Source of the DNA: Candidatus Peribacter riflensis
GTDB taxonomy: Bacteria; Patescibacteriota; Gracilibacteria; Peribacterales; Peribacteraceae
Direction of reading: 5' to 3'
Length of the DNA stretch: 32,000 bases
Assembly (NCBI GenBank): GCA_001430755.1
Contig: CP013062.1
Span: 570,001 to 602,000, forward strand
Shown here: positions 1-32,000 of the stretch, one piece after another
How positions within the stretch are numbered: the stretch's first letter is position 1
How the letters are laid out: every line of letters begins with the position of its first letter
Program-made: the position numbers and the translations under genes
The notes under the pieces: model-generated
Databases searched by the model: none
What the model was told of the DNA's origin: nothing
Seen by the model: the letters and a program-made list of their open reading frames with translations, nothing else

Positions 1-1621
1 CGAATCCGCTGATCTGCTCGTCGCGGATCGTGGTCTCGGAGGCATCGAACCGCACAGTGAGCGGGGCGGTTCCGCCGTCGGGATCCATGAGGATCGTCAC
101 GGTGGAGGCGGGCGGCAGCACTTCAACAGTGATGGGCTTGCGCAGAACACGGCCGTCGGGATCCTGCCCGATGAGCCAGAGCGTGTAGACGCCCTCGCGC
201 CGGTACACCGCCTGAACCGACTCCTTCGTCGATCCGACCGTCGTGGCTTCGGGCACCTCCCAGAAGAACTCAATGAGCGGCATGGTCGTACGAGGCTTGA
301 GATCAACGATCACCGGCACTTCGCCACTGATTACGTTGTTCTTCACCTCCGGAGACCCACTAAAGGTGAGATCGGCCAGCTGCAGCTCTTCCGTCACCCG
401 AACCACCTTCGTAATCTTGGCAACCGGACCGGCCTGCGAGCGCAGCTCCGCCGTCACCGGAAAAGCGCCGCGCTGCGTGAAGGTGTGTCCCACCCGCTCG
501 CCCCGCGCCTCGGCCCCGTCTCCGAAACTCCAGAGAACCACGCGAAGCGGCTCGTCGGTCTGCACCCGGAAAACGCCGCCGAACGGAGAAGGCCCGATGA
601 GGTGCTCCGGCTCTGCGAAGAACTCCACCGGGAACGGCAACGGGAGGGAACGGAGGACATCGATGGTCCGCTCATAGGTCTGCTGTGCCTTGGTGACGAG
701 CGTCACCTTCACCGAGACCGGTGTGGGACCCTCCGCGAAGAACGTGTGCACGACATCGAGATTTTTCGTCACCAGGTCCACCTCGCCGTTCCCGTCAAAA
801 TCCCACTCTGCCTGGTCGAGGTCTTCTTTGCGGGGAACGAGGTGCGCGATACTCAGACGTGCCGGCTCATCGAGCACCGGCTGCGCGGGTGCCACCGAGA
901 AAACTGCGTCCGAAATCACCAGACGCCGCGAGAGACGGCGCACATCTCCGCCCTTGAGCGCGATGACGGCCGAAACCGGGAACTGACCCTGACGCTCGTA
1001 GGACGCCGTCACTTCGGGATTGGTGGTCTCGGCATTCATCTTGCCGTCACCCTCAAAATCCCAAATGAACTTTTCGGGGATGAGCTGGCGCCGTGCAAGA
1101 ATCTCCACCGCGGAGCGGACACTGAACGTGATCGAGAGCGGCGCAATAAACTGCTCGGCATTCTCGGGCGTCACGACGGTGATCGTCAGGGGAGGCTCCC
1201 GGCGGATGGCGAACGGCACGGCCACGCTGGCAATGAGCCCCGGAAGAATGACGGCAATGACCTTGATCGCCGCGAGCCGGCGGCGCGGGAGGGTCACCGT
1301 CTCGGCCGAACCGATGCGCAGCAGTGCGAAGATCCCGATGCCGATCAGCACCACCGCCACAATGAGCGCCGCCATCGTGCCAGGAGGAATGAAACGGTCG
1401 TACTCCCCCGTCACATCGGGCAGCACCATAAGAAGGAATGCGGACCAGACAAGGTACGAAATGTAGGGGGTGAAGAGCAGCACGAGAAGAACCCTGCGGA
1501 GCAGGCGGCGGGAAGCCACTGCGGGATCCGCGGTCTTCGGCGCAGGCGCGCTCAGGGGAGCCGCCGCCGGAACCGGAGGAGGGGCAATGCCGTCAACGGG
1601 AGGAACGGGTGGCGTGGTCAT
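1..1621 (-). CDS. PKD-repeat membrane protein (N-terminus complete, C-terminal end runs off the window start)
   Basis: Absent from the ORF track because it has no stop inside the window. Manual minus-strand translation from ATG 1621..1619 stays open to base 1, about 540 codons (MTTPPVPPVDGIAPPPVPAAAP...). It has a Pro-rich N-terminus and three hydrophobic stretches (VLLVLLFTPYISYLVWSAFLLMVL, MAALIVAVVLIGIGIFALL, IKVIAVILPGLIASVAVPFA). These are followed by repeated units with PKD-type signatures (WDFEGDGK, WDFDGNGE, WSFGDGAEARGERVGHTF, APLTVRFDASET). The + strand ORFs 243..677 and 485..1891 are Arg/His-rich antisense shadows. Confidence 0.8.
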   Translation of the reverse strand, partial: MTTPPVPPVDGIAPPPVPAAAPLSAPAPKTADPAVASRRLLRRVLLVLLFTPYISYLVWSAFLLMVLPDVTGEYDRFIPPGTMAALIVAVVLIGIGIFALLRIGSAETVTLPRRRLAAIKVIAVILPGLIASVAVPFAIRREPPLTITVVTPENAEQFIAPLSITFSVRSAVEILARRQLIPEKFIWDFEGDGKMNAETTNPEVTASYERQGQFPVSAVIALKGGDVRRLSRRLVISDAVFSVAPAQPVLDEPARLSIAHLVPRKEDLDQAEWDFDGNGEVDLVTKNLDVVHTFFAEGPTPVSVKVTLVTKAQQTYERTIDVLRSLPLPFPVEFFAEPEHLIGPSPFGGVFRVQTDEPLRVVLWSFGDGAEARGERVGHTFTQRGAFPVTAELRSQAGPVAKITKVVRVTEELQLADLTFSGSPEVKNNVISGEVPVIVDLKPRTTMPLIEFFWEVPEATTVGSTKESVQAVYRREGVYTLWLIGQDPDGRVLRKPITVEVLPPASTVTILMDPDGGTAPLTVRFDASETTIRDEQISGF

Positions 1622-1626
1622 CGCGC

Positions 1627-2640
1627 TCACTCGGTGGGAGCAATCGCAGAGGTTCCCTCCAACAGGGAGCGTAACTGCTCAAGTTTTTCTGGAGAAAGAG
1701 TGGCCCCGGGTTCCTGCTGCACATCTGTGAGACCGAAGAATGACGCAGGGGAAAGCACCTGCGCATCAGCCGGAGGCGTGATGATGGGAGCCGTATCGAA
1801 CTCGCTGAGGTGGGCTGTGAAAGAGCCACTCAGCACCCCCTGTGCCGTCTGCAGGCTCTCGATGGTCCACAGCACGCGGCGCAGGGCGTAGGTCTCGGCG
1901 TCGATCCACATCTCCCCCGTCGCCTGCAAGTTTTCGATGGCACGGGACATGCCCTCCCGATCAATCGTCTCCTGGCGCGCTGCAGCGAGTTGCTCGATGT
2001 ACGCGAGAAGCTTCTCGGAATCCAGAACAACATCGAAGTGGCGCACAGACGCGCCATCGATCGTGGTCACGCCGCGATCTTTCACCACGCGCACCACCTG
2101 TGATTGCGCGCGCAGAATATCCGGCGAGGGCGTCAGGGTTCCGCCGGGAACCGACCCTTCGGCATCGGAAGGGGCCGCAGGAAGGACCCACCACTGATTG
2201 AGGAGCAAGGCGAGCAGCTCCGGCTGGAAGAGGGATTGGTCGGGCTCGGTCACGAGCGACCGGATGCGGAATGTCAGATCCTTACGACCGACGACAATGA
2301 TATCCCCCTCTCCCTGTACGCGGAATGTCTGGCTGCGATCGCCGCCGGGAGCGACGAGTGCATCGGCCGTGATCTCCAGCTGCAACGAATCACCTGCATC
2401 CTGCAGGACTCCTGCGAGCTCCACTGTCCCCGAGGCAGGCAGAGAGCCTCCTTCGAGGCGGAACTGGCCGTCCACGGCAAGACGCACAGACTGCAGAACA
2501 CGGCTCTTCTGCGCCGCCATGCGCAGCACTTCTTCGGCTTCAGGACCGGGAGGAAGTGCAGGCGATCCCCGCAGGAACAGGTAGAGCGGAACGCCCACCA
2601 GAATGAGGACGAACAGGAGAGAGAGGAAGAAACGTTTCAT
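1627..2640 (-). CDS. hypothetical N-terminally anchored envelope protein
   Basis: The track ORF 1627..2856 is trimmed to the internal ATG at 2640. That start gives MKRFFLSLLFVLILVGVPLYLFL, a signal or anchor helix. The upstream 72 codons look like non-coding read-through. The stop at 1627 lies 5 nt before the ATG of the PKD gene at 1621, so the two are probably co-transcribed. No family motif recognised. Confidence 0.7.
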   Translation of the reverse strand: MKRFFLSLLFVLILVGVPLYLFLRGSPALPPGPEAEEVLRMAAQKSRVLQSVRLAVDGQFRLEGGSLPASGTVELAGVLQDAGDSLQLEITADALVAPGGDRSQTFRVQGEGDIIVVGRKDLTFRIRSLVTEPDQSLFQPELLALLLNQWWVLPAAPSDAEGSVPGGTLTPSPDILRAQSQVVRVVKDRGVTTIDGASVRHFDVVLDSEKLLAYIEQLAAARQETIDREGMSRAIENLQATGEMWIDAETYALRRVLWTIESLQTAQGVLSGSFTAHLSEFDTAPIITPPADAQVLSPASFFGLTDVQQEPGATLSPEKLEQLRSLLEGTSAIAPTE

Positions 2641-2734
2641 AGCGTGAGAGTGCGGAAATTTATGACAGTATGCGCGGGGGACAAAGAGAAGACAATTCCC
2701 TGAGTGGACGATGCATGGGGAAGTATGCGCAATC

Positions 2735-3610
2735 TCACCGTCGGGTGCGCACCCGACGGGCGAAAAGATCGCTGGGTTCCTCCAATGTAAACCCGACTGT
2801 GCGGCGCGCGCTGGCACGCATATCCGCGCGCACTTCGAGCAGTATGACCTGCCCACGATTGAGCCGCAGGGGCGAGGCGAGCACGAACGGCGCGAGATCC
2901 CCCCGCAGGGACGGGAGCGAGGCGAGCACCTGCCCGCGCGACGTCTGCAGCATCAGATTCTGCAGATCCGTTCCGCGAGCCGATCCGTCATTCGTGAGCG
3001 TGATGGATTCGACGACCTGGTCGAAATCGCCCTGAGCCGTCAGGCGCAGGCGGGCGACGGAGCGATGGGCTCCGTAGCGGATGCGCGAGAGCACAGGCAG
3101 GAATTCCACAGACACGCTGCCCTGTGCGATGCCGGTGGTCGTGCGTGTCACAGTGACCGGCGCGGGAGAGAACGTGACCCGGTAACCGCCGGCATCAACG
3201 TGTGCGGGAACGTCGATGGTGAGACGGTGTTCCCCGGCCACAGCGGCATCCGCGCCAAAATCCGCAGCGACGGAAAGGGTACGCGTGCCGCATGCGGGAA
3301 CAATCCATGCGGGGTACAGAGACAACGGAACACTCCCGTCCGTCGAAGAGAGCGACCGACCGCGCGAAATTCTGCGCCCATCGCTCAGCACGTAGACAGA
3401 GGAGAAATCATCGGGATCCCCCATTCCGCCGTGCGTCACCGTGATGCCATGCACCGTGGCGTCACCGTCGCAGGGGGCAGTGAAGCGGAGCGAGAGCATC
3501 TCCACCCGCTGGGCTCCGGGAGGAACAGAGGCCGACGGCAACGCCACCACCTGCACGCGGAGCGTGAGGGGCGAGAGGAGCGTGAGCAGCAGAACAGGGA
3601 TCGTCAGCAC
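2735..3610 (-). CDS. hypothetical secreted protein
   Basis: 291-aa ORF with a GTG start at 3610 and a hydrophobic N-terminus (MLTIPVLLLTLLSPLTL). The composition is beta-rich and protein-like. It is the first gene of the minus-strand run 3610 to 1. TATAGT at 3622..3617 lies 6 nt upstream of the start. No family recognised. Confidence 0.65.
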   Translation of the reverse strand: MLTIPVLLLTLLSPLTLRVQVVALPSASVPPGAQRVEMLSLRFTAPCDGDATVHGITVTHGGMGDPDDFSSVYVLSDGRRISRGRSLSSTDGSVPLSLYPAWIVPACGTRTLSVAADFGADAAVAGEHRLTIDVPAHVDAGGYRVTFSPAPVTVTRTTTGIAQGSVSVEFLPVLSRIRYGAHRSVARLRLTAQGDFDQVVESITLTNDGSARGTDLQNLMLQTSRGQVLASLPSLRGDLAPFVLASPLRLNRGQVILLEVRADMRASARRTVGFTLEEPSDLFARRVRTRR

Positions 3611-3666
3611 CGATACACTATACAGAGATCTGCAGAAGAGCGGACCGCGGAGAGAATCACCAGAGC

Positions 3667-6600
3667 ATGAGTACGATGGCAGTGCAACTCTTCACAATTC
3701 TCTCTCATTCCACACCTGCTATAGTCCTCTGCAAGATGTTCCGCACTGCCTTCACAGAGCTCGCCCTGGGCACATTTCTGACACTCGTGCTCACCGGTAT
3801 TCTCGTGGAGCAGAACCGGATGGCTCCGCTCCCCGCGCCTATGCTCTACGGGGCGCTCACAGCCCAAACCAGCTCAGACCCGCCGTACGACCCGCCCCCC
3901 GATCTGGGCGCCTGCTGTTCCTCGTTCGACGGAACCTGCCTCTCAGATTCAACCGATGTCGGCGCGTGCGCAGGCATGGGCGGTATGTTCTATCCATGGA
4001 CGTACTGCAGCAATGCGTGTTCGAGTACCATCTCGTACCCTCCCTGTCCCCCCAGCTGCGACGACGGCGATCCCTGCACCGATGACTGGTGCGAGTTCGG
4101 TATCTGCCAGCACACCAGCATTACCGGCTGTTGCAGATCCAATGCCGAGTGCACTTCCAGCGATCCCTGCTGGGCCACCGAATGCATCGCCAATCAGTGC
4201 TTCGGCATGAACCTGTGCGAGATGGGCGCCTGCTGCCAGCCAGATGGATCCTGCGCACAGACACCGCAACTGTACTGCAGCGGCTCACATTACACATTCG
4301 CGGATTGCTCCATCTGTCCCTCCTCTTCCAGTGTCCCCAGTATGTGCGTGCCGCCGGACTGTGATGACGACGACCCCTGCACCAGCGATGCCTGCATTCC
4401 CGCCGCCGAGGGAGGAGAGATGTGCGACCACATCCCCACCTCCTGCCCCTCCTCCTATTCTTCATCCTCTTCAAGACCCTCACTCGGCTCTTCATCTTCT
4501 ACATCTTCAAGCTCCTCATACCCCTCCTCTTCGCGGTCCTCCTCTTCCTCACAACCCCCCCCTTCCTCACAACCCTCTTCCTCGCGATCCTCCTCTTTCT
4601 CCGGCCCCCCGCCGCCACCGAGCTCCAGCGCCGGCAGCACGCCCTCCTCGCAGCGCAGCACAACCAGCAACGCTTCCAGCAGCTCTGCCACCAATCTGTG
4701 CGAATGGTGCAAGCAGACATTTGGGGAAGATACGGGGTCCCTGTCGTGCTGCGAGGCATCGTGCAACGGATGCCCTCCGGGTACGACGATCGGCGATCCG
4801 CGCGAGAGCGGCTGCGAAACCGACGGCAGCGGCTGCGGCTGCCCCACCTGCAGCGCGACCCCCTCGTCTTCGTCCGCCCCCTCTGCCCCCTCTTCCTCCA
4901 GCACCCCGCCGCCGCCGAGCAGCTCCTCTGTGCATAGCAGCTCTTCCTCCTCTTCCGAGGGACCGGTCTCGTGCTGCTTCGGATCAACGTGCATGGATGA
5001 CGTCTATCCGTTCATCTGCTCGCTCTTCGGCTCTCCGGCGGAAGACCCTGTCTTCGGGCCGGGCAATGACATCTGCGGTGTCGCGACGTGCGGAGGGGGG
5101 GGATCCAGTTCGTCTTCCCCCTCCTCATTCCGTTCTTCTTCCAGCTCATCATCCGAACCGCCCCCTCCGCCTTCCTCATCGTCCTCTTCTTCTTCCTCCT
5201 CCGTCGTTCCCCCGCCTTCATCCTCTTCGAGCACGTCACAAGGCTGCACGGACGCAGAAAAACGGTCGTGCTGTAACACCATCGGCATCCTGCACTGGTG
5301 CAATGACAACGTCTGTCCCGAGGACTGCCGCAAGAAAGGCGTCGAGCCCTACCCCAGCAACGGCGTGTGCGGGGCGAACGGATTCCCGCAGGCCATGCTG
5401 CAGCGGTTCTTCGCTCAGCTCTTGAGCCTCTCTCCCTCCAGCTGCCCCGTGCCCAATTACGCCTGCTGCGGCAAAGATAACCCGACGGAGTGTGTGGTCG
5501 TTACGGCCCAGAGTCAGTGTGAGGGCGGATCGGGAACACCGGTTTCCGCGGGAACAGTCGCCTGCACCGCCGAGCAGTCTGCGGCGTGCGGCACTCCCAG
5601 CTGCGACTTGGGCTGCTGGGGGGGGACTGAATCGGAAATGGCCGCCTCCTGCTACCCCGACCACAACGAAATCAAAGACGCCACCCCCTCTCAGCCGAAT
5701 TACAAGTGCTGCTGCCCGAAGAAACAGAACTGCTGCCGCATGCTTTCCACGCCCACCGGCGGCACCCCTCCCTACGGGCGTTCCTACACCTGCACGCGTG
5801 AGGGGCCCACACAGTGCGCCATGCTCGATGACATCGGGGGCACGATCTACCATCCGGGAACAATCATTTCCGAAGACTGCAACAGTAAGTGCAAAGCCCC
5901 GGATCCTCCGGGGTGGTGCTGCACGCCAGACGGCCCCAAGAAGATGAAGAAGGAGGATTGCAAAGCAGAATTCTCGACTGCGGCGACGGCGCCCGACGAT
6001 TTCTGCCCCCGCGCCTGTTGTCACGGCTCGATCCCAGACGGATGCGCCGTGCGCTCGTGGAAGTACTGCGATACGCTCGACGGCGACTTCAAGTTCGGTG
6101 CAACCGCCTGCGGACCGGAGACGTGCAAAGACAAGAATGAAGTAGCCTGCTGCCCCCTTGAGTCAGGCAGTGGCGGGGCATGGAAGTGCCAGACATTCCC
6201 CAAAAATGAAGAGGAGAGCAAGTGTCAGACTGGAACGTCTTTCGGTGACATCTGTCCCCAGGAGAATCCCGCATCTCCCCTCTGCGGCCCGCCCCCCGAG
6301 CGCCTCGTGGCCTGCTGCAGTACCGAAGGAACCTGCTGGCAGATGTATCTAAAGGAAGGCGACAGCTGCGAAACCAAGAATGGGGTCAATACGTACCACC
6401 CCGATCCTTTCGATCCCCCGAGCGACTGCAAGGCCGGCCCAGCGGGACAGCCGGGGATCAATTGCGTGCCAGGGACCCCGCCCAAGGGCGCCTGCTGTTT
6501 CAGCAACAAGCCCTGCGCGCAGCTGACATCGAAGGAATGCGGGGATGGAGGCGGGGCGTACAAGGGAGCGGGTGCTTCGTGCTCCCCCGACCCCTGCGGC

Positions 6601-9600
6601 AACACCGTGGCTTGCTGCACGCGACCGGACGAGGGCACCGCTTGGTCCTGCACGCCAAAACTAGAATCACAGTGCAAAGATGGCACGAATACGCGCAATC
6701 TCGGCAAAGCGGCGCAGTGCCCGGCAGACTGGGAGCAGCAATGTGCAGTCGAAAAAATCGCCTGCTGTCTGAAGAGTCCATCAGGCGGAAAGTCCTGCGG
6801 CACGGTGAAGAAATCGGAGGCTGATTCACTCTGCGCGTCGACATTCGCCGAGGGTGCGTCGCCGAGCTGCAGCGCCGAGCAGGAGGCCACCTGCGCACCC
6901 ATCGCCTGCTGCCCCAAGGAAGGCTGTCGTATCGAAAGTTGTACAGCAATGACGGCGTTGCAGTGCGGCGCAGAGGGGTGTGAGGCGAAAGGCGCCGGCT
7001 CCACCTGCACGCCAGACCCCTGTGCTCCTCCCAAGGCCTGCTGCGGCTCGGACAGGCAGAATCCTAGTTGCACCGCACGCTCTGCCTGCGGTGAGGGTGA
7101 AACGGAAATTGAGGGCAAATGCCCGGCGGCGGGCAGTGATGAAATGCGTGAAAAGTGCAGTATGGTCGCCTGCTGTCAGGAGAAGGACGGCGAGCTGACC
7201 GGTGTCTGCGCCCTCGGAGAATCCTGCAACAGCAATAACGAACGGCCGGCAGTCTCGTCGGACGGCAAGCCCGTCACCTCCTGCTCGCCCAATCCGTGCG
7301 AAACGCCCCCAAAGAAAGTTGCCTGCTGCCCCAAGGGCAGCGAGACGTGTGCGATGGATCAGTCGCGTGAAGACTGTGACGCAACCCAGACCATCAGCGA
7401 TAACAATTCGTGTGACGGCATCACCTGTGTGAAGCAGTCCGCCTGCTGCAAAGAAGAAGCCGACGGCTCGTTCAGCTGCCCCGCCAAGCCCGCAGAAGGG
7501 AGCTGCCCCGCAGGAACGAAACCGATGGACATGGCGGAGTGCAAAGAGAAGGGCTGTCCGGAACCCAAGTTCGCCTGCTGCCTCCTCGTCGAAGGCAGCG
7601 CAGATGTCTACACATGCACCACGAATTTCACACGTGATGAGTGCATAGCAAAAAGGGGGTTAACCAAGCCCAACTACTGCCCATCGGGATTGGCTGAAGT
7701 AAAAAAGTACTGCGGCGGTGATTCGGTCGTGTGCTGCGACAAGAACGGCGCCTGCATCGAAGACCCCAGCGATCCGTCGACGGAGTGTCTTGAGGGAACG
7801 ATAGAATCAAGCAATGATCGATGCTCAGAAGAGAAAAAGGCCGAATGCAAGAAAAAGGGCGGCTCCTGTTGCAAGCTGGACGCTGCCAAGAAACCGACCT
7901 GCAGAGAGAAGCCGGCAGCCGGGTGCAGTGCCGATGAGCGGTCCTACGAACTCGACGTTGCAGGCTGCCAGACGGAGTGTAAGGGGCAGGTCAGCTGCTG
8001 CGGCGGTGATTGGGAGAAGGCAACCTGCGAGACGAGAGAAGCGGTGAAGTGCAAGGAGGACGAACGCGAGGTGAATGTGGACAAGTGTCCCGAGGATCAG
8101 GAAGCAATTGAAAAGCTGTGCTCCGGGAACATTGGCTGTTGTTTCCCTCCCCCAGCCCCCCAGTACCCGTGGACCTGCGAGTCTAGCGTCTATACCAAAA
8201 CGGAGTGCGAACGGTACAAGGGGACGCCGGTGAACTACTGCCCCTCGAGCGTGGAGGATATCCAGAAGGTCTGCAACGGAAAGAAGGGTTCCGTCATCTG
8301 CTGCGGCGGCGAAGACGGCAAGGAGTGCCTGCTCAACCCTGCGGATCCGGATAGTGAGTGTACAGCGGGATCCATCGAACATGATGACAGAAACCTGAAC
8401 GTGTGCCCGGCCTCGAAGAAGAGTGCCTGCGCAAAAGAGAAGGTCAACTGCTGCTCCGTAGACGAAAACTTTCTACTCACAGGGGAGTGTCAATCCAACG
8501 TGCCGGCGCAAGATTGTCCGTCTGACCGGCGGGTCAACCAGTGCAGCAAGACTGCCTGTCAGAAGCGCGTAGCCTGCTGCGTTAAAGACGCCCCGGGCTG
8601 TGTCGAGAATATCCCGGCAAATCAGTCGTCGTACTTCTGCCAGGCAGGCAAAATCTCAGAGCAGAACAATTGCAACGAATTCGTGATGAGAGATAGAGGG
8701 AGAACAACGAATCTCTGCGAGCAGGGGCCATGGTCATGCTGCACGCAGCCCGGGCGCTCGCTGGCCTGCGTCGATCTGCAGAACGTTGGGCAAGTCACCG
8801 AATGCAGCAAGCAAGGCTTCGTTCCCATCATCGGCGCCACCTGTAAAGACAATCCGAATCCCTGTCAGATTCTTATGAAAAAGCGGCACGCCTGCTGCTC
8901 GCCCAAGACGGGTCCGGATGGCCGACCGTGGATGGCCTGCGAGGAGCAGGATAACGGCACCCCCGTGGTCATGACTCCGTCCACCCTCCTTGCAGAGACC
9001 ACCACAGGTGACGATGGAGGCAGTGGCGAGAGTTGTTACCTCGATCTGCCCAGCTGCGTCGCCAGCTGCCCGGTCGGTCCGATCGAAGAGCCATCGTCAT
9101 CGGATGGCAACAATGAAAGCTCTGCCGGAGGTGGTGGCATACCGGGTGGGGGTGGGGGCGGAGGTGGAGGTGGCAGCGCTGGCGGTGGAACCAGTGGAGG
9201 TGGAGCCAGCCATCCCTCGGGTGGCGACGAGAGTTCCGCCGGAGGCGGCGGAGGGAGTGACGGCAGCTCCGGGAGCGGTGGTGGCGGTGGTGGCAGCAGT
9301 GCCGGAGGAGGCACGCCGGGTGGGGGTGGAGGAGGTGGCGGTGGAACGACGAGTGACTCGGGCTCCTCGGGTTCGCAGGGCTCGGTTCCAGCGTCTTCGG
9401 CGGGCGGCGGAGCCAGCCATCCCTCGGGTGGCGACGAGAGTTCCGCCGGAGGCGGCGGAGGGAGTGATGGAAGCTCTGGAAGTGGAGGCGGGGGTGGAGG
9501 TGGTGGCAGCGCCGGTGGTGGAGGCGGTAGCGCCGGAGGCAGTGATGGAAGCTCTGGAAGTGATGGGGGTGGCAGCAGTGGCGGAGGAGGCGGCAGTGAA

Positions 9601-10356
9601 GGAAGTGAGGGCAGTGAAGGGAGTGCGAAGGGCGGTGGAGGAGGCGGAGGTGGAGGAGGTGGAGGAGGTGGGAGCGAAGGCTCGACCGGCAGCGCCGGAT
9701 CATCCGGCTCAGTTCCCCCGCCCCCCGCCTCCTCCGCAGGCGGCACAAGCAGCGAGGGGGAATCCAGTTCCAAGCCGCCCGCGAAGGGCAACTGCTGCAT
9801 CGAGGGCGCAGACTACGGCATCTGCTTTGCCGACATCAGTGCACAGACATGCGAAGACAGCGCCATGGGCGGAACATTCATGGGCGATTCGCAGTGCATC
9901 GCCTCGCCCTCGACCGGTGCCAACTGCGGACCGACCGGCGGAAGCAGCTCTTCGGGAGGAGACCCCTCCTCGCAGGAGAGCAGCGCAGCCACCCCCTGCG
10001 GCAACGGACTGCCGGATGAGGGAGAGCAGTGCGATCTGGGTATTTATAACAGCAATACCCCGAATGCCCTGTGCCGCACAGACTGCACGTCCGCCCGCTG
10101 CGGCGACGGCATTGTGGATACCAACCCATCGGGAAGGCCGAAGGAGCGCTGTGACGACGACGGACGCAACAGTGATACGGAGCCGGGAGCCTGCAAGACC
10201 AACTGCAAGTACCGCAACACCTACTTCACCCTCGGCCAGTGGCTGCAGAATCTCCAGCTCTACGCCATAGACGGGGTACCGGTGCCGGATGCCCCTGAGA
10301 CGAACGAGAACACGCAGTTCCTCGTCATCGGCGCACTGACGTTCATCCTCATGTAG
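3667..10356 (+). CDS. giant secreted cysteine-rich repeat protein (2229 aa)
   Basis: A single uninterrupted 6.7-kb ORF. The N-terminal hydrophobic segment is LALGTFLTLVLTGILV, and an alternative start is ATG 3736 (MFRTAF...). There are 32 Cys-Cys doublets, mostly in the context (V/I/G)ACC. Ser/Pro-rich linkers lie at about 4440..4680, 4860..4960 and 5100..5230, and a Gly/Ser tract at about 9100..9720. Two CDDxDPCTxDxC motifs lie near the N-terminus. A CGNG...GEQCD...CGDG...CDDDG unit lies near the C-terminus. The protein ends in a short hydrophobic tail. Confidence 0.9.
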   Translation: MSTMAVQLFTILSHSTPAIVLCKMFRTAFTELALGTFLTLVLTGILVEQNRMAPLPAPMLYGALTAQTSSDPPYDPPPDLGACCSSFDGTCLSDSTDVGACAGMGGMFYPWTYCSNACSSTISYPPCPPSCDDGDPCTDDWCEFGICQHTSITGCCRSNAECTSSDPCWATECIANQCFGMNLCEMGACCQPDGSCAQTPQLYCSGSHYTFADCSICPSSSSVPSMCVPPDCDDDDPCTSDACIPAAEGGEMCDHIPTSCPSSYSSSSSRPSLGSSSSTSSSSSYPSSSRSSSSSQPPPSSQPSSSRSSSFSGPPPPPSSSAGSTPSSQRSTTSNASSSSATNLCEWCKQTFGEDTGSLSCCEASCNGCPPGTTIGDPRESGCETDGSGCGCPTCSATPSSSSAPSAPSSSSTPPPPSSSSVHSSSSSSSEGPVSCCFGSTCMDDVYPFICSLFGSPAEDPVFGPGNDICGVATCGGGGSSSSSPSSFRSSSSSSSEPPPPPSSSSSSSSSSVVPPPSSSSSTSQGCTDAEKRSCCNTIGILHWCNDNVCPEDCRKKGVEPYPSNGVCGANGFPQAMLQRFFAQLLSLSPSSCPVPNYACCGKDNPTECVVVTAQSQCEGGSGTPVSAGTVACTAEQSAACGTPSCDLGCWGGTESEMAASCYPDHNEIKDATPSQPNYKCCCPKKQNCCRMLSTPTGGTPPYGRSYTCTREGPTQCAMLDDIGGTIYHPGTIISEDCNSKCKAPDPPGWCCTPDGPKKMKKEDCKAEFSTAATAPDDFCPRACCHGSIPDGCAVRSWKYCDTLDGDFKFGATACGPETCKDKNEVACCPLESGSGGAWKCQTFPKNEEESKCQTGTSFGDICPQENPASPLCGPPPERLVACCSTEGTCWQMYLKEGDSCETKNGVNTYHPDPFDPPSDCKAGPAGQPGINCVPGTPPKGACCFSNKPCAQLTSKECGDGGGAYKGAGASCSPDPCGNTVACCTRPDEGTAWSCTPKLESQCKDGTNTRNLGKAAQCPADWEQQCAVEKIACCLKSPSGGKSCGTVKKSEADSLCASTFAEGASPSCSAEQEATCAPIACCPKEGCRIESCTAMTALQCGAEGCEAKGAGSTCTPDPCAPPKACCGSDRQNPSCTARSACGEGETEIEGKCPAAGSDEMREKCSMVACCQEKDGELTGVCALGESCNSNNERPAVSSDGKPVTSCSPNPCETPPKKVACCPKGSETCAMDQSREDCDATQTISDNNSCDGITCVKQSACCKEEADGSFSCPAKPAEGSCPAGTKPMDMAECKEKGCPEPKFACCLLVEGSADVYTCTTNFTRDECIAKRGLTKPNYCPSGLAEVKKYCGGDSVVCCDKNGACIEDPSDPSTECLEGTIESSNDRCSEEKKAECKKKGGSCCKLDAAKKPTCREKPAAGCSADERSYELDVAGCQTECKGQVSCCGGDWEKATCETREAVKCKEDEREVNVDKCPEDQEAIEKLCSGNIGCCFPPPAPQYPWTCESSVYTKTECERYKGTPVNYCPSSVEDIQKVCNGKKGSVICCGGEDGKECLLNPADPDSECTAGSIEHDDRNLNVCPASKKSACAKEKVNCCSVDENFLLTGECQSNVPAQDCPSDRRVNQCSKTACQKRVACCVKDAPGCVENIPANQSSYFCQAGKISEQNNCNEFVMRDRGRTTNLCEQGPWSCCTQPGRSLACVDLQNVGQVTECSKQGFVPIIGATCKDNPNPCQILMKKRHACCSPKTGPDGRPWMACEEQDNGTPVVMTPSTLLAETTTGDDGGSGESCYLDLPSCVASCPVGPIEEPSSSDGNNESSAGGGGIPGGGGGGGGGGSAGGGTSGGGASHPSGGDESSAGGGGGSDGSSGSGGGGGGSSAGGGTPGGGGGGGGGTTSDSGSSGSQGSVPASSAGGGASHPSGGDESSAGGGGGSDGSSGSGGGGGGGGSAGGGGGSAGGSDGSSGSDGGGSSGGGGGSEGSEGSEGSAKGGGGGGGGGGGGGGSEGSTGSAGSSGSVPPPPASSAGGTSSEGESSSKPPAKGNCCIEGADYGICFADISAQTCEDSAMGGTFMGDSQCIASPSTGANCGPTGGSSSSGGDPSSQESSAATPCGNGLPDEGEQCDLGIYNSNTPNALCRTDCTSARCGDGIVDTNPSGRPKERCDDDGRNSDTEPGACKTNCKYRNTYFTLGQWLQNLQLYAIDGVPVPDAPETNENTQFLVIGALTFILM
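9202..9467. repeat. in-frame direct duplication inside the Gly/Ser tract of the giant gene
   Basis: The 59-bp string ggagccagccatccctcgggtggcgacgagagttccgccggaggcggcggagggagtga occurs identically at 9202..9260 and 9409..9467. The offset is 207 bp, or 69 codons. Degenerate similarity continues for about 25 bp after each copy. A further 22-bp exact repeat, agtgatggaagctctggaagtg, occurs at 9463..9484 and 9541..9562. Confidence 0.9.
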
Positions 10357-10449
10357 GAAACGGACGCAACCAAAGAAAGGTGTCATGTGACACAGGCCGC
10401 CTGGCCTCATGAACGCTCTTCATGCTAGAACCTGCACGTTCTTTGCCCT

Positions 10450-12969
10450 ATGATGAAAATACCAATGACCGCGCATCCCGATCCACTGCCCACCCTCCCG
10501 CTCCTCCCCTTCTCCACCCTGAGTGATACCGAGGTGAAAGCCCTGCTGCGCACGCACAAGATTGGGCTCACCGTAGAGGAGGCGCGCAAGATCGAAGTGA
10601 TGCTCGGGCGAGATCCGACCATCGTGGAGGCGACCATCTGGGGCATTCAGGGCAGCGAGCACTGCAGCTACAAATCGAGCAGGCGTTTTCTCCGTACGTT
10701 CCCCACGGAGAGCAGGCACGTCATCCTCGGCCCGAAGGAGGATAGCGGCATCGTCGCCATCACCGACGGACCCAAGGGCAGGCGCTGGGGCCTCGTCATC
10801 TCGCACGAGTCGCACAATCACCCCTCGCAGATCGTGCCCTTCGAGGGGGCGGCTACCGGCATCGGCGGAGTCGTCCGCGACGTGGTCTGTATGGGCGCGC
10901 GGGTGATCGGCGCGCTCGATGCTCTGCGTCTGGGGGATCTGAAAACCGAGGAATCGCGCACCATTGCGCGCGAAGTGGCTCGCGGCATCGCGGGGTACGG
11001 CAACCCCCTCGGCATCCCCAACCTCGGCGGCGACACCGTCTTCGATGCGTCGTACAACAGCAACTGTCTCGTGAACGCCATTGCCGTCGGCATCGTGCGC
11101 GAGGATGAAGTGATTCACAGCGAAGCGCCCGAAGAGGCCGGTCAGGTCGGCTACGACATCATTCTCGTAGGCAAACCCACCGACCGCAGCGGTTTCGGCG
11201 GCGCCTCCTTCGCCAGCGCCTCCATGGAAGAGGAGAAGAAGGAGCAGAATTCGGGAGCTGTGCAGGAACCGAATCCGTTTTTGGAACGCCACCTGCTCGC
11301 CTCCACCTACGCGCTCTTCGACTGGCTCGCGGCCAACCGCCACCTCGACAAAGTGAGCTTCAAAGATCTGGGGGCGGGCGGTGTCGTCTGTGCGAGTGTG
11401 GAGCAGGTGGCCAATCTGGGGCTGGGAGCGGAAGTCGATCTGGATGCCGTGCACGTGTCGGTGGCGGATCTGCCCCCCGAGATCATTGCCTGTGCAGAGA
11501 CGCAGGAACGCTTCTGCTGGGTCTGTCACCCCTCACTCACCGATCAGATCCTGCGCCACTACAACGAAATCTGGGATCTGCCGTCGGTCGCCGAGCATGC
11601 GCGCGCCAGCCGCATCGGCCGTGTAATGGTGAATCCCCTCCTCCGGCTCACCCATCGTGGCCAGGTGGTCTGCGTGGCGAAGGCGCTCGATATCACCTGC
11701 GGGCTCCAGTACACGCGTCCGACAAAGCTGACTCCTTCGGCAAGGATCGAGCCCGCCATCACTTGCGAGAAAGATCGCGTGTCTGTGAACGGCAAAACGT
11801 TCTCCTTCACAGAAATTCTGCACGCGATGCTTCGTCACCCCAACGCCGCGAGTGTTCGTCCCCTCATCCGCCACTACGACAAGGACGTGATCGGCAACAC
11901 CATCATCGAGGCCGGCGAAGCCGATGCCGGCGTGATCGCGCCGCTCACCGATCTCTCCAGCTATATCCACGCAGGCACGCACCCCGGCTGGGAAAATCTG
12001 CCCGAGAAGGACCGGGGCGTGGGTGTTGCTCTCGCCGCAGACGGCAACGGCCGGTACGGACGCATCTCCGCCTACTGGCAGGGCGCCAACGCCGCCGTGG
12101 AATCCATGTGCAACGTGGCAGCCGTCGGTGCCGTGCCCCGCGCGCTCACCGACTGCCTGAACTACGGCAATCCCGAAATCCCCGAACAACTCTCTGCACT
12201 GGAAGAAGGCGTAAGGGGCATTGCCGACGCCGCCAGAGGAGTAGCCATCGATGGCGAACCCGTGCCGATCATCTCGGGCAACGTCAGCCTCTACAACGGC
12301 AAGCCCGACGGATCAGCCATCGACCCCACCGCCATCGTCTGCTGCATCGGCGTCCTGCCGGATGCGCGTGCGGCGGTCTCGATGCAGGTGAAGCAACCGG
12401 GCTCCGCCCTGCTGCTCATCGGCGAACGCAGAAACGAGTGCGGCGGCTCTCTCTACTTTCACGTCCTCGAGCAGCTCACCGCGTCGCCGCGCGATGCCCT
12501 GCTCGGATCTGCAGTCCCGCAACCCGACTGCGCGACCGTCGCACAGGAGATATTGTTGATCACAAAAGTTATACAATCAGGTGATGCCCTCGCCTGCCAC
12601 GACATCAGTGACGGGGGGCTCCTGCTCGCGCTCTTCGAAATGCTCCTTCCGCAGAGAAAGATAGGAGGAACGACGGGAGCGGAAATCGACCTCGCCTCCC
12701 TGCAATCCTCTCTGCAGCCCGATACCCTGCTCTTCAGCCAGACGCACGGCTTCCTTGTTGAAACCCCGCAGGAACGGGCAGACGCCATCATCGCCCAGGG
12801 AAAGAACATGGGCATTGCAGTCACCCGCATCGGCCAGACCACCTCCTCTCCCCTCCTCGCCGTGCGCAGGGGCACAGAGAGCCTGCTTGCCGCAGAGTTG
12901 AAGGATCTGCGCTCCATTTGGGAAAAGGGCTTGGAATCGGCTTGGACTGAGCCCGAGAAACACAGTTGA
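10450..12969 (+). CDS. purL: phosphoribosylformylglycinamidine synthase subunit PurL (FGAM synthase II)
   Basis: 839-aa ORF with the PurL signatures WGIQGSEHCSYKSS and SHESHNHPSQIVPFEGAATGIGGVVRD, and the AIR-synthase-like duplication DISDGGLLLALFEM near the C-terminus. Confidence 0.95.
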   Translation: MMKIPMTAHPDPLPTLPLLPFSTLSDTEVKALLRTHKIGLTVEEARKIEVMLGRDPTIVEATIWGIQGSEHCSYKSSRRFLRTFPTESRHVILGPKEDSGIVAITDGPKGRRWGLVISHESHNHPSQIVPFEGAATGIGGVVRDVVCMGARVIGALDALRLGDLKTEESRTIAREVARGIAGYGNPLGIPNLGGDTVFDASYNSNCLVNAIAVGIVREDEVIHSEAPEEAGQVGYDIILVGKPTDRSGFGGASFASASMEEEKKEQNSGAVQEPNPFLERHLLASTYALFDWLAANRHLDKVSFKDLGAGGVVCASVEQVANLGLGAEVDLDAVHVSVADLPPEIIACAETQERFCWVCHPSLTDQILRHYNEIWDLPSVAEHARASRIGRVMVNPLLRLTHRGQVVCVAKALDITCGLQYTRPTKLTPSARIEPAITCEKDRVSVNGKTFSFTEILHAMLRHPNAASVRPLIRHYDKDVIGNTIIEAGEADAGVIAPLTDLSSYIHAGTHPGWENLPEKDRGVGVALAADGNGRYGRISAYWQGANAAVESMCNVAAVGAVPRALTDCLNYGNPEIPEQLSALEEGVRGIADAARGVAIDGEPVPIISGNVSLYNGKPDGSAIDPTAIVCCIGVLPDARAAVSMQVKQPGSALLLIGERRNECGGSLYFHVLEQLTASPRDALLGSAVPQPDCATVAQEILLITKVIQSGDALACHDISDGGLLLALFEMLLPQRKIGGTTGAEIDLASLQSSLQPDTLLFSQTHGFLVETPQERADAIIAQGKNMGIAVTRIGQTTSSPLLAVRRGTESLLAAELKDLRSIWEKGLESAWTEPEKHS

Positions 12970-12996
12970 CATATATAACATTAATTGGTTTAATAC
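12966..12996 (+). promoter_or_regulatory. candidate sigma70-type promoter for the surface-protein gene
   Basis: TTGACA at 12966..12971 overlaps the purL stop codon. A 17-nt A/T-rich spacer follows, then TTTAAT at 12989..12994 (TAATAC is the alternative register). This lies about 55 nt upstream of ATG 13051. Motif match only. Confidence 0.3.
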
Positions 12997-13050
12997 TCAC
13001 CTTTTGCCCCGCATACGCGGGACAGAGGATCCTCTTTTTCCCCCAGCGCT

Positions 13051-14196
13051 ATGCAGTATCCGACACGCAGCACCCTCGTGAGTGCCCTCGCCGCCTGCTC
13101 GTTCTTCCTCGCCTCGCCGGCCCTCGCCGCCGGAACGGTGACGATCGTGCAGCAGAGCCCCATTGATGTCCTCGGGGAATACACGCTCACGCTCCCGAAC
13201 GGCACGCAAACCACCATCCACGAGCAGGAGCGCAAGGAAATCACGTCAGCCGCTGCCGGAACGTACCATCTGCGGATCGTGCCGCCTGCAGACGCCAAAG
13301 TGACGACCACGGTGACGAAGAATGGCATCGACCAGACTGCCACCGCCGAGAAAGACGTCAGCTTCACCATCGTGGATACCGAGCAGGTGCTGGTGACGAT
13401 CAGCTATCGCTACGACGGGACCGTGGAGGTGCAGAGCAATCCGGAAGGCGCTTCGTTCGAGCTGCTCGGACCCAATGACCTCCGGGTGACTGGCACCAGC
13501 CCCGCCACCTACTCCGGCATGGCTCCGGGTGTCTACCGTGTGACCTTCCACAGAAAGGAAGACTGCAGCCTCGTTTCTCCCATTCAGCGCCAACTCGACG
13601 CGAACAAGACGCTCACCCTCATCGGTGCGTACACCTGCGGTGTCGTCGCTCCGCCCGCCCCTCCGCCGGTCGAACCGGAGGAACCGGTGGCGGATACGAA
13701 TGAAGGACGCACGCTGCGCATCTGGGTGGCCACGCACCAGGCCGAAACGCTGCCGGGCAGCACCGTGCGCACCACGATCACGGTGAAGAACACCGGCACG
13801 CGCACCGTCCACAACCTGGTCATCTCTGCGCAGATCGATCCCGCCATGCTCCAGTGGTCTACCCCCCTCCCGCGCTTCGGCACGGTGAGCGGCGATGTCG
13901 CCTTCTGGGAGGTTCCACAGCTCTACTCCGGCAAGACCTGGTCCGTCACGATGCCCCTCGTCACGAATGCATCCGTACAGCAGGGTGAGCAGAGCGTTGT
14001 CACTGCACGCGTTGCGGCCGATGACCTCGCCGACGGGAGCACAGACACCCTCCTGGCCAAGACAACCGTGGGTGTGACCGGCATGCCGGAGACCGGCTTC
14101 CGCGCCGATGTGATCTTCCTGATCCTGAGCACAATCTTCACCGCAGTCTGCGCCAAGAAAACCGTCCAGCAGCACCTGGCGATGGAGCGAGCCTGA
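13051..14196 (+). CDS. cell-surface protein with a PEGA-like domain, a DUF11-like domain and an MPETG sortase-type sorting signal
   Basis: Signal peptide MQYPTRSTLVSALAACSFFLASPALAAG. A literal PEGA motif is present (VEVQSNPEGASFELLGPN...GVYRVTF). A Pro-rich linker is followed by TVRTTITVKNTGTRTVHNLVISAQI, which is DUF11/CARDB-like. The C-terminus is GMPETG, then a hydrophobic stretch (ADVIFLILSTIFTAVCA), then KK. Confidence 0.85.
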   Translation: MQYPTRSTLVSALAACSFFLASPALAAGTVTIVQQSPIDVLGEYTLTLPNGTQTTIHEQERKEITSAAAGTYHLRIVPPADAKVTTTVTKNGIDQTATAEKDVSFTIVDTEQVLVTISYRYDGTVEVQSNPEGASFELLGPNDLRVTGTSPATYSGMAPGVYRVTFHRKEDCSLVSPIQRQLDANKTLTLIGAYTCGVVAPPAPPPVEPEEPVADTNEGRTLRIWVATHQAETLPGSTVRTTITVKNTGTRTVHNLVISAQIDPAMLQWSTPLPRFGTVSGDVAFWEVPQLYSGKTWSVTMPLVTNASVQQGEQSVVTARVAADDLADGSTDTLLAKTTVGVTGMPETGFRADVIFLILSTIFTAVCAKKTVQQHLAMERA

Positions 14197-14219
14197 AGAA
14201 CAAATAATCTTGGAGCAAT

Positions 14220-14255
14220 CAGGGCGTTCCCGCAGTGCGGGGCGCCCTGTTTCGT
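14220..14255 (+). terminator. rho-independent terminator candidate after the MPETG protein gene
   Basis: cagggcg (14220..14226) pairs with cgccctg (14243..14249). An inner 5-bp stem is cccgc/gcggg around the loop agt. TTTCGT follows. The structure begins 24 nt after the stop at 14196. Confidence 0.5.
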
Positions 14256-14344
14256 ATGGACGGATCACCATGAAGCACGGCACCGGTCCATTGCACCCGA
14301 CCTCAAGGGTAGGCAAGACTATAGGGTCTTTCCTCCATCCTCCC

Positions 14345-15619
14345 ATGCGTGTCCGTTCTGTCCCCCTCCTCGCGGTGCTCTCACTCTGTTTGTTCGCATT
14401 CCCGCATGCTGCGCGCACACAGGCAACGGGAACCATTTCGGTGGAACAGGAGCCTGCCAAAGGGTTCACCGTGCTGGGCAACTGGGTGCTCCTCAAGCCG
14501 GATGGCACCCGCACGACCACGAATGTCCCTTCGCACACCTACGACAGTGCGCCGGCGGGCAAGTATCTGCTCAACATCCTCCCTCCGTCAGGTATGAGCG
14601 TGCAGATCACGCTCACGCTCAACGGCGAGACGCTCATCCTCGATAAGCCGCAAATTTCCTTTCAGCTAGCCGAAGGCAGCGCAGTCACGCTGCACGTCAA
14701 GTACACCCTCGCGTTATCCGGCAAGGTGGGCGTCGATACGTCGCCCCCCGGGTTTCCCTATACCCTCACCGGACCCGACGGCGCCGTCTATACGGGCGTT
14801 TCGCCCGGCTTCTACGATCCCATGCCCGTGGGGCTGTATTCGGTGACATTCGATCCGATCGATGGATGTCCTCCCCTCAGTCAGCAATCGGGGCGCCTGG
14901 TCAAAGACAGCCGCGTCGTCCTCTCGGTACAGATTGCGTGCGACAACCTGCCACAGCTCGACCAGCAACAGGCAGAAGAGAAGGGCCGCCTGTTCGTGAA
15001 AGCCACCATTGATGGTGCCACCGTCATCTTCGATGATGTGCCCATCGATCAGTGGTTCGCCTCGCACGTGCGCCGCGCGCTGGATGCCAAAGTGATGTCC
15101 GGCTACCGCGATGCCGCGGGCAAACCGACCGGGAAATTCGGCCCCTCCGACCCCGTGACCGTGGCGGAGCTGGCCAAGATCGCGCACCGGCTGGCCAGCG
15201 TCGATGAAGCGAGAGACTGGGGAGAGCCGGAGAACGAACGGGCGCGGGGAACCTGGTTCGCCTCGTTCTTCGCCTCGGCGGAAGCGCACGACTGGCTGGT
15301 GTACCTGAACCGCTCGATCGATCCCCTGCGCCCCGTTACGCGCGCCGAAGTTGTGGCCACGTTCCTGCAGGTGCTCGATGTGCCCCGGGAATGGCCGACG
15401 GGCTCACTCTTCCGCGATGTGTCTCGCACGATCCCCTATGCTGACTGTATCGAAACCGCTGCGAATCACAGTCTTGTAGCCGGCTACACCGATGCAGCGG
15501 GCAGCATGACAGGGCTCTTCGGTCCCGCTGACCCGGTGAACAGGGCCGAGATGGCCAAGATGATCTCGGCGGCCATGGAGCTGTACTTGGAAGATACGGC
15601 GTCGTTCCAGCCGGAATGA
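14345..15619 (+). CDS. S-layer-homology (SLH) domain surface protein, N-terminal paralog of the preceding gene
   Basis: The track ORF 14210..15619 is trimmed to ATG 14345, which gives the signal peptide MRVRSVPLLAVLSLCLFAFPHAARTQA. The N-terminal roughly 170 aa align by eye with 13051..14196, for example GTISVEQEP...AGKYLLNILPP against GTVTIVQQSP...AGTYHLRIVPP, and the PEGA-like VDTSPPGFPYTL...GLYSVTF. The C-terminal half has three SLH-type units (FDDVPIDQWFASHVRRALDAKVMSGY...FGPSDPVTVAELAKI; WFASFFASAEAHDWLVY...PLRPVTRAEVVATF; FRDVSRTIPYADCIETAANHSLVAGY...FGPADPVNRAEMAKM). Confidence 0.85.
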   Translation: MRVRSVPLLAVLSLCLFAFPHAARTQATGTISVEQEPAKGFTVLGNWVLLKPDGTRTTTNVPSHTYDSAPAGKYLLNILPPSGMSVQITLTLNGETLILDKPQISFQLAEGSAVTLHVKYTLALSGKVGVDTSPPGFPYTLTGPDGAVYTGVSPGFYDPMPVGLYSVTFDPIDGCPPLSQQSGRLVKDSRVVLSVQIACDNLPQLDQQQAEEKGRLFVKATIDGATVIFDDVPIDQWFASHVRRALDAKVMSGYRDAAGKPTGKFGPSDPVTVAELAKIAHRLASVDEARDWGEPENERARGTWFASFFASAEAHDWLVYLNRSIDPLRPVTRAEVVATFLQVLDVPREWPTGSLFRDVSRTIPYADCIETAANHSLVAGYTDAAGSMTGLFGPADPVNRAEMAKMISAAMELYLEDTASFQPE

Positions 15620-15628
15620 ATCGTGGAT

Positions 15629-15647
15629 GGGAAACCTACGGTTTCCC
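15629..15647 (+). terminator. hairpin directly after the SLH gene stop
   Basis: gggaaacc-tac-ggtttccc, an 8-bp perfect stem with a 3-nt loop, begins 10 nt after the stop at 15619. There is no U-tract, so terminator function is uncertain. Confidence 0.3.
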
Positions 15648-15685
15648 CTCCACGAGCCACCCTTTCCCTTCAATGGTATCGCTTC

Positions 15686-15717
15686 AGTTGTGGGTCCCGT
15701 CAGAGCCACCCACAACT
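15686..15717. terminator. second hairpin in the convergent intergenic region
   Basis: agttgtgggt (15686..15695) pairs with acccacaact (15708..15717), a 10-bp stem with a 12-nt loop. It lies between the convergent SLH gene and the transglutaminase-like gene. No clear U-tract on either strand. Confidence 0.3.
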
Positions 15718-15732
15718 TCGCGATGGATTATT

Positions 15733-16341
15733 TCATGATTTCAATCTCTCTCTTTCTAACCAGGATGTGAGCAATGAAAGAAATGTCTTACGCAGTGTCT
15801 GCATCTCTTGAGCGAGAGATGCGATCAGTGCTTTTTTGTGGTCCTCCACCGGTTCTTCTGCGGGAAACACTCGCAGAGCGCGAACGGGAAGTTTCATGTC
15901 CTTCTGCCCATCCCACTGAAGCGCCGGAAAACCCAAACGAACGATCTCCGCATCGAATACGGCATCGACAGTGGTCCATTGACCCGCGATGTGCACCTTC
16001 AGAAAATCGTGGAAATCGGGGATAGTCTTCCCCTGGAATTCCCTGAGTTCCGGCGGCCAGGGATGAATCGGAAATGATCCAAAATCATGCTCGGCAAACC
16101 AATTCTGGACTCTATATCCAAGACTCTCGAAGAACATCTTGAGAAGAGCATGCTTGCCGCTGCACGTACCCTTTCGGGCCAGCAAAACATCAAACGCGCT
16201 CCTTGATCCGATATCTCCATACGCAATATCCCTGACAAATTCGTACACGGCTCTGCGGCCCTGCACCTCCGACAGTGCACGAAAGCGGCGAAGCATTTCC
16301 TGAAACTGAGCCGAGGCATCGAAAGGCTGATCCACTCCCAT
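15733..16341 (-). CDS. transglutaminase-like (Cys-His-Asp) superfamily protein
   Basis: RKGTCSGKHALLKMFFESLGY carries the G-x-C nucleophile context. Downstream, DFHDFLKVHIAGQWTTVDAVFD supplies the His and Asp context of the transglutaminase-like core. The track start is a TTG at 16401 that overlaps the murC stop by 11 nt. I prefer the first ATG at 16341 (MGVDQPF...). TAGAAT at 16370..16365 lies upstream of it. The gene is visibly less GC-rich than its neighbours. Confidence 0.7.
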   Translation of the reverse strand: MGVDQPFDASAQFQEMLRRFRALSEVQGRRAVYEFVRDIAYGDIGSRSAFDVLLARKGTCSGKHALLKMFFESLGYRVQNWFAEHDFGSFPIHPWPPELREFQGKTIPDFHDFLKVHIAGQWTTVDAVFDAEIVRLGFPALQWDGQKDMKLPVRALRVFPAEEPVEDHKKALIASLAQEMQTLRKTFLSLLTSWLERERLKS

Positions 16342-16390
16342 GCACGGAACACGATAGCCTGATGATTCTATTTCAGAAAGAGACCCTTCA

Positions 16391-17671
16391 CTATCTCTCA
16401 ATCATCTTCTCTGCCAATTCCGTGATATCCCCCGCTCCGAGCGTGAGGAGCACATCGCGCGGCCTGAGAACCATCTGCGTGAGGAGCGTTGCGGTCTCCT
16501 CGAGGGATCGGCCATACAGTGCTTCAACGTGACTTTCCTGACCAATGGCGGAGACGAATCGCTCCACATCAACCATTCCGCTGTCCATCGAGCGGCGGAC
16601 ATCGTAGATAGTCGGGATGATGACGACCGAGGCTCCTTCGAAAGCGCGCGTGAATGCCTCATACAATTTGAGCGTGCGGTCGTGCGTGTGCGGCTGGAAG
16701 ACGACCACAAGCCGTCGACCGGGATACGCCTGCAAGAGTGCCTGCAACGTCGCACGGATCTCGGTGGGATGGTGCCCGTAGTCATCGATGACCGTCACGC
16801 CCTCTTTCGTCTCGCCACGCACTTCCATCCGCCGCCAGCATCCGGCATAGCCCGCGAGCGAGGCCAGCATCTGTTCGCGCTTGAGTTGAAGCTCCTCCGC
16901 GAGCGCCAGAACGAGCTGCGCATTCTGCTGCATGTGAAGGCCGGGAGTGGAGAGAGCCGGCAGCGGCAAGACATCCGCATCGATCAGCCGACGTGCGCCG
17001 TGAGCGACAATCGCCGTGCAGACGGCATCTTGGCCATGCGTGATCACCGGGCCATCCGGAGGCAGACGCTTCACGAAATCCACGAACGCCTGCTCGTACT
17101 CCTGCTGCGACCGGTAGTAGTCGAAATGATCGCCGTCCGCATTGGTGAGGAGGATGAATGACGGAGAGAGAAAGTGAAAGGACCTGCGGTACTCGCATGC
17201 CTCGACGAGAAAGAGGTCGCTTCCTCCGTTGCGCCAGTTGCGGCCATTGAGCTCGCGGAGCTTCGTGCCGACGATCACGCTGGGATCGAGCCCCGCTTCG
17301 ATGAGCACGCGCGCCGCCATCGCGGTGGTGGATGATTTGCCGTGCGTGCCGGCGACGGCGATCACCCGCTGTCCGCGAGAGAGATCTCCGAGCGCCTGAA
17401 AGTACGACTGCTGCTTCACCCCGAGTGCCGCGGCGCGCACCCGCTCGGGGCTGCCTTCGGGCACCGCCTCGGAGTACACGAAGAGGTCGAGGTCGTCCGG
17501 TACGGCCGAACCATCCTGCTTCAGAGACACGGTGATCCCCTGCCCTCTCAGATCCCGCACGATGGCGGAATCGGCGCGGTCGCTGCCAAGCACATCGTGT
17601 CCGCGACTCTTCTGGTAGGCCGCATAGGCCGAGAGCCCTATCCCGCCGATGCCACTGCAGTAGATCTTCAT
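16391..17671 (-). CDS. murC: UDP-N-acetylmuramate--L-alanine ligase
   Basis: MKIYCSGIGGIGLSAYA, the P-loop AGTHGKSSTTAM, EACEYRRSF and DDYGHHPTEI are the MurC/Mur-ligase signatures, in the right order and spacing. The start at 17671 is ATG. Confidence 0.93.
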   Translation of the reverse strand: MKIYCSGIGGIGLSAYAAYQKSRGHDVLGSDRADSAIVRDLRGQGITVSLKQDGSAVPDDLDLFVYSEAVPEGSPERVRAAALGVKQQSYFQALGDLSRGQRVIAVAGTHGKSSTTAMAARVLIEAGLDPSVIVGTKLRELNGRNWRNGGSDLFLVEACEYRRSFHFLSPSFILLTNADGDHFDYYRSQQEYEQAFVDFVKRLPPDGPVITHGQDAVCTAIVAHGARRLIDADVLPLPALSTPGLHMQQNAQLVLALAEELQLKREQMLASLAGYAGCWRRMEVRGETKEGVTVIDDYGHHPTEIRATLQALLQAYPGRRLVVVFQPHTHDRTLKLYEAFTRAFEGASVVIIPTIYDVRRSMDSGMVDVERFVSAIGQESHVEALYGRSLEETATLLTQMVLRPRDVLLTLGAGDITELAEKMIER

Positions 17672-17697
17672 CTGAAGACAGTATAGATGCCCCGCTC

Positions 17698-17790
17698 AGG
17701 AAATAGAGGAAAGAAAAGAAATAAAAGAACGAGAGAAGAAGTCCATGGTTCTTCTCTTTCCTTTGTCTCCTTTATTTCCTCTCTTTCCTC
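17698..17790. repeat. polypurine / polypyrimidine imperfect inverted repeat in the murC - ftsB-like divergent region
   Basis: 17698..17741 is 44 nt with only 3 pyrimidines. 17749..17790 is 42 nt with only 2 purines. The two tracts flank ccatgg (17743..17748). The perfect 9-bp core stem is agagaagaa (17732..17740) pairing with ttcttctct (17749..17757). Confidence 0.7.
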
Positions 17791-17835
17791 AAACCGGTAA
17801 GCTACGCATCCGTGGCGTATCAGCACATCGAACCC

Positions 17836-18258
17836 ATGAGCAAACAGCTCACGATTATCGTGGGTCTCACGGTCGTGGGATTCATGGCATTCGGGCTTGC
17901 CCTCTCGTTCTACCGCAATGTCCTCTTTGAACAGACGCTCTCGGATATCCGGGGACAGAACACCACGCTGCGCCGCCGCATCGCGCGCGGCTACAAAGAG
18001 CTGGATTACTACCGCTCCGCCCAGTTTAAGGATAAGTACGCCAAAGAGAATCTGGACATGGTCATGCCGGGCGAGAAGGTGCTCATCATCACCGAACAGC
18101 AACGGCCCTTAGACCTCACCCCCGCAGAAGAAACCTCCTACGCTGAGGAGCGCGAGGCCGCCTATCTGGAACTGCTGCGGCAGATGCCGGTCTTCGAACA
18201 CTGGAAACTCTTCTTCTTCCACCGCGACCGGATCGAGGAATTGAAGCGGGCGCTCTAA
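17836..18258 (+). CDS. cell-division protein, FtsB/DivIC (septum formation initiator) family
   Basis: The protein has a single TM helix (LTIIVGLTVVGFMAFGLALSFY) and then a coiled-coil-like segment. The family-typical motif YAKENLDMVMPGEKVLII compares with ARxELGMVKPGE. The track start is GTG 17812; ATG 17836 (MSKQL...) is preferred. Confidence 0.7.
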   Translation: MSKQLTIIVGLTVVGFMAFGLALSFYRNVLFEQTLSDIRGQNTTLRRRIARGYKELDYYRSAQFKDKYAKENLDMVMPGEKVLIITEQQRPLDLTPAEETSYAEEREAAYLELLRQMPVFEHWKLFFFHRDRIEELKRAL

Positions 18259-18365
18259 AGTGTGAAAGGCAAAGAACAGCCACGCACCAGTCGCTGCGCT
18301 CCGGTGCGGGACATGTACCAGAACCTCCTCGGCAAGCGATGGCGGTGCCATGTACCGAACGCCGC

Positions 18366-18393
18366 GTTAACAAAACAGGCGCCGAAGGCGCCT
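18366..18393 (-). terminator. rho-independent terminator of the tRNA gene
   Basis: On the minus strand this reads AGGCGCC-TTC-GGCGCCT, a 7-bp GC-rich stem at 18377..18393. GTTTTGTTAAC follows immediately. The structure starts 16 nt past the tRNA 3' end. Confidence 0.6.
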
Positions 18394-18409
18394 GCGGCGT
18401 TCTGGTACA

Positions 18410-18487
<78 letters not shown>

Positions 18488-18519
18488 CGAAACCTTGCCC
18501 ATTCTGCCTGAGTATTTTC

Positions 18520-18547
18520 TTGCACGGAAGAGGAAAATGCGTAGAAT
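18520..18547 (+). promoter_or_regulatory. candidate promoter for rpmA
   Basis: TTGCAC at 18520..18525, a 16-nt spacer, then TAGAAT at 18542..18547. The ATG at 18557 is only 9 nt after the -10 hexamer and has no Shine-Dalgarno sequence. Confidence 0.35.
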
Positions 18548-18556
18548 CCGTTCGCT

Positions 18557-18841
18557 ATGGCACATAAGAAAGCAGGAGGCTCTACAAGCAACGGCCGGGA
18601 CAGTGTCGCCAAACGCAGAGGCGTGAAGCGTTCTGGCGGCCAGATCGTATCCGCCGGCGAGGTGCTCATTCGTCAGAAAGGGTACTGGTACCGGCCCGGC
18701 GCCAACACGCACCTGGGCAAGGATTGGACGATTCATGCGAATTGCGACGGCCGTGTCCGCTTCTCTGAGAAACGCGTGACGAAATTCAGCGGTCGCCGCG
18801 AACAGAGCACCTTCGTGCACGTGGAGCCCGTGAAGGCATAG
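18557..18841 (+). CDS. rpmA: 50S ribosomal protein L27
   Basis: [42 protein letters not shown]... matches the L27 N-terminal consensus ([22 protein letters not shown]). 94 aa. There is no N-terminal pro-sequence. Confidence 0.95.
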
Positions 18842-18909
18842 GGCCGCAACACTTCCCATTGCATCCGCATGATGTTTTATTGAGAGGGTTTTATCTGTAC
18901 CATGGGCCC

Positions 18910-19599
18910 ATGTCTGACATCGGAGGTCCAGAAATCGGGGCACCCGGCGAGGGCGCGGGAGGAGGATTCGAAGAGCTGAGTGAAGAGGCCAAGCAGCGCT
19001 TCGCCGCCGCGGCTGCCGGCATGCAGCAGATCCGGCGGGAGGAGAAGAAGAGCAAGCGCCGTGATGACCAGGTCGCCAAAGCGATCGTGCAGTTTTTGGA
19101 CGAAGCCGAGCACTCGCACCTCTTCGTGCTGATCTCCCGCTTGGTCGCCCGCGACTGCCCCTCGATCTTCATCCTCGCGATCCTCTCGCTCATTCATCAG
19201 GGCTGCCGCGAAACGGTGAAAGAATACCTCAGTGAAATGCTGAACGAGGTACCCGAACCCGATCTCGCAGCGGCCACGGCGCTCACGAAGGGCGGCGCCA
19301 TTGCCGCGGAGGATGGCCAGATCCTCATCCGCTGGATCACGCGCCTGCAGACGGTCCTGTCGCTCGACGTCGCAGGGATTCTCTTAAAGCTCATGATCGA
19401 CGAGAAGCACATCGACGGCACCATCCTGCAACTCACCACCTTTGTGCTCCAGGAATTTTTCCAGTCACAGAAGAAAGAAATCCCATTCGAAAAATTGCAG
19501 CCGCTCACGGCGAGCATCCTGCAGACGGTCTTCGAACCGTTCATCCCGAGCGTGCGCAAACTCCTGCTGGAGCGAGCGGCAACGAAGAAAGAAGACTGA
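18910..19599 (+). CDS. hypothetical protein
   Basis: The track ORF starts at TTG 18859. The first in-frame ATG is 18910 (MSDIGGPEIG...). The protein is helical-looking with a charged N-terminal region (QQIRREEKKSKRRDDQ). No motif recognised. Confidence 0.6.
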   Translation: MSDIGGPEIGAPGEGAGGGFEELSEEAKQRFAAAAAGMQQIRREEKKSKRRDDQVAKAIVQFLDEAEHSHLFVLISRLVARDCPSIFILAILSLIHQGCRETVKEYLSEMLNEVPEPDLAAATALTKGGAIAAEDGQILIRWITRLQTVLSLDVAGILLKLMIDEKHIDGTILQLTTFVLQEFFQSQKKEIPFEKLQPLTASILQTVFEPFIPSVRKLLLERAATKKED

Positions 19600-19614
19600 G
19601 ACGACACGGGAGGA

Positions 19615-20022
19615 TTAGATTTCCGCACAAGGAAAATCCTGAAGCGCCGTCTGCTTCACACCGTTCACTTCGCCGTACAGCCGCAGCCGATCCACCGGAA
19701 TGGCGAATGCAGTTCCTTCAAGAATCTTCATCACCTTCTTCTTCACGATAGTGAATCTCTGCGGATGAGCGATGCGCGCGAGCGTGATATGCGGCACAAA
19801 GGGACGTCCGTCGGACCACGGACACGTCTTCTTCACCCGCGCCAGCTCTTCACTGAAGCCAACGGGCAGAAAGAGCACGTGCTCCTCTCCCCTGCTGCCG
19901 AAGGTATCCGCACCCATCACGTGCATCGTGAACGGCCGATGGAGTAGTGCGATTTTCCGTGCCTGCGCCGCGATGCCCTGGTATTCGAGCGGCCCCACGC
20001 TCGGCCAGAACATAAGGGTCAA
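19615..20022 (-). CDS. thpR: 2H phosphoesterase (2'-5' RNA ligase / ThpR-LigT family); the true N-terminus is probably upstream of 20022
   Basis: The second H-x-T-x motif is VPHITLARI. The first, PHLTLMF, straddles the only available start, TTG 20022, so the His at 20025..20023 lies just outside the track ORF. The frame stays open upstream to a stop at 20208..20206. That stretch encodes a family-typical N-terminal strand (RSVFLALPLEGNPKWQFQALQEELKPF) but contains no ATG, GTG or TTG. Confidence 0.7.
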   Translation of the reverse strand: MTLMFWPSVGPLEYQGIAAQARKIALLHRPFTMHVMGADTFGSRGEEHVLFLPVGFSEELARVKKTCPWSDGRPFVPHITLARIAHPQRFTIVKKKVMKILEGTAFAIPVDRLRLYGEVNGVKQTALQDFPCAEI

Positions 20023-20176
20023 GTGCGGTGATTGCGGATTCTGAAAACGGAGAATATCCGCAAAGGGTTTCAGCTCCTCCTGAAGCGCCTGAAACTGCCA
20101 CTTGGGGTTGCCCTCGAGCGGGAGGGCGAGAAAGACGGACCGGAGGGGGAAGTTGAGAGATTGGATACCGAAGGAG

Positions 20177-20265
20177 GAATATCGGAGTAACAGAGTATCA
20201 GAATATCAGTGAAACAACCCCGACCCTGCATACTGATATTCTGATATTCCGATATTCTGATACTC
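20177..20265. repeat. two convergent arrays of four tandem octamers (consensus TGATAYTC)
   Basis: Left array on the + strand: GAATATCG 20177..20184, GAGTAACA 20185..20192, GAGTATCA 20193..20200, GAATATCA 20201..20208. Right array: TGATATTC 20234..20241, TGATATTC 20242..20249, CGATATTC 20250..20257, TGATACTC 20258..20265. The arms are reverse complements of one another around a 25-nt G/C-richer spacer. The innermost 8 bp pair perfectly and the next 8 bp have one mismatch. Confidence 0.85.
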
Positions 20266-20267
20266 CA

Positions 20268-22085
20268 CTACGATCGCTTCAGCACGGTCAGAAATGCCTC
20301 CTGTGTCAACGTCACCCGGCCCATCTTCTTCATGCGCTTCTTGCCCTTCTTCTGCTTCTCGAGGAGCTTATTCTTGCGCGTCACATCCCCGCCGTAGAGG
20401 TACCCCGTCACGTCTTTGCGGTAGGCTGCCACCGTCTCGCGCGCGACGATCTTGCCGCCAATAGCGGCCTGAATGGGAATCTGGAACTGTTGCTTGGGCA
20501 TGACCTCCTTGAGCTTCTTTGCGATCACCGCACCCACATGGTGCGCTTCACTGCGATGCACAATAGTCGAGAGCGCATCGGCGCTCTCACCGAGCAGAAG
20601 AATCTGAAGCTTCACGAGGTCTCCCGCCCGGTAACCGATGGGATCGTAACTCATGGAGCCGTAGCCGGAGGTGGCGGACTTGAGGAGGTCGAAGAAGTCG
20701 AGGACGATTGCCTGCAGCGGCACCTCGAAAGTGAGGAGGGCACGATCGGCATCGAGGTAGCTCAAGTCCAACTGGATGCCGCGGCGATCCCCGATGAGCG
20801 TCATGGCCGCGCCGATATCCTGTGCCCTGCACACGATCTCGAGCTTCACCCACGGCTCGCGCACTTCGGCGATGCACGAGGGATCGGGAAAGTCGGCGGG
20901 ATTGCTGATGCGCGCCGTATCAGGCTCGTCCACTTTGAGCAGGCTGGCACGCACCACTTCCGCGGGACGGCGAACCGCAAGCTTCACCTCGTAGAGCACG
21001 CTCGGCGCGGTGATGATGAGATCGCAGTCATGCTCGCGCTCCAGTCGCTCCTGCACGATATCCATGTGGAGCAGACCCAAAAATCCGCACCGGAATCCGT
21101 TGCCCAGCGCCGCATTGTGCTCCGGCTCAAATTTGAGGGCGGCATCGTTGAGGGCCAGCTTCTCGAGCGCCTCGCGCAGGTCTGGATAGTTGTCGGCCTC
21201 CGACGGATAGAGCCCGGCGAAAACCATGGGCTGCACCTCCGTGTACCCGGGCAGAGCCTGCAGACCTTCTGTGGATGCCACGGTGTCTCCCGTACGGACC
21301 GAGCGGACATCTTTCGACCCCGTGACGATGTAGCCGATCTCACCTTCCGCGAGAGCGGGGTCCGATGCGTACTTGGGAGAGAAGTGCCCCAGATCCAAGA
21401 CCTCGACGGGAGTTTTGGTCCCCAGCAGGTGCGCCTTGTCCCCTTTCGTAAATGTGCCCTCGACCACGCGTACGTAGGCGACGGCCCCGCGGTACGGATC
21501 CATCACCGCATCGAAGATGAGTGCGCGTGCTCCGCCCGACTGAGCGAACTTTTTGGGGGGCGGAACCAGCTGCACCACCCTGTCGAGAACCTCGGTGACT
21601 CCCCTGCCCTCTTTTGCCGAAATCCGCAGGATCTCTTCCTTCTCACAGCCGAGCAACTTCATCACTTCTTCGCTCACCCGTTCAGGATCCGCCGCAGGCA
21701 GATCGATCTTATTGAGCACGGGAATAATTGTGAGGTTACATTCCATCGCCATCGTCAGCACAGCGAGCGTCTGGGCCTGAATGCCCTGCGAGCAATCAAC
21801 GAGCAGAATGGCACCCTCGCACGCCACAAGACTACGGCTCACCTCGTAGCGGAAATCGGTATGCCCGGGCGTGTCGATGAGGTTCAATTGGATTCCTTTC
21901 CAGCCCATGCGCACCGGGGTCAATTTAATCGTGATGCCGCGCTCACGCTCCAGATCCATCATATCGAGGAGCTGCTCTTTCATCTCGCGCTTCTGCAGCG
22001 TGCCCGTGGCCTCGATCATACGGTCGGCAAGAGTAGATTTGCCATGATCGATATGCGCGATAATGCAGAAGTTACGGATTTCCAT
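20268..22085 (-). CDS. lepA: elongation factor 4 (LepA)
   Basis: MEIRNFCIIAHIDHGKSTLADR (G1), DTPGHTDF (G3) and NKIDL (G4), with the LepA-specific C-terminal region conserved throughout. The track start is GTG 22091; ATG 22085 gives the canonical N-terminus. Confidence 0.95.
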   Translation of the reverse strand: MEIRNFCIIAHIDHGKSTLADRMIEATGTLQKREMKEQLLDMMDLERERGITIKLTPVRMGWKGIQLNLIDTPGHTDFRYEVSRSLVACEGAILLVDCSQGIQAQTLAVLTMAMECNLTIIPVLNKIDLPAADPERVSEEVMKLLGCEKEEILRISAKEGRGVTEVLDRVVQLVPPPKKFAQSGGARALIFDAVMDPYRGAVAYVRVVEGTFTKGDKAHLLGTKTPVEVLDLGHFSPKYASDPALAEGEIGYIVTGSKDVRSVRTGDTVASTEGLQALPGYTEVQPMVFAGLYPSEADNYPDLREALEKLALNDAALKFEPEHNAALGNGFRCGFLGLLHMDIVQERLEREHDCDLIITAPSVLYEVKLAVRRPAEVVRASLLKVDEPDTARISNPADFPDPSCIAEVREPWVKLEIVCRAQDIGAAMTLIGDRRGIQLDLSYLDADRALLTFEVPLQAIVLDFFDLLKSATSGYGSMSYDPIGYRAGDLVKLQILLLGESADALSTIVHRSEAHHVGAVIAKKLKEVMPKQQFQIPIQAAIGGKIVARETVAAYRKDVTGYLYGGDVTRKNKLLEKQKKGKKRMKKMGRVTLTQEAFLTVLKRS

Positions 22086-22140
22086 GCCCACTCATCCTAC
22101 TGAGCGCCACGTCGAAACTCCAGACACAAGATGGAAACAA

Positions 22141-22163
22141 GGGAAGATAATTGAAGACTTCCC
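22141..22163 (-). terminator. weak hairpin between the 1575-aa gene and lepA
   Basis: On the minus strand this reads GGGAAG-tcttcaattat-CTTCCC followed by TTGTTTCC. The stem is only 6 bp, so it could attenuate rather than terminate. Confidence 0.3.
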
Positions 22164-22175
22164 ACGGCATTCACC

Positions 22176-25100
22176 TCATTGGAATGATTCCATGTTCTTC
22201 AGAATCCGCCCATATGCCTTGCTCGACACTGTCCCATCCAGAAGGTTATTGAGGAGCACATGGAGGAACTGCCGGGGATCCTTCGTCTTTTCGTAGAGAG
22301 GCAAGAGTTTTGCGAAGAGATTTTGACGATATTCCGCTGGACCCCACGAGAATGACGAGCGATACGTGGTGAGATCGAGCAGACGATGCAATTCATATGC
22401 ACGAACCTTGCGCAGAAATGCAGCATCATGTTCTTTGGGATGACCACTGAGATTGAGCGGCGTCGAGAGAACAGCAAAACCAAGATCCTGGTCTTCTTTC
22501 GTGAACGCGTCGGTGGGTTCCTGTGTGAGCATGTCCAGGCGACGTATGGTATACGTAAAGGTTTTTCCGTCTTTATCCGCAGAAAAACGGAAGGCATCTG
22601 ATTCCTGTGGAAGCCATACCCCCTTGTTCTCGCGGTGCACACCCATGCTCGGCACGCCGATCTGATCGAGGAATGCAGAAGTGAATTTCACATCGTGCCC
22701 TCCGAGATGTCCCCGAAATTCTCCGGGCGACAACGAGAGCTCCTTCGCGGCTTCATTCCGCTTATACACACCCGGAACATACAACATCTCTGGCATCTGC
22801 TGCGCGCGCTCAACGGCACGATCGTGCATGAGTTGCTGCTCCTGCTCCAACCGATCGCCCTCCGCATGCTCCTGCTCCCACTTTGTCTCCTGTGCATTCA
22901 GTCTCTGTCGCGCTGCACGCTCCGCATTCTGCCGACGATCGATAAGGGTTTTACGTGCCTGTTCCAAGAGACGAGACAATCCGGGTTTGCGCTCAGCTTC
23001 GCGCATGGTGACCGGCTGCAGCAATCCGGGAATGACTTGTAGATTCGTGTTATTGAGTTGCGCAGTTGCTGCTGCCTGTTGCAGAACGAGCACGCGACCG
23101 TTCTCGAGATCCCCGAGAACGTAGGTTGCAAGCACCATGTCATGATTCCCCGGAAGATTGCGTCCCTCGTAGAAGACCGCGCGGAGCGGAAGATGAGGGA
23201 ATCCTTCGGGCAACTTCACACTCGTGAGTTTTCGGCTGACTCGGTGACTCACGCTCCCAGCAGTGAAAACGAGAGTCGGCTCAGATTCCTCGCCAAAGAA
23301 ACCCTCGGTGAGCTGATGATTGAACCGGAACGCCGCACGTCGCTCCCCCACGCGTTTGTCGGACTCGATGAGGTCGATGCCATCGATCGTGATGTGCTCA
23401 AGGCCATTGGCGAGCGTCGTCTGATCCGCACTTGCTCCCAAAAACGCATCGAGCAGCCCCGGTTCACTCTTGATCGATTTTTTGCCCGATGCCGAGCGAA
23501 TGTTATCGGCGGCAGTCGCTGCGTAACTCGTGGGGAAATCGAAATGCGCAATGGCTCCCATGAGCGTGGCATCCTTGGGCCACTTGAGTTCCACGGCATC
23601 CGTGAACGTTTTGATATCGTGCCACTCCTTGCCCTCTGCATTCTGCTGTTCCCCCACATCACGAGGGAGAACGCGCGAAAGACGCATGCGCAACGCCGGA
23701 TCGGCAATGAGTTGTTCCAGCAACGCATCACCTGATGCAAAATTCAGATCCTCGCGCAGGCCAGGAACGCTCCCTGCAGGAACAGTAAGGGGCTCCTTGC
23801 GGTCGACACGGGCTGCAAGTTCTTCAACAAGTCGTTGCACACGGGTTCGTCCCTGCGCATCGACAAGCTGATCCCGTTCAAGAGAATGCAGTGGCGTGCC
23901 GAATGCCGTTTTCGCTCCGAGAGCATGCACGACGTCGGTTAGCACTCCCTGCACACCTCTGTCGCCATCGGGAACCGCCCGGTATTGCTCAAGAGCATCT
24001 ACCGCATGCACATATTCCCGCTCCTTGCGGTGCTCGAGGTACACGACCAACGCCTCGCGCAGGGCGCGACGAACATTCACAGATGAAATATCAGGCGTGC
24101 GCGCCGGAGCCAGACTAAATCCGCCCACGCGCCCCGCCCTGATATCGTCGACCGAGAGCGCCCCGTCCGAGAGCTGCCAGAGCCGCACGGCATAGTACGG
24201 CAGCAGTACGGACCTGAAATCCTCTTTGAAGAAGGCGTCCACATTCTTGGGATGCATTCCCGTGGGATAGAGTGCATCGATGAGTTCCGGTACGTTCGCA
24301 AGCTCGTCGTGCAGTATGCAAAAGAGCACCTTCTCGCGGATATTTTTCTTCTGTTCGCCGGACTTGCTCGTGATCGGATCTGTCAGCATCAATTCCGATG
24401 TCGTCGCAAGCATCCCGTACTTCTTTTCTCCGATCGTATGTTCGACATCGATTTTTGCGAGCAACCATGCCGGGCAACGCTCAAGGAAAGTTCGATCGGC
24501 CTTTTGATCAATGCCATAGACAAGCGTCTCGATCGCCACCTCCGCCGCAAGAACCGGAAGCGACGCACGTAGTGGAGCCGTTCCCTTCCGTATCGTACTC
24601 AGAGCGCGCAGGATCATCGGCAACTCAACGATGTCTCCTCCGATACGCACAATCTGGGCAATCTCGTGCCCCTGCTCTGCGGCCTTTAGCTCCGCAACGT
24701 TCACGGTGCACACCGTTCCTCCGTCCTTGTACGTGAATCGCGCATTCTGATCGGGAGGATCTGCCTCGAATCCCGCCAGCTTGAGATCGGCGATGATCAG
24801 CTTTTCGCGCTGTTCGATGATGCGGTCCATCGCTCCCAGCTCCTTCACGTCTTCGTAGATGCGATAGATCTGCAACGCAGTGAGACCGGTCGTCAGAATT
24901 GCAGAAGGCTTCAGTAGATTCCACGTTGTAGCGGGAAGACGACTGATACCGCGAATGATTGCAGGAGCTTTGCGGAGCAGGTAGAGAGTCGCACCCGTCG
25001 CCGAGCCACCGACAATCCACGGCAGCAGTGCGCCCACAGCCGCAGTGATTCCCAACGCCTTGAGCAAAGTCATCCAGCCCTGTTTGATCGCATTGATCTC

Positions 25101-26903
25101 GGCCTTGAGATTCAGACGAATATCGACCAGATTTTCCATAGAGCCGAGAAACTGCTCGTAGTCATCAGCAAATGCTTCGGAATCGGCCTTCATCTGCCTG
25201 AGCATGAGGACGTATGCCGTAGCTCCGTTGATGGTCATCTGCTGACCGTTGACCGTCACGACCTGTCCCTCGGGGCTTGCTGCAAACTGCGAGCCGTCGA
25301 GCTGGGCGAGTACCTCTGTCTGTACATCTTGCGCGACGAATGTCTTGGCGGGCTGCATGCGTTTGATGGCAGCAAGCGTCTGCTGGAACTTGCCAATGCT
25401 GCCCTTGTCGCGAAAGGCAATGATGACATCACGGATCTTCTGCAGCTTTTGCTCTTTCGTGAGCGGTTTACCATCCGGCCCCACACCGCTCTCAAGCGAC
25501 TCACGGATTGCAAGGGGCAGTACGCTGTCGAACCAATCGGCAATCGCCTTCTTGCGCTCCCCTTCAGGAACAAGAGAGAGAATGGCACCGCTCACCATGC
25601 CCGAAAGTCGATTGGCACTCCCCACAAGCTCCATGATTCCCGCGTCCGAAAGACTCTCAAGTCCATTCGGATCGAACGAGGTATTGACCTGTTGCAGCAT
25701 GGCTTCGAGACGACCGATGTGAAATTCTTTCGCTCCGTCGATGCTGCTTTCAACTTTTGTACGAACCTCTTCTGGCGTCATGGAACCGAACGGCTTGAAC
25801 GCCCCGTTAAAATCGTAGGAGTTTCCGAACTGATTCTGCATGGTCGTGAGTTCGCCCATGGCCACGTGGTGCGCCGACATCTGCTTCGTCACGAGAACCA
25901 TCCGATCCATAATCGACATGCGCTCACGGCGCATGAGCTTCTGCACACCGGCCCGCTGCTCATCGGTCAATTCCGGGCTCTTCATCACCTGCGTCTGCTG
26001 ATCGAGCACCTGGTTGTAGCGTTCTTGCAATACCCGCAGGTACACCCGCTGTGGGAGGAACTCTTTCGGGGCGCCCGGCAAATCGGTTCCCGCAGGGTTG
26101 CCCTTGAGCATATTGATGATACGGTTCTCGAGCACGACGACGTGATCACTGCGCTGCTTCATGATCTGCTCGAGGATGATCGCTTTCTTCGAGTGATCTT
26201 TCTCGGCGAGATACTGTGCACGCAGATCTGCTTCGACAGCGAGAACCTTCTGCGCATCGGGGGATAAAGACGCATAAGCCGCATCACGCGTCTTCTGATA
26301 TTCCTGCAGTCGCTTCTTCTGCGCGGGCATATGTGAGAGTTCCTCAATCTGCTCATCGAGAGAGAGGATGCTCGCAAAGTGCACGCGCTGCTGCACAAGC
26401 TCTTTGAGTGCATGAAGGTAACGAATGGCCTGCAGCTGCTCCTGTTCCAGCTCCGCCCTGCGCTCCGGCGGCAAGTGGGGAATGATCGCCTGCAGTTCCT
26501 CGCCACACGACTGCATCAGATCCGCAACGCCCCGAACTGTGGCGGGGAGGTATTGGTTGTACGTCACAGCTTGGTTTGCGATGATCAGTTCTCTGTGTCG
26601 ATCGATGTCCTGTCGGATCGGAATGTCGCGCAGATCCGCTTCGAGCTGCAATGCCTTGCGACGCATCTTAAGCTCGTTGGACAATGCGAGCTCTGCAAAA
26701 TCCTGATAGACCACATGCCCGTTGGTACACTCCGCCAGTCTTTGATCAATATCCTCCTGCGCAAGATGTTCAGGCAGCGTACGTTCTGCGCCGAGCATCT
26801 GTTGCAATGCCATCGCCTCCACAGTCAGCGCGCGCGGAGTTCCCTTCAGAGCTTCACGTGATTTGGGGGAGGTCGGTTCTGTTGTTTGTTTTTCGATACC
26901 CAT
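22176..26903 (-). CDS. giant hypothetical membrane protein (1575 aa), no recognisable domain
   Basis: Uninterrupted 4.7-kb ORF with an ATG start at 26903. There is no N-terminal signal sequence. Long helical or coiled-coil-looking segments are present. Hydrophobic segments lie at about aa 609-643 (WMTLLKALGITAAVGALLPWIVGGSATGATLYLL) and aa 663-683 (LLKPSAILTTGLTALQIYRIY), at nt about 24855..25079. I could find no P-loop, HExxH or other catalytic motif. The gene looks less GC-rich than purL or murC. Confidence 0.85.
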   Translation of the reverse strand: MGIEKQTTEPTSPKSREALKGTPRALTVEAMALQQMLGAERTLPEHLAQEDIDQRLAECTNGHVVYQDFAELALSNELKMRRKALQLEADLRDIPIRQDIDRHRELIIANQAVTYNQYLPATVRGVADLMQSCGEELQAIIPHLPPERRAELEQEQLQAIRYLHALKELVQQRVHFASILSLDEQIEELSHMPAQKKRLQEYQKTRDAAYASLSPDAQKVLAVEADLRAQYLAEKDHSKKAIILEQIMKQRSDHVVVLENRIINMLKGNPAGTDLPGAPKEFLPQRVYLRVLQERYNQVLDQQTQVMKSPELTDEQRAGVQKLMRRERMSIMDRMVLVTKQMSAHHVAMGELTTMQNQFGNSYDFNGAFKPFGSMTPEEVRTKVESSIDGAKEFHIGRLEAMLQQVNTSFDPNGLESLSDAGIMELVGSANRLSGMVSGAILSLVPEGERKKAIADWFDSVLPLAIRESLESGVGPDGKPLTKEQKLQKIRDVIIAFRDKGSIGKFQQTLAAIKRMQPAKTFVAQDVQTEVLAQLDGSQFAASPEGQVVTVNGQQMTINGATAYVLMLRQMKADSEAFADDYEQFLGSMENLVDIRLNLKAEINAIKQGWMTLLKALGITAAVGALLPWIVGGSATGATLYLLRKAPAIIRGISRLPATTWNLLKPSAILTTGLTALQIYRIYEDVKELGAMDRIIEQREKLIIADLKLAGFEADPPDQNARFTYKDGGTVCTVNVAELKAAEQGHEIAQIVRIGGDIVELPMILRALSTIRKGTAPLRASLPVLAAEVAIETLVYGIDQKADRTFLERCPAWLLAKIDVEHTIGEKKYGMLATTSELMLTDPITSKSGEQKKNIREKVLFCILHDELANVPELIDALYPTGMHPKNVDAFFKEDFRSVLLPYYAVRLWQLSDGALSVDDIRAGRVGGFSLAPARTPDISSVNVRRALREALVVYLEHRKEREYVHAVDALEQYRAVPDGDRGVQGVLTDVVHALGAKTAFGTPLHSLERDQLVDAQGRTRVQRLVEELAARVDRKEPLTVPAGSVPGLREDLNFASGDALLEQLIADPALRMRLSRVLPRDVGEQQNAEGKEWHDIKTFTDAVELKWPKDATLMGAIAHFDFPTSYAATAADNIRSASGKKSIKSEPGLLDAFLGASADQTTLANGLEHITIDGIDLIESDKRVGERRAAFRFNHQLTEGFFGEESEPTLVFTAGSVSHRVSRKLTSVKLPEGFPHLPLRAVFYEGRNLPGNHDMVLATYVLGDLENGRVLVLQQAAATAQLNNTNLQVIPGLLQPVTMREAERKPGLSRLLEQARKTLIDRRQNAERAARQRLNAQETKWEQEHAEGDRLEQEQQLMHDRAVERAQQMPEMLYVPGVYKRNEAAKELSLSPGEFRGHLGGHDVKFTSAFLDQIGVPSMGVHRENKGVWLPQESDAFRFSADKDGKTFTYTIRRLDMLTQEPTDAFTKEDQDLGFAVLSTPLNLSGHPKEHDAAFLRKVRAYELHRLLDLTTYRSSFSWGPAEYRQNLFAKLLPLYEKTKDPRQFLHVLLNNLLDGTVSSKAYGRILKNMESFQ

Positions 26904-26909
26904 ACTGTT

Positions 26910-27524
26910 CTAGTGGGGCGCGTTAGGGGGGAAGAAGTCCGCAGCCCCGCCGGTGGGCGGAGGTGGCAGAGGAAGGTTGGGAGCTCCGGTCGGCCCCGGC
27001 ATGGGATTGGAGGGAATAATCCCCCCTTGAGGTATTGCCTCGAATGCACCACCCGTCGTTGGGGCAACAGTGTCAGCGGCGGCAGCGGCTCCCTCCATAG
27101 GATTGGGGACGGCTACAAGACCGCCCAACTGATCCCACGCGAGGTAGGCTCCGCCCGCCACGAGTGCTGCAAGGATGAGGAGCGTGAGCATGGGATGTCG
27201 TTTCATCGTGTCCCATGTCGCCTGCGTAGCGCGACCCGGGAGCTTGAGGACCTTCTCGTACCACCGCTCTTTGCGGGCGATCTCCTGCTTGTTGAGCTTG
27301 AGATGTGTGATGAGAGCATCCACCTGCCCGTTGAGCTTGGGGTCCCGCTTGCGCAGAGCTTCCACCAGCTTCTCGCGCTTCTCGACCGAATCCAGTGCCG
27401 ACTCGAATTCCTCAATCTTCTTGAAGCCCAGCTTCTGCGCGTAATCCACCATCTCTTCGCGGTTTCTGAAAACCGGAAAAGCGGCGGGCTGCTCGCGGCC
27501 GGCGGAGGGAGTGGCAGTGGCCAT
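26910..27524 (-). CDS. hypothetical single-pass membrane protein with a Pro/Gly-rich C-terminal tail
   Basis: 204 aa. It has a charged helical N-terminal half and a TM helix (MLTLLILAALVAGGAYLAW). The tail is PNPMEGAAAAADTV...PNLPLPPPPTGGAADFFPPNAPH. The ATG at 27524 shares its A with the TAA stop of the upstream gene (TAATG). Its own stop lies 6 nt before the 1575-aa gene ATG. Confidence 0.7.
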   Translation of the reverse strand: MATATPSAGREQPAAFPVFRNREEMVDYAQKLGFKKIEEFESALDSVEKREKLVEALRKRDPKLNGQVDALITHLKLNKQEIARKERWYEKVLKLPGRATQATWDTMKRHPMLTLLILAALVAGGAYLAWDQLGGLVAVPNPMEGAAAAADTVAPTTGGAFEAIPQGGIIPSNPMPGPTGAPNLPLPPPPTGGAADFFPPNAPH

Positions 27525-27922
27525 TATACGGTTACAGTATTGGAAAGAAGCATCTCGTGACGGAGGAGAGAGAGGCCCATGAGCCCCTCAACATCCTCAT
27601 CGCTCCGAATCTCTTTGAGCAGTGATGCCATGAGCACCGACAGGCCTTTCGCCCCGATCGTGAAGCAGAGCTCCGGAAGAACCTCCTGCGGCACATCGTG
27701 GAGAGAGAGTGTGGAGAGTGCGCTGCCCGCCTCCACCTGCTTCGCGAGGGCTGCAACCTGCGGGAATTCCACGAAAGACACCATCTGCTGACGCATCGAA
27801 AGTTCTTCAGCTGACTCGTAAGCAGATGAACGCTCCTCCTGCACCTCCCACCCCTCCTTCAGCTTCTCTGGAAGGGCTGCAAACACCTTCTGTTCCCCGT
27901 CAGTGAGGTGGAGTGTATTCAC
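27524..27922 (-). CDS. hypothetical small acidic protein (132 aa)
   Basis: The GTG start at 27922 overlaps the csaB-like stop by 4 nt (GTGA). The sequence is protein-like (MNTLHLTDGEQKVFAALPEKLKEGWEVQEE...). No motif recognised. Confidence 0.6.
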   Translation of the reverse strand: MNTLHLTDGEQKVFAALPEKLKEGWEVQEERSSAYESAEELSMRQQMVSFVEFPQVAALAKQVEAGSALSTLSLHDVPQEVLPELCFTIGAKGLSVLMASLLKEIRSDEDVEGLMGLSLLRHEMLLSNTVTV

Positions 27923-28995
27923 AACTGTATTCTACCAGATTCGCTGAATACTGGGAATAGAACCTTCCGAAGCGCGTTCTCTCCGTCTGAGAGCAGTGCG
28001 GAAAGGGCCGGGGCAGAGAGTCCGGAGAGCGAAGAGAGTTTGTCCCCCTCCGCTTGTGGTACCGCCTCGCAGGGAACACCGAGCGCCAGAGCCGCCAGTG
28101 CGCCGTGATAGCGCTCGGCAAGGACCAACTGTGCTCCGGAAACTTCTGCAATCAATGCCTCAACAGAGCCAACTGCAATGATCGCAGACTCGGGGAGAGA
28201 GAGTGCACCGGCGATAGACCGGCAGACATGTTGCTCCGCCCGGTCCTCCGGCTGGAGCGAGAGAATATGTACCGCGTCCCATGACTCGGAATTTCTAAGC
28301 GCAGTCGCCCGCTCATTGAATGGAATCGAGGAGTTTCCACGCGGAATAATAACGAGCAATTTTTGTGAACTGCTGCTGTTGTTTTCCGCTTTAAATAGAG
28401 AAAGTGCAGGGTCAGCTGTTTGAATAATTTTTGTATTCATCTTCCATGATTGCACACGCTGAAATGTTGCGTCATCCCGCACGCTCACAAAGCGCGCATG
28501 ACGCACGGTCCACCGCGCGCACCACTCCCCCACCCTCGTGCGGAAAGGACCGATCCCCTGAAAGGCGAGGAAGAAGGGCTTACGGAGCATCCAACAGACG
28601 AACGCATGCCACCACCACAGCAGGCAGGCCCCCACAGACTCGATATCCGTGAAGAGCGTTCCTCCGCCGAAGACGAGACCGTCGCTCGAACGAAGCGCCC
28701 GGAGGGTCCTCCACCAGGGCGTGAGGAATAGTGAGCGGAAACCGGCAGACAGGCGGGGCAATTCCCCTGTCTTTCGATGCGCAGAGAGCACGAGCCATTC
28801 CCCTTCCGGGAACGCACGAAGAAAGTACTCCCGGAGCGCCTCGTCCCCGAAATTGCCTACGCCGTAGTTCCCGACAAGCACATACCGCACGAGCGCAGTA
28901 TACAGTGGACGGTATGCATATTCCGGGGAACATCCGGAAAGGGGGCGAATTGTCACAGTGAGCACTGTCGAACTGCGACAATGTCTCGTATGCAT
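27919..28995 (-). CDS. csaB: polysaccharide pyruvyl transferase, CsaB-like
   Basis: VLVGNYGVGNFGDEALREYF, LVFGGGTLFTDIES, LAFQGIGPF and ERYHGALAALALGVP follow the order and spacing of the pyruvyl-transferase (CsaB) family motifs. The start is uncertain. The track uses TTG 29043, the first ATG is 28995, and GTG 28890 would give the family-typical N-terminus (VRYVLVGNYG). Confidence 0.72.
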   Translation of the reverse strand: MHTRHCRSSTVLTVTIRPLSGCSPEYAYRPLYTALVRYVLVGNYGVGNFGDEALREYFLRAFPEGEWLVLSAHRKTGELPRLSAGFRSLFLTPWWRTLRALRSSDGLVFGGGTLFTDIESVGACLLWWWHAFVCWMLRKPFFLAFQGIGPFRTRVGEWCARWTVRHARFVSVRDDATFQRVQSWKMNTKIIQTADPALSLFKAENNSSSSQKLLVIIPRGNSSIPFNERATALRNSESWDAVHILSLQPEDRAEQHVCRSIAGALSLPESAIIAVGSVEALIAEVSGAQLVLAERYHGALAALALGVPCEAVPQAEGDKLSSLSGLSAPALSALLSDGENALRKVLFPVFSESGRIQL

Positions 28996-29081
28996 GTGGT
29001 TCGACCCCCCTTCGCCCTTCGGGCTACGGCGAGGCAGGCACAACTCACCATGACATACCTGCAGGATAGAGAACCTCCTGC

Positions 29082-29534
29082 CTACTCTGTCTTTTTTTCC
29101 TCTTTCACAGTCTCAGCGGCAGACACCTCTTCCTTGACCGGCTCTGGGGCTGCTGCAATGGAAAATTCCTCAGCAGTCGTGAAGCGCTCGCTTAAGCGGG
29201 CGGACTTGCCCAGACGGCCGCGGAGGAAATTGAGCTTCGCGCGGCGGACAGCTGCCACCTTCTTCACCTCGATTTTCTTCACGACGGCGGACGAGAGCGG
29301 AAAGTTTTTCTCGACCCCGACCCCCGACGCAATCCGGCGAACCGTGATCGTGCGATCGGTGGGGACATGCCCGTTATGCACGCCGATCACGAGCCCCTCG
29401 AAGATCTGAATGCGCCCCTTGCCGCCCTCCTCATCCTGAATCTGCTCGTGCACACGCACGGTGTACCCGGGTTTGATCTCGGGATGCTTGGAAGCGAACC
29501 GCTCGGCCTGCTCGTGGAGAATCTGATGAACCAT
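29082..29534 (-). CDS. rplS: 50S ribosomal protein L19
   Basis: KPGYTVRVHEQIQDEEGGKGRIQIFEGLVIGVHNGH...ITVRRIASGVGVEKNFPLSSAVVKKIEVKK...RRAKLNFLRGRLGKSARL matches the L19 core. A C-terminal extension of about 35 aa is rich in Glu, Lys and Ala. The track start is TTG 29549; ATG 29534 is preferred. Confidence 0.93.
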   Translation of the reverse strand: MVHQILHEQAERFASKHPEIKPGYTVRVHEQIQDEEGGKGRIQIFEGLVIGVHNGHVPTDRTITVRRIASGVGVEKNFPLSSAVVKKIEVKKVAAVRRAKLNFLRGRLGKSARLSERFTTAEEFSIAAAPEPVKEEVSAAETVKEEKKTE

Positions 29535-29593
29535 GAGGAAAGTGGGCAAAGGCTACAGAGGAGCGCTTCTGAAGTAAAGTAAAATCTCTCCTT

Positions 29594-29622
29594 CCCTACC
29601 CCCTAACCCTATCCCTATCCCC
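29594..29622 (-). other. G-quadruplex-type G-tract run on the coding strand upstream of rplS
   Basis: The minus strand reads GGGG-ATA-GGG-ATA-GGG-TTA-GGGGG-TA-GGG, five G-runs of at least 3 with loops of 2-3 nt. It starts at the TAG stop of the wHTH gene (29624..29622) and ends about 60 nt before the rplS start. Confidence 0.5.
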
Positions 29623-30215
29623 TATTTCTTCAGCGCCTCATCGATCTGCCGCTGCAGGGAATTCACGAGGATCAGGTGACGCGGATCATTGAGAATCTCG
29701 GTGACGAAGCGGTCTTTCAGGCTCAACCGGTAGAGGAAATCCCCCTCGGAGAAGATGGAGTACTTGATGTGCTTGAGATTCGGATCCTGCAGCAGCAGGG
29801 CCTCGACCACTTCCTTCTTCACATCCCCCACGATGAGCAGATCCACCTTGCTCTCGGAACCCACGAAGGTGCCTGCGAGCAGAATGAGTTTGACGCCCGA
29901 GATCTTCTTTAAGCTCGACACAATGGGGCTCTCAGCCTGGATCTCTTTCGTAAAGATGCCGCGCAGCTCATGGAACAGGGGAAAATCCGGATCGATGTGA
30001 TAGTACTTCTTGCGATTCCGATGGCGTGCGCGCACGAGCCCGATGTGCCTCAGATTCTCGAGCTCTCTGCGGATGGAATTGATCTGCTCATGCAGCAGCC
30101 GCGTGAGTTCACGAATGAAATACTCCTCTTCGGGATGGAGGAGAAATGTCGAGAGGAGCTTCACGCGCGTCTGCGAACTAAACAGTGCTTTAAGAATCAC
30201 GGATGACACGATCAC
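29622..30215 (-). CDS. winged-helix (ArsR-like) transcriptional regulator with a nucleotidyltransferase-like C-terminal domain
   Basis: The N-terminus (LFSSQTRVKLLSTFLLHPEEEYFIRELTRLLHEQINSIRRELENLRHIGLVRARHRNRKKYY) is a typical wHTH. The C-terminal LAGTFVGSESKVDLLIVGD resembles the GS...D-x-D minimal nucleotidyltransferase motif. The start at 30215 is GTG. Confidence 0.72.
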   Translation of the reverse strand: MIVSSVILKALFSSQTRVKLLSTFLLHPEEEYFIRELTRLLHEQINSIRRELENLRHIGLVRARHRNRKKYYHIDPDFPLFHELRGIFTKEIQAESPIVSSLKKISGVKLILLAGTFVGSESKVDLLIVGDVKKEVVEALLLQDPNLKHIKYSIFSEGDFLYRLSLKDRFVTEILNDPRHLILVNSLQRQIDEALKK

Positions 30216-30220
30216 AAAGA

Positions 30221-30234
30221 GTACTCATGAGTAC
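30221..30234. promoter_or_regulatory. perfect 14-bp palindrome, candidate operator of the adjacent wHTH regulator
   Basis: GTACTCATGAGTAC equals its own reverse complement. It lies 5 nt upstream of the regulator start codon (30215, minus strand), at the edge of the 256-bp A/T-rich divergent intergenic region. Confidence 0.4.
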
Positions 30235-30455
30235 ATGGATAGTGCAAGAAAAGTGATCAGACAATTGATCTACTTTATTGTTCAAAAAAGTGCCTTATTG
30301 AAGCCAAAAAGTACGACTAATGCCAAATTATGGGTACATTCGTGAACACTAATTATACTCAACTATGAGGAACTTTTGTGTTCTAAGTATACTTTTCATC
30401 ACTTCCCTGTTCTTCGACCCTACAGCAGACAGTCATTGAGTAAGAGGCCAAAAAG

Positions 30456-30464
30456 TGATAGAAT
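30456..30464 (+). promoter_or_regulatory. extended -10 element (TG-n-TAGAAT) for the membrane-protein gene
   Basis: tgaTAGAAT at 30456..30464. The ATG at 30472 follows after 7 nt, with no Shine-Dalgarno sequence. Confidence 0.35.
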
Positions 30465-30471
30465 AACTAGA

Positions 30472-32000
30472 ATGCTTTCAAAGAGAAAAATCCTCTTCGC
30501 GACGCTCTCTCTCCTGCTCCTCTGCTGGATCACGAGGACTGAAGGTGTGGGCGCTCTCGCCCTCATGCAACCGGCCCTGGCTGCCGGAGATGATCTCGAT
30601 CCCTTCTTCAAGATCATCAACCAGCTCTTCAGCTGGCTTGCCATGTTCTCGCACTTCCTCATCTACATTCTCACGGCAATCGCCGGAATGTTGATGGATC
30701 CTGGTTTCATGAACCTGAGAACCGACGGGCAGTCGATGGGAATGACTCTGCTCAAGATCTGGCAGATCTCGCGCAATATCACCAATATCCTCCTCGCGTT
30801 CCTGCTCATCATCGGAGCCATTATGACCGTGGTGTTCGCAGAGGGCGGCTACGTGCAGAAGTACGCCGTGAAGTTCGTGCTGGCCGTCTTACTCGTCAAT
30901 TTCTCGTGGTTCTTCCCACGGGTGGTCTTGGACCTCGCGAACATCCTCACGGCAACGGTCTACTCGCTCCCCAGTGCCATCAACGTGCCGTGCGTAGCCT
31001 ACGACGCAAAGGGCAATGTCGATCCGGCCGGGTGCAAAATCATCACGGATTTCGCCTTCTTCGGCAATCAACCGGCAGGTGCAGACTGGAAATGCCCCCT
31101 TGATTTCAACGCGGATACGAAAATCGTCTGCATCAAGGAATCCCCACTCGATCCGCAGGCCAATACCCCCAATGCCATCTTCGGCAGCCTTGTCTACAAC
31201 CACGCCCGTTTTCAATTCTTCCCCAAAGTCGTGCCCCCGGCCGGCAACAATCCGGCGGCAGGACCTGCGGCACTGTCCCGCCTGCCGCAACTGCTGATGT
31301 TCACCCTGCTCATGTCCATCATGCTCTTCTTCAGTCTTGCCCTGCTCTTCCCGCTCCTCGCTCTCACACTCGTCCTCCTCATCCGCATTCCCATCATCTG
31401 GATCACCGTGGCCTTCATGCCCTTCATGTTCATCGGATTCGTAGCGGGAGACACCCCCGCACTGAAGGTCTTCAACCCCATGGAAATCTGGAACAAGTTC
31501 CTGCACGCGGCGTTCATTCCCGTCGTCGTCGCCATCCCCTTCTCGATCGGCTTCATCATGCTCAATGTGGCCATGGCCAACCCGCCAGCCGGCTGGGCTG
31601 CCAACCATCCGTTCATGCGGAACGGAGTGGTGCCCATGCTGCCCGGCGTCATCAACCTCTGGCAGCTTCTGTGGGTCGGCATGTCGATCGCCGTCATATG
31701 GATGGGCGCAAAAGCCGCCTTCAAGATGGATGCCCTGTTTGAGAAATTCGCTGCACCCATCATGAATGCCGGCGCATCCTTCGGACGGTTGATGATGAAG
31801 CTGCCGCTCCTGACCCCCCTGCCACTGCCGGGAGGTTCCATCACGCCGCTGGGCGCCATGCGCGTCGCGCAGAATGCCGAACATGCATTCATCGACCCCG
31901 TCGGAAAATTCCGCATGCCGGAGGTCTTCGGCGGCGCGGCAGGAGCTGCCGCAGTCGCAGGCACGAAACTCGCCGATCACATCAACATCAACGTGCCGAT
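30472..32000 (+). CDS. polytopic integral membrane protein (C-terminal end runs off the window end)
   Basis: Absent from the ORF track because it has no stop in the window. Manual translation from ATG 30472 stays open to 32000, about 509 codons (MLSKRKILFATLSLLLLCWITRTEG...). Multiple hydrophobic helices are present (FSWLAMFSHFLIYILTAIAGML, ITNILLAFLLIIGAIMTVVF, FVLAVLLVNFSWFF, LLMFTLLMSIMLFFSLALLFPLLALTLVLLI, IIWITVAFMPFMFIGF, AAFIPVVVAIPFSIGFIMLNVA, LWQLLWVGMSIAVIWMG). One loop carries four Cys (VPCVAYDAKGNVDPAGCKII...WKCPLDFNADTKIVCIKE). The minus-strand ORFs 30889..31980 and 31212..31964 are its antisense shadows. Confidence 0.8.
   Translation, partial: MLSKRKILFATLSLLLLCWITRTEGVGALALMQPALAAGDDLDPFFKIINQLFSWLAMFSHFLIYILTAIAGMLMDPGFMNLRTDGQSMGMTLLKIWQISRNITNILLAFLLIIGAIMTVVFAEGGYVQKYAVKFVLAVLLVNFSWFFPRVVLDLANILTATVYSLPSAINVPCVAYDAKGNVDPAGCKIITDFAFFGNQPAGADWKCPLDFNADTKIVCIKESPLDPQANTPNAIFGSLVYNHARFQFFPKVVPPAGNNPAAGPAALSRLPQLLMFTLLMSIMLFFSLALLFPLLALTLVLLIRIPIIWITVAFMPFMFIGFVAGDTPALKVFNPMEIWNKFLHAAFIPVVVAIPFSIGFIMLNVAMANPPAGWAANHPFMRNGVVPMLPGVINLWQLLWVGMSIAVIWMGAKAAFKMDALFEKFAAPIMNAGASFGRLMMKLPLLTPLPLPGGSITPLGAMRVAQNAEHAFIDPVGKFRMPEVFGGAAGAAAVAGTKLADHININVP

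Follow-up and report, generated by a model that had tools for sequence, protein, structure and literature searches.

Candidatus Peribacter riflensis is an ultra-small groundwater bacterium belonging to the CPR. CPR bacteria are thought to be attached to other cells and, to our knowledge, the molecules responsible for attachment are almost unknown. For Peribacter, large extracellular cysteine-rich attachment proteins have already been proposed: 20 cysteine-rich proteins hold 19% of all cysteines, and most of these 20, a group to which the product of gene _522 belongs, have signal-peptide and extracellular predictions (Anantharaman et al. 2016, PeerJ 4:e1607, PMC4736985). Table S4 of that study lists gene _522 with 2226 aa, 219 Cys and 9.84% Cys. 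The protein described here is literally one member of this set, so that the giant cysteine-rich protein itself, published in 2016, is not new, and the extracellular location and the roles in rigidity and attachment proposed there are the same as those discussed below. The CC-opened six-Cys module, the grammar of its array and its link to the repeat introduced next are not part of that publication and come from the present analysis.

A further system for comparison is a canonical repeat of 37 aa, GACCxxDGSCxVxTxxxCxxxGGxYQGDxTxCxPNPC (consensus GACCFEDGSCSVLTEADCAAAGGTYQGDGTTCDPNPC; Cys frame CC-x5-C-x7-C-x13-C-x4-C), here called the GACC repeat. It is carried by secreted proteins of Planctomycetota, Ca. 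Eisenbacteria and other bacteria, co-occurs with T9SS C-terminal sorting domains, M12 metalloprotease and GC-type dockerin, and is named in no paper found by our literature searches. Of 1224 canonical repeats, 1121 retain all six cysteines and the others are truncated by the alignment. Among eukaryotic extracellular proteins, bikunin, boophilin and other Kunitz/BPTI arrays are likewise built as strings of small three-disulfide beads, each of ~50 aa with six Cys and an alpha+beta mini-fold; the Kunitz spacing is C-x8-C-x15-C-x7-C-x12-C-x3-C. Two other named repeats resemble parts of the protein outside its array, the Myxococcus cysteine-rich acidic repeat (TIGR02232, myxo_disulf_rpt) and the Dictyostelium CTDC repeat (PF00526).

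The window analysed, a stretch of 32,000 nt from Ca. Peribacter riflensis, contains the ORF of the giant protein at 3667..10356 (+). Translation from its first ATG yields the 2229 aa with 32 CC doublets described in the initial annotation, and the "around 200" cysteines estimated there amount to 219 (9.8%); the four example peptides quoted at that time were all found in the translation. In the published annotation and at NCBI, the gene begins at nt 3676, three codons downstream of 3667, resulting in 2226 aa, and thus agrees in length and Cys count with RIFOXYC2_FULL_PER-ii_58_32_522 (573762..580442 (+), 2226 aa, 219 Cys) of PMC4736985. Genes 521, 523 and 524 beside _522 map to the window at the constant offset of 570086. 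Another in-frame ATG, at nt 3736, may represent the true start of the gene; the element preceding it (CTGCTATAGTC, 12 nt) is conserved in the orthologue. The protein is absent from the clustered protein collection. Its features are listed in Table 1.

Table 1. Features of the giant cysteine-rich protein gene and its product (nucleotide positions in the 32,000-nt window).
Feature	Position	Strand	Basis or remark
Giant cysteine-rich protein gene _522	3676..10356	+	2226 aa; alternative starts 3667, 3736; matches Tables S2, S4 of PMC4736985
N-terminal hydrophobic segment KMFRTAFTELALGTFLTLVLTGILV, putative signal peptide or signal anchor	3733..3807	+	conserved in P0006 as MWRSTFTELVLGTFLTVVLTGIL
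N-terminal canonical-like CC unit, aa 81-118	3907..4020	+	weak canonical-repeat HMM match; GACCSSFDGTCLS...GGMFY
Dicty_CTDC-like Cys/Asp motif 1 (CDDGDPCTDDWC...)	4054..4122	+	PF00526 25.2 bits, below cut-off 27
N-terminal canonical-like CC unit, aa 187-217	4225..4317	+	canonical-repeat HMM 11.3 bits, E 2.4e-5
Dicty_CTDC-like Cys/Asp motif 2 (CDDDDPCTSDAC...)	4360..4431	+	second stretch of PF00526 match
Ser/Pro-rich Cys-free linker 1, aa 261-344	4447..4698	+	composition; short DNA tandem repeat
Ser/Pro-rich Cys-free linker 2, aa 396-435	4852..4971	+	composition
Ser/Pro-rich Cys-free linker 3, aa 476-526	5092..5244	+	composition; DNA repeat scan
Irregular Cys-rich region, CC-opened units of 3-9 Cys	5245..6009	+	includes four-Cys unit nt 5911-6012
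Regular array, 21 CC-opened modules	6010..9069	+	unit table, shuffle test, AlphaFold of two 3-unit blocks
Unit aa 941-977, GACCFSNKPCAQLTSKECGDGGGAYKGAGASCSPDPC, sole clear canonical 'GACC...PNPC' repeat	6487..6597	+	HMM 37 bits, E 2.3e-13
Lineage-specific half of array, units aa 1260-1691	7438..8886	+	no clear counterparts in P0006/P0007
Gly/Ser-rich Cys-free linker, aa 1802-2042	9070..9792	+	114 Gly, 58 Ser
C-terminal CC unit, aa 2041-2087	9787..9927	+	conserved in P0006, score 201
Myxococcus-type cysteine-rich acidic repeats (CGNG...C...CGDG..D)	9997..10206	+	TIGR02232 sub-threshold; conserved in P0006, P0007
Conserved C-terminal segment YRNTYFTLGQWLQNLQLY...	10210..10353	+	conserved in P0006 and P0007
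Hydrophobic tail FLVIGALTFILM, putative membrane anchor / sorting signal	10318-10353	+	second hydrophobic window

The cysteines are arranged with a strict periodicity. The regular array (aa 782-1801) consists of 21 consecutive CC-opened units, in line with the roughly 20 units noticed initially, and is positioned at nt 6010-9069 rather than at 5890-8950. Exactly six Cys are present in 20 of the 21 units, as the initial unit plan had it, and eight in the one at aa 1079; the spacing, CC-x4-13-C-x5-12-C-x8-19(31)-C-x3-14-C, is somewhat wider than first stated and unit lengths range from 40 to 64 aa instead of 40 to 55 aa. The unit at nt 5911-6012 has four Cys only. In shuffle tests CC doublets as such were weakly above chance, both in the array (21 versus 15.7 expected, p=0.086) and in the whole protein (32-33 versus 21.5 expected, p=0.008). 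The six-Cys periodicity, on the other hand, is far above chance: 19 of the 20 CC-to-CC intervals contain exactly six Cys, the maximum obtained in 20,000 shuffles being six such intervals. No DNA tandem repeats or long direct repeats were found in the module array; appreciable DNA tandem repeats are restricted to the Gly/Ser-rich linker, near which other assemblies appear to be broken, leaving fragments such as P0178.

Searching protein collections with the array as query gave five hits (P0001-P0005). Word-indexed searches turned out to be insensitive in this case (5, 16 and 3 hits), and an exhaustive search returned 209 outside hits, nearly all of which were aligned via the single unit aa 941-977. 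With the canonical-repeat HMM, units 187, 783, 1080, 882 and 599 gave weak matches of 3.5-11 bits, and the remaining units except 941-977 were non-significant. Pooling the 17 most diverged units and comparing them with 62 canonical repeats by hhalign resulted in an E-value of 5.7e-5 and a probability of 66%. Twenty of the 21 array units agree with the canonical repeat in how many Cys they have and in the order of these (CC, C, C, C, C), most of them with longer loops; the exact canonical spacing is found in unit 941-977 only and a near-exact one in units 784 and 1081. Both systems share the opening by a small residue followed by Ala-Cys-Cys as well as the tandem head-to-tail arrangement, which in the _522 protein lies between terminal hydrophobic segments. 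They differ in that the GG-x-[YF]-x-G and P-[ND]-P-C motifs of the GACC repeat are lost in ~15 of the 21 array units, that the loops are 1-3 times longer (40-64 aa per unit versus 37), and that most units are no longer detectable singly by the GACC profile, their subtypes being conserved within Peribacter only. Judged by sequence, the six-Cys unit is a diverged form of the widespread, uncurated GACC...PNPC repeat, most units being recognisable by their Cys frame only.

Named families do not cover the unit. Pfam and NCBIfam scans with the whole protein, fragments, the 17 diverged units and five canonical carriers yielded no family for it, and PDB sequence searches with array and canonical repeats as queries gave no match; neither did scans of genome and metagenome contigs detect close array relatives. 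The initial failure to assign the module to any named family is thus borne out as far as Pfam and NCBIfam models are concerned, but the module is not an orphan in view of its kinship with the GACC repeat. The likeness to TIGR02232 is confined to the C-terminal domain (CGNG/CGDG...D motifs, aa 2111-2180) and does not extend to the six-Cys array units; the C-terminal region alone scored 18.6 bits (E 0.0012), not reaching the cut-off of 20.8, and the whole-protein scan gave no match. PF00526 scored 19.6 bits with the whole protein and 25.2 bits with an N-terminal fragment, below the gathering cut-off of 27, due to two CDDG(D)PCT.D.C motifs at aa 130-152 and 232-255. This motif accompanies canonical repeats in P0004 as well, and is unrelated to the CC-opened units. 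A thionin reading of the six-Cys unit was rejected.

Two different, non-overlapping 3-unit blocks of the array were modelled with AlphaFold, one of the checks suggested initially, and pLDDT values of 86.3 and 79.5 were obtained. The order of secondary structure elements, beta-beta-alpha-beta-alpha, was identical in every modelled unit. Foldseek found no match at E<=1e-3, neither for both models in the PDB nor for the first model among viral structures. The modules have almost no hydrophobic core, so that they are most likely held together by their six invariant cysteines, which most likely form three disulfides per unit. The CC doublet belongs to the first strand, so that the side chains of both Cys face opposite sides and would be able to staple two different elements. 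Disulfide partners could not be deduced from correlated Cys loss among the 1224 canonical repeats, because none of them has lost a pair of cysteines. However, the four-Cys unit at aa 751, which is also found in the paralogue, lacks Cys positions 3 and 6, and this weakly suggests a C3-C6 bond. Regarding the dedicated oxidative-folding capacity expected in the initial annotation, the genome annotation of Peribacter includes dsbB, located outside the window, and sortases (PMC4736985), whereas no thiol oxidoreductase gene is present in the window itself. That the organism inhabits anoxic groundwater and has no respiratory chain, while DsbB would have to be re-oxidised, is a point against disulfides made by DsbB.

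A syntenic orthologue (P0006) contains 26 consecutive six-Cys units, and a paralogue (P0007) has N- and C-terminal features in common with the _522 protein. Overall, the _522 protein and P0006 are 26% identical, compared to 53-79% for the products of neighbouring genes, with 79% for the adjacent purL. The last 230 aa nevertheless show 53% identity to the orthologue, and several unit subtypes are ~50% conserved at non-Cys positions in orthologue and paralogue, W, N, LG and CP..W being kept. Conservation varies along the array: units 828-1220 reach scores of 100-177 against P0006/P0007, whereas those at aa 1260-1691 reach only 40-70. This lineage-specific half includes an old internal duplication (1304~1491, 1356~1545). 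Segments of the irregular region are conserved in P0007 as well (unit 535 versus P0007 unit 334, score 217). The low overall identity to the orthologue is mainly explained by units having been gained, lost and reordered. Strong divergence among the units of the protein, as noted initially, was evident; the diversifying selection invoked for it was not demonstrated, since subtypes are conserved and the low identity derives mainly from unit turnover. Divergence from P0006, the only orthologue, is saturated (purL 79% protein identity), and strain variants of P0007 differ by 1-2 residues only and are therefore uninformative on selection.

Only two hydrophobic windows were detected in the protein, one at each end. 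The conserved N-terminal segment points to export; the Glu inside it and the uncertain start codon are points against this. At the other end, the tail is short (12-14 residues) and has no basic cluster of the kind usual in sorting signals, which counts against anchoring. Several specific types of surface protein were considered and rejected. A sortase (LPXTG-type) substrate is not indicated, as the protein ends in ...APETNENTQFLVIGALTFILM with no basic tail and the orthologue, which has APPVNEN, does not share the motif. Class III signals of type IV pilins have G/A at -1, F at +1 and E at +5; in A-FTELALG the E is found at +3, position -1 is T in the orthologue, and neither N_methyl nor TIGR02532 matched at E up to 10. 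For a lipoprotein, AIVLC would be a poor lipobox.

Taken as a whole, we consider it fairly probable that the _522 protein serves Ca. Peribacter riflensis as a surface stalk or adhesin, anchored in the membrane and stapled by disulfides, its adhesive role being deduced. The N-terminal hydrophobic segment would direct its export and the conserved C-terminal tail would hold it at the membrane. In between, ~30 CC-opened modules of ~37-60 aa, with four linkers placed among them, three Ser/Pro-rich and a long one rich in Gly and Ser, would each receive three disulfides formed by DsbB. The stapled bead chain might thus represent a long stalk resistant to proteases and shear, displaying distinct unit subtypes for attachment to a surface or to another cell, and the unit repertoire would be remodelled among related strains as whole units are gained, lost and reordered. 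The extracellular fibre or adhesin already suggested in the initial annotation is plausible and agrees with the proposal of the genome authors (PMC4736985). The envelope proteins encoded by neighbouring genes (PKD, DUF11, SLH) also speak for a surface protein. Points against the stalk are that most units match the canonical repeat by Cys frame only and that the profile-profile probability is 66%. More tentatively, and as a possibility rather than an expectation, the CC-opened six-Cys unit might constitute an undescribed, uncurated large family of bacterial extracellular domains with its own small disulfide-stapled fold lacking a PDB counterpart, which in the episymbiotic Peribacter has been expanded into conserved subtypes that are shuffled between strains, resulting in a modular host-attachment fibre that is rapidly remodelled. 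If this is true, the fibre would be a candidate for a factor that sets the host range of CPR bacteria.

The protein might alternatively serve as a passive spacer or coat of the envelope, for example an S-layer or cell-wall-zone element or a phage decoy, with no specific partner. Elsewhere, canonical repeats separate a functional head from an anchor in the manner of spacers, the _522 protein contains long low-complexity linkers, and envelope genes are located nearby (PKD, DUF11 with an MPETG sortase signal, SLH). We nevertheless regard this as unlikely, as the ~50% non-Cys identity of unit subtypes across orthologue and paralogue argues for unit-specific surfaces and against a generic spacer, and fast unit turnover next to neighbours that are 53-79% identical is a pattern typical of interaction proteins.

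A protein with cysteines that remain as thiols under the anoxic conditions of the aquifer, binding metals or sulfide minerals or forming reversible intermolecular bonds instead of fixed intramodule disulfides, would fit the anoxic habitat and the fermentative CPR lifestyle, as well as "surface attachment", which the genome authors name as a possible role of the cysteines (PMC4736985); the window without any thiol oxidoreductase gene is also consistent with it. This explanation appears quite improbable to us. The near-invariant cysteines occur in a strictly even number of six per unit, the classic metal-binding spacings CxC and CxxC are entirely absent (0 versus ~26 expected from shuffles), secreted proteins of the T9SS or dockerin type carry homologous repeats in other phyla, compact modules were modelled confidently with no ligand, and dsbB is present in the genome.

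Very improbable is a multi-headed array of Kunitz- or pacifastin-like protease inhibitors, protecting the cell or acting on a host protease. Tandem Kunitz proteins were the top, non-significant Foldseek PDB matches of the second model (boophilin 2ody_E, E 0.17; bikunin 1bik; SmCI 4bd9_B; ixolaris 6nan), 2ody_E was among the matches of the first model too, and pacifastin-like six-Cys domains recognised by structure only have been described in CPR and myxobacterial genomes (2026, PMC13388995). All these Foldseek matches, however, had E >=0.17, TM-scores of 0.2-0.38 and rmsd >5 A, no pacifastin structure was among the PDB hits, and the Pfam Kunitz and pacifastin families did not match even at E up to 10. 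Moreover, the CPR genomes of PMC13388995 have 35-49.5% GC compared to 58% GC here. The Cys spacing of the units fits neither the Kunitz nor the pacifastin pattern.

Finally, the possibility that the ORF is an artefact, be it a non-coding frame in GC-rich DNA or the product of repeats that were collapsed or joined into a chimera during assembly, is effectively refuted in spite of the many spurious long ORFs that high GC produces in the window, the short DNA tandem repeats of the Gly-rich linker and the recovery of only C-terminal fragments from other assemblies, since the identical 2226-aa product is encoded by three complete genomes >1 Mb (CP013064.1 included), the architecture is shared by the syntenic orthologue, the module array is free of DNA repeats and the Cys periodicity is impossible by chance.

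Peribacter proteomes are unusually rich in Cys, and a sizeable part of this Cys content is contributed by the _522 protein together with its relatives. Since an extracellular, cysteine-rich and probably adhesive protein was already in the literature, the gain is incremental; new are the link of the unit to the GACC repeat, the fold models of the module and the subtype conservation in orthologue and paralogue. With the bead defined by its frame, consensus, predicted fold and relatives, the module becomes tractable for expression, structure determination and searching. The GACC repeat, for which Pfam and NCBIfam have no entry, is carried by at least hundreds of secreted proteins from several phyla, so that many surface proteins now labelled "hypothetical" would gain an annotation from a curated model. 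Within the window, the neighbouring gene at 13051-14196 encodes MPETG, a hydrophobic stretch and KK.

The ORF at 3667..10356 (+) proposed in the initial annotation is present, encodes 2229 aa without internal stops and contains, as had been counted, 32 Cys-Cys (CC) doublets among 219 cysteines (9.8%). Ala directly precedes the doublet in 17 of the 32 cases, and Val, Ile or Gly stands one residue further back in 20. Splitting the protein at each doublet yielded a regular array of 21 consecutive units of 40-64 aa, named here by aa position, with the cysteine spacing CC-x4-13-C-x5-12-C-x8-19-C-x3-14-C. Exactly six cysteines were found in 20 units; the unit at aa 1079 has eight, with loops 1 and 3 each carrying an extra cysteine. 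The array, previously placed at nt ~5890-8950, is real, but starts and ends approximately 120 nt further on (nt 6010-9069), as the unit formerly taken as the first (nt 5911-6012) has only four cysteines. This four-cysteine unit (aa 751) lacks positions 3 and 6, and also has four cysteines in the paralogue described below. This grammar is not due to chance. While the number of doublets in the array (21 versus 15.7 expected from shuffles of the array, p = 0.086) is unremarkable alone, 19 of the 20 CC-to-CC intervals contain exactly six cysteines compared to a maximum of 6 such intervals in 20,000 shuffles, and CxC and CxxC spacings, approximately 26 of which were expected from the shuffle test, do not occur in the array.

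LepA encoded in the window shares 91-93% identity with Ca. Peribacteraceae genomes. The giant protein itself, its high cysteine content and a role as adhesin had already been described or proposed. Table S4 of Anantharaman et al. 2016 (PMC4736985) lists RIFOXYC2_FULL_PER-ii_58_32_522 as a 'lipoprotein' of 2226 aa with 219 cysteines (9.84%), and in the gene table _522 occupies 573762..580442 (+), with genes 521, 523 (purL) and 524 as neighbours; these coordinates equal window coordinates plus 570086. Twenty such cysteine-rich proteins hold 19% of all cysteines, and one disulfide-bond-formation protein was reported in the genome; the annotation table contains dsbB (gene 272), a thioredoxin-like protein (gene 139) and two sortases, whereas the six-cysteine module itself is not described (PMC4736985). 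None of these genes is located within the window; the oxidative-folding capacity expected for so cysteine-rich a protein is represented by dsbB elsewhere in the published annotation. New are the definition of the module, its descent from a widespread uncurated six-cysteine repeat, the picture of subtypes and turnover, and a confident fold model without PDB match. The wider class of the protein is that of bacterial surface proteins with tandem small disulfide-rich modules.

Scans of the whole protein, fragments and single units revealed no Pfam or NCBIfam model covering the module, in agreement with the initial annotation, which could not assign it to a named domain family. With the array as query, a homology search identified five proteins (Ca. 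Eisenbacteria, Planctomycetota and metagenomic bacteria) in which a highly regular repeat of 37 aa (consensus GACCFEDGSCSVLTEADCAAAGGTYQGDGTTCDPNPC), referred to as the canonical repeat, forms long tandem arrays. It shares the six-cysteine order and the Gly/Ala-Cys-Cys opening with the window units, and is also without Pfam or NCBIfam model. Its carriers are named 'hypothetical protein' in the databases, and their recognised flanking domains comprise the T9SS C-terminal sorting domain, FlgD-Ig, PEGA, M12 metalloprotease, Dicty_CTDC and GC-type dockerin. An HMM built from 63 canonical repeats and run along the window protein clearly matched the unit at aa 941-977 (37 bits, E 2e-13) and weakly those at aa 187, 783, 1080, 882 and 599 (3.5-11 bits), the remaining units giving no significant match. 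When the 17 units that have diverged most were pooled, their profile still matched the canonical profile with E 5.7e-5 and a probability of 66%. Exhaustive phmmer searching of 1.84 billion representatives with the array returned 209 proteins at E<=1e-3, 50 of them at E<=1e-10; almost all align via the one canonical unit (aa 941-977). Among approximately 160 retrieved proteins, 1121 of 1224 canonical repeats have all six cysteines, the others being truncated alignments. Judged from sequence, the window units derive from a widespread but uncurated extracellular repeat, from which they have diverged while their loops expanded; one unit clearly belongs to the family, five more do so weakly, and the rest are assigned by their cysteine frame and context.

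The two best matches of the exhaustive search differ in kind from these carriers. The first (P0006; 2384 aa, 253 cysteines, 38 CC doublets, 26 consecutive six-cysteine units) is the positional orthologue from another Peribacter, as its gene order matches that of the window: PKD protein, two hypothetical genes, giant gene, purL, DUF11, SLH, murC. The second (P0007; 1564 aa, 155 cysteines) is PeribacterA2_0112, a paralogue encoded at a separate locus of Ca. P. riflensis and agreeing in length and cysteine count with gene _109 of Table S4 (PMC4736985). All three proteins end in a common C-terminal cassette comprising a CC unit, acidic repeats (CGNG/CGDG), the motif YRNT-F-T..Q..Q.LQ and a hydrophobic tail. 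At the N-terminus, the segment M(F/W)R..FTEL.LGTFLT.VLTGIL is restricted to the window protein and its orthologue. Clear counterparts, ~50% identical at non-Cys positions, exist for window units 828, 883, 983, 1033, 1169 and 1220, one conserved subtype being CC..P....W.C......C..G.N...LG.A..CP..W...C, and such individual subtypes look to be under constraint. No clear counterpart emerged from the unit-by-unit comparison for units 1260-1691, among which an old internal duplication is seen (1304~1491, 1356~1545). The orthologues are 26% identical overall and 53% across the C-terminal 230 aa, compared to 79% for purL and 53-66% for the neighbouring envelope proteins. The low overall identity, together with the non-collinear order of matched units, indicates that rapid change is mainly whole-unit gain, loss and reordering. 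Diversifying selection, originally invoked for the diverged units, would be compatible with this pattern; divergence between the orthologues is too saturated for dN/dS.

Layout of the giant protein (aa) and further features of the window (nt, strand)
Feature	Position	Remarks
Hydrophobic N-terminal segment	aa ~24-47	
Head		two canonical-like units, each followed by a Dicty_CTDC-like motif (score below threshold)
Three Ser/Pro-rich Cys-free linkers	aa 261-344, 396-435, 476-526	alternate with irregular Cys-rich segments
Regular array	aa 782-1801	21 units
Gly/Ser linker	aa 1802-2042	241 aa
Final CC unit		after Gly/Ser linker
Myxococcus-type repeats		TIGR02232, 18.6 bits versus 20.8 cut-off, sub-threshold
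Conserved segment and hydrophobic tail	C-terminal	tail of 12 residues
PKD protein	1-1621 (-)	
Unannotated genes	1627-2640 (-), 2735-3610 (-)	signal-like N-termini
DUF11/CLIPPER protein	13051-14196 (+)	381 aa; weak PEGA-like match
SLH-domain protein	14210-15619 (+)	
tRNA-Met (CAT)	18410-18486 (-)	single; only Rfam or ARAGORN match of the window
1575-aa protein	22176-26903 (-)	5 Cys only; Glu/Leu/Gln-rich by eye; no Pfam match
Two small unannotated genes	26910-27524 (-), 27524-27922 (-)	follow the preceding gene

Beyond its demonstrated anatomy, homology and conserved architecture and the confident models of its modules, we somewhat favour a role of the protein as an attachment stalk. It would be exported and tethered to the membrane, putative disulfides would staple the beads into a string-like stalk, and the unit subtypes might serve as binding surfaces for attachment of the putatively symbiotic bacterium. 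That it is only a passive spacer or coat component appears improbable, the conserved subtypes standing beside the turnover of whole units; a reduced-thiol or metal-binding protein is less probable still, the array being devoid of CxC and CxxC spacings.

AlphaFold2 modelling of two three-unit blocks, using a 21-row alignment of non-overlapping three-unit blocks from the window protein and the five canonical-repeat carriers (P0001-P0005), gave mean pLDDT values of 86.3 (aa 941-1078) and 79.5 (aa 1354-1488, lineage-specific half). The predicted order of elements is essentially alike in every unit of both models: strand 1 bearing the doublet, strand 2 at the third cysteine, a short helix to near the fourth, strand 3 before the fifth and a helix to the sixth. 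The pTM of 0.47-0.55 fits predicted beads of undefined mutual orientation. Foldseek searches against PDB and viral structures gave nothing at E<=1e-3. For the second model, the best PDB matches, none of them significant, were Kunitz inhibitors in tandem (E 0.17-9, TM-score <=0.38). We take this as a loose likeness of small alpha+beta modules with three disulfides, and Kunitz membership was dropped; an array of protease inhibitors is accordingly very unlikely.

An assembly artefact, raised in the initial annotation, is hardly conceivable: the array DNA has no tandem repeats, its longest self-matches being imperfect (24-29 nt, around a GCC-TGC-TGC motif), which argues for old, diverged units and against collapse or chimerism, and the exact 2226-aa product (start nt 3676) is encoded on CP013064.1 and on two further contigs exceeding 1 Mb. 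The gene's only DNA tandem repeats (periods 9-54) lie in the Gly/Ser linker (9070-9792). Other assemblies contain only C-terminal fragments of the giant gene, e.g., P0178 (163 aa, 100% identical, 9 contigs); metagenome assemblies probably break at this linker, which would account for the scarcity of full-length relatives in databases.

Hydrophobic stretches occur in the giant protein only in its two terminal segments. A sortase signal in its tail was rejected due to the lack of a conserved LPXTG and of a basic end. The tail (APETNEN...) resembles the C-terminus of the DUF11 neighbour, a sortase-type cell-wall sorting signal (MPETG, hydrophobic stretch, KK) suggesting that the organism uses xPETG, but is not conserved. 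At the N-terminus, the 12-nt element CTGCTATAGTC is conserved between window 3709-3738 and 4989-5012 of the orthologous locus (L082); its TATAGT hexamer resembles a -10 box, though a consensus promoter scan found no promoter there. As it lies 10 nt upstream of an in-frame ATG at nt 3736 (M24, MFRTAFTEL...), this ATG may be the true start, with a near-leaderless mRNA and a more ordinary signal peptide. A class III (type IV pilin-like) signal at 3733-3760, where A-FTELALGTF recalls G-FTLIEL, was rejected, with Glu at +3, Thr at -1 in the orthologue and no N_methyl profile match.

The SLH, DUF11 and PKD genes and the two genes with signal-like N-termini form a small cell-envelope neighbourhood around purL. 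In its N-terminal part (GT.T..Q.P...F.VLG...L..P.GT.TT), the SLH protein looks like a paralogue of the DUF11 protein encoded just before it. Strong, local GC-skew excursions of -0.25 and +0.25 at 4000-5000 and 9000-10000 overlap the linkers rich in Ser (TCC/TCT codons) and in Gly (GGN codons) and are compositional rather than replication-related. The many long antisense or overlapping ORFs at 1-3700 and elsewhere (e.g., 485-1891 +, 2711-3670 +, 8990-10270 +) have no family matches, coincide with real genes in a different frame or on the opposite strand and are by-products of the 58-64% GC.

Follow-up and report, generated by a model that had tools for sequence, protein, structure and literature searches.

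On balance, the block of eight octamers that separates lepA from a 2H phosphoesterase gene in the groundwater bacterium Candidatus Peribacter riflensis probably belongs, as a form without a gene, to a class of repeat-armed hairpins that resemble the intervening sequences (IVSs) of 23S rRNA; it is probably co-transcribed with its neighbours, cut by RNase III and without a function specific to this locus. The layout of the class is two convergent arrays of approximately four 7-9-nt units around a spacer, and its full-size form has a PF05635 gene in the loop. In the literature, this PF05635-carrying, repeat-armed layout has been described only for rRNA intervening sequences. The hairpin is dispersed in the genome, recurs in related genomes and is present at some orthologous sites and absent from others.

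The octamer hairpin between lepA and the 2H phosphoesterase gene

Within the window (the whole stretch of 32,000 nt that was analysed), the block reads exactly as the sequence-only reading had it, namely four octamers, a 25-nt spacer and four octamers (Table 1). On the plus strand, the left array contains four contiguous GARTATCA units (GAATATCG, GAGTAACA, GAGTATCA and GAATATCA), and the right array contains four TGATAYTC units (TGATATTC, TGATATTC, CGATATTC and TGATACTC). Six exact TGATAYTC matches were found in the window, five of them in the block, compared with an expected number of 0.91, and none of 100 shuffles reached this count. A repeat search returned period-8 direct families on either side and inverted arms of 35 nt with 83% complementarity; TRF reported a period of 8 with 3.8 copies per side.

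The lepA-sense RNA of the block was predicted to fold at −49.4 kcal/mol (z = −4.4), with regularly spaced 1x1 mismatches. The long stem proposed earlier was thus recovered, whereas its perfect inner part measures 15 bp, not 8 bp. Two further details needed correction: the array lies 2 nt (20266-20267), not 3 nt, from the lepA stop codon (20268-20270), and the block, described as the most A/T-rich DNA of the window, has a GC content of 39% and is only the fifth-lowest among the 89-nt stretches of the window.

Table 1 Features of the octamer block, its flanking genes and a second repeat hairpin in the window
Feature	Position in window	Strand	Description or evidence
Arm 1, four GARTATCA-type tandem octamers	20177..20208		3' arm on the lepA-sense (minus) strand; direct repeats spaced 8, 8, 8
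Spacer (loop), 25 nt	20209..20233		Unrelated to the other three loops apart from the GTGAAA/TTTCAC motif next to one arm
Arm 2, four TGATAYTC-type tandem octamers	20234..20265		5' arm on the lepA-sense strand; period-8 direct repeats
Complete hairpin in the presumed lepA/2H transcript	20176..20266	-	Stem of ~34 bp, 1x1 mismatches, 15-bp perfect inner part
lepA (EF4)	20268..22091	-	GTP_EFTU E 1.8e-55, LepA_C E 3.2e-44
2H (LigT-like) phosphoesterase	19615..20166	-	LigT_PEase E 2.5e-16
Second gene-less hairpin	17698..17790		Convergent 9-nt arrays, AGGAAATAA x3.6 and TTCCTCTCT x4.7; 35% GC

A promoter and terminator scan gave no match at the octamer hairpin, no T-run follows the stem on either strand, and the stem is A/U-rich. 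An Rfam search of the block returned nothing at the gathering threshold, the best hits being microRNA-hairpin look-alikes (30.5 bits vs 69), and a full-text literature search with 16-mers of the unit found no paper. The second hairpin of the window directly precedes a minus-strand gene for a Mur ligase (16391-17671).

As had been noticed from the sequence, the 2H frame lacks a usual start codon; no ATG, GTG or TTG is located ahead of the first catalytic motif. Translation appears to start at an ATC (20166-20164), 10 nt past the hairpin, where relatives have the N-terminus M-Q-N-L-T-F-P-L-R and the frame here reads I-Q-S-L-N-F-P-L-R. In one relative, G001, an ATT occupies the equivalent position (L048 ~1470), with an in-frame TGA six codons upstream, and other relatives have ATG or GTG. 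Both genomes with a non-canonical 2H start also have a hairpin 10 nt upstream of that start, and folding of the hairpin would juxtapose the lepA stop and the 2H start at the base of the stem. A profile search of the neighbour genes identified no DNA-binding gene adjoining the hairpin.

Copies of the TGATAYTC hairpin in the genome and beyond

Whether the array is unique or dispersed had been put forward as a check, and it is dispersed, with four copies in the genome and more in relatives, one of them orthologous. The genome is closed (1,248,026 bp, 58.5% GC), and its convergent TGATAYTC hairpins are at positions 590177, 704395, 968790 and 1018382, compared with none for the reversed-pattern control. 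Besides the copy after lepA, one lies between the genes of HMG-CoA reductase and an HMG-CoA synthase-like protein, another separates the genes of a PduO-type adenosyltransferase and an M16 peptidase, and another lies upstream of a GT4 glycosyltransferase gene. The four loops are unrelated except for a GTGAAA/TTTCAC motif beside one arm, whose orientation with respect to the flanking genes varies. No recent identical copies of the TGATAYTC hairpin were found, and no target duplication was visible at the flanks of the genome copies or at orthologous junctions.

In the same genus, 16-mer arrays of the unit were present in six of eight genomes, and they were also found in several sister genera (controls 0-1). 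Three units in a row occurred in 76 stretches from many phyla of the species collection, a count that has no matched control and is partly simple-repeat noise. Many of these stretches are convergent pairs, in Omnitrophota, Microgenomates, Planctomycetota and Nitrospirota, and others are one-directional simple repeats; pure one-directional arrays of 3-18 units are found in many unrelated genomes. Pure TGATATTC arrays of this kind were observed at L061, L103, L077, L066 and L121, with 18 units at a contig end in a Methylococcaceae genome and 4-6 at one conserved Paracoccus site. Such variation in unit number is ordinary simple-sequence repeat behaviour.

What looked like a 6-kb element with terminal inverted TGATAYTC repeats in genome G022 was rejected as an assembly artefact, its contig being perfectly palindromic. 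At this locus (L027; contig 4, 19000-31000), the arm 1-5841 is followed without a spacer by its perfect (100%) complement, 5842-11682, indicating a fold-back artefact and not a transposon. When metagenomes were searched with the 3' end of lepA, the single match was attributable to chance.

Occupancy of orthologous junctions

In related species, the junctions that hold these hairpins are variably filled, by differing unit families. After lepA, the orthologous TGATAYTC hairpin is present in G001, the junction in G004 consists of 9 nt without a hairpin, the lepA/2H junction of G006 is occupied by an unrelated hairpin (L050), and heptamer hairpins (TTGATAA/TTATCAA and ATCCGAA/TTTCGAA) are found in two other genera. 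The arms of the G006 hairpin resemble the GTCATCCTGAGCG...GAAGGATG type, which is seen in many bacterial phyla.

Meanwhile, some hairpin lies just upstream of the HMG-CoA synthase gene in 7 of 10 species. At this reductase/synthase junction, a TGATAYTC hairpin is present in the closed genome (G000) and in G024, none is present in G003, and other units are found in G008 (GCAGTAA), G002 (GGGRTAAG), G001 (GTATGCAG) and G005 (GAATTAT). Additionally, the reading frame of HMG-CoA reductase in G008 contains four TACAAGC heptamers in its 3' part (L169), which suggests a repeat array within coding sequence.

The G001 orthologue of the lepA hairpin folds at −38.2 kcal/mol in sense and −23.6 kcal/mol in antisense, and the octamer hairpin of the closed genome folds without strand asymmetry. 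Covariation across homologous loci had been suggested as a further check. Aligning the two hairpins did reveal one compensatory and four G-U wobble-preserving changes on the sense strand; however, 243 of 500 shuffles were equally good, and with two sequences only the result is not significant. The evidence for RNA-level selection on the hairpin is thin.

Other unit families and PF05635 genes

At least 29 gene-less hairpins from four other 7-9-nt unit families were identified in the genome; in all, it has approximately 35 gene-less repeat hairpins, from at least five families. Four genes of PF05635 (23S rRNA intervening-sequence protein, S23p; a four-helix bundle) are present, all between convergent arrays and each with its own arm unit: GAATTAT (18 convergent pairs in the genome), CTAAGGA (5), GGTAAGGTA (2) and GGGAACTA (8), one pair of each family being the one around the gene. 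TGATAYTC (GAATATCA) forms two strict or four loose convergent pairs, none of them around such a gene. Array counts per unit ranged from 7 to 44 in this genome, compared with 0 to 11 for reversed controls. One of the four PF05635 genes is located between atpD and atpC.

Relatives contain up to 16 PF05635 genes per genome, and for 17 of 32 such genes the inverted-arm score exceeded the highest of 63 shifted controls. Duplex energies compared between the strands of 32 cassettes were noisy and favoured neither strand (14 vs 18). No PF05635 gene with TGATAYTC arms was found in this genome or its genus, and a genome search of G024, which has TGATAYTC hairpins, detected no PF05635 gene at all. Outside the genus, TGATAYTC-type arms surround a PF05635 gene at an Omnitrophota locus (L084, E 7.8e-29), and TGATAYTC-like arrays lie on both sides of one in the sister genus G014. 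The two proteins are not close relatives of each other, so the shared unit may be convergent.

The loops of the gene-less copies showed no similarity to the inner ends of the copy that bears a gene, so this comparison gave no support for an origin of the gene-less copies by deletion; unlike in deletion derivatives of transposons, the loops are also unrelated to one another.

Repeat hairpins in the 23S rRNA gene and RNase III

The 23S rRNA gene of this genome (L174, genome positions 1194029-1198017) is approximately 1 kb longer than the model. It contains a 202-nt insertion near model position 1500, in which a long helix is topped by a GAATTAT-type repeat hairpin, as well as a group I intron (L174 3904-4223, 60.5 bits) with a GAATTAT-family hairpin in a peripheral loop. 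All hairpin contexts found were transcribed spacers, rRNA or an intron. The hairpin design shared by the rRNA insertion, the group I intron and the operon spacers ties the mRNA copies to the classical intervening sequences.

The genome encodes RNase III (rnc, match at 223238-223624). Under the IVS-like interpretation, the octamer hairpin would be transcribed inside the lepA/2H message, and the transcript would fold into a double-stranded RNA stem of approximately 34 bp. The resident RNase III would probably cut this stem, as the enzyme does IVS stems, and cutting may separate or stabilise the lepA and 2H messages in a REP-like manner. Gene-less hairpins of the CTAAGGA and GGGAACTA families were also observed just upstream of the RNase III gene itself, at genome positions 223074-223168 and 222310-222394 (L160). 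In E. coli, RNase III regulates its own synthesis by cutting a leader hairpin.

Searches for enzymes of mobility were negative: no reverse transcriptase (RVT_1) was found in the genome, nor was a Y1 transposase or RAYT (Y1_Tnp, PF01797) found in the closed sequence. Telomerase-like repeat addition at breaks was considered and dropped, as no reverse transcriptase is present.

Comparison with known repeat systems

One close parallel is with ORF-bearing 23S IVSs. The IVS in helix 45 of the Coxiella burnetii 23S rRNA has a 28-bp terminal stem inside which RNase III cuts, tandem heptamers in variable number and an S23p ORF in the loop (PMC4990558). PF05635 genes in rRNA insertions have also been reported from candidate-phyla bacteria in a preprint (10.1101/2024.02.27.582315). 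The hairpins described here share with the IVSs of Coxiella burnetii and Leptospira the terminal inverted repeats with a stem of ~28-34 bp, and they likewise have short tandem repeats in the arm, heptamers in Coxiella and approximately four units of period 8 per arm here. PF05635 is the loop gene of the full-size relatives, and IVSs are regarded as selfish. Unlike these IVSs, the lepA hairpin has no ORF and a loop of only 25 nt, and it sits between two protein genes and not in an rRNA helix; its unit is an octamer, and in contrast to the Coxiella case, RNase III cleavage is here a prediction by analogy.

In Xanthomonas, Rehm et al. (2015) described 70-75 convergent pairs of GGGAATC heptamers per genome (PMC4692102). 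Four units are favoured, the pairs lie near stop codons, and the authors' explanation is G-quadruplexes (PMC4692102). The resemblance is considerable: in both cases, two close convergent arrays of approximately four units each are located between co-oriented genes near stop codons, with many copies in each genome. However, the unit here is A/T-rich, has no G-run as GARTATCA or TGATAYTC, and has a period of 8 and not 7. An A/T-rich TGATAYTC unit cannot form a G-quadruplex, so that this explanation is inapplicable here and not general. Moreover, Rehm et al. make no link between the Xanthomonas repeats and PF05635 genes (PMC4692102).

REP/REPIN-RAYT systems are similar in being dispersed imperfect palindromes at gene ends, in having one gene-bearing copy that shares its repeat with many gene-less copies (as in four unit families here) and, by analogy, in a likely effect on mRNA processing or stability. 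They differ in their Y1 transposase, which is missing here, and in their arms, which are a fixed sequence of 20-40 nt where ours are tandem arrays; furthermore, no copy of the TGATAYTC family bears a gene in this genome.

Contiguous recognition units are familiar from ribbon-helix-helix proteins, such as the 8-bp met boxes of MetJ, the 7-bp heptads of omega and the tetramer boxes of ParG, which form operators or centromeres. Those arrays also comprise contiguous 7-8-bp units in direct and inverted runs, whereas the hairpins here are away from promoters and cognate genes, are dispersed and vary between species. In addition, the hairpin is unlike a MITE, with no target-site duplication and no conserved internal sequence among copies, and unlike an intrinsic terminator, with no G+C-rich stem and no following U-tract.

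Alternative explanations

The arrays had been proposed to be cooperative protein-binding sites or a dedicated small RNA with a function at this locus. This proposal was unsupported: there are four TGATAYTC copies among approximately 35 hairpins of at least five families, junctions of sister species hold quite different units or nothing, and no Rfam family matched; some protein may still bind the arrays. The doubt expressed at the same time about a plain terminator proved justified, with neither a U-tract nor a terminator-like match and with kindred hairpins between co-expressed genes. A host-serving RNA element is a broader alternative, in which a hairpin is retained at certain gene junctions for its effect on transcript ends, processing or stability, either as a lineage-specific terminator that lacks a U-tract or as an mRNA stabiliser, and its unit is free to turn over. 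The position 2 nt past the lepA stop agrees with this idea, as do the hairpins before the HMG-CoA synthase gene in 7 of 10 species and the repeat hairpins after lepA in several genera, the far better sense fold of the G001 orthologue (−38.2 vs −23.6 kcal/mol) and the fact that more than half of 33 gene-less hairpins lie within approximately 10 nt of an ORF end, as judged from a crude and noisy ORF map. We nevertheless consider it unlikely, because the U-tract and terminator match are missing, the sites are empty in the close relatives G004 and G003, the GTGAAA motif places copies both along and against the direction of transcription, the same design is found inside rRNA, in an intron and around a selfish-looking gene, and the copy in the closed genome has no strand asymmetry. 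Termination in particular would be awkward between genes that need co-expression, such as those of HMG-CoA reductase and synthase, or atpD and atpC, which flank a gene-bearing copy.

At the DNA level, the arrays could be sites for a protein that recognises the repeat, either of the ribbon-helix-helix type or a PF05635 pentamer, binding cooperatively to each arm. This would account for the strict 8-bp phasing, for a unit consensus held across four loci and several genera and seen also in distant phyla, and for PF05635 genes that each lie between arrays of their own unit while gene-less hairpins of the same unit are found elsewhere. It would also demand as many recognisers as there are unit families, at least five in a 1.25-Mb genome, although no PF05635 gene of this genome corresponds to the TGATAYTC family and none of any kind was detected in G024. 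With hairpins that are intercistronic and not in promoter regions, units that change between orthologous sites and no adjoining DNA-binding gene, we regard this explanation as very unlikely. The arrays might instead be a by-product of replication without any identity as an element, whereby slippage creates tandem repeats, template switching mirrors them and the arrays are then homogenised within the genome. Unique loops with only the unit of the arms in common, one-directional TGATAYTC arrays of 3-18 units in many unrelated genomes and the lack of a mobility enzyme in the RVT_1 and Y1_Tnp searches would all fit; however, such a process fails to explain why a few units dominate one genome (7-44 arrays vs 0-11 for reversed units), why the arms so often enclose one gene family and why units differ at one junction among sister species, and we regard it as quite unlikely. 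The IVS-like, co-transcribed hairpin thus remains the explanation that we favour.

Implications

Convergent pairs of 7-9-nt tandem repeats are widespread in bacterial genomes and have no agreed explanation. The closed genome studied here offers, for each of four families, one copy around a four-helix-bundle gene together with several gene-less hairpins. A bolder and rather improbable extension is that each PF05635 protein recognises its own 7-9-nt unit and that an undescribed system writes or propagates the arms, the TGATAYTC hairpins being orphans whose master was lost. If own-unit recognition were true, each family would consist of one gene-bearing master and many gene-less hairpins, and this would amount to a mobile system of the REPIN/RAYT kind that lacks any known nuclease or transposase. 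For annotation, blocks of repeat hairpins of this type should not be labelled as terminators or operators. Together with the corresponding sites in sister species, the genome is a compact setting in which RNase III processing and the role of PF05635 proteins could be tested.

Follow-up and report, generated by a model that had tools for sequence, protein, structure and literature searches.

What is built by three genes (132, 204, and 1575 aa) that lie close together on the minus strand, flanked by a gene for a CsaB-like pyruvyl transferase and lepA, in Candidatus Peribacter riflensis (Peregrinibacteria, CPR), an uncultured groundwater bacterium? CPR bacteria are ultra-small and mostly uncultured; very little is known about their envelope and cell biology, and roughly half of their genes lack a functional assignment. 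We analyzed a stretch of 32,000 nucleotides from this organism (the window). The three genes, referred to here as the triad, encode a small protein, a bitopic protein, and a giant protein, with bounds taken from the ORF list. The region is laid out as follows:

27919..29043, minus strand: CsaB-like polysaccharide pyruvyl transferase gene, the upstream neighbor, given for context only (PF04230, E = 1e-27)
27929..27957, minus strand: promoter-like site, TTCCCA-17-TAGAAT with a TG extension, within the csaB 3' end
27524..27922, minus strand: small-protein gene, 132 aa, GTG start
26910..27524, minus strand: bitopic-protein gene, 204 aa
22176..26903, minus strand: giant-protein gene, 1575 aa, 176 kDa

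Direct reading of the junctions bore out the layout described in an earlier sequence-only reading of the window. The csaB 3' end reads CAGTTGTGA and has the GTG start of the 132-aa gene inside it, so that the two genes overlap by 4 nt (GTGA, 27922..27919). The 132-aa and 204-aa genes are joined at TAATG, and the TAG stop of the latter is followed by AACAGT (6 nt) and then by the ATG of the giant. The same reading had deduced co-translation at fixed stoichiometry. A fixed stoichiometry does not follow from overlapping stop and start codons, which point no further than to co-transcription and, possibly, translational coupling. The promoter-like site lies 7 nt upstream of the start codon of the small gene and is a lead only, given that six such sites were observed in the region against 3.7 expected. 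An Rfam scan of positions 19000..31000 returned no RNA element. Judging from homologues with 29 to 85% identity and equal lengths and order in many independent metagenome-assembled genomes, the three ORFs are real genes and not chance ORFs.

An exhaustive profile search of the giant family gave 165 cluster representatives. The order small, bitopic, giant is kept in 18 of 19 distinct related loci, and the giants range from 1059 to 4397 aa. Among the distant loci, L017 was assigned to Peribacteria. The small gene always lies directly upstream of its bitopic partner, at a junction of 6 nt or less or an overlap except in the two most distant loci, and the two genes are duplicated together in L004 and L021; the tight junction and the joint duplication argue that the two proteins act as a pair. 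A small-protein HMM also finds homologues beside the giants of L018 and L019 (E about 1e-26). These data support the earlier view of the three genes as a functionally linked, conserved module. The opposite view, that the genes owe their proximity to common descent alone and have no joint function, can point to the fact that most loci come from one phylum, in which synteny is partly inherited. We consider it very improbable, because the order and tight spacing of the triad are kept where every flanking gene differs (L001/L006, L011, L013, L015, L018, and L019), the order holds despite a fourfold variation in the size of the giant, and the small–bitopic pair duplicates as a unit.

The connection to csaB is of a different kind. 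The csaB gene immediately precedes the triad in 10 of the 19 loci, including members of just 29% identity (L014); eight loci have the triad in other contexts without csaB (e.g., L001, L006, L011, L013, L015, L018, and L019), and in one more, L016, the contig ends just upstream of the triad. From these gene orders, 18 of 19 for the triad versus 10 of 19 for csaB, we take the unit to be the three genes; csaB is not a constant part of it and owes its linkage to synteny inside a single clade. The claim that the module is wired to csaB is therefore not sustained. The upstream neighbor itself belongs to the Pfam family PS_pyruv_trans (98 bits versus a cut-off of 25.3) and scores 134.2 bits against the TIGR03609 equivalog, under its cut-off of 213.1 bits, so that “CsaB-like pyruvyl transferase” is the defensible name on sequence scores. 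CsaB pyruvylates a lipid-linked repeat, i.e., it acts at the membrane (PMC6030368). An SLH-domain protein is encoded 6.5 kb from the triad in the window, and SLH proteins also occur near the triad in L003, L004, and L018, the one in L018 being an SLH/β-propeller protein adjacent to it.

For the triad, the searches turned up neither a known protein family nor a solved structure. Pfam and NCBIfam gave no family for any of the three window proteins, PADLOC protein models assigned none of them to a family, PHROGs returned nothing significant, and a scan of viral contigs (IMG/VR) found no relatives. Extending the Pfam search to the giant with 10 homologues (11 full-length sequences) and to five distant relatives gave scattered subthreshold noise only, the 11 sequences having no family match at E up to 0.1–1, and the tested members of the 165 cluster representatives had no Pfam match. 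Sequence profile searches of the PDB with the giant (alignment A1) and with its C-module (A4) gave no significant match. Word-indexed profile searching with A1 returned the same 11 proteins only, and with the deep A4 alignment it was empty despite the 165 relatives found exhaustively, which is a limit of the tool. Foldseek searches of the PDB gave generic all-helical noise for a model of residues 1–1060 (pTM 0.49; best E 0.02, TM about 0.1) and no match for the C-module model (best E 0.94), which also had no fold match among the BFVD viral structures (best E 0.68). The statement that no described system matches thus stands for all sequence and structure searches made.

The giant has a hydrophilic N terminus, no signal peptide, and 0.3% Cys, and its central hydrophobic region begins at residue 609. 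Its parts are:

25080..26903, minus strand: N-module, residues 1–608, all-helical, with helices of 20 to 48 residues
24975..25079, minus strand: putative hydrophobic hairpin 1, residues 609–643, about 34 aa, with a conserved LPW...GG break
24909..24974, minus strand: basic amphipathic segment after hairpin 1, residues 644–665, K+R 5.3 versus D+E 0.2
24513..24635, minus strand: putative hydrophobic hairpin 2, residues 757–797, about 38 aa, two ~16-residue arms and a Gly/Pro turn
23724..24512, minus strand: globular helical core of the C-module, residues 798–1060, found more widely than any other part of the family
22179..23723, minus strand: variable C-terminal region, residues 1061–1575, including the Gln/Glu/Arg-rich helix of the sequence-only reading

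This division agrees with the earlier description of a 1575-aa helical protein without signal peptide, with a central hydrophobic region and a second coiled-coil-like stretch; the stretch that had been quoted, QNAERAARQRLNAQETKWEQEHAEGDRLEQEQQLMHDR, is present in the giant. The family is modular. The N-module carries the conserved motifs LKGNPEG, FLPQRxYL, SIDGAxxFH, and ESLESGVGPDGKPLTKEEKLQKIRDV (alignment A1), is modeled by AlphaFold with a pLDDT of about 80 to 90 over residues 30–300, and is also found alone, with the hairpin, in proteins of 900 to 1200 aa. The core of the C-module (conserved motifs YGIDQxADRxF, CPAWLLAKI, and H-P) was modeled from a 41-sequence alignment with a pLDDT of about 90 and a pTM of 0.75, and proteins of 1500 to 4400 aa give profile hits to positions of about 650–1040. 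Residues 1061–1575 are conserved among close relatives only (A1 beyond column about 1210), and this region is of very different length from one family member to another. A 2229-aa ORF in the window was tested as a possible paralogue and is unrelated.

Hydropathy and charge rules were the basis for placing the giant in the membrane. The hairpin conformation and the sidedness are read from block length and charge, and the AlphaFold confidence stays under 50 in the two hairpin regions. Both hydrophobic blocks (about 34 and 38 aa) are over-long for one span, short for two, broken by Gly/Pro, and conserved throughout the family. This central break suggests hairpins and, therefore, an even number of crossings. 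Hairpin 1 is present across the family, with mean values of 33.9 aa, K+R 1.3, D+E 0.1, and KD 1.22. The segment that follows it has a hydrophobic moment of 0.70 to 0.92 (versus a protein-wide 95th percentile of 0.57), and its basic charge fits the positive-inside rule only if the segment is cytoplasmic. A spacer of about 113 aa, which contains a β-hairpin, leads to hairpin 2. Here, Glu788 and Glu792 are invariant among 11 close homologues, and the family-wide hydropathy peak is 1.6; in the window protein, the block has only moderate hydrophobicity, and in distant members it appears as a single hydrophobic block of 36 to 55 aa. Cys content is 0 to 0.7% across the giant family. Some large extracellular proteins of these genomes have been described as very cysteine-rich (PMC4736985), and one such protein is encoded in the window. 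Because of the two short hairpins, the basic amphipathic helix, and the very low Cys content, nearly all of the mass is predicted to be cytoplasmic and membrane-anchored.

The same data bear on another topology, in which the giant acts at the surface or in host interaction, with its N-module in the cytoplasm, an odd number of crossings, and the C-module and variable region displayed outside, the small protein being a chaperone and the bitopic protein a helper in insertion or export. Exposed proteins that evolve fast typically show the kind of enormous variation in C-terminal length and sequence that is seen here (totals of 1059 to 4397 aa); an SLH/β-propeller protein adjoins the triad in L018; and the small protein (130–140 aa), by its acidity, size, and position next to a putative client, recalls secretion chaperones. 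Such a topology, however, would leave about 600 residues ahead of the first hydrophobic segment in a protein without signal peptide, would force the basic loop after hairpin 1 outside, contrary to the positive-inside rule, and sits poorly with the Gly/Pro breaks that suggest even crossings. No adhesin-type or Ig-like domains turned up in four distant giants or in two shorter proteins that have the N-module only, and the very low Cys content is unlike that of the cysteine-rich extracellular proteins of the same organism. In favor of this topology, Peribacteria are said to invest in large extracellular proteins, maybe for attachment (PMC4736985). Weighing these points, we regard a displayed giant as unlikely.

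An extreme version of this reading has the giant delivered into the membrane of a host, in the manner of the chlamydial Inc proteins, which bear a hairpin. Inc proteins share with the giant a bilobed hydrophobic hairpin of ~40 aa, helical or coiled-coil flanks, and a small acidic chaperone-like neighbor; they differ in being type III secretion substrates that are put into a host-derived membrane and have no sequence similarity to the giant. The paper on the Peribacteria genomes makes no mention of a type III system (PMC4736985). Among 15 members of the small-protein family, there was no Pfam match to class I chaperones of type III secretion (CesT/SycE type).

The 204-aa protein has a single hydrophobic segment, conserved in all homologues (alignment A6):

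27126..27197, minus strand: transmembrane helix of the 204-aa protein, residues 110–133, Kyte–Doolittle window score 2.04

Its N-terminal half is charged, helical, and predicted to be cytoplasmic, an N-in orientation that fits the basic KRHP motif ahead of the helix. The helix is followed by a Pro/Gly-rich tail, predicted to be outside, with a conserved VPNPMEGAA...PTGG motif. A further conserved motif of the bitopic protein is IPTPERL. Hydropathy and alignment agree with the single-pass architecture that had been proposed, and the extracytoplasmic part is predicted to comprise only about 70 residues. There was no Pfam match for this protein, with only QcrA_N and TRIM_CC below threshold, and no match of its profile (A6) in the PDB. 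RodZ-type linkers likewise combine a cytoplasmic N-domain, a single transmembrane helix, and a Pro-rich extracytoplasmic linker; the 204-aa protein differs from RodZ in that no HTH family was found in it, it has no C-terminal β domain, and its partner is an orphan giant, not MreB.

The 132-aa protein is small, acidic, and soluble, as the sequence-only reading had it (pI 4.59, no hydrophobic segment by hydropathy). Its family (alignment A5, 15 homologues) conserves L-T-x-x-E near the N terminus, EGWEV, and FF-x-LGP. Neither the window protein nor 15 family members matched Pfam beyond scattered subthreshold noise, and the A5 profile had no significant match among PDB sequences. Profile–profile comparison of the small and bitopic proteins with the giant showed no internal homology (probabilities of 2% and 9%).

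With the three proteins described, the proposal of an envelope-spanning machine can be weighed, in which a giant scaffold, a bitopic partner, and an adaptor are wired to CsaB at fixed stoichiometry. The 4-nt overlap with csaB in the window speaks for it, as do the position of csaB next to the triad, on its upstream side, in 10 of 19 loci, down to the 29% identity of L014, and the SLH proteins nearby. Yet the triad occurs without csaB at the seven loci named above, stoichiometry is unreadable from the gene junctions, and Pfam and NCBIfam showed no ATPase, channel, or secretin-like component among the three proteins. Beyond the membrane, the prediction places no more than some 70 residues, all from the 204-aa protein, too few to cross a wall or an S-layer, and the giant, with no signal peptide, short hairpins, and a basic segment, has its large domains predicted in the cytoplasm. 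We find a machine of this kind quite unlikely.

The analysis shows that the genes are real, that the triad is conserved, that the family is modular and carries the pattern of hydrophobic hairpins, and that known homologues are absent. What we infer concerns the topology, the function of the triad, including any role in envelope or membrane organization, and its physical interactions. The explanation that we consider the most likely, and hold tentatively, is that the triad forms a lineage-specific, hairpin-anchored complex that serves as a scaffold along the inner (cytoplasmic) side of the cell membrane. The giant would be the scaffold, with its ~600-residue helical N-module and ~780-residue C-terminal part both in the cytoplasm, and would be pinned to the inner leaflet by the hairpins (609–643 and 757–797) and the basic amphipathic helix. 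The cytoplasmic helical half of the 204-aa partner would dock on this scaffold, its short conserved Pro-rich tail reaching the cell-wall side, and the 132-aa acidic protein would serve as a soluble adaptor paired with the bitopic protein. The complex may organize or shape a membrane domain. In the csaB-adjacent clade, this domain may be an assembly site for the secondary cell wall polymer or the S-layer, a suggestion made since CsaB acts on a lipid-linked precursor and weakly grounded because csaB is absent in eight of the 19 loci and the contig of a ninth ends too early. Two counterpoints to the scaffold should be noted: an odd number of crossings would put the C-terminal part of the giant outside, and extensions as variable as those at its C terminus are more typically seen in proteins that are surface-exposed or interact with a host.

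The anchoring logic of such a scaffold would be that of the paired wedge hairpins by which reticulon-type proteins shape membranes (PMC6724692). Like reticulons and REEP/DP1/Yop1 of the eukaryotic ER, the giant has two hydrophobic segments of ~30 to 40 aa with a hydrophilic stretch between them and, like reticulons, an amphipathic helix and soluble parts that are all predicted on the cytoplasmic side. Unlike these proteins, it is bacterial, about 1575 aa long, flanked by large helical modules on both sides of the hairpins, and accompanied by two dedicated partner proteins; there is no sequence or profile similarity, and neither Reticulon (PF02453) nor TB2_DP1_HVA22 (PF03134) matched. The giant resembles a reticulon in architecture and is not a homologue, and any curvature activity is hypothetical. 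Operons of flotillin (SPFH) and NfeD offer another likeness, with a hairpin-anchored cytoplasmic scaffold, long helices, and a small membrane partner in the operon; the triad differs in having no SPFH/Band 7 or NfeD domain and in its three components, one of them a giant.

Helical bundles on both sides of the membrane hairpins could also point to an active remodeling device, working in fission, fusion, or repair like dynamin-like proteins and mitofusins. Bacterial dynamin-like proteins and mitofusins share with the giant large helical bundles, a central hydrophobic hairpin or paddle and, often, small operons, and the division-related genes of the syntenic block (DivIC, Mur ligase, and MurJ) hint at cell-division surroundings. 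These genes, however, are several kb away, on the other strand, and represent synteny only. No GTPase, P-loop, or other NTPase domain was found in the three proteins or the tested distant relatives, which includes the absence of Dynamin_N and GTP-binding matches for the giant and its homologues (Pfam and NCBIfam), and the Foldseek searches of the PDB brought up no structure of BDLP, mitofusin, ESCRT-III, or BAR type, with no likeness to the stalk or helical-bundle fold of BDLP or mitofusin. Such a device appears distinctly improbable to us.

A bolder form of the scaffold proposal would make the triad a previously unrecognized membrane-shaping or membrane-domain-organizing system, composed of a reticulon-like hairpin giant with a new-fold helical domain, a bitopic wall linker, and a soluble adaptor, confined to Peregrinibacteria and with paralogues of up to 4400 residues; we think it doubtful that all of this holds. 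The analysis defines a conserved three-gene unit, a confidently modeled domain unmatched among solved structures, and a predicted paired-hairpin anchor. An anonymous “hypothetical protein” thereby becomes a testable candidate for organizing or shaping the membrane of these cells and, possibly, their S-layer-bearing wall. If a reticulon-like mechanism is true, bacteria would have arrived independently at a principle known from the eukaryotic ER; if it is false, the family would still offer structural genomics a defined target and serve as a marker by which to recognize Peregrinibacteria.

The module had also been described as less GC-rich than its housekeeping flanks. This is so, but weakly: overall GC is 0.559 for the giant, 0.626 for the 204-aa gene, and 0.566 for the 132-aa gene, compared with 0.599 for lepA and 0.592 for L19, and GC3 is 0.63, 0.71, and 0.66, respectively, versus 0.74 to 0.76 in these comparison genes. 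A foreign origin by horizontal transfer, considered on the basis of the lower GC, was rejected, synteny being conserved across deep divergence in Peribacteria. The csaB gene has a GC3 of 0.61, as low as that of the triad.

Genes were read from a six-frame open reading frame (ORF) list of the window. The triad, which encodes the small, bitopic, and giant proteins, lies in a run of minus-strand genes, given here in order of transcription.

29622..30215, minus strand: winged-helix-like gene, 197 aa, from the ORF list; first in transcription order
29082..29549, minus strand: rplS, ribosomal protein L19, confirmed by Pfam
27919..29043, minus strand: CsaB-like polysaccharide pyruvyl transferase gene (Pfam PS_pyruv_trans)
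27524..27922, minus strand: small protein gene, 132 aa, ORF without annotation
26910..27524, minus strand: bitopic protein gene, 204 aa, ORF without annotation
22176..26903, minus strand: giant gene, 1575 aa, ORF without annotation
20268..22091, minus strand: lepA, confirmed by Pfam, separated from the giant gene by an 84-nt gap

The junctions are a GTGA overlap (csaB/small), a TAATG overlap (small/bitopic), and a 6-nt spacer (bitopic/giant). Every checkable detail of the three genes and their junctions in the sequence-only reading was borne out by the ORF list and the junction sequences; the fixed stoichiometry that it derived from them is not supported. The lower GC content that it noted amounts to a modest GC3 shift that is common to csaB too, and it gives no indication of foreign origin. 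A protein 100% identical to the giant is catalogued as hypothetical under Candidatus Peribacter riflensis (Peregrinibacteria, Candidate Phyla Radiation [CPR]), which places the window in this group. Against a cut-off of 213 bits for the CsaB equivalog, the transferase scores 134, and “CsaB-like” is therefore the right name. Its ORF is 374 aa from the first TTG, compared with 311–348 aa in homologues, and its Pfam domain begins at residue 64, which suggests that the true start is probably downstream of 29043. No Rfam elements were found in the region around the triad. A TG-extended sigma-70-like site (TTCCCA-17-TAGAAT; 27929..27957, minus strand) lies within the 3′-terminal part of csaB, shortly before the 132-aa gene, so that the triad may also be transcribed independently of csaB from this candidate site; the number of such sites in the region (6 observed, 3.7 expected) is not statistically significant.

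Related loci were gathered by four routes (exact homologue look-up, a one-genome-per-GTDB-species scan, a metagenome scan, and component HMMs), and an HMM for each component was run on all six-frame ORFs of every locus. A small-protein homologue was found upstream of a giant relative in 18 of 19 distinct loci, and a bitopic protein stood between the two in all 18 loci having the small protein. Homology of this bitopic protein to the 204-aa protein can be recognised in 17 of the 18; in the locus L019, only the architecture is shared. The giants of these loci measure 1059 aa (L016), about 1550–1925 aa, 2395 aa (L018), and 4397 aa (L019), and the triad is kept despite wholly different flanking genes in L001/L006, L011, L013, L015, L018, and L019. 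The small–bitopic junction is overlapping or at most 6 nt long, except in the two most distant loci, and L004 (5380..7873) and L021 (2546..4985) each carry a tandem duplication of the pair, placed after csaB and before the giant gene, the upstream copy being the more divergent in both. Taken together, this conservation across giant sizes and genomic contexts, the tight junction, and the duplication of the pair argue that the three genes are a conserved functional cluster, in which the small protein and the bitopic protein act as a pair. Mere synteny is a most improbable account of the triad.

No more than 10 of the 19 loci have the CsaB-like gene directly upstream of the triad, and a functional wiring of the triad to csaB is not supported. 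In these 10, the order L19, csaB, triad, and lepA is preserved; the csaB link is specific to a clade and does not hold throughout the system. Further along the window (10450..17671) lie genes for FGAM synthase (10450..12969), a DUF11 repeat protein (13051..14196), an SLH-domain protein (14210..15619), and a Mur ligase (16391..17671, minus strand). These genes recur beyond lepA in L003 and L004, and thus a large syntenic block is conserved across Peribacteria. In L018, which carries a distant giant, a divergent gene for an 835-aa SLH and β-propeller protein (5226..7733, minus strand) directly precedes the triad. Here the triad is associated with S-layer-homology proteins a second time and independently.

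Word-indexed searches yielded only 11 full-length homologues of the giant, and those with a taxonomic name are all Peregrinibacteria. The nine matches from the GTDB-species scan are likewise all Peregrinibacteria/Peribacteria, except one labelled only “bacterium.” An exhaustive HMM search with residues 1–1060 against 1.84 billion cluster representatives returned 165 proteins at E ≤ 0.001, 78 of them at E ≤ 1e-30. Mapping of the matched regions showed that the family is modular and occurs in three forms: full-length proteins; proteins of 900–1200 aa with only the N-module (residues 1–608) and a hydrophobic region; and proteins of 1500–4400 aa, in which the C-module, the conserved C-terminal helical part (core residues 798–1060; profile positions about 650–1040), follows a different N terminus. 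The triad of L016 (316..4525), with lepA still downstream, has a giant with the N-module and hydrophobic segments and without the conserved C-module, which is thus dispensable for the core system. Conversely, L017 (2426..11195) encodes a 1594-aa protein with the C-module only and two extra N-terminal hydrophobic segments (about 135–183). Five unrelated small genes (75, 318, 441, 368, and 85 aa) precede it, without the small–bitopic pair. A near-identical prolyl-tRNA synthetase places this contig in Peribacteria, so that the protein is probably a same-phylum paralogue, and the locus may represent a second, paralogous system.

Searches of Pfam, NCBIfam, PADLOC, and PHROGs gave zero matches for the three window proteins, and Pfam gave none for the 11 giant homologues, five distant relatives, and 15 small-protein homologues. 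Profiles of the giant, the C-module, and the small and bitopic proteins matched no PDB sequence, and no giant relatives were found on viral contigs. An AlphaFold2 model of residues 1–1060 from 11 sequences is almost wholly helical (pLDDT 67, pTM 0.49) and had no Foldseek match in the PDB at E ≤ 0.001. A model of residues 640–1060, based on a 41-sequence C-module alignment built from distant relatives, reached pLDDT 80 and pTM 0.75, with pLDDT mostly >90 in the globular core (800–1040); its best matches were at E 0.94 (TM 0.12) in the PDB and E 0.68 among viral structures. With all three proteins outside every queried family and structure library, the set is formally new in kind. This is less surprising in CPR genomes, where orphan operons abound. 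The triad nevertheless stands above an average “hypothetical” by its strict three-gene conservation across a four-fold range of giant sizes, its predicted paired-hairpin anchor, and a confidently modelled domain that resembles no solved structure.

With a pI of 4.6, the 132-aa protein is acidic, and it lacks any hydrophobic segment. The 204-aa protein has a charged helical N-terminal half, a single transmembrane helix (residues 110–133) preceded by KRHP, and, C-terminal to the helix, a conserved motif (VPNPMEGAA...PTGG) and a Pro/Gly-rich tail. The giant has a hydrophilic N terminus without a signal peptide, and family-averaged hydropathy reveals two conserved hydrophobic blocks. Block 1 (residues 609–643) comprises 34 residues with a conserved LPW...GG break, and block 2 (residues 757–797) has two arms of about 16 residues flanking a Gly/Pro turn, replaced in distant members by one hydrophobic stretch of 36–55 residues. 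Each block exceeds the length of a single span and falls short of two, as would be expected of helical hairpins dipping into one leaflet. The segment after block 1 is strongly basic (K+R 5.3 versus D+E 0.2) and has the highest amphipathic moment in the giant (0.70–0.92; 95th percentile, 0.57). Within block 2, E788 and E792, one helical turn apart (LPVLAAEVAIETLVYG; window 24528..24542, minus strand), are invariant in 11 close homologues, and distant relatives keep a V-E...W-E-Q pattern; these charged residues in a predicted membrane-inserted segment may be functionally important.

Since block 1 follows some 600 residues that include no signal peptide, the simplest predicted topology leaves every large domain of the giant in the cytoplasm; the hairpins and the basic helix would hold the protein on the inner leaflet. 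The giant is very poor in cysteine (5 of 1575 residues), which fits this topology; some large extracellular proteins of these organisms have been described as very cysteine-rich (PMC4736985). The main rival, in which the C-terminal half of the giant is exposed at the cell exterior or inserted in a host membrane, would fit the extreme variability of the C terminus, but it is opposed by the charge distribution, the hairpin breaks, the missing signal peptide, and the scarcity of cysteines, and we regard it as unlikely. Under the predicted cytoplasmic topology, only a roughly 70-residue tail of the 204-aa protein would lie outside the membrane. The sequence-only reading is partly supported: the module is real, conserved, and orphan, and neither of the two outcomes that it named as refuting was seen, since confident remote homology is absent and the three genes clearly co-occur in related genomes. 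Its envelope-spanning character is not supported, and the envelope-spanning, csaB-wired machine is improbable.

Our tentative proposal, possible rather than probable, sees in the triad a scaffold on the cytoplasmic face that is anchored by hairpins. In it, the giant would serve as a platform, which the bitopic protein would couple across the membrane to the wall side via its short conserved Pro-rich tail, and the acidic 132-aa protein would act as an adaptor in partnership with the bitopic protein. The proposed anchoring follows the same principle as reticulon-homology domains. Because homology tests failed for the giant, this likeness concerns a possible working mode and not family membership. 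A bacterial membrane-shaping system working like a reticulon, the most novel of the readings considered, is rather unlikely. A dynamin-like remodelling device, which here would lack an NTPase, is also hard to credit. For the scaffold, only the genomic context points to a role in organising envelope assembly: the triad often adjoins the CsaB-like gene, and SLH-domain proteins are nearby in the window, L003, L004, and L018. The characterised relative of the CsaB-like protein acts on the lipid-linked repeat at the membrane (PMC6030368).

Elsewhere in the window, long ORFs overlap at 18859..19599 (plus strand, 246 aa) and 18877..19628 (minus strand; 106, 100, and 143 aa), none with a Pfam family at the gathering threshold. 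By HMM, a 2229-aa ORF (3667..10356, plus strand) shows no relation to the 1575-aa protein, and its only Pfam match, to Dicty_CTDC, is sub-threshold. It is hydrophobic in an N-terminal segment and at its C-terminal end, contains a great many cysteines (CxxC-rich repeats) and long low-complexity tracts of Ser/Pro and Gly/Ser, and in these features matches the “large, cysteine-rich extracellular proteins” of Peribacteria (PMC4736985).
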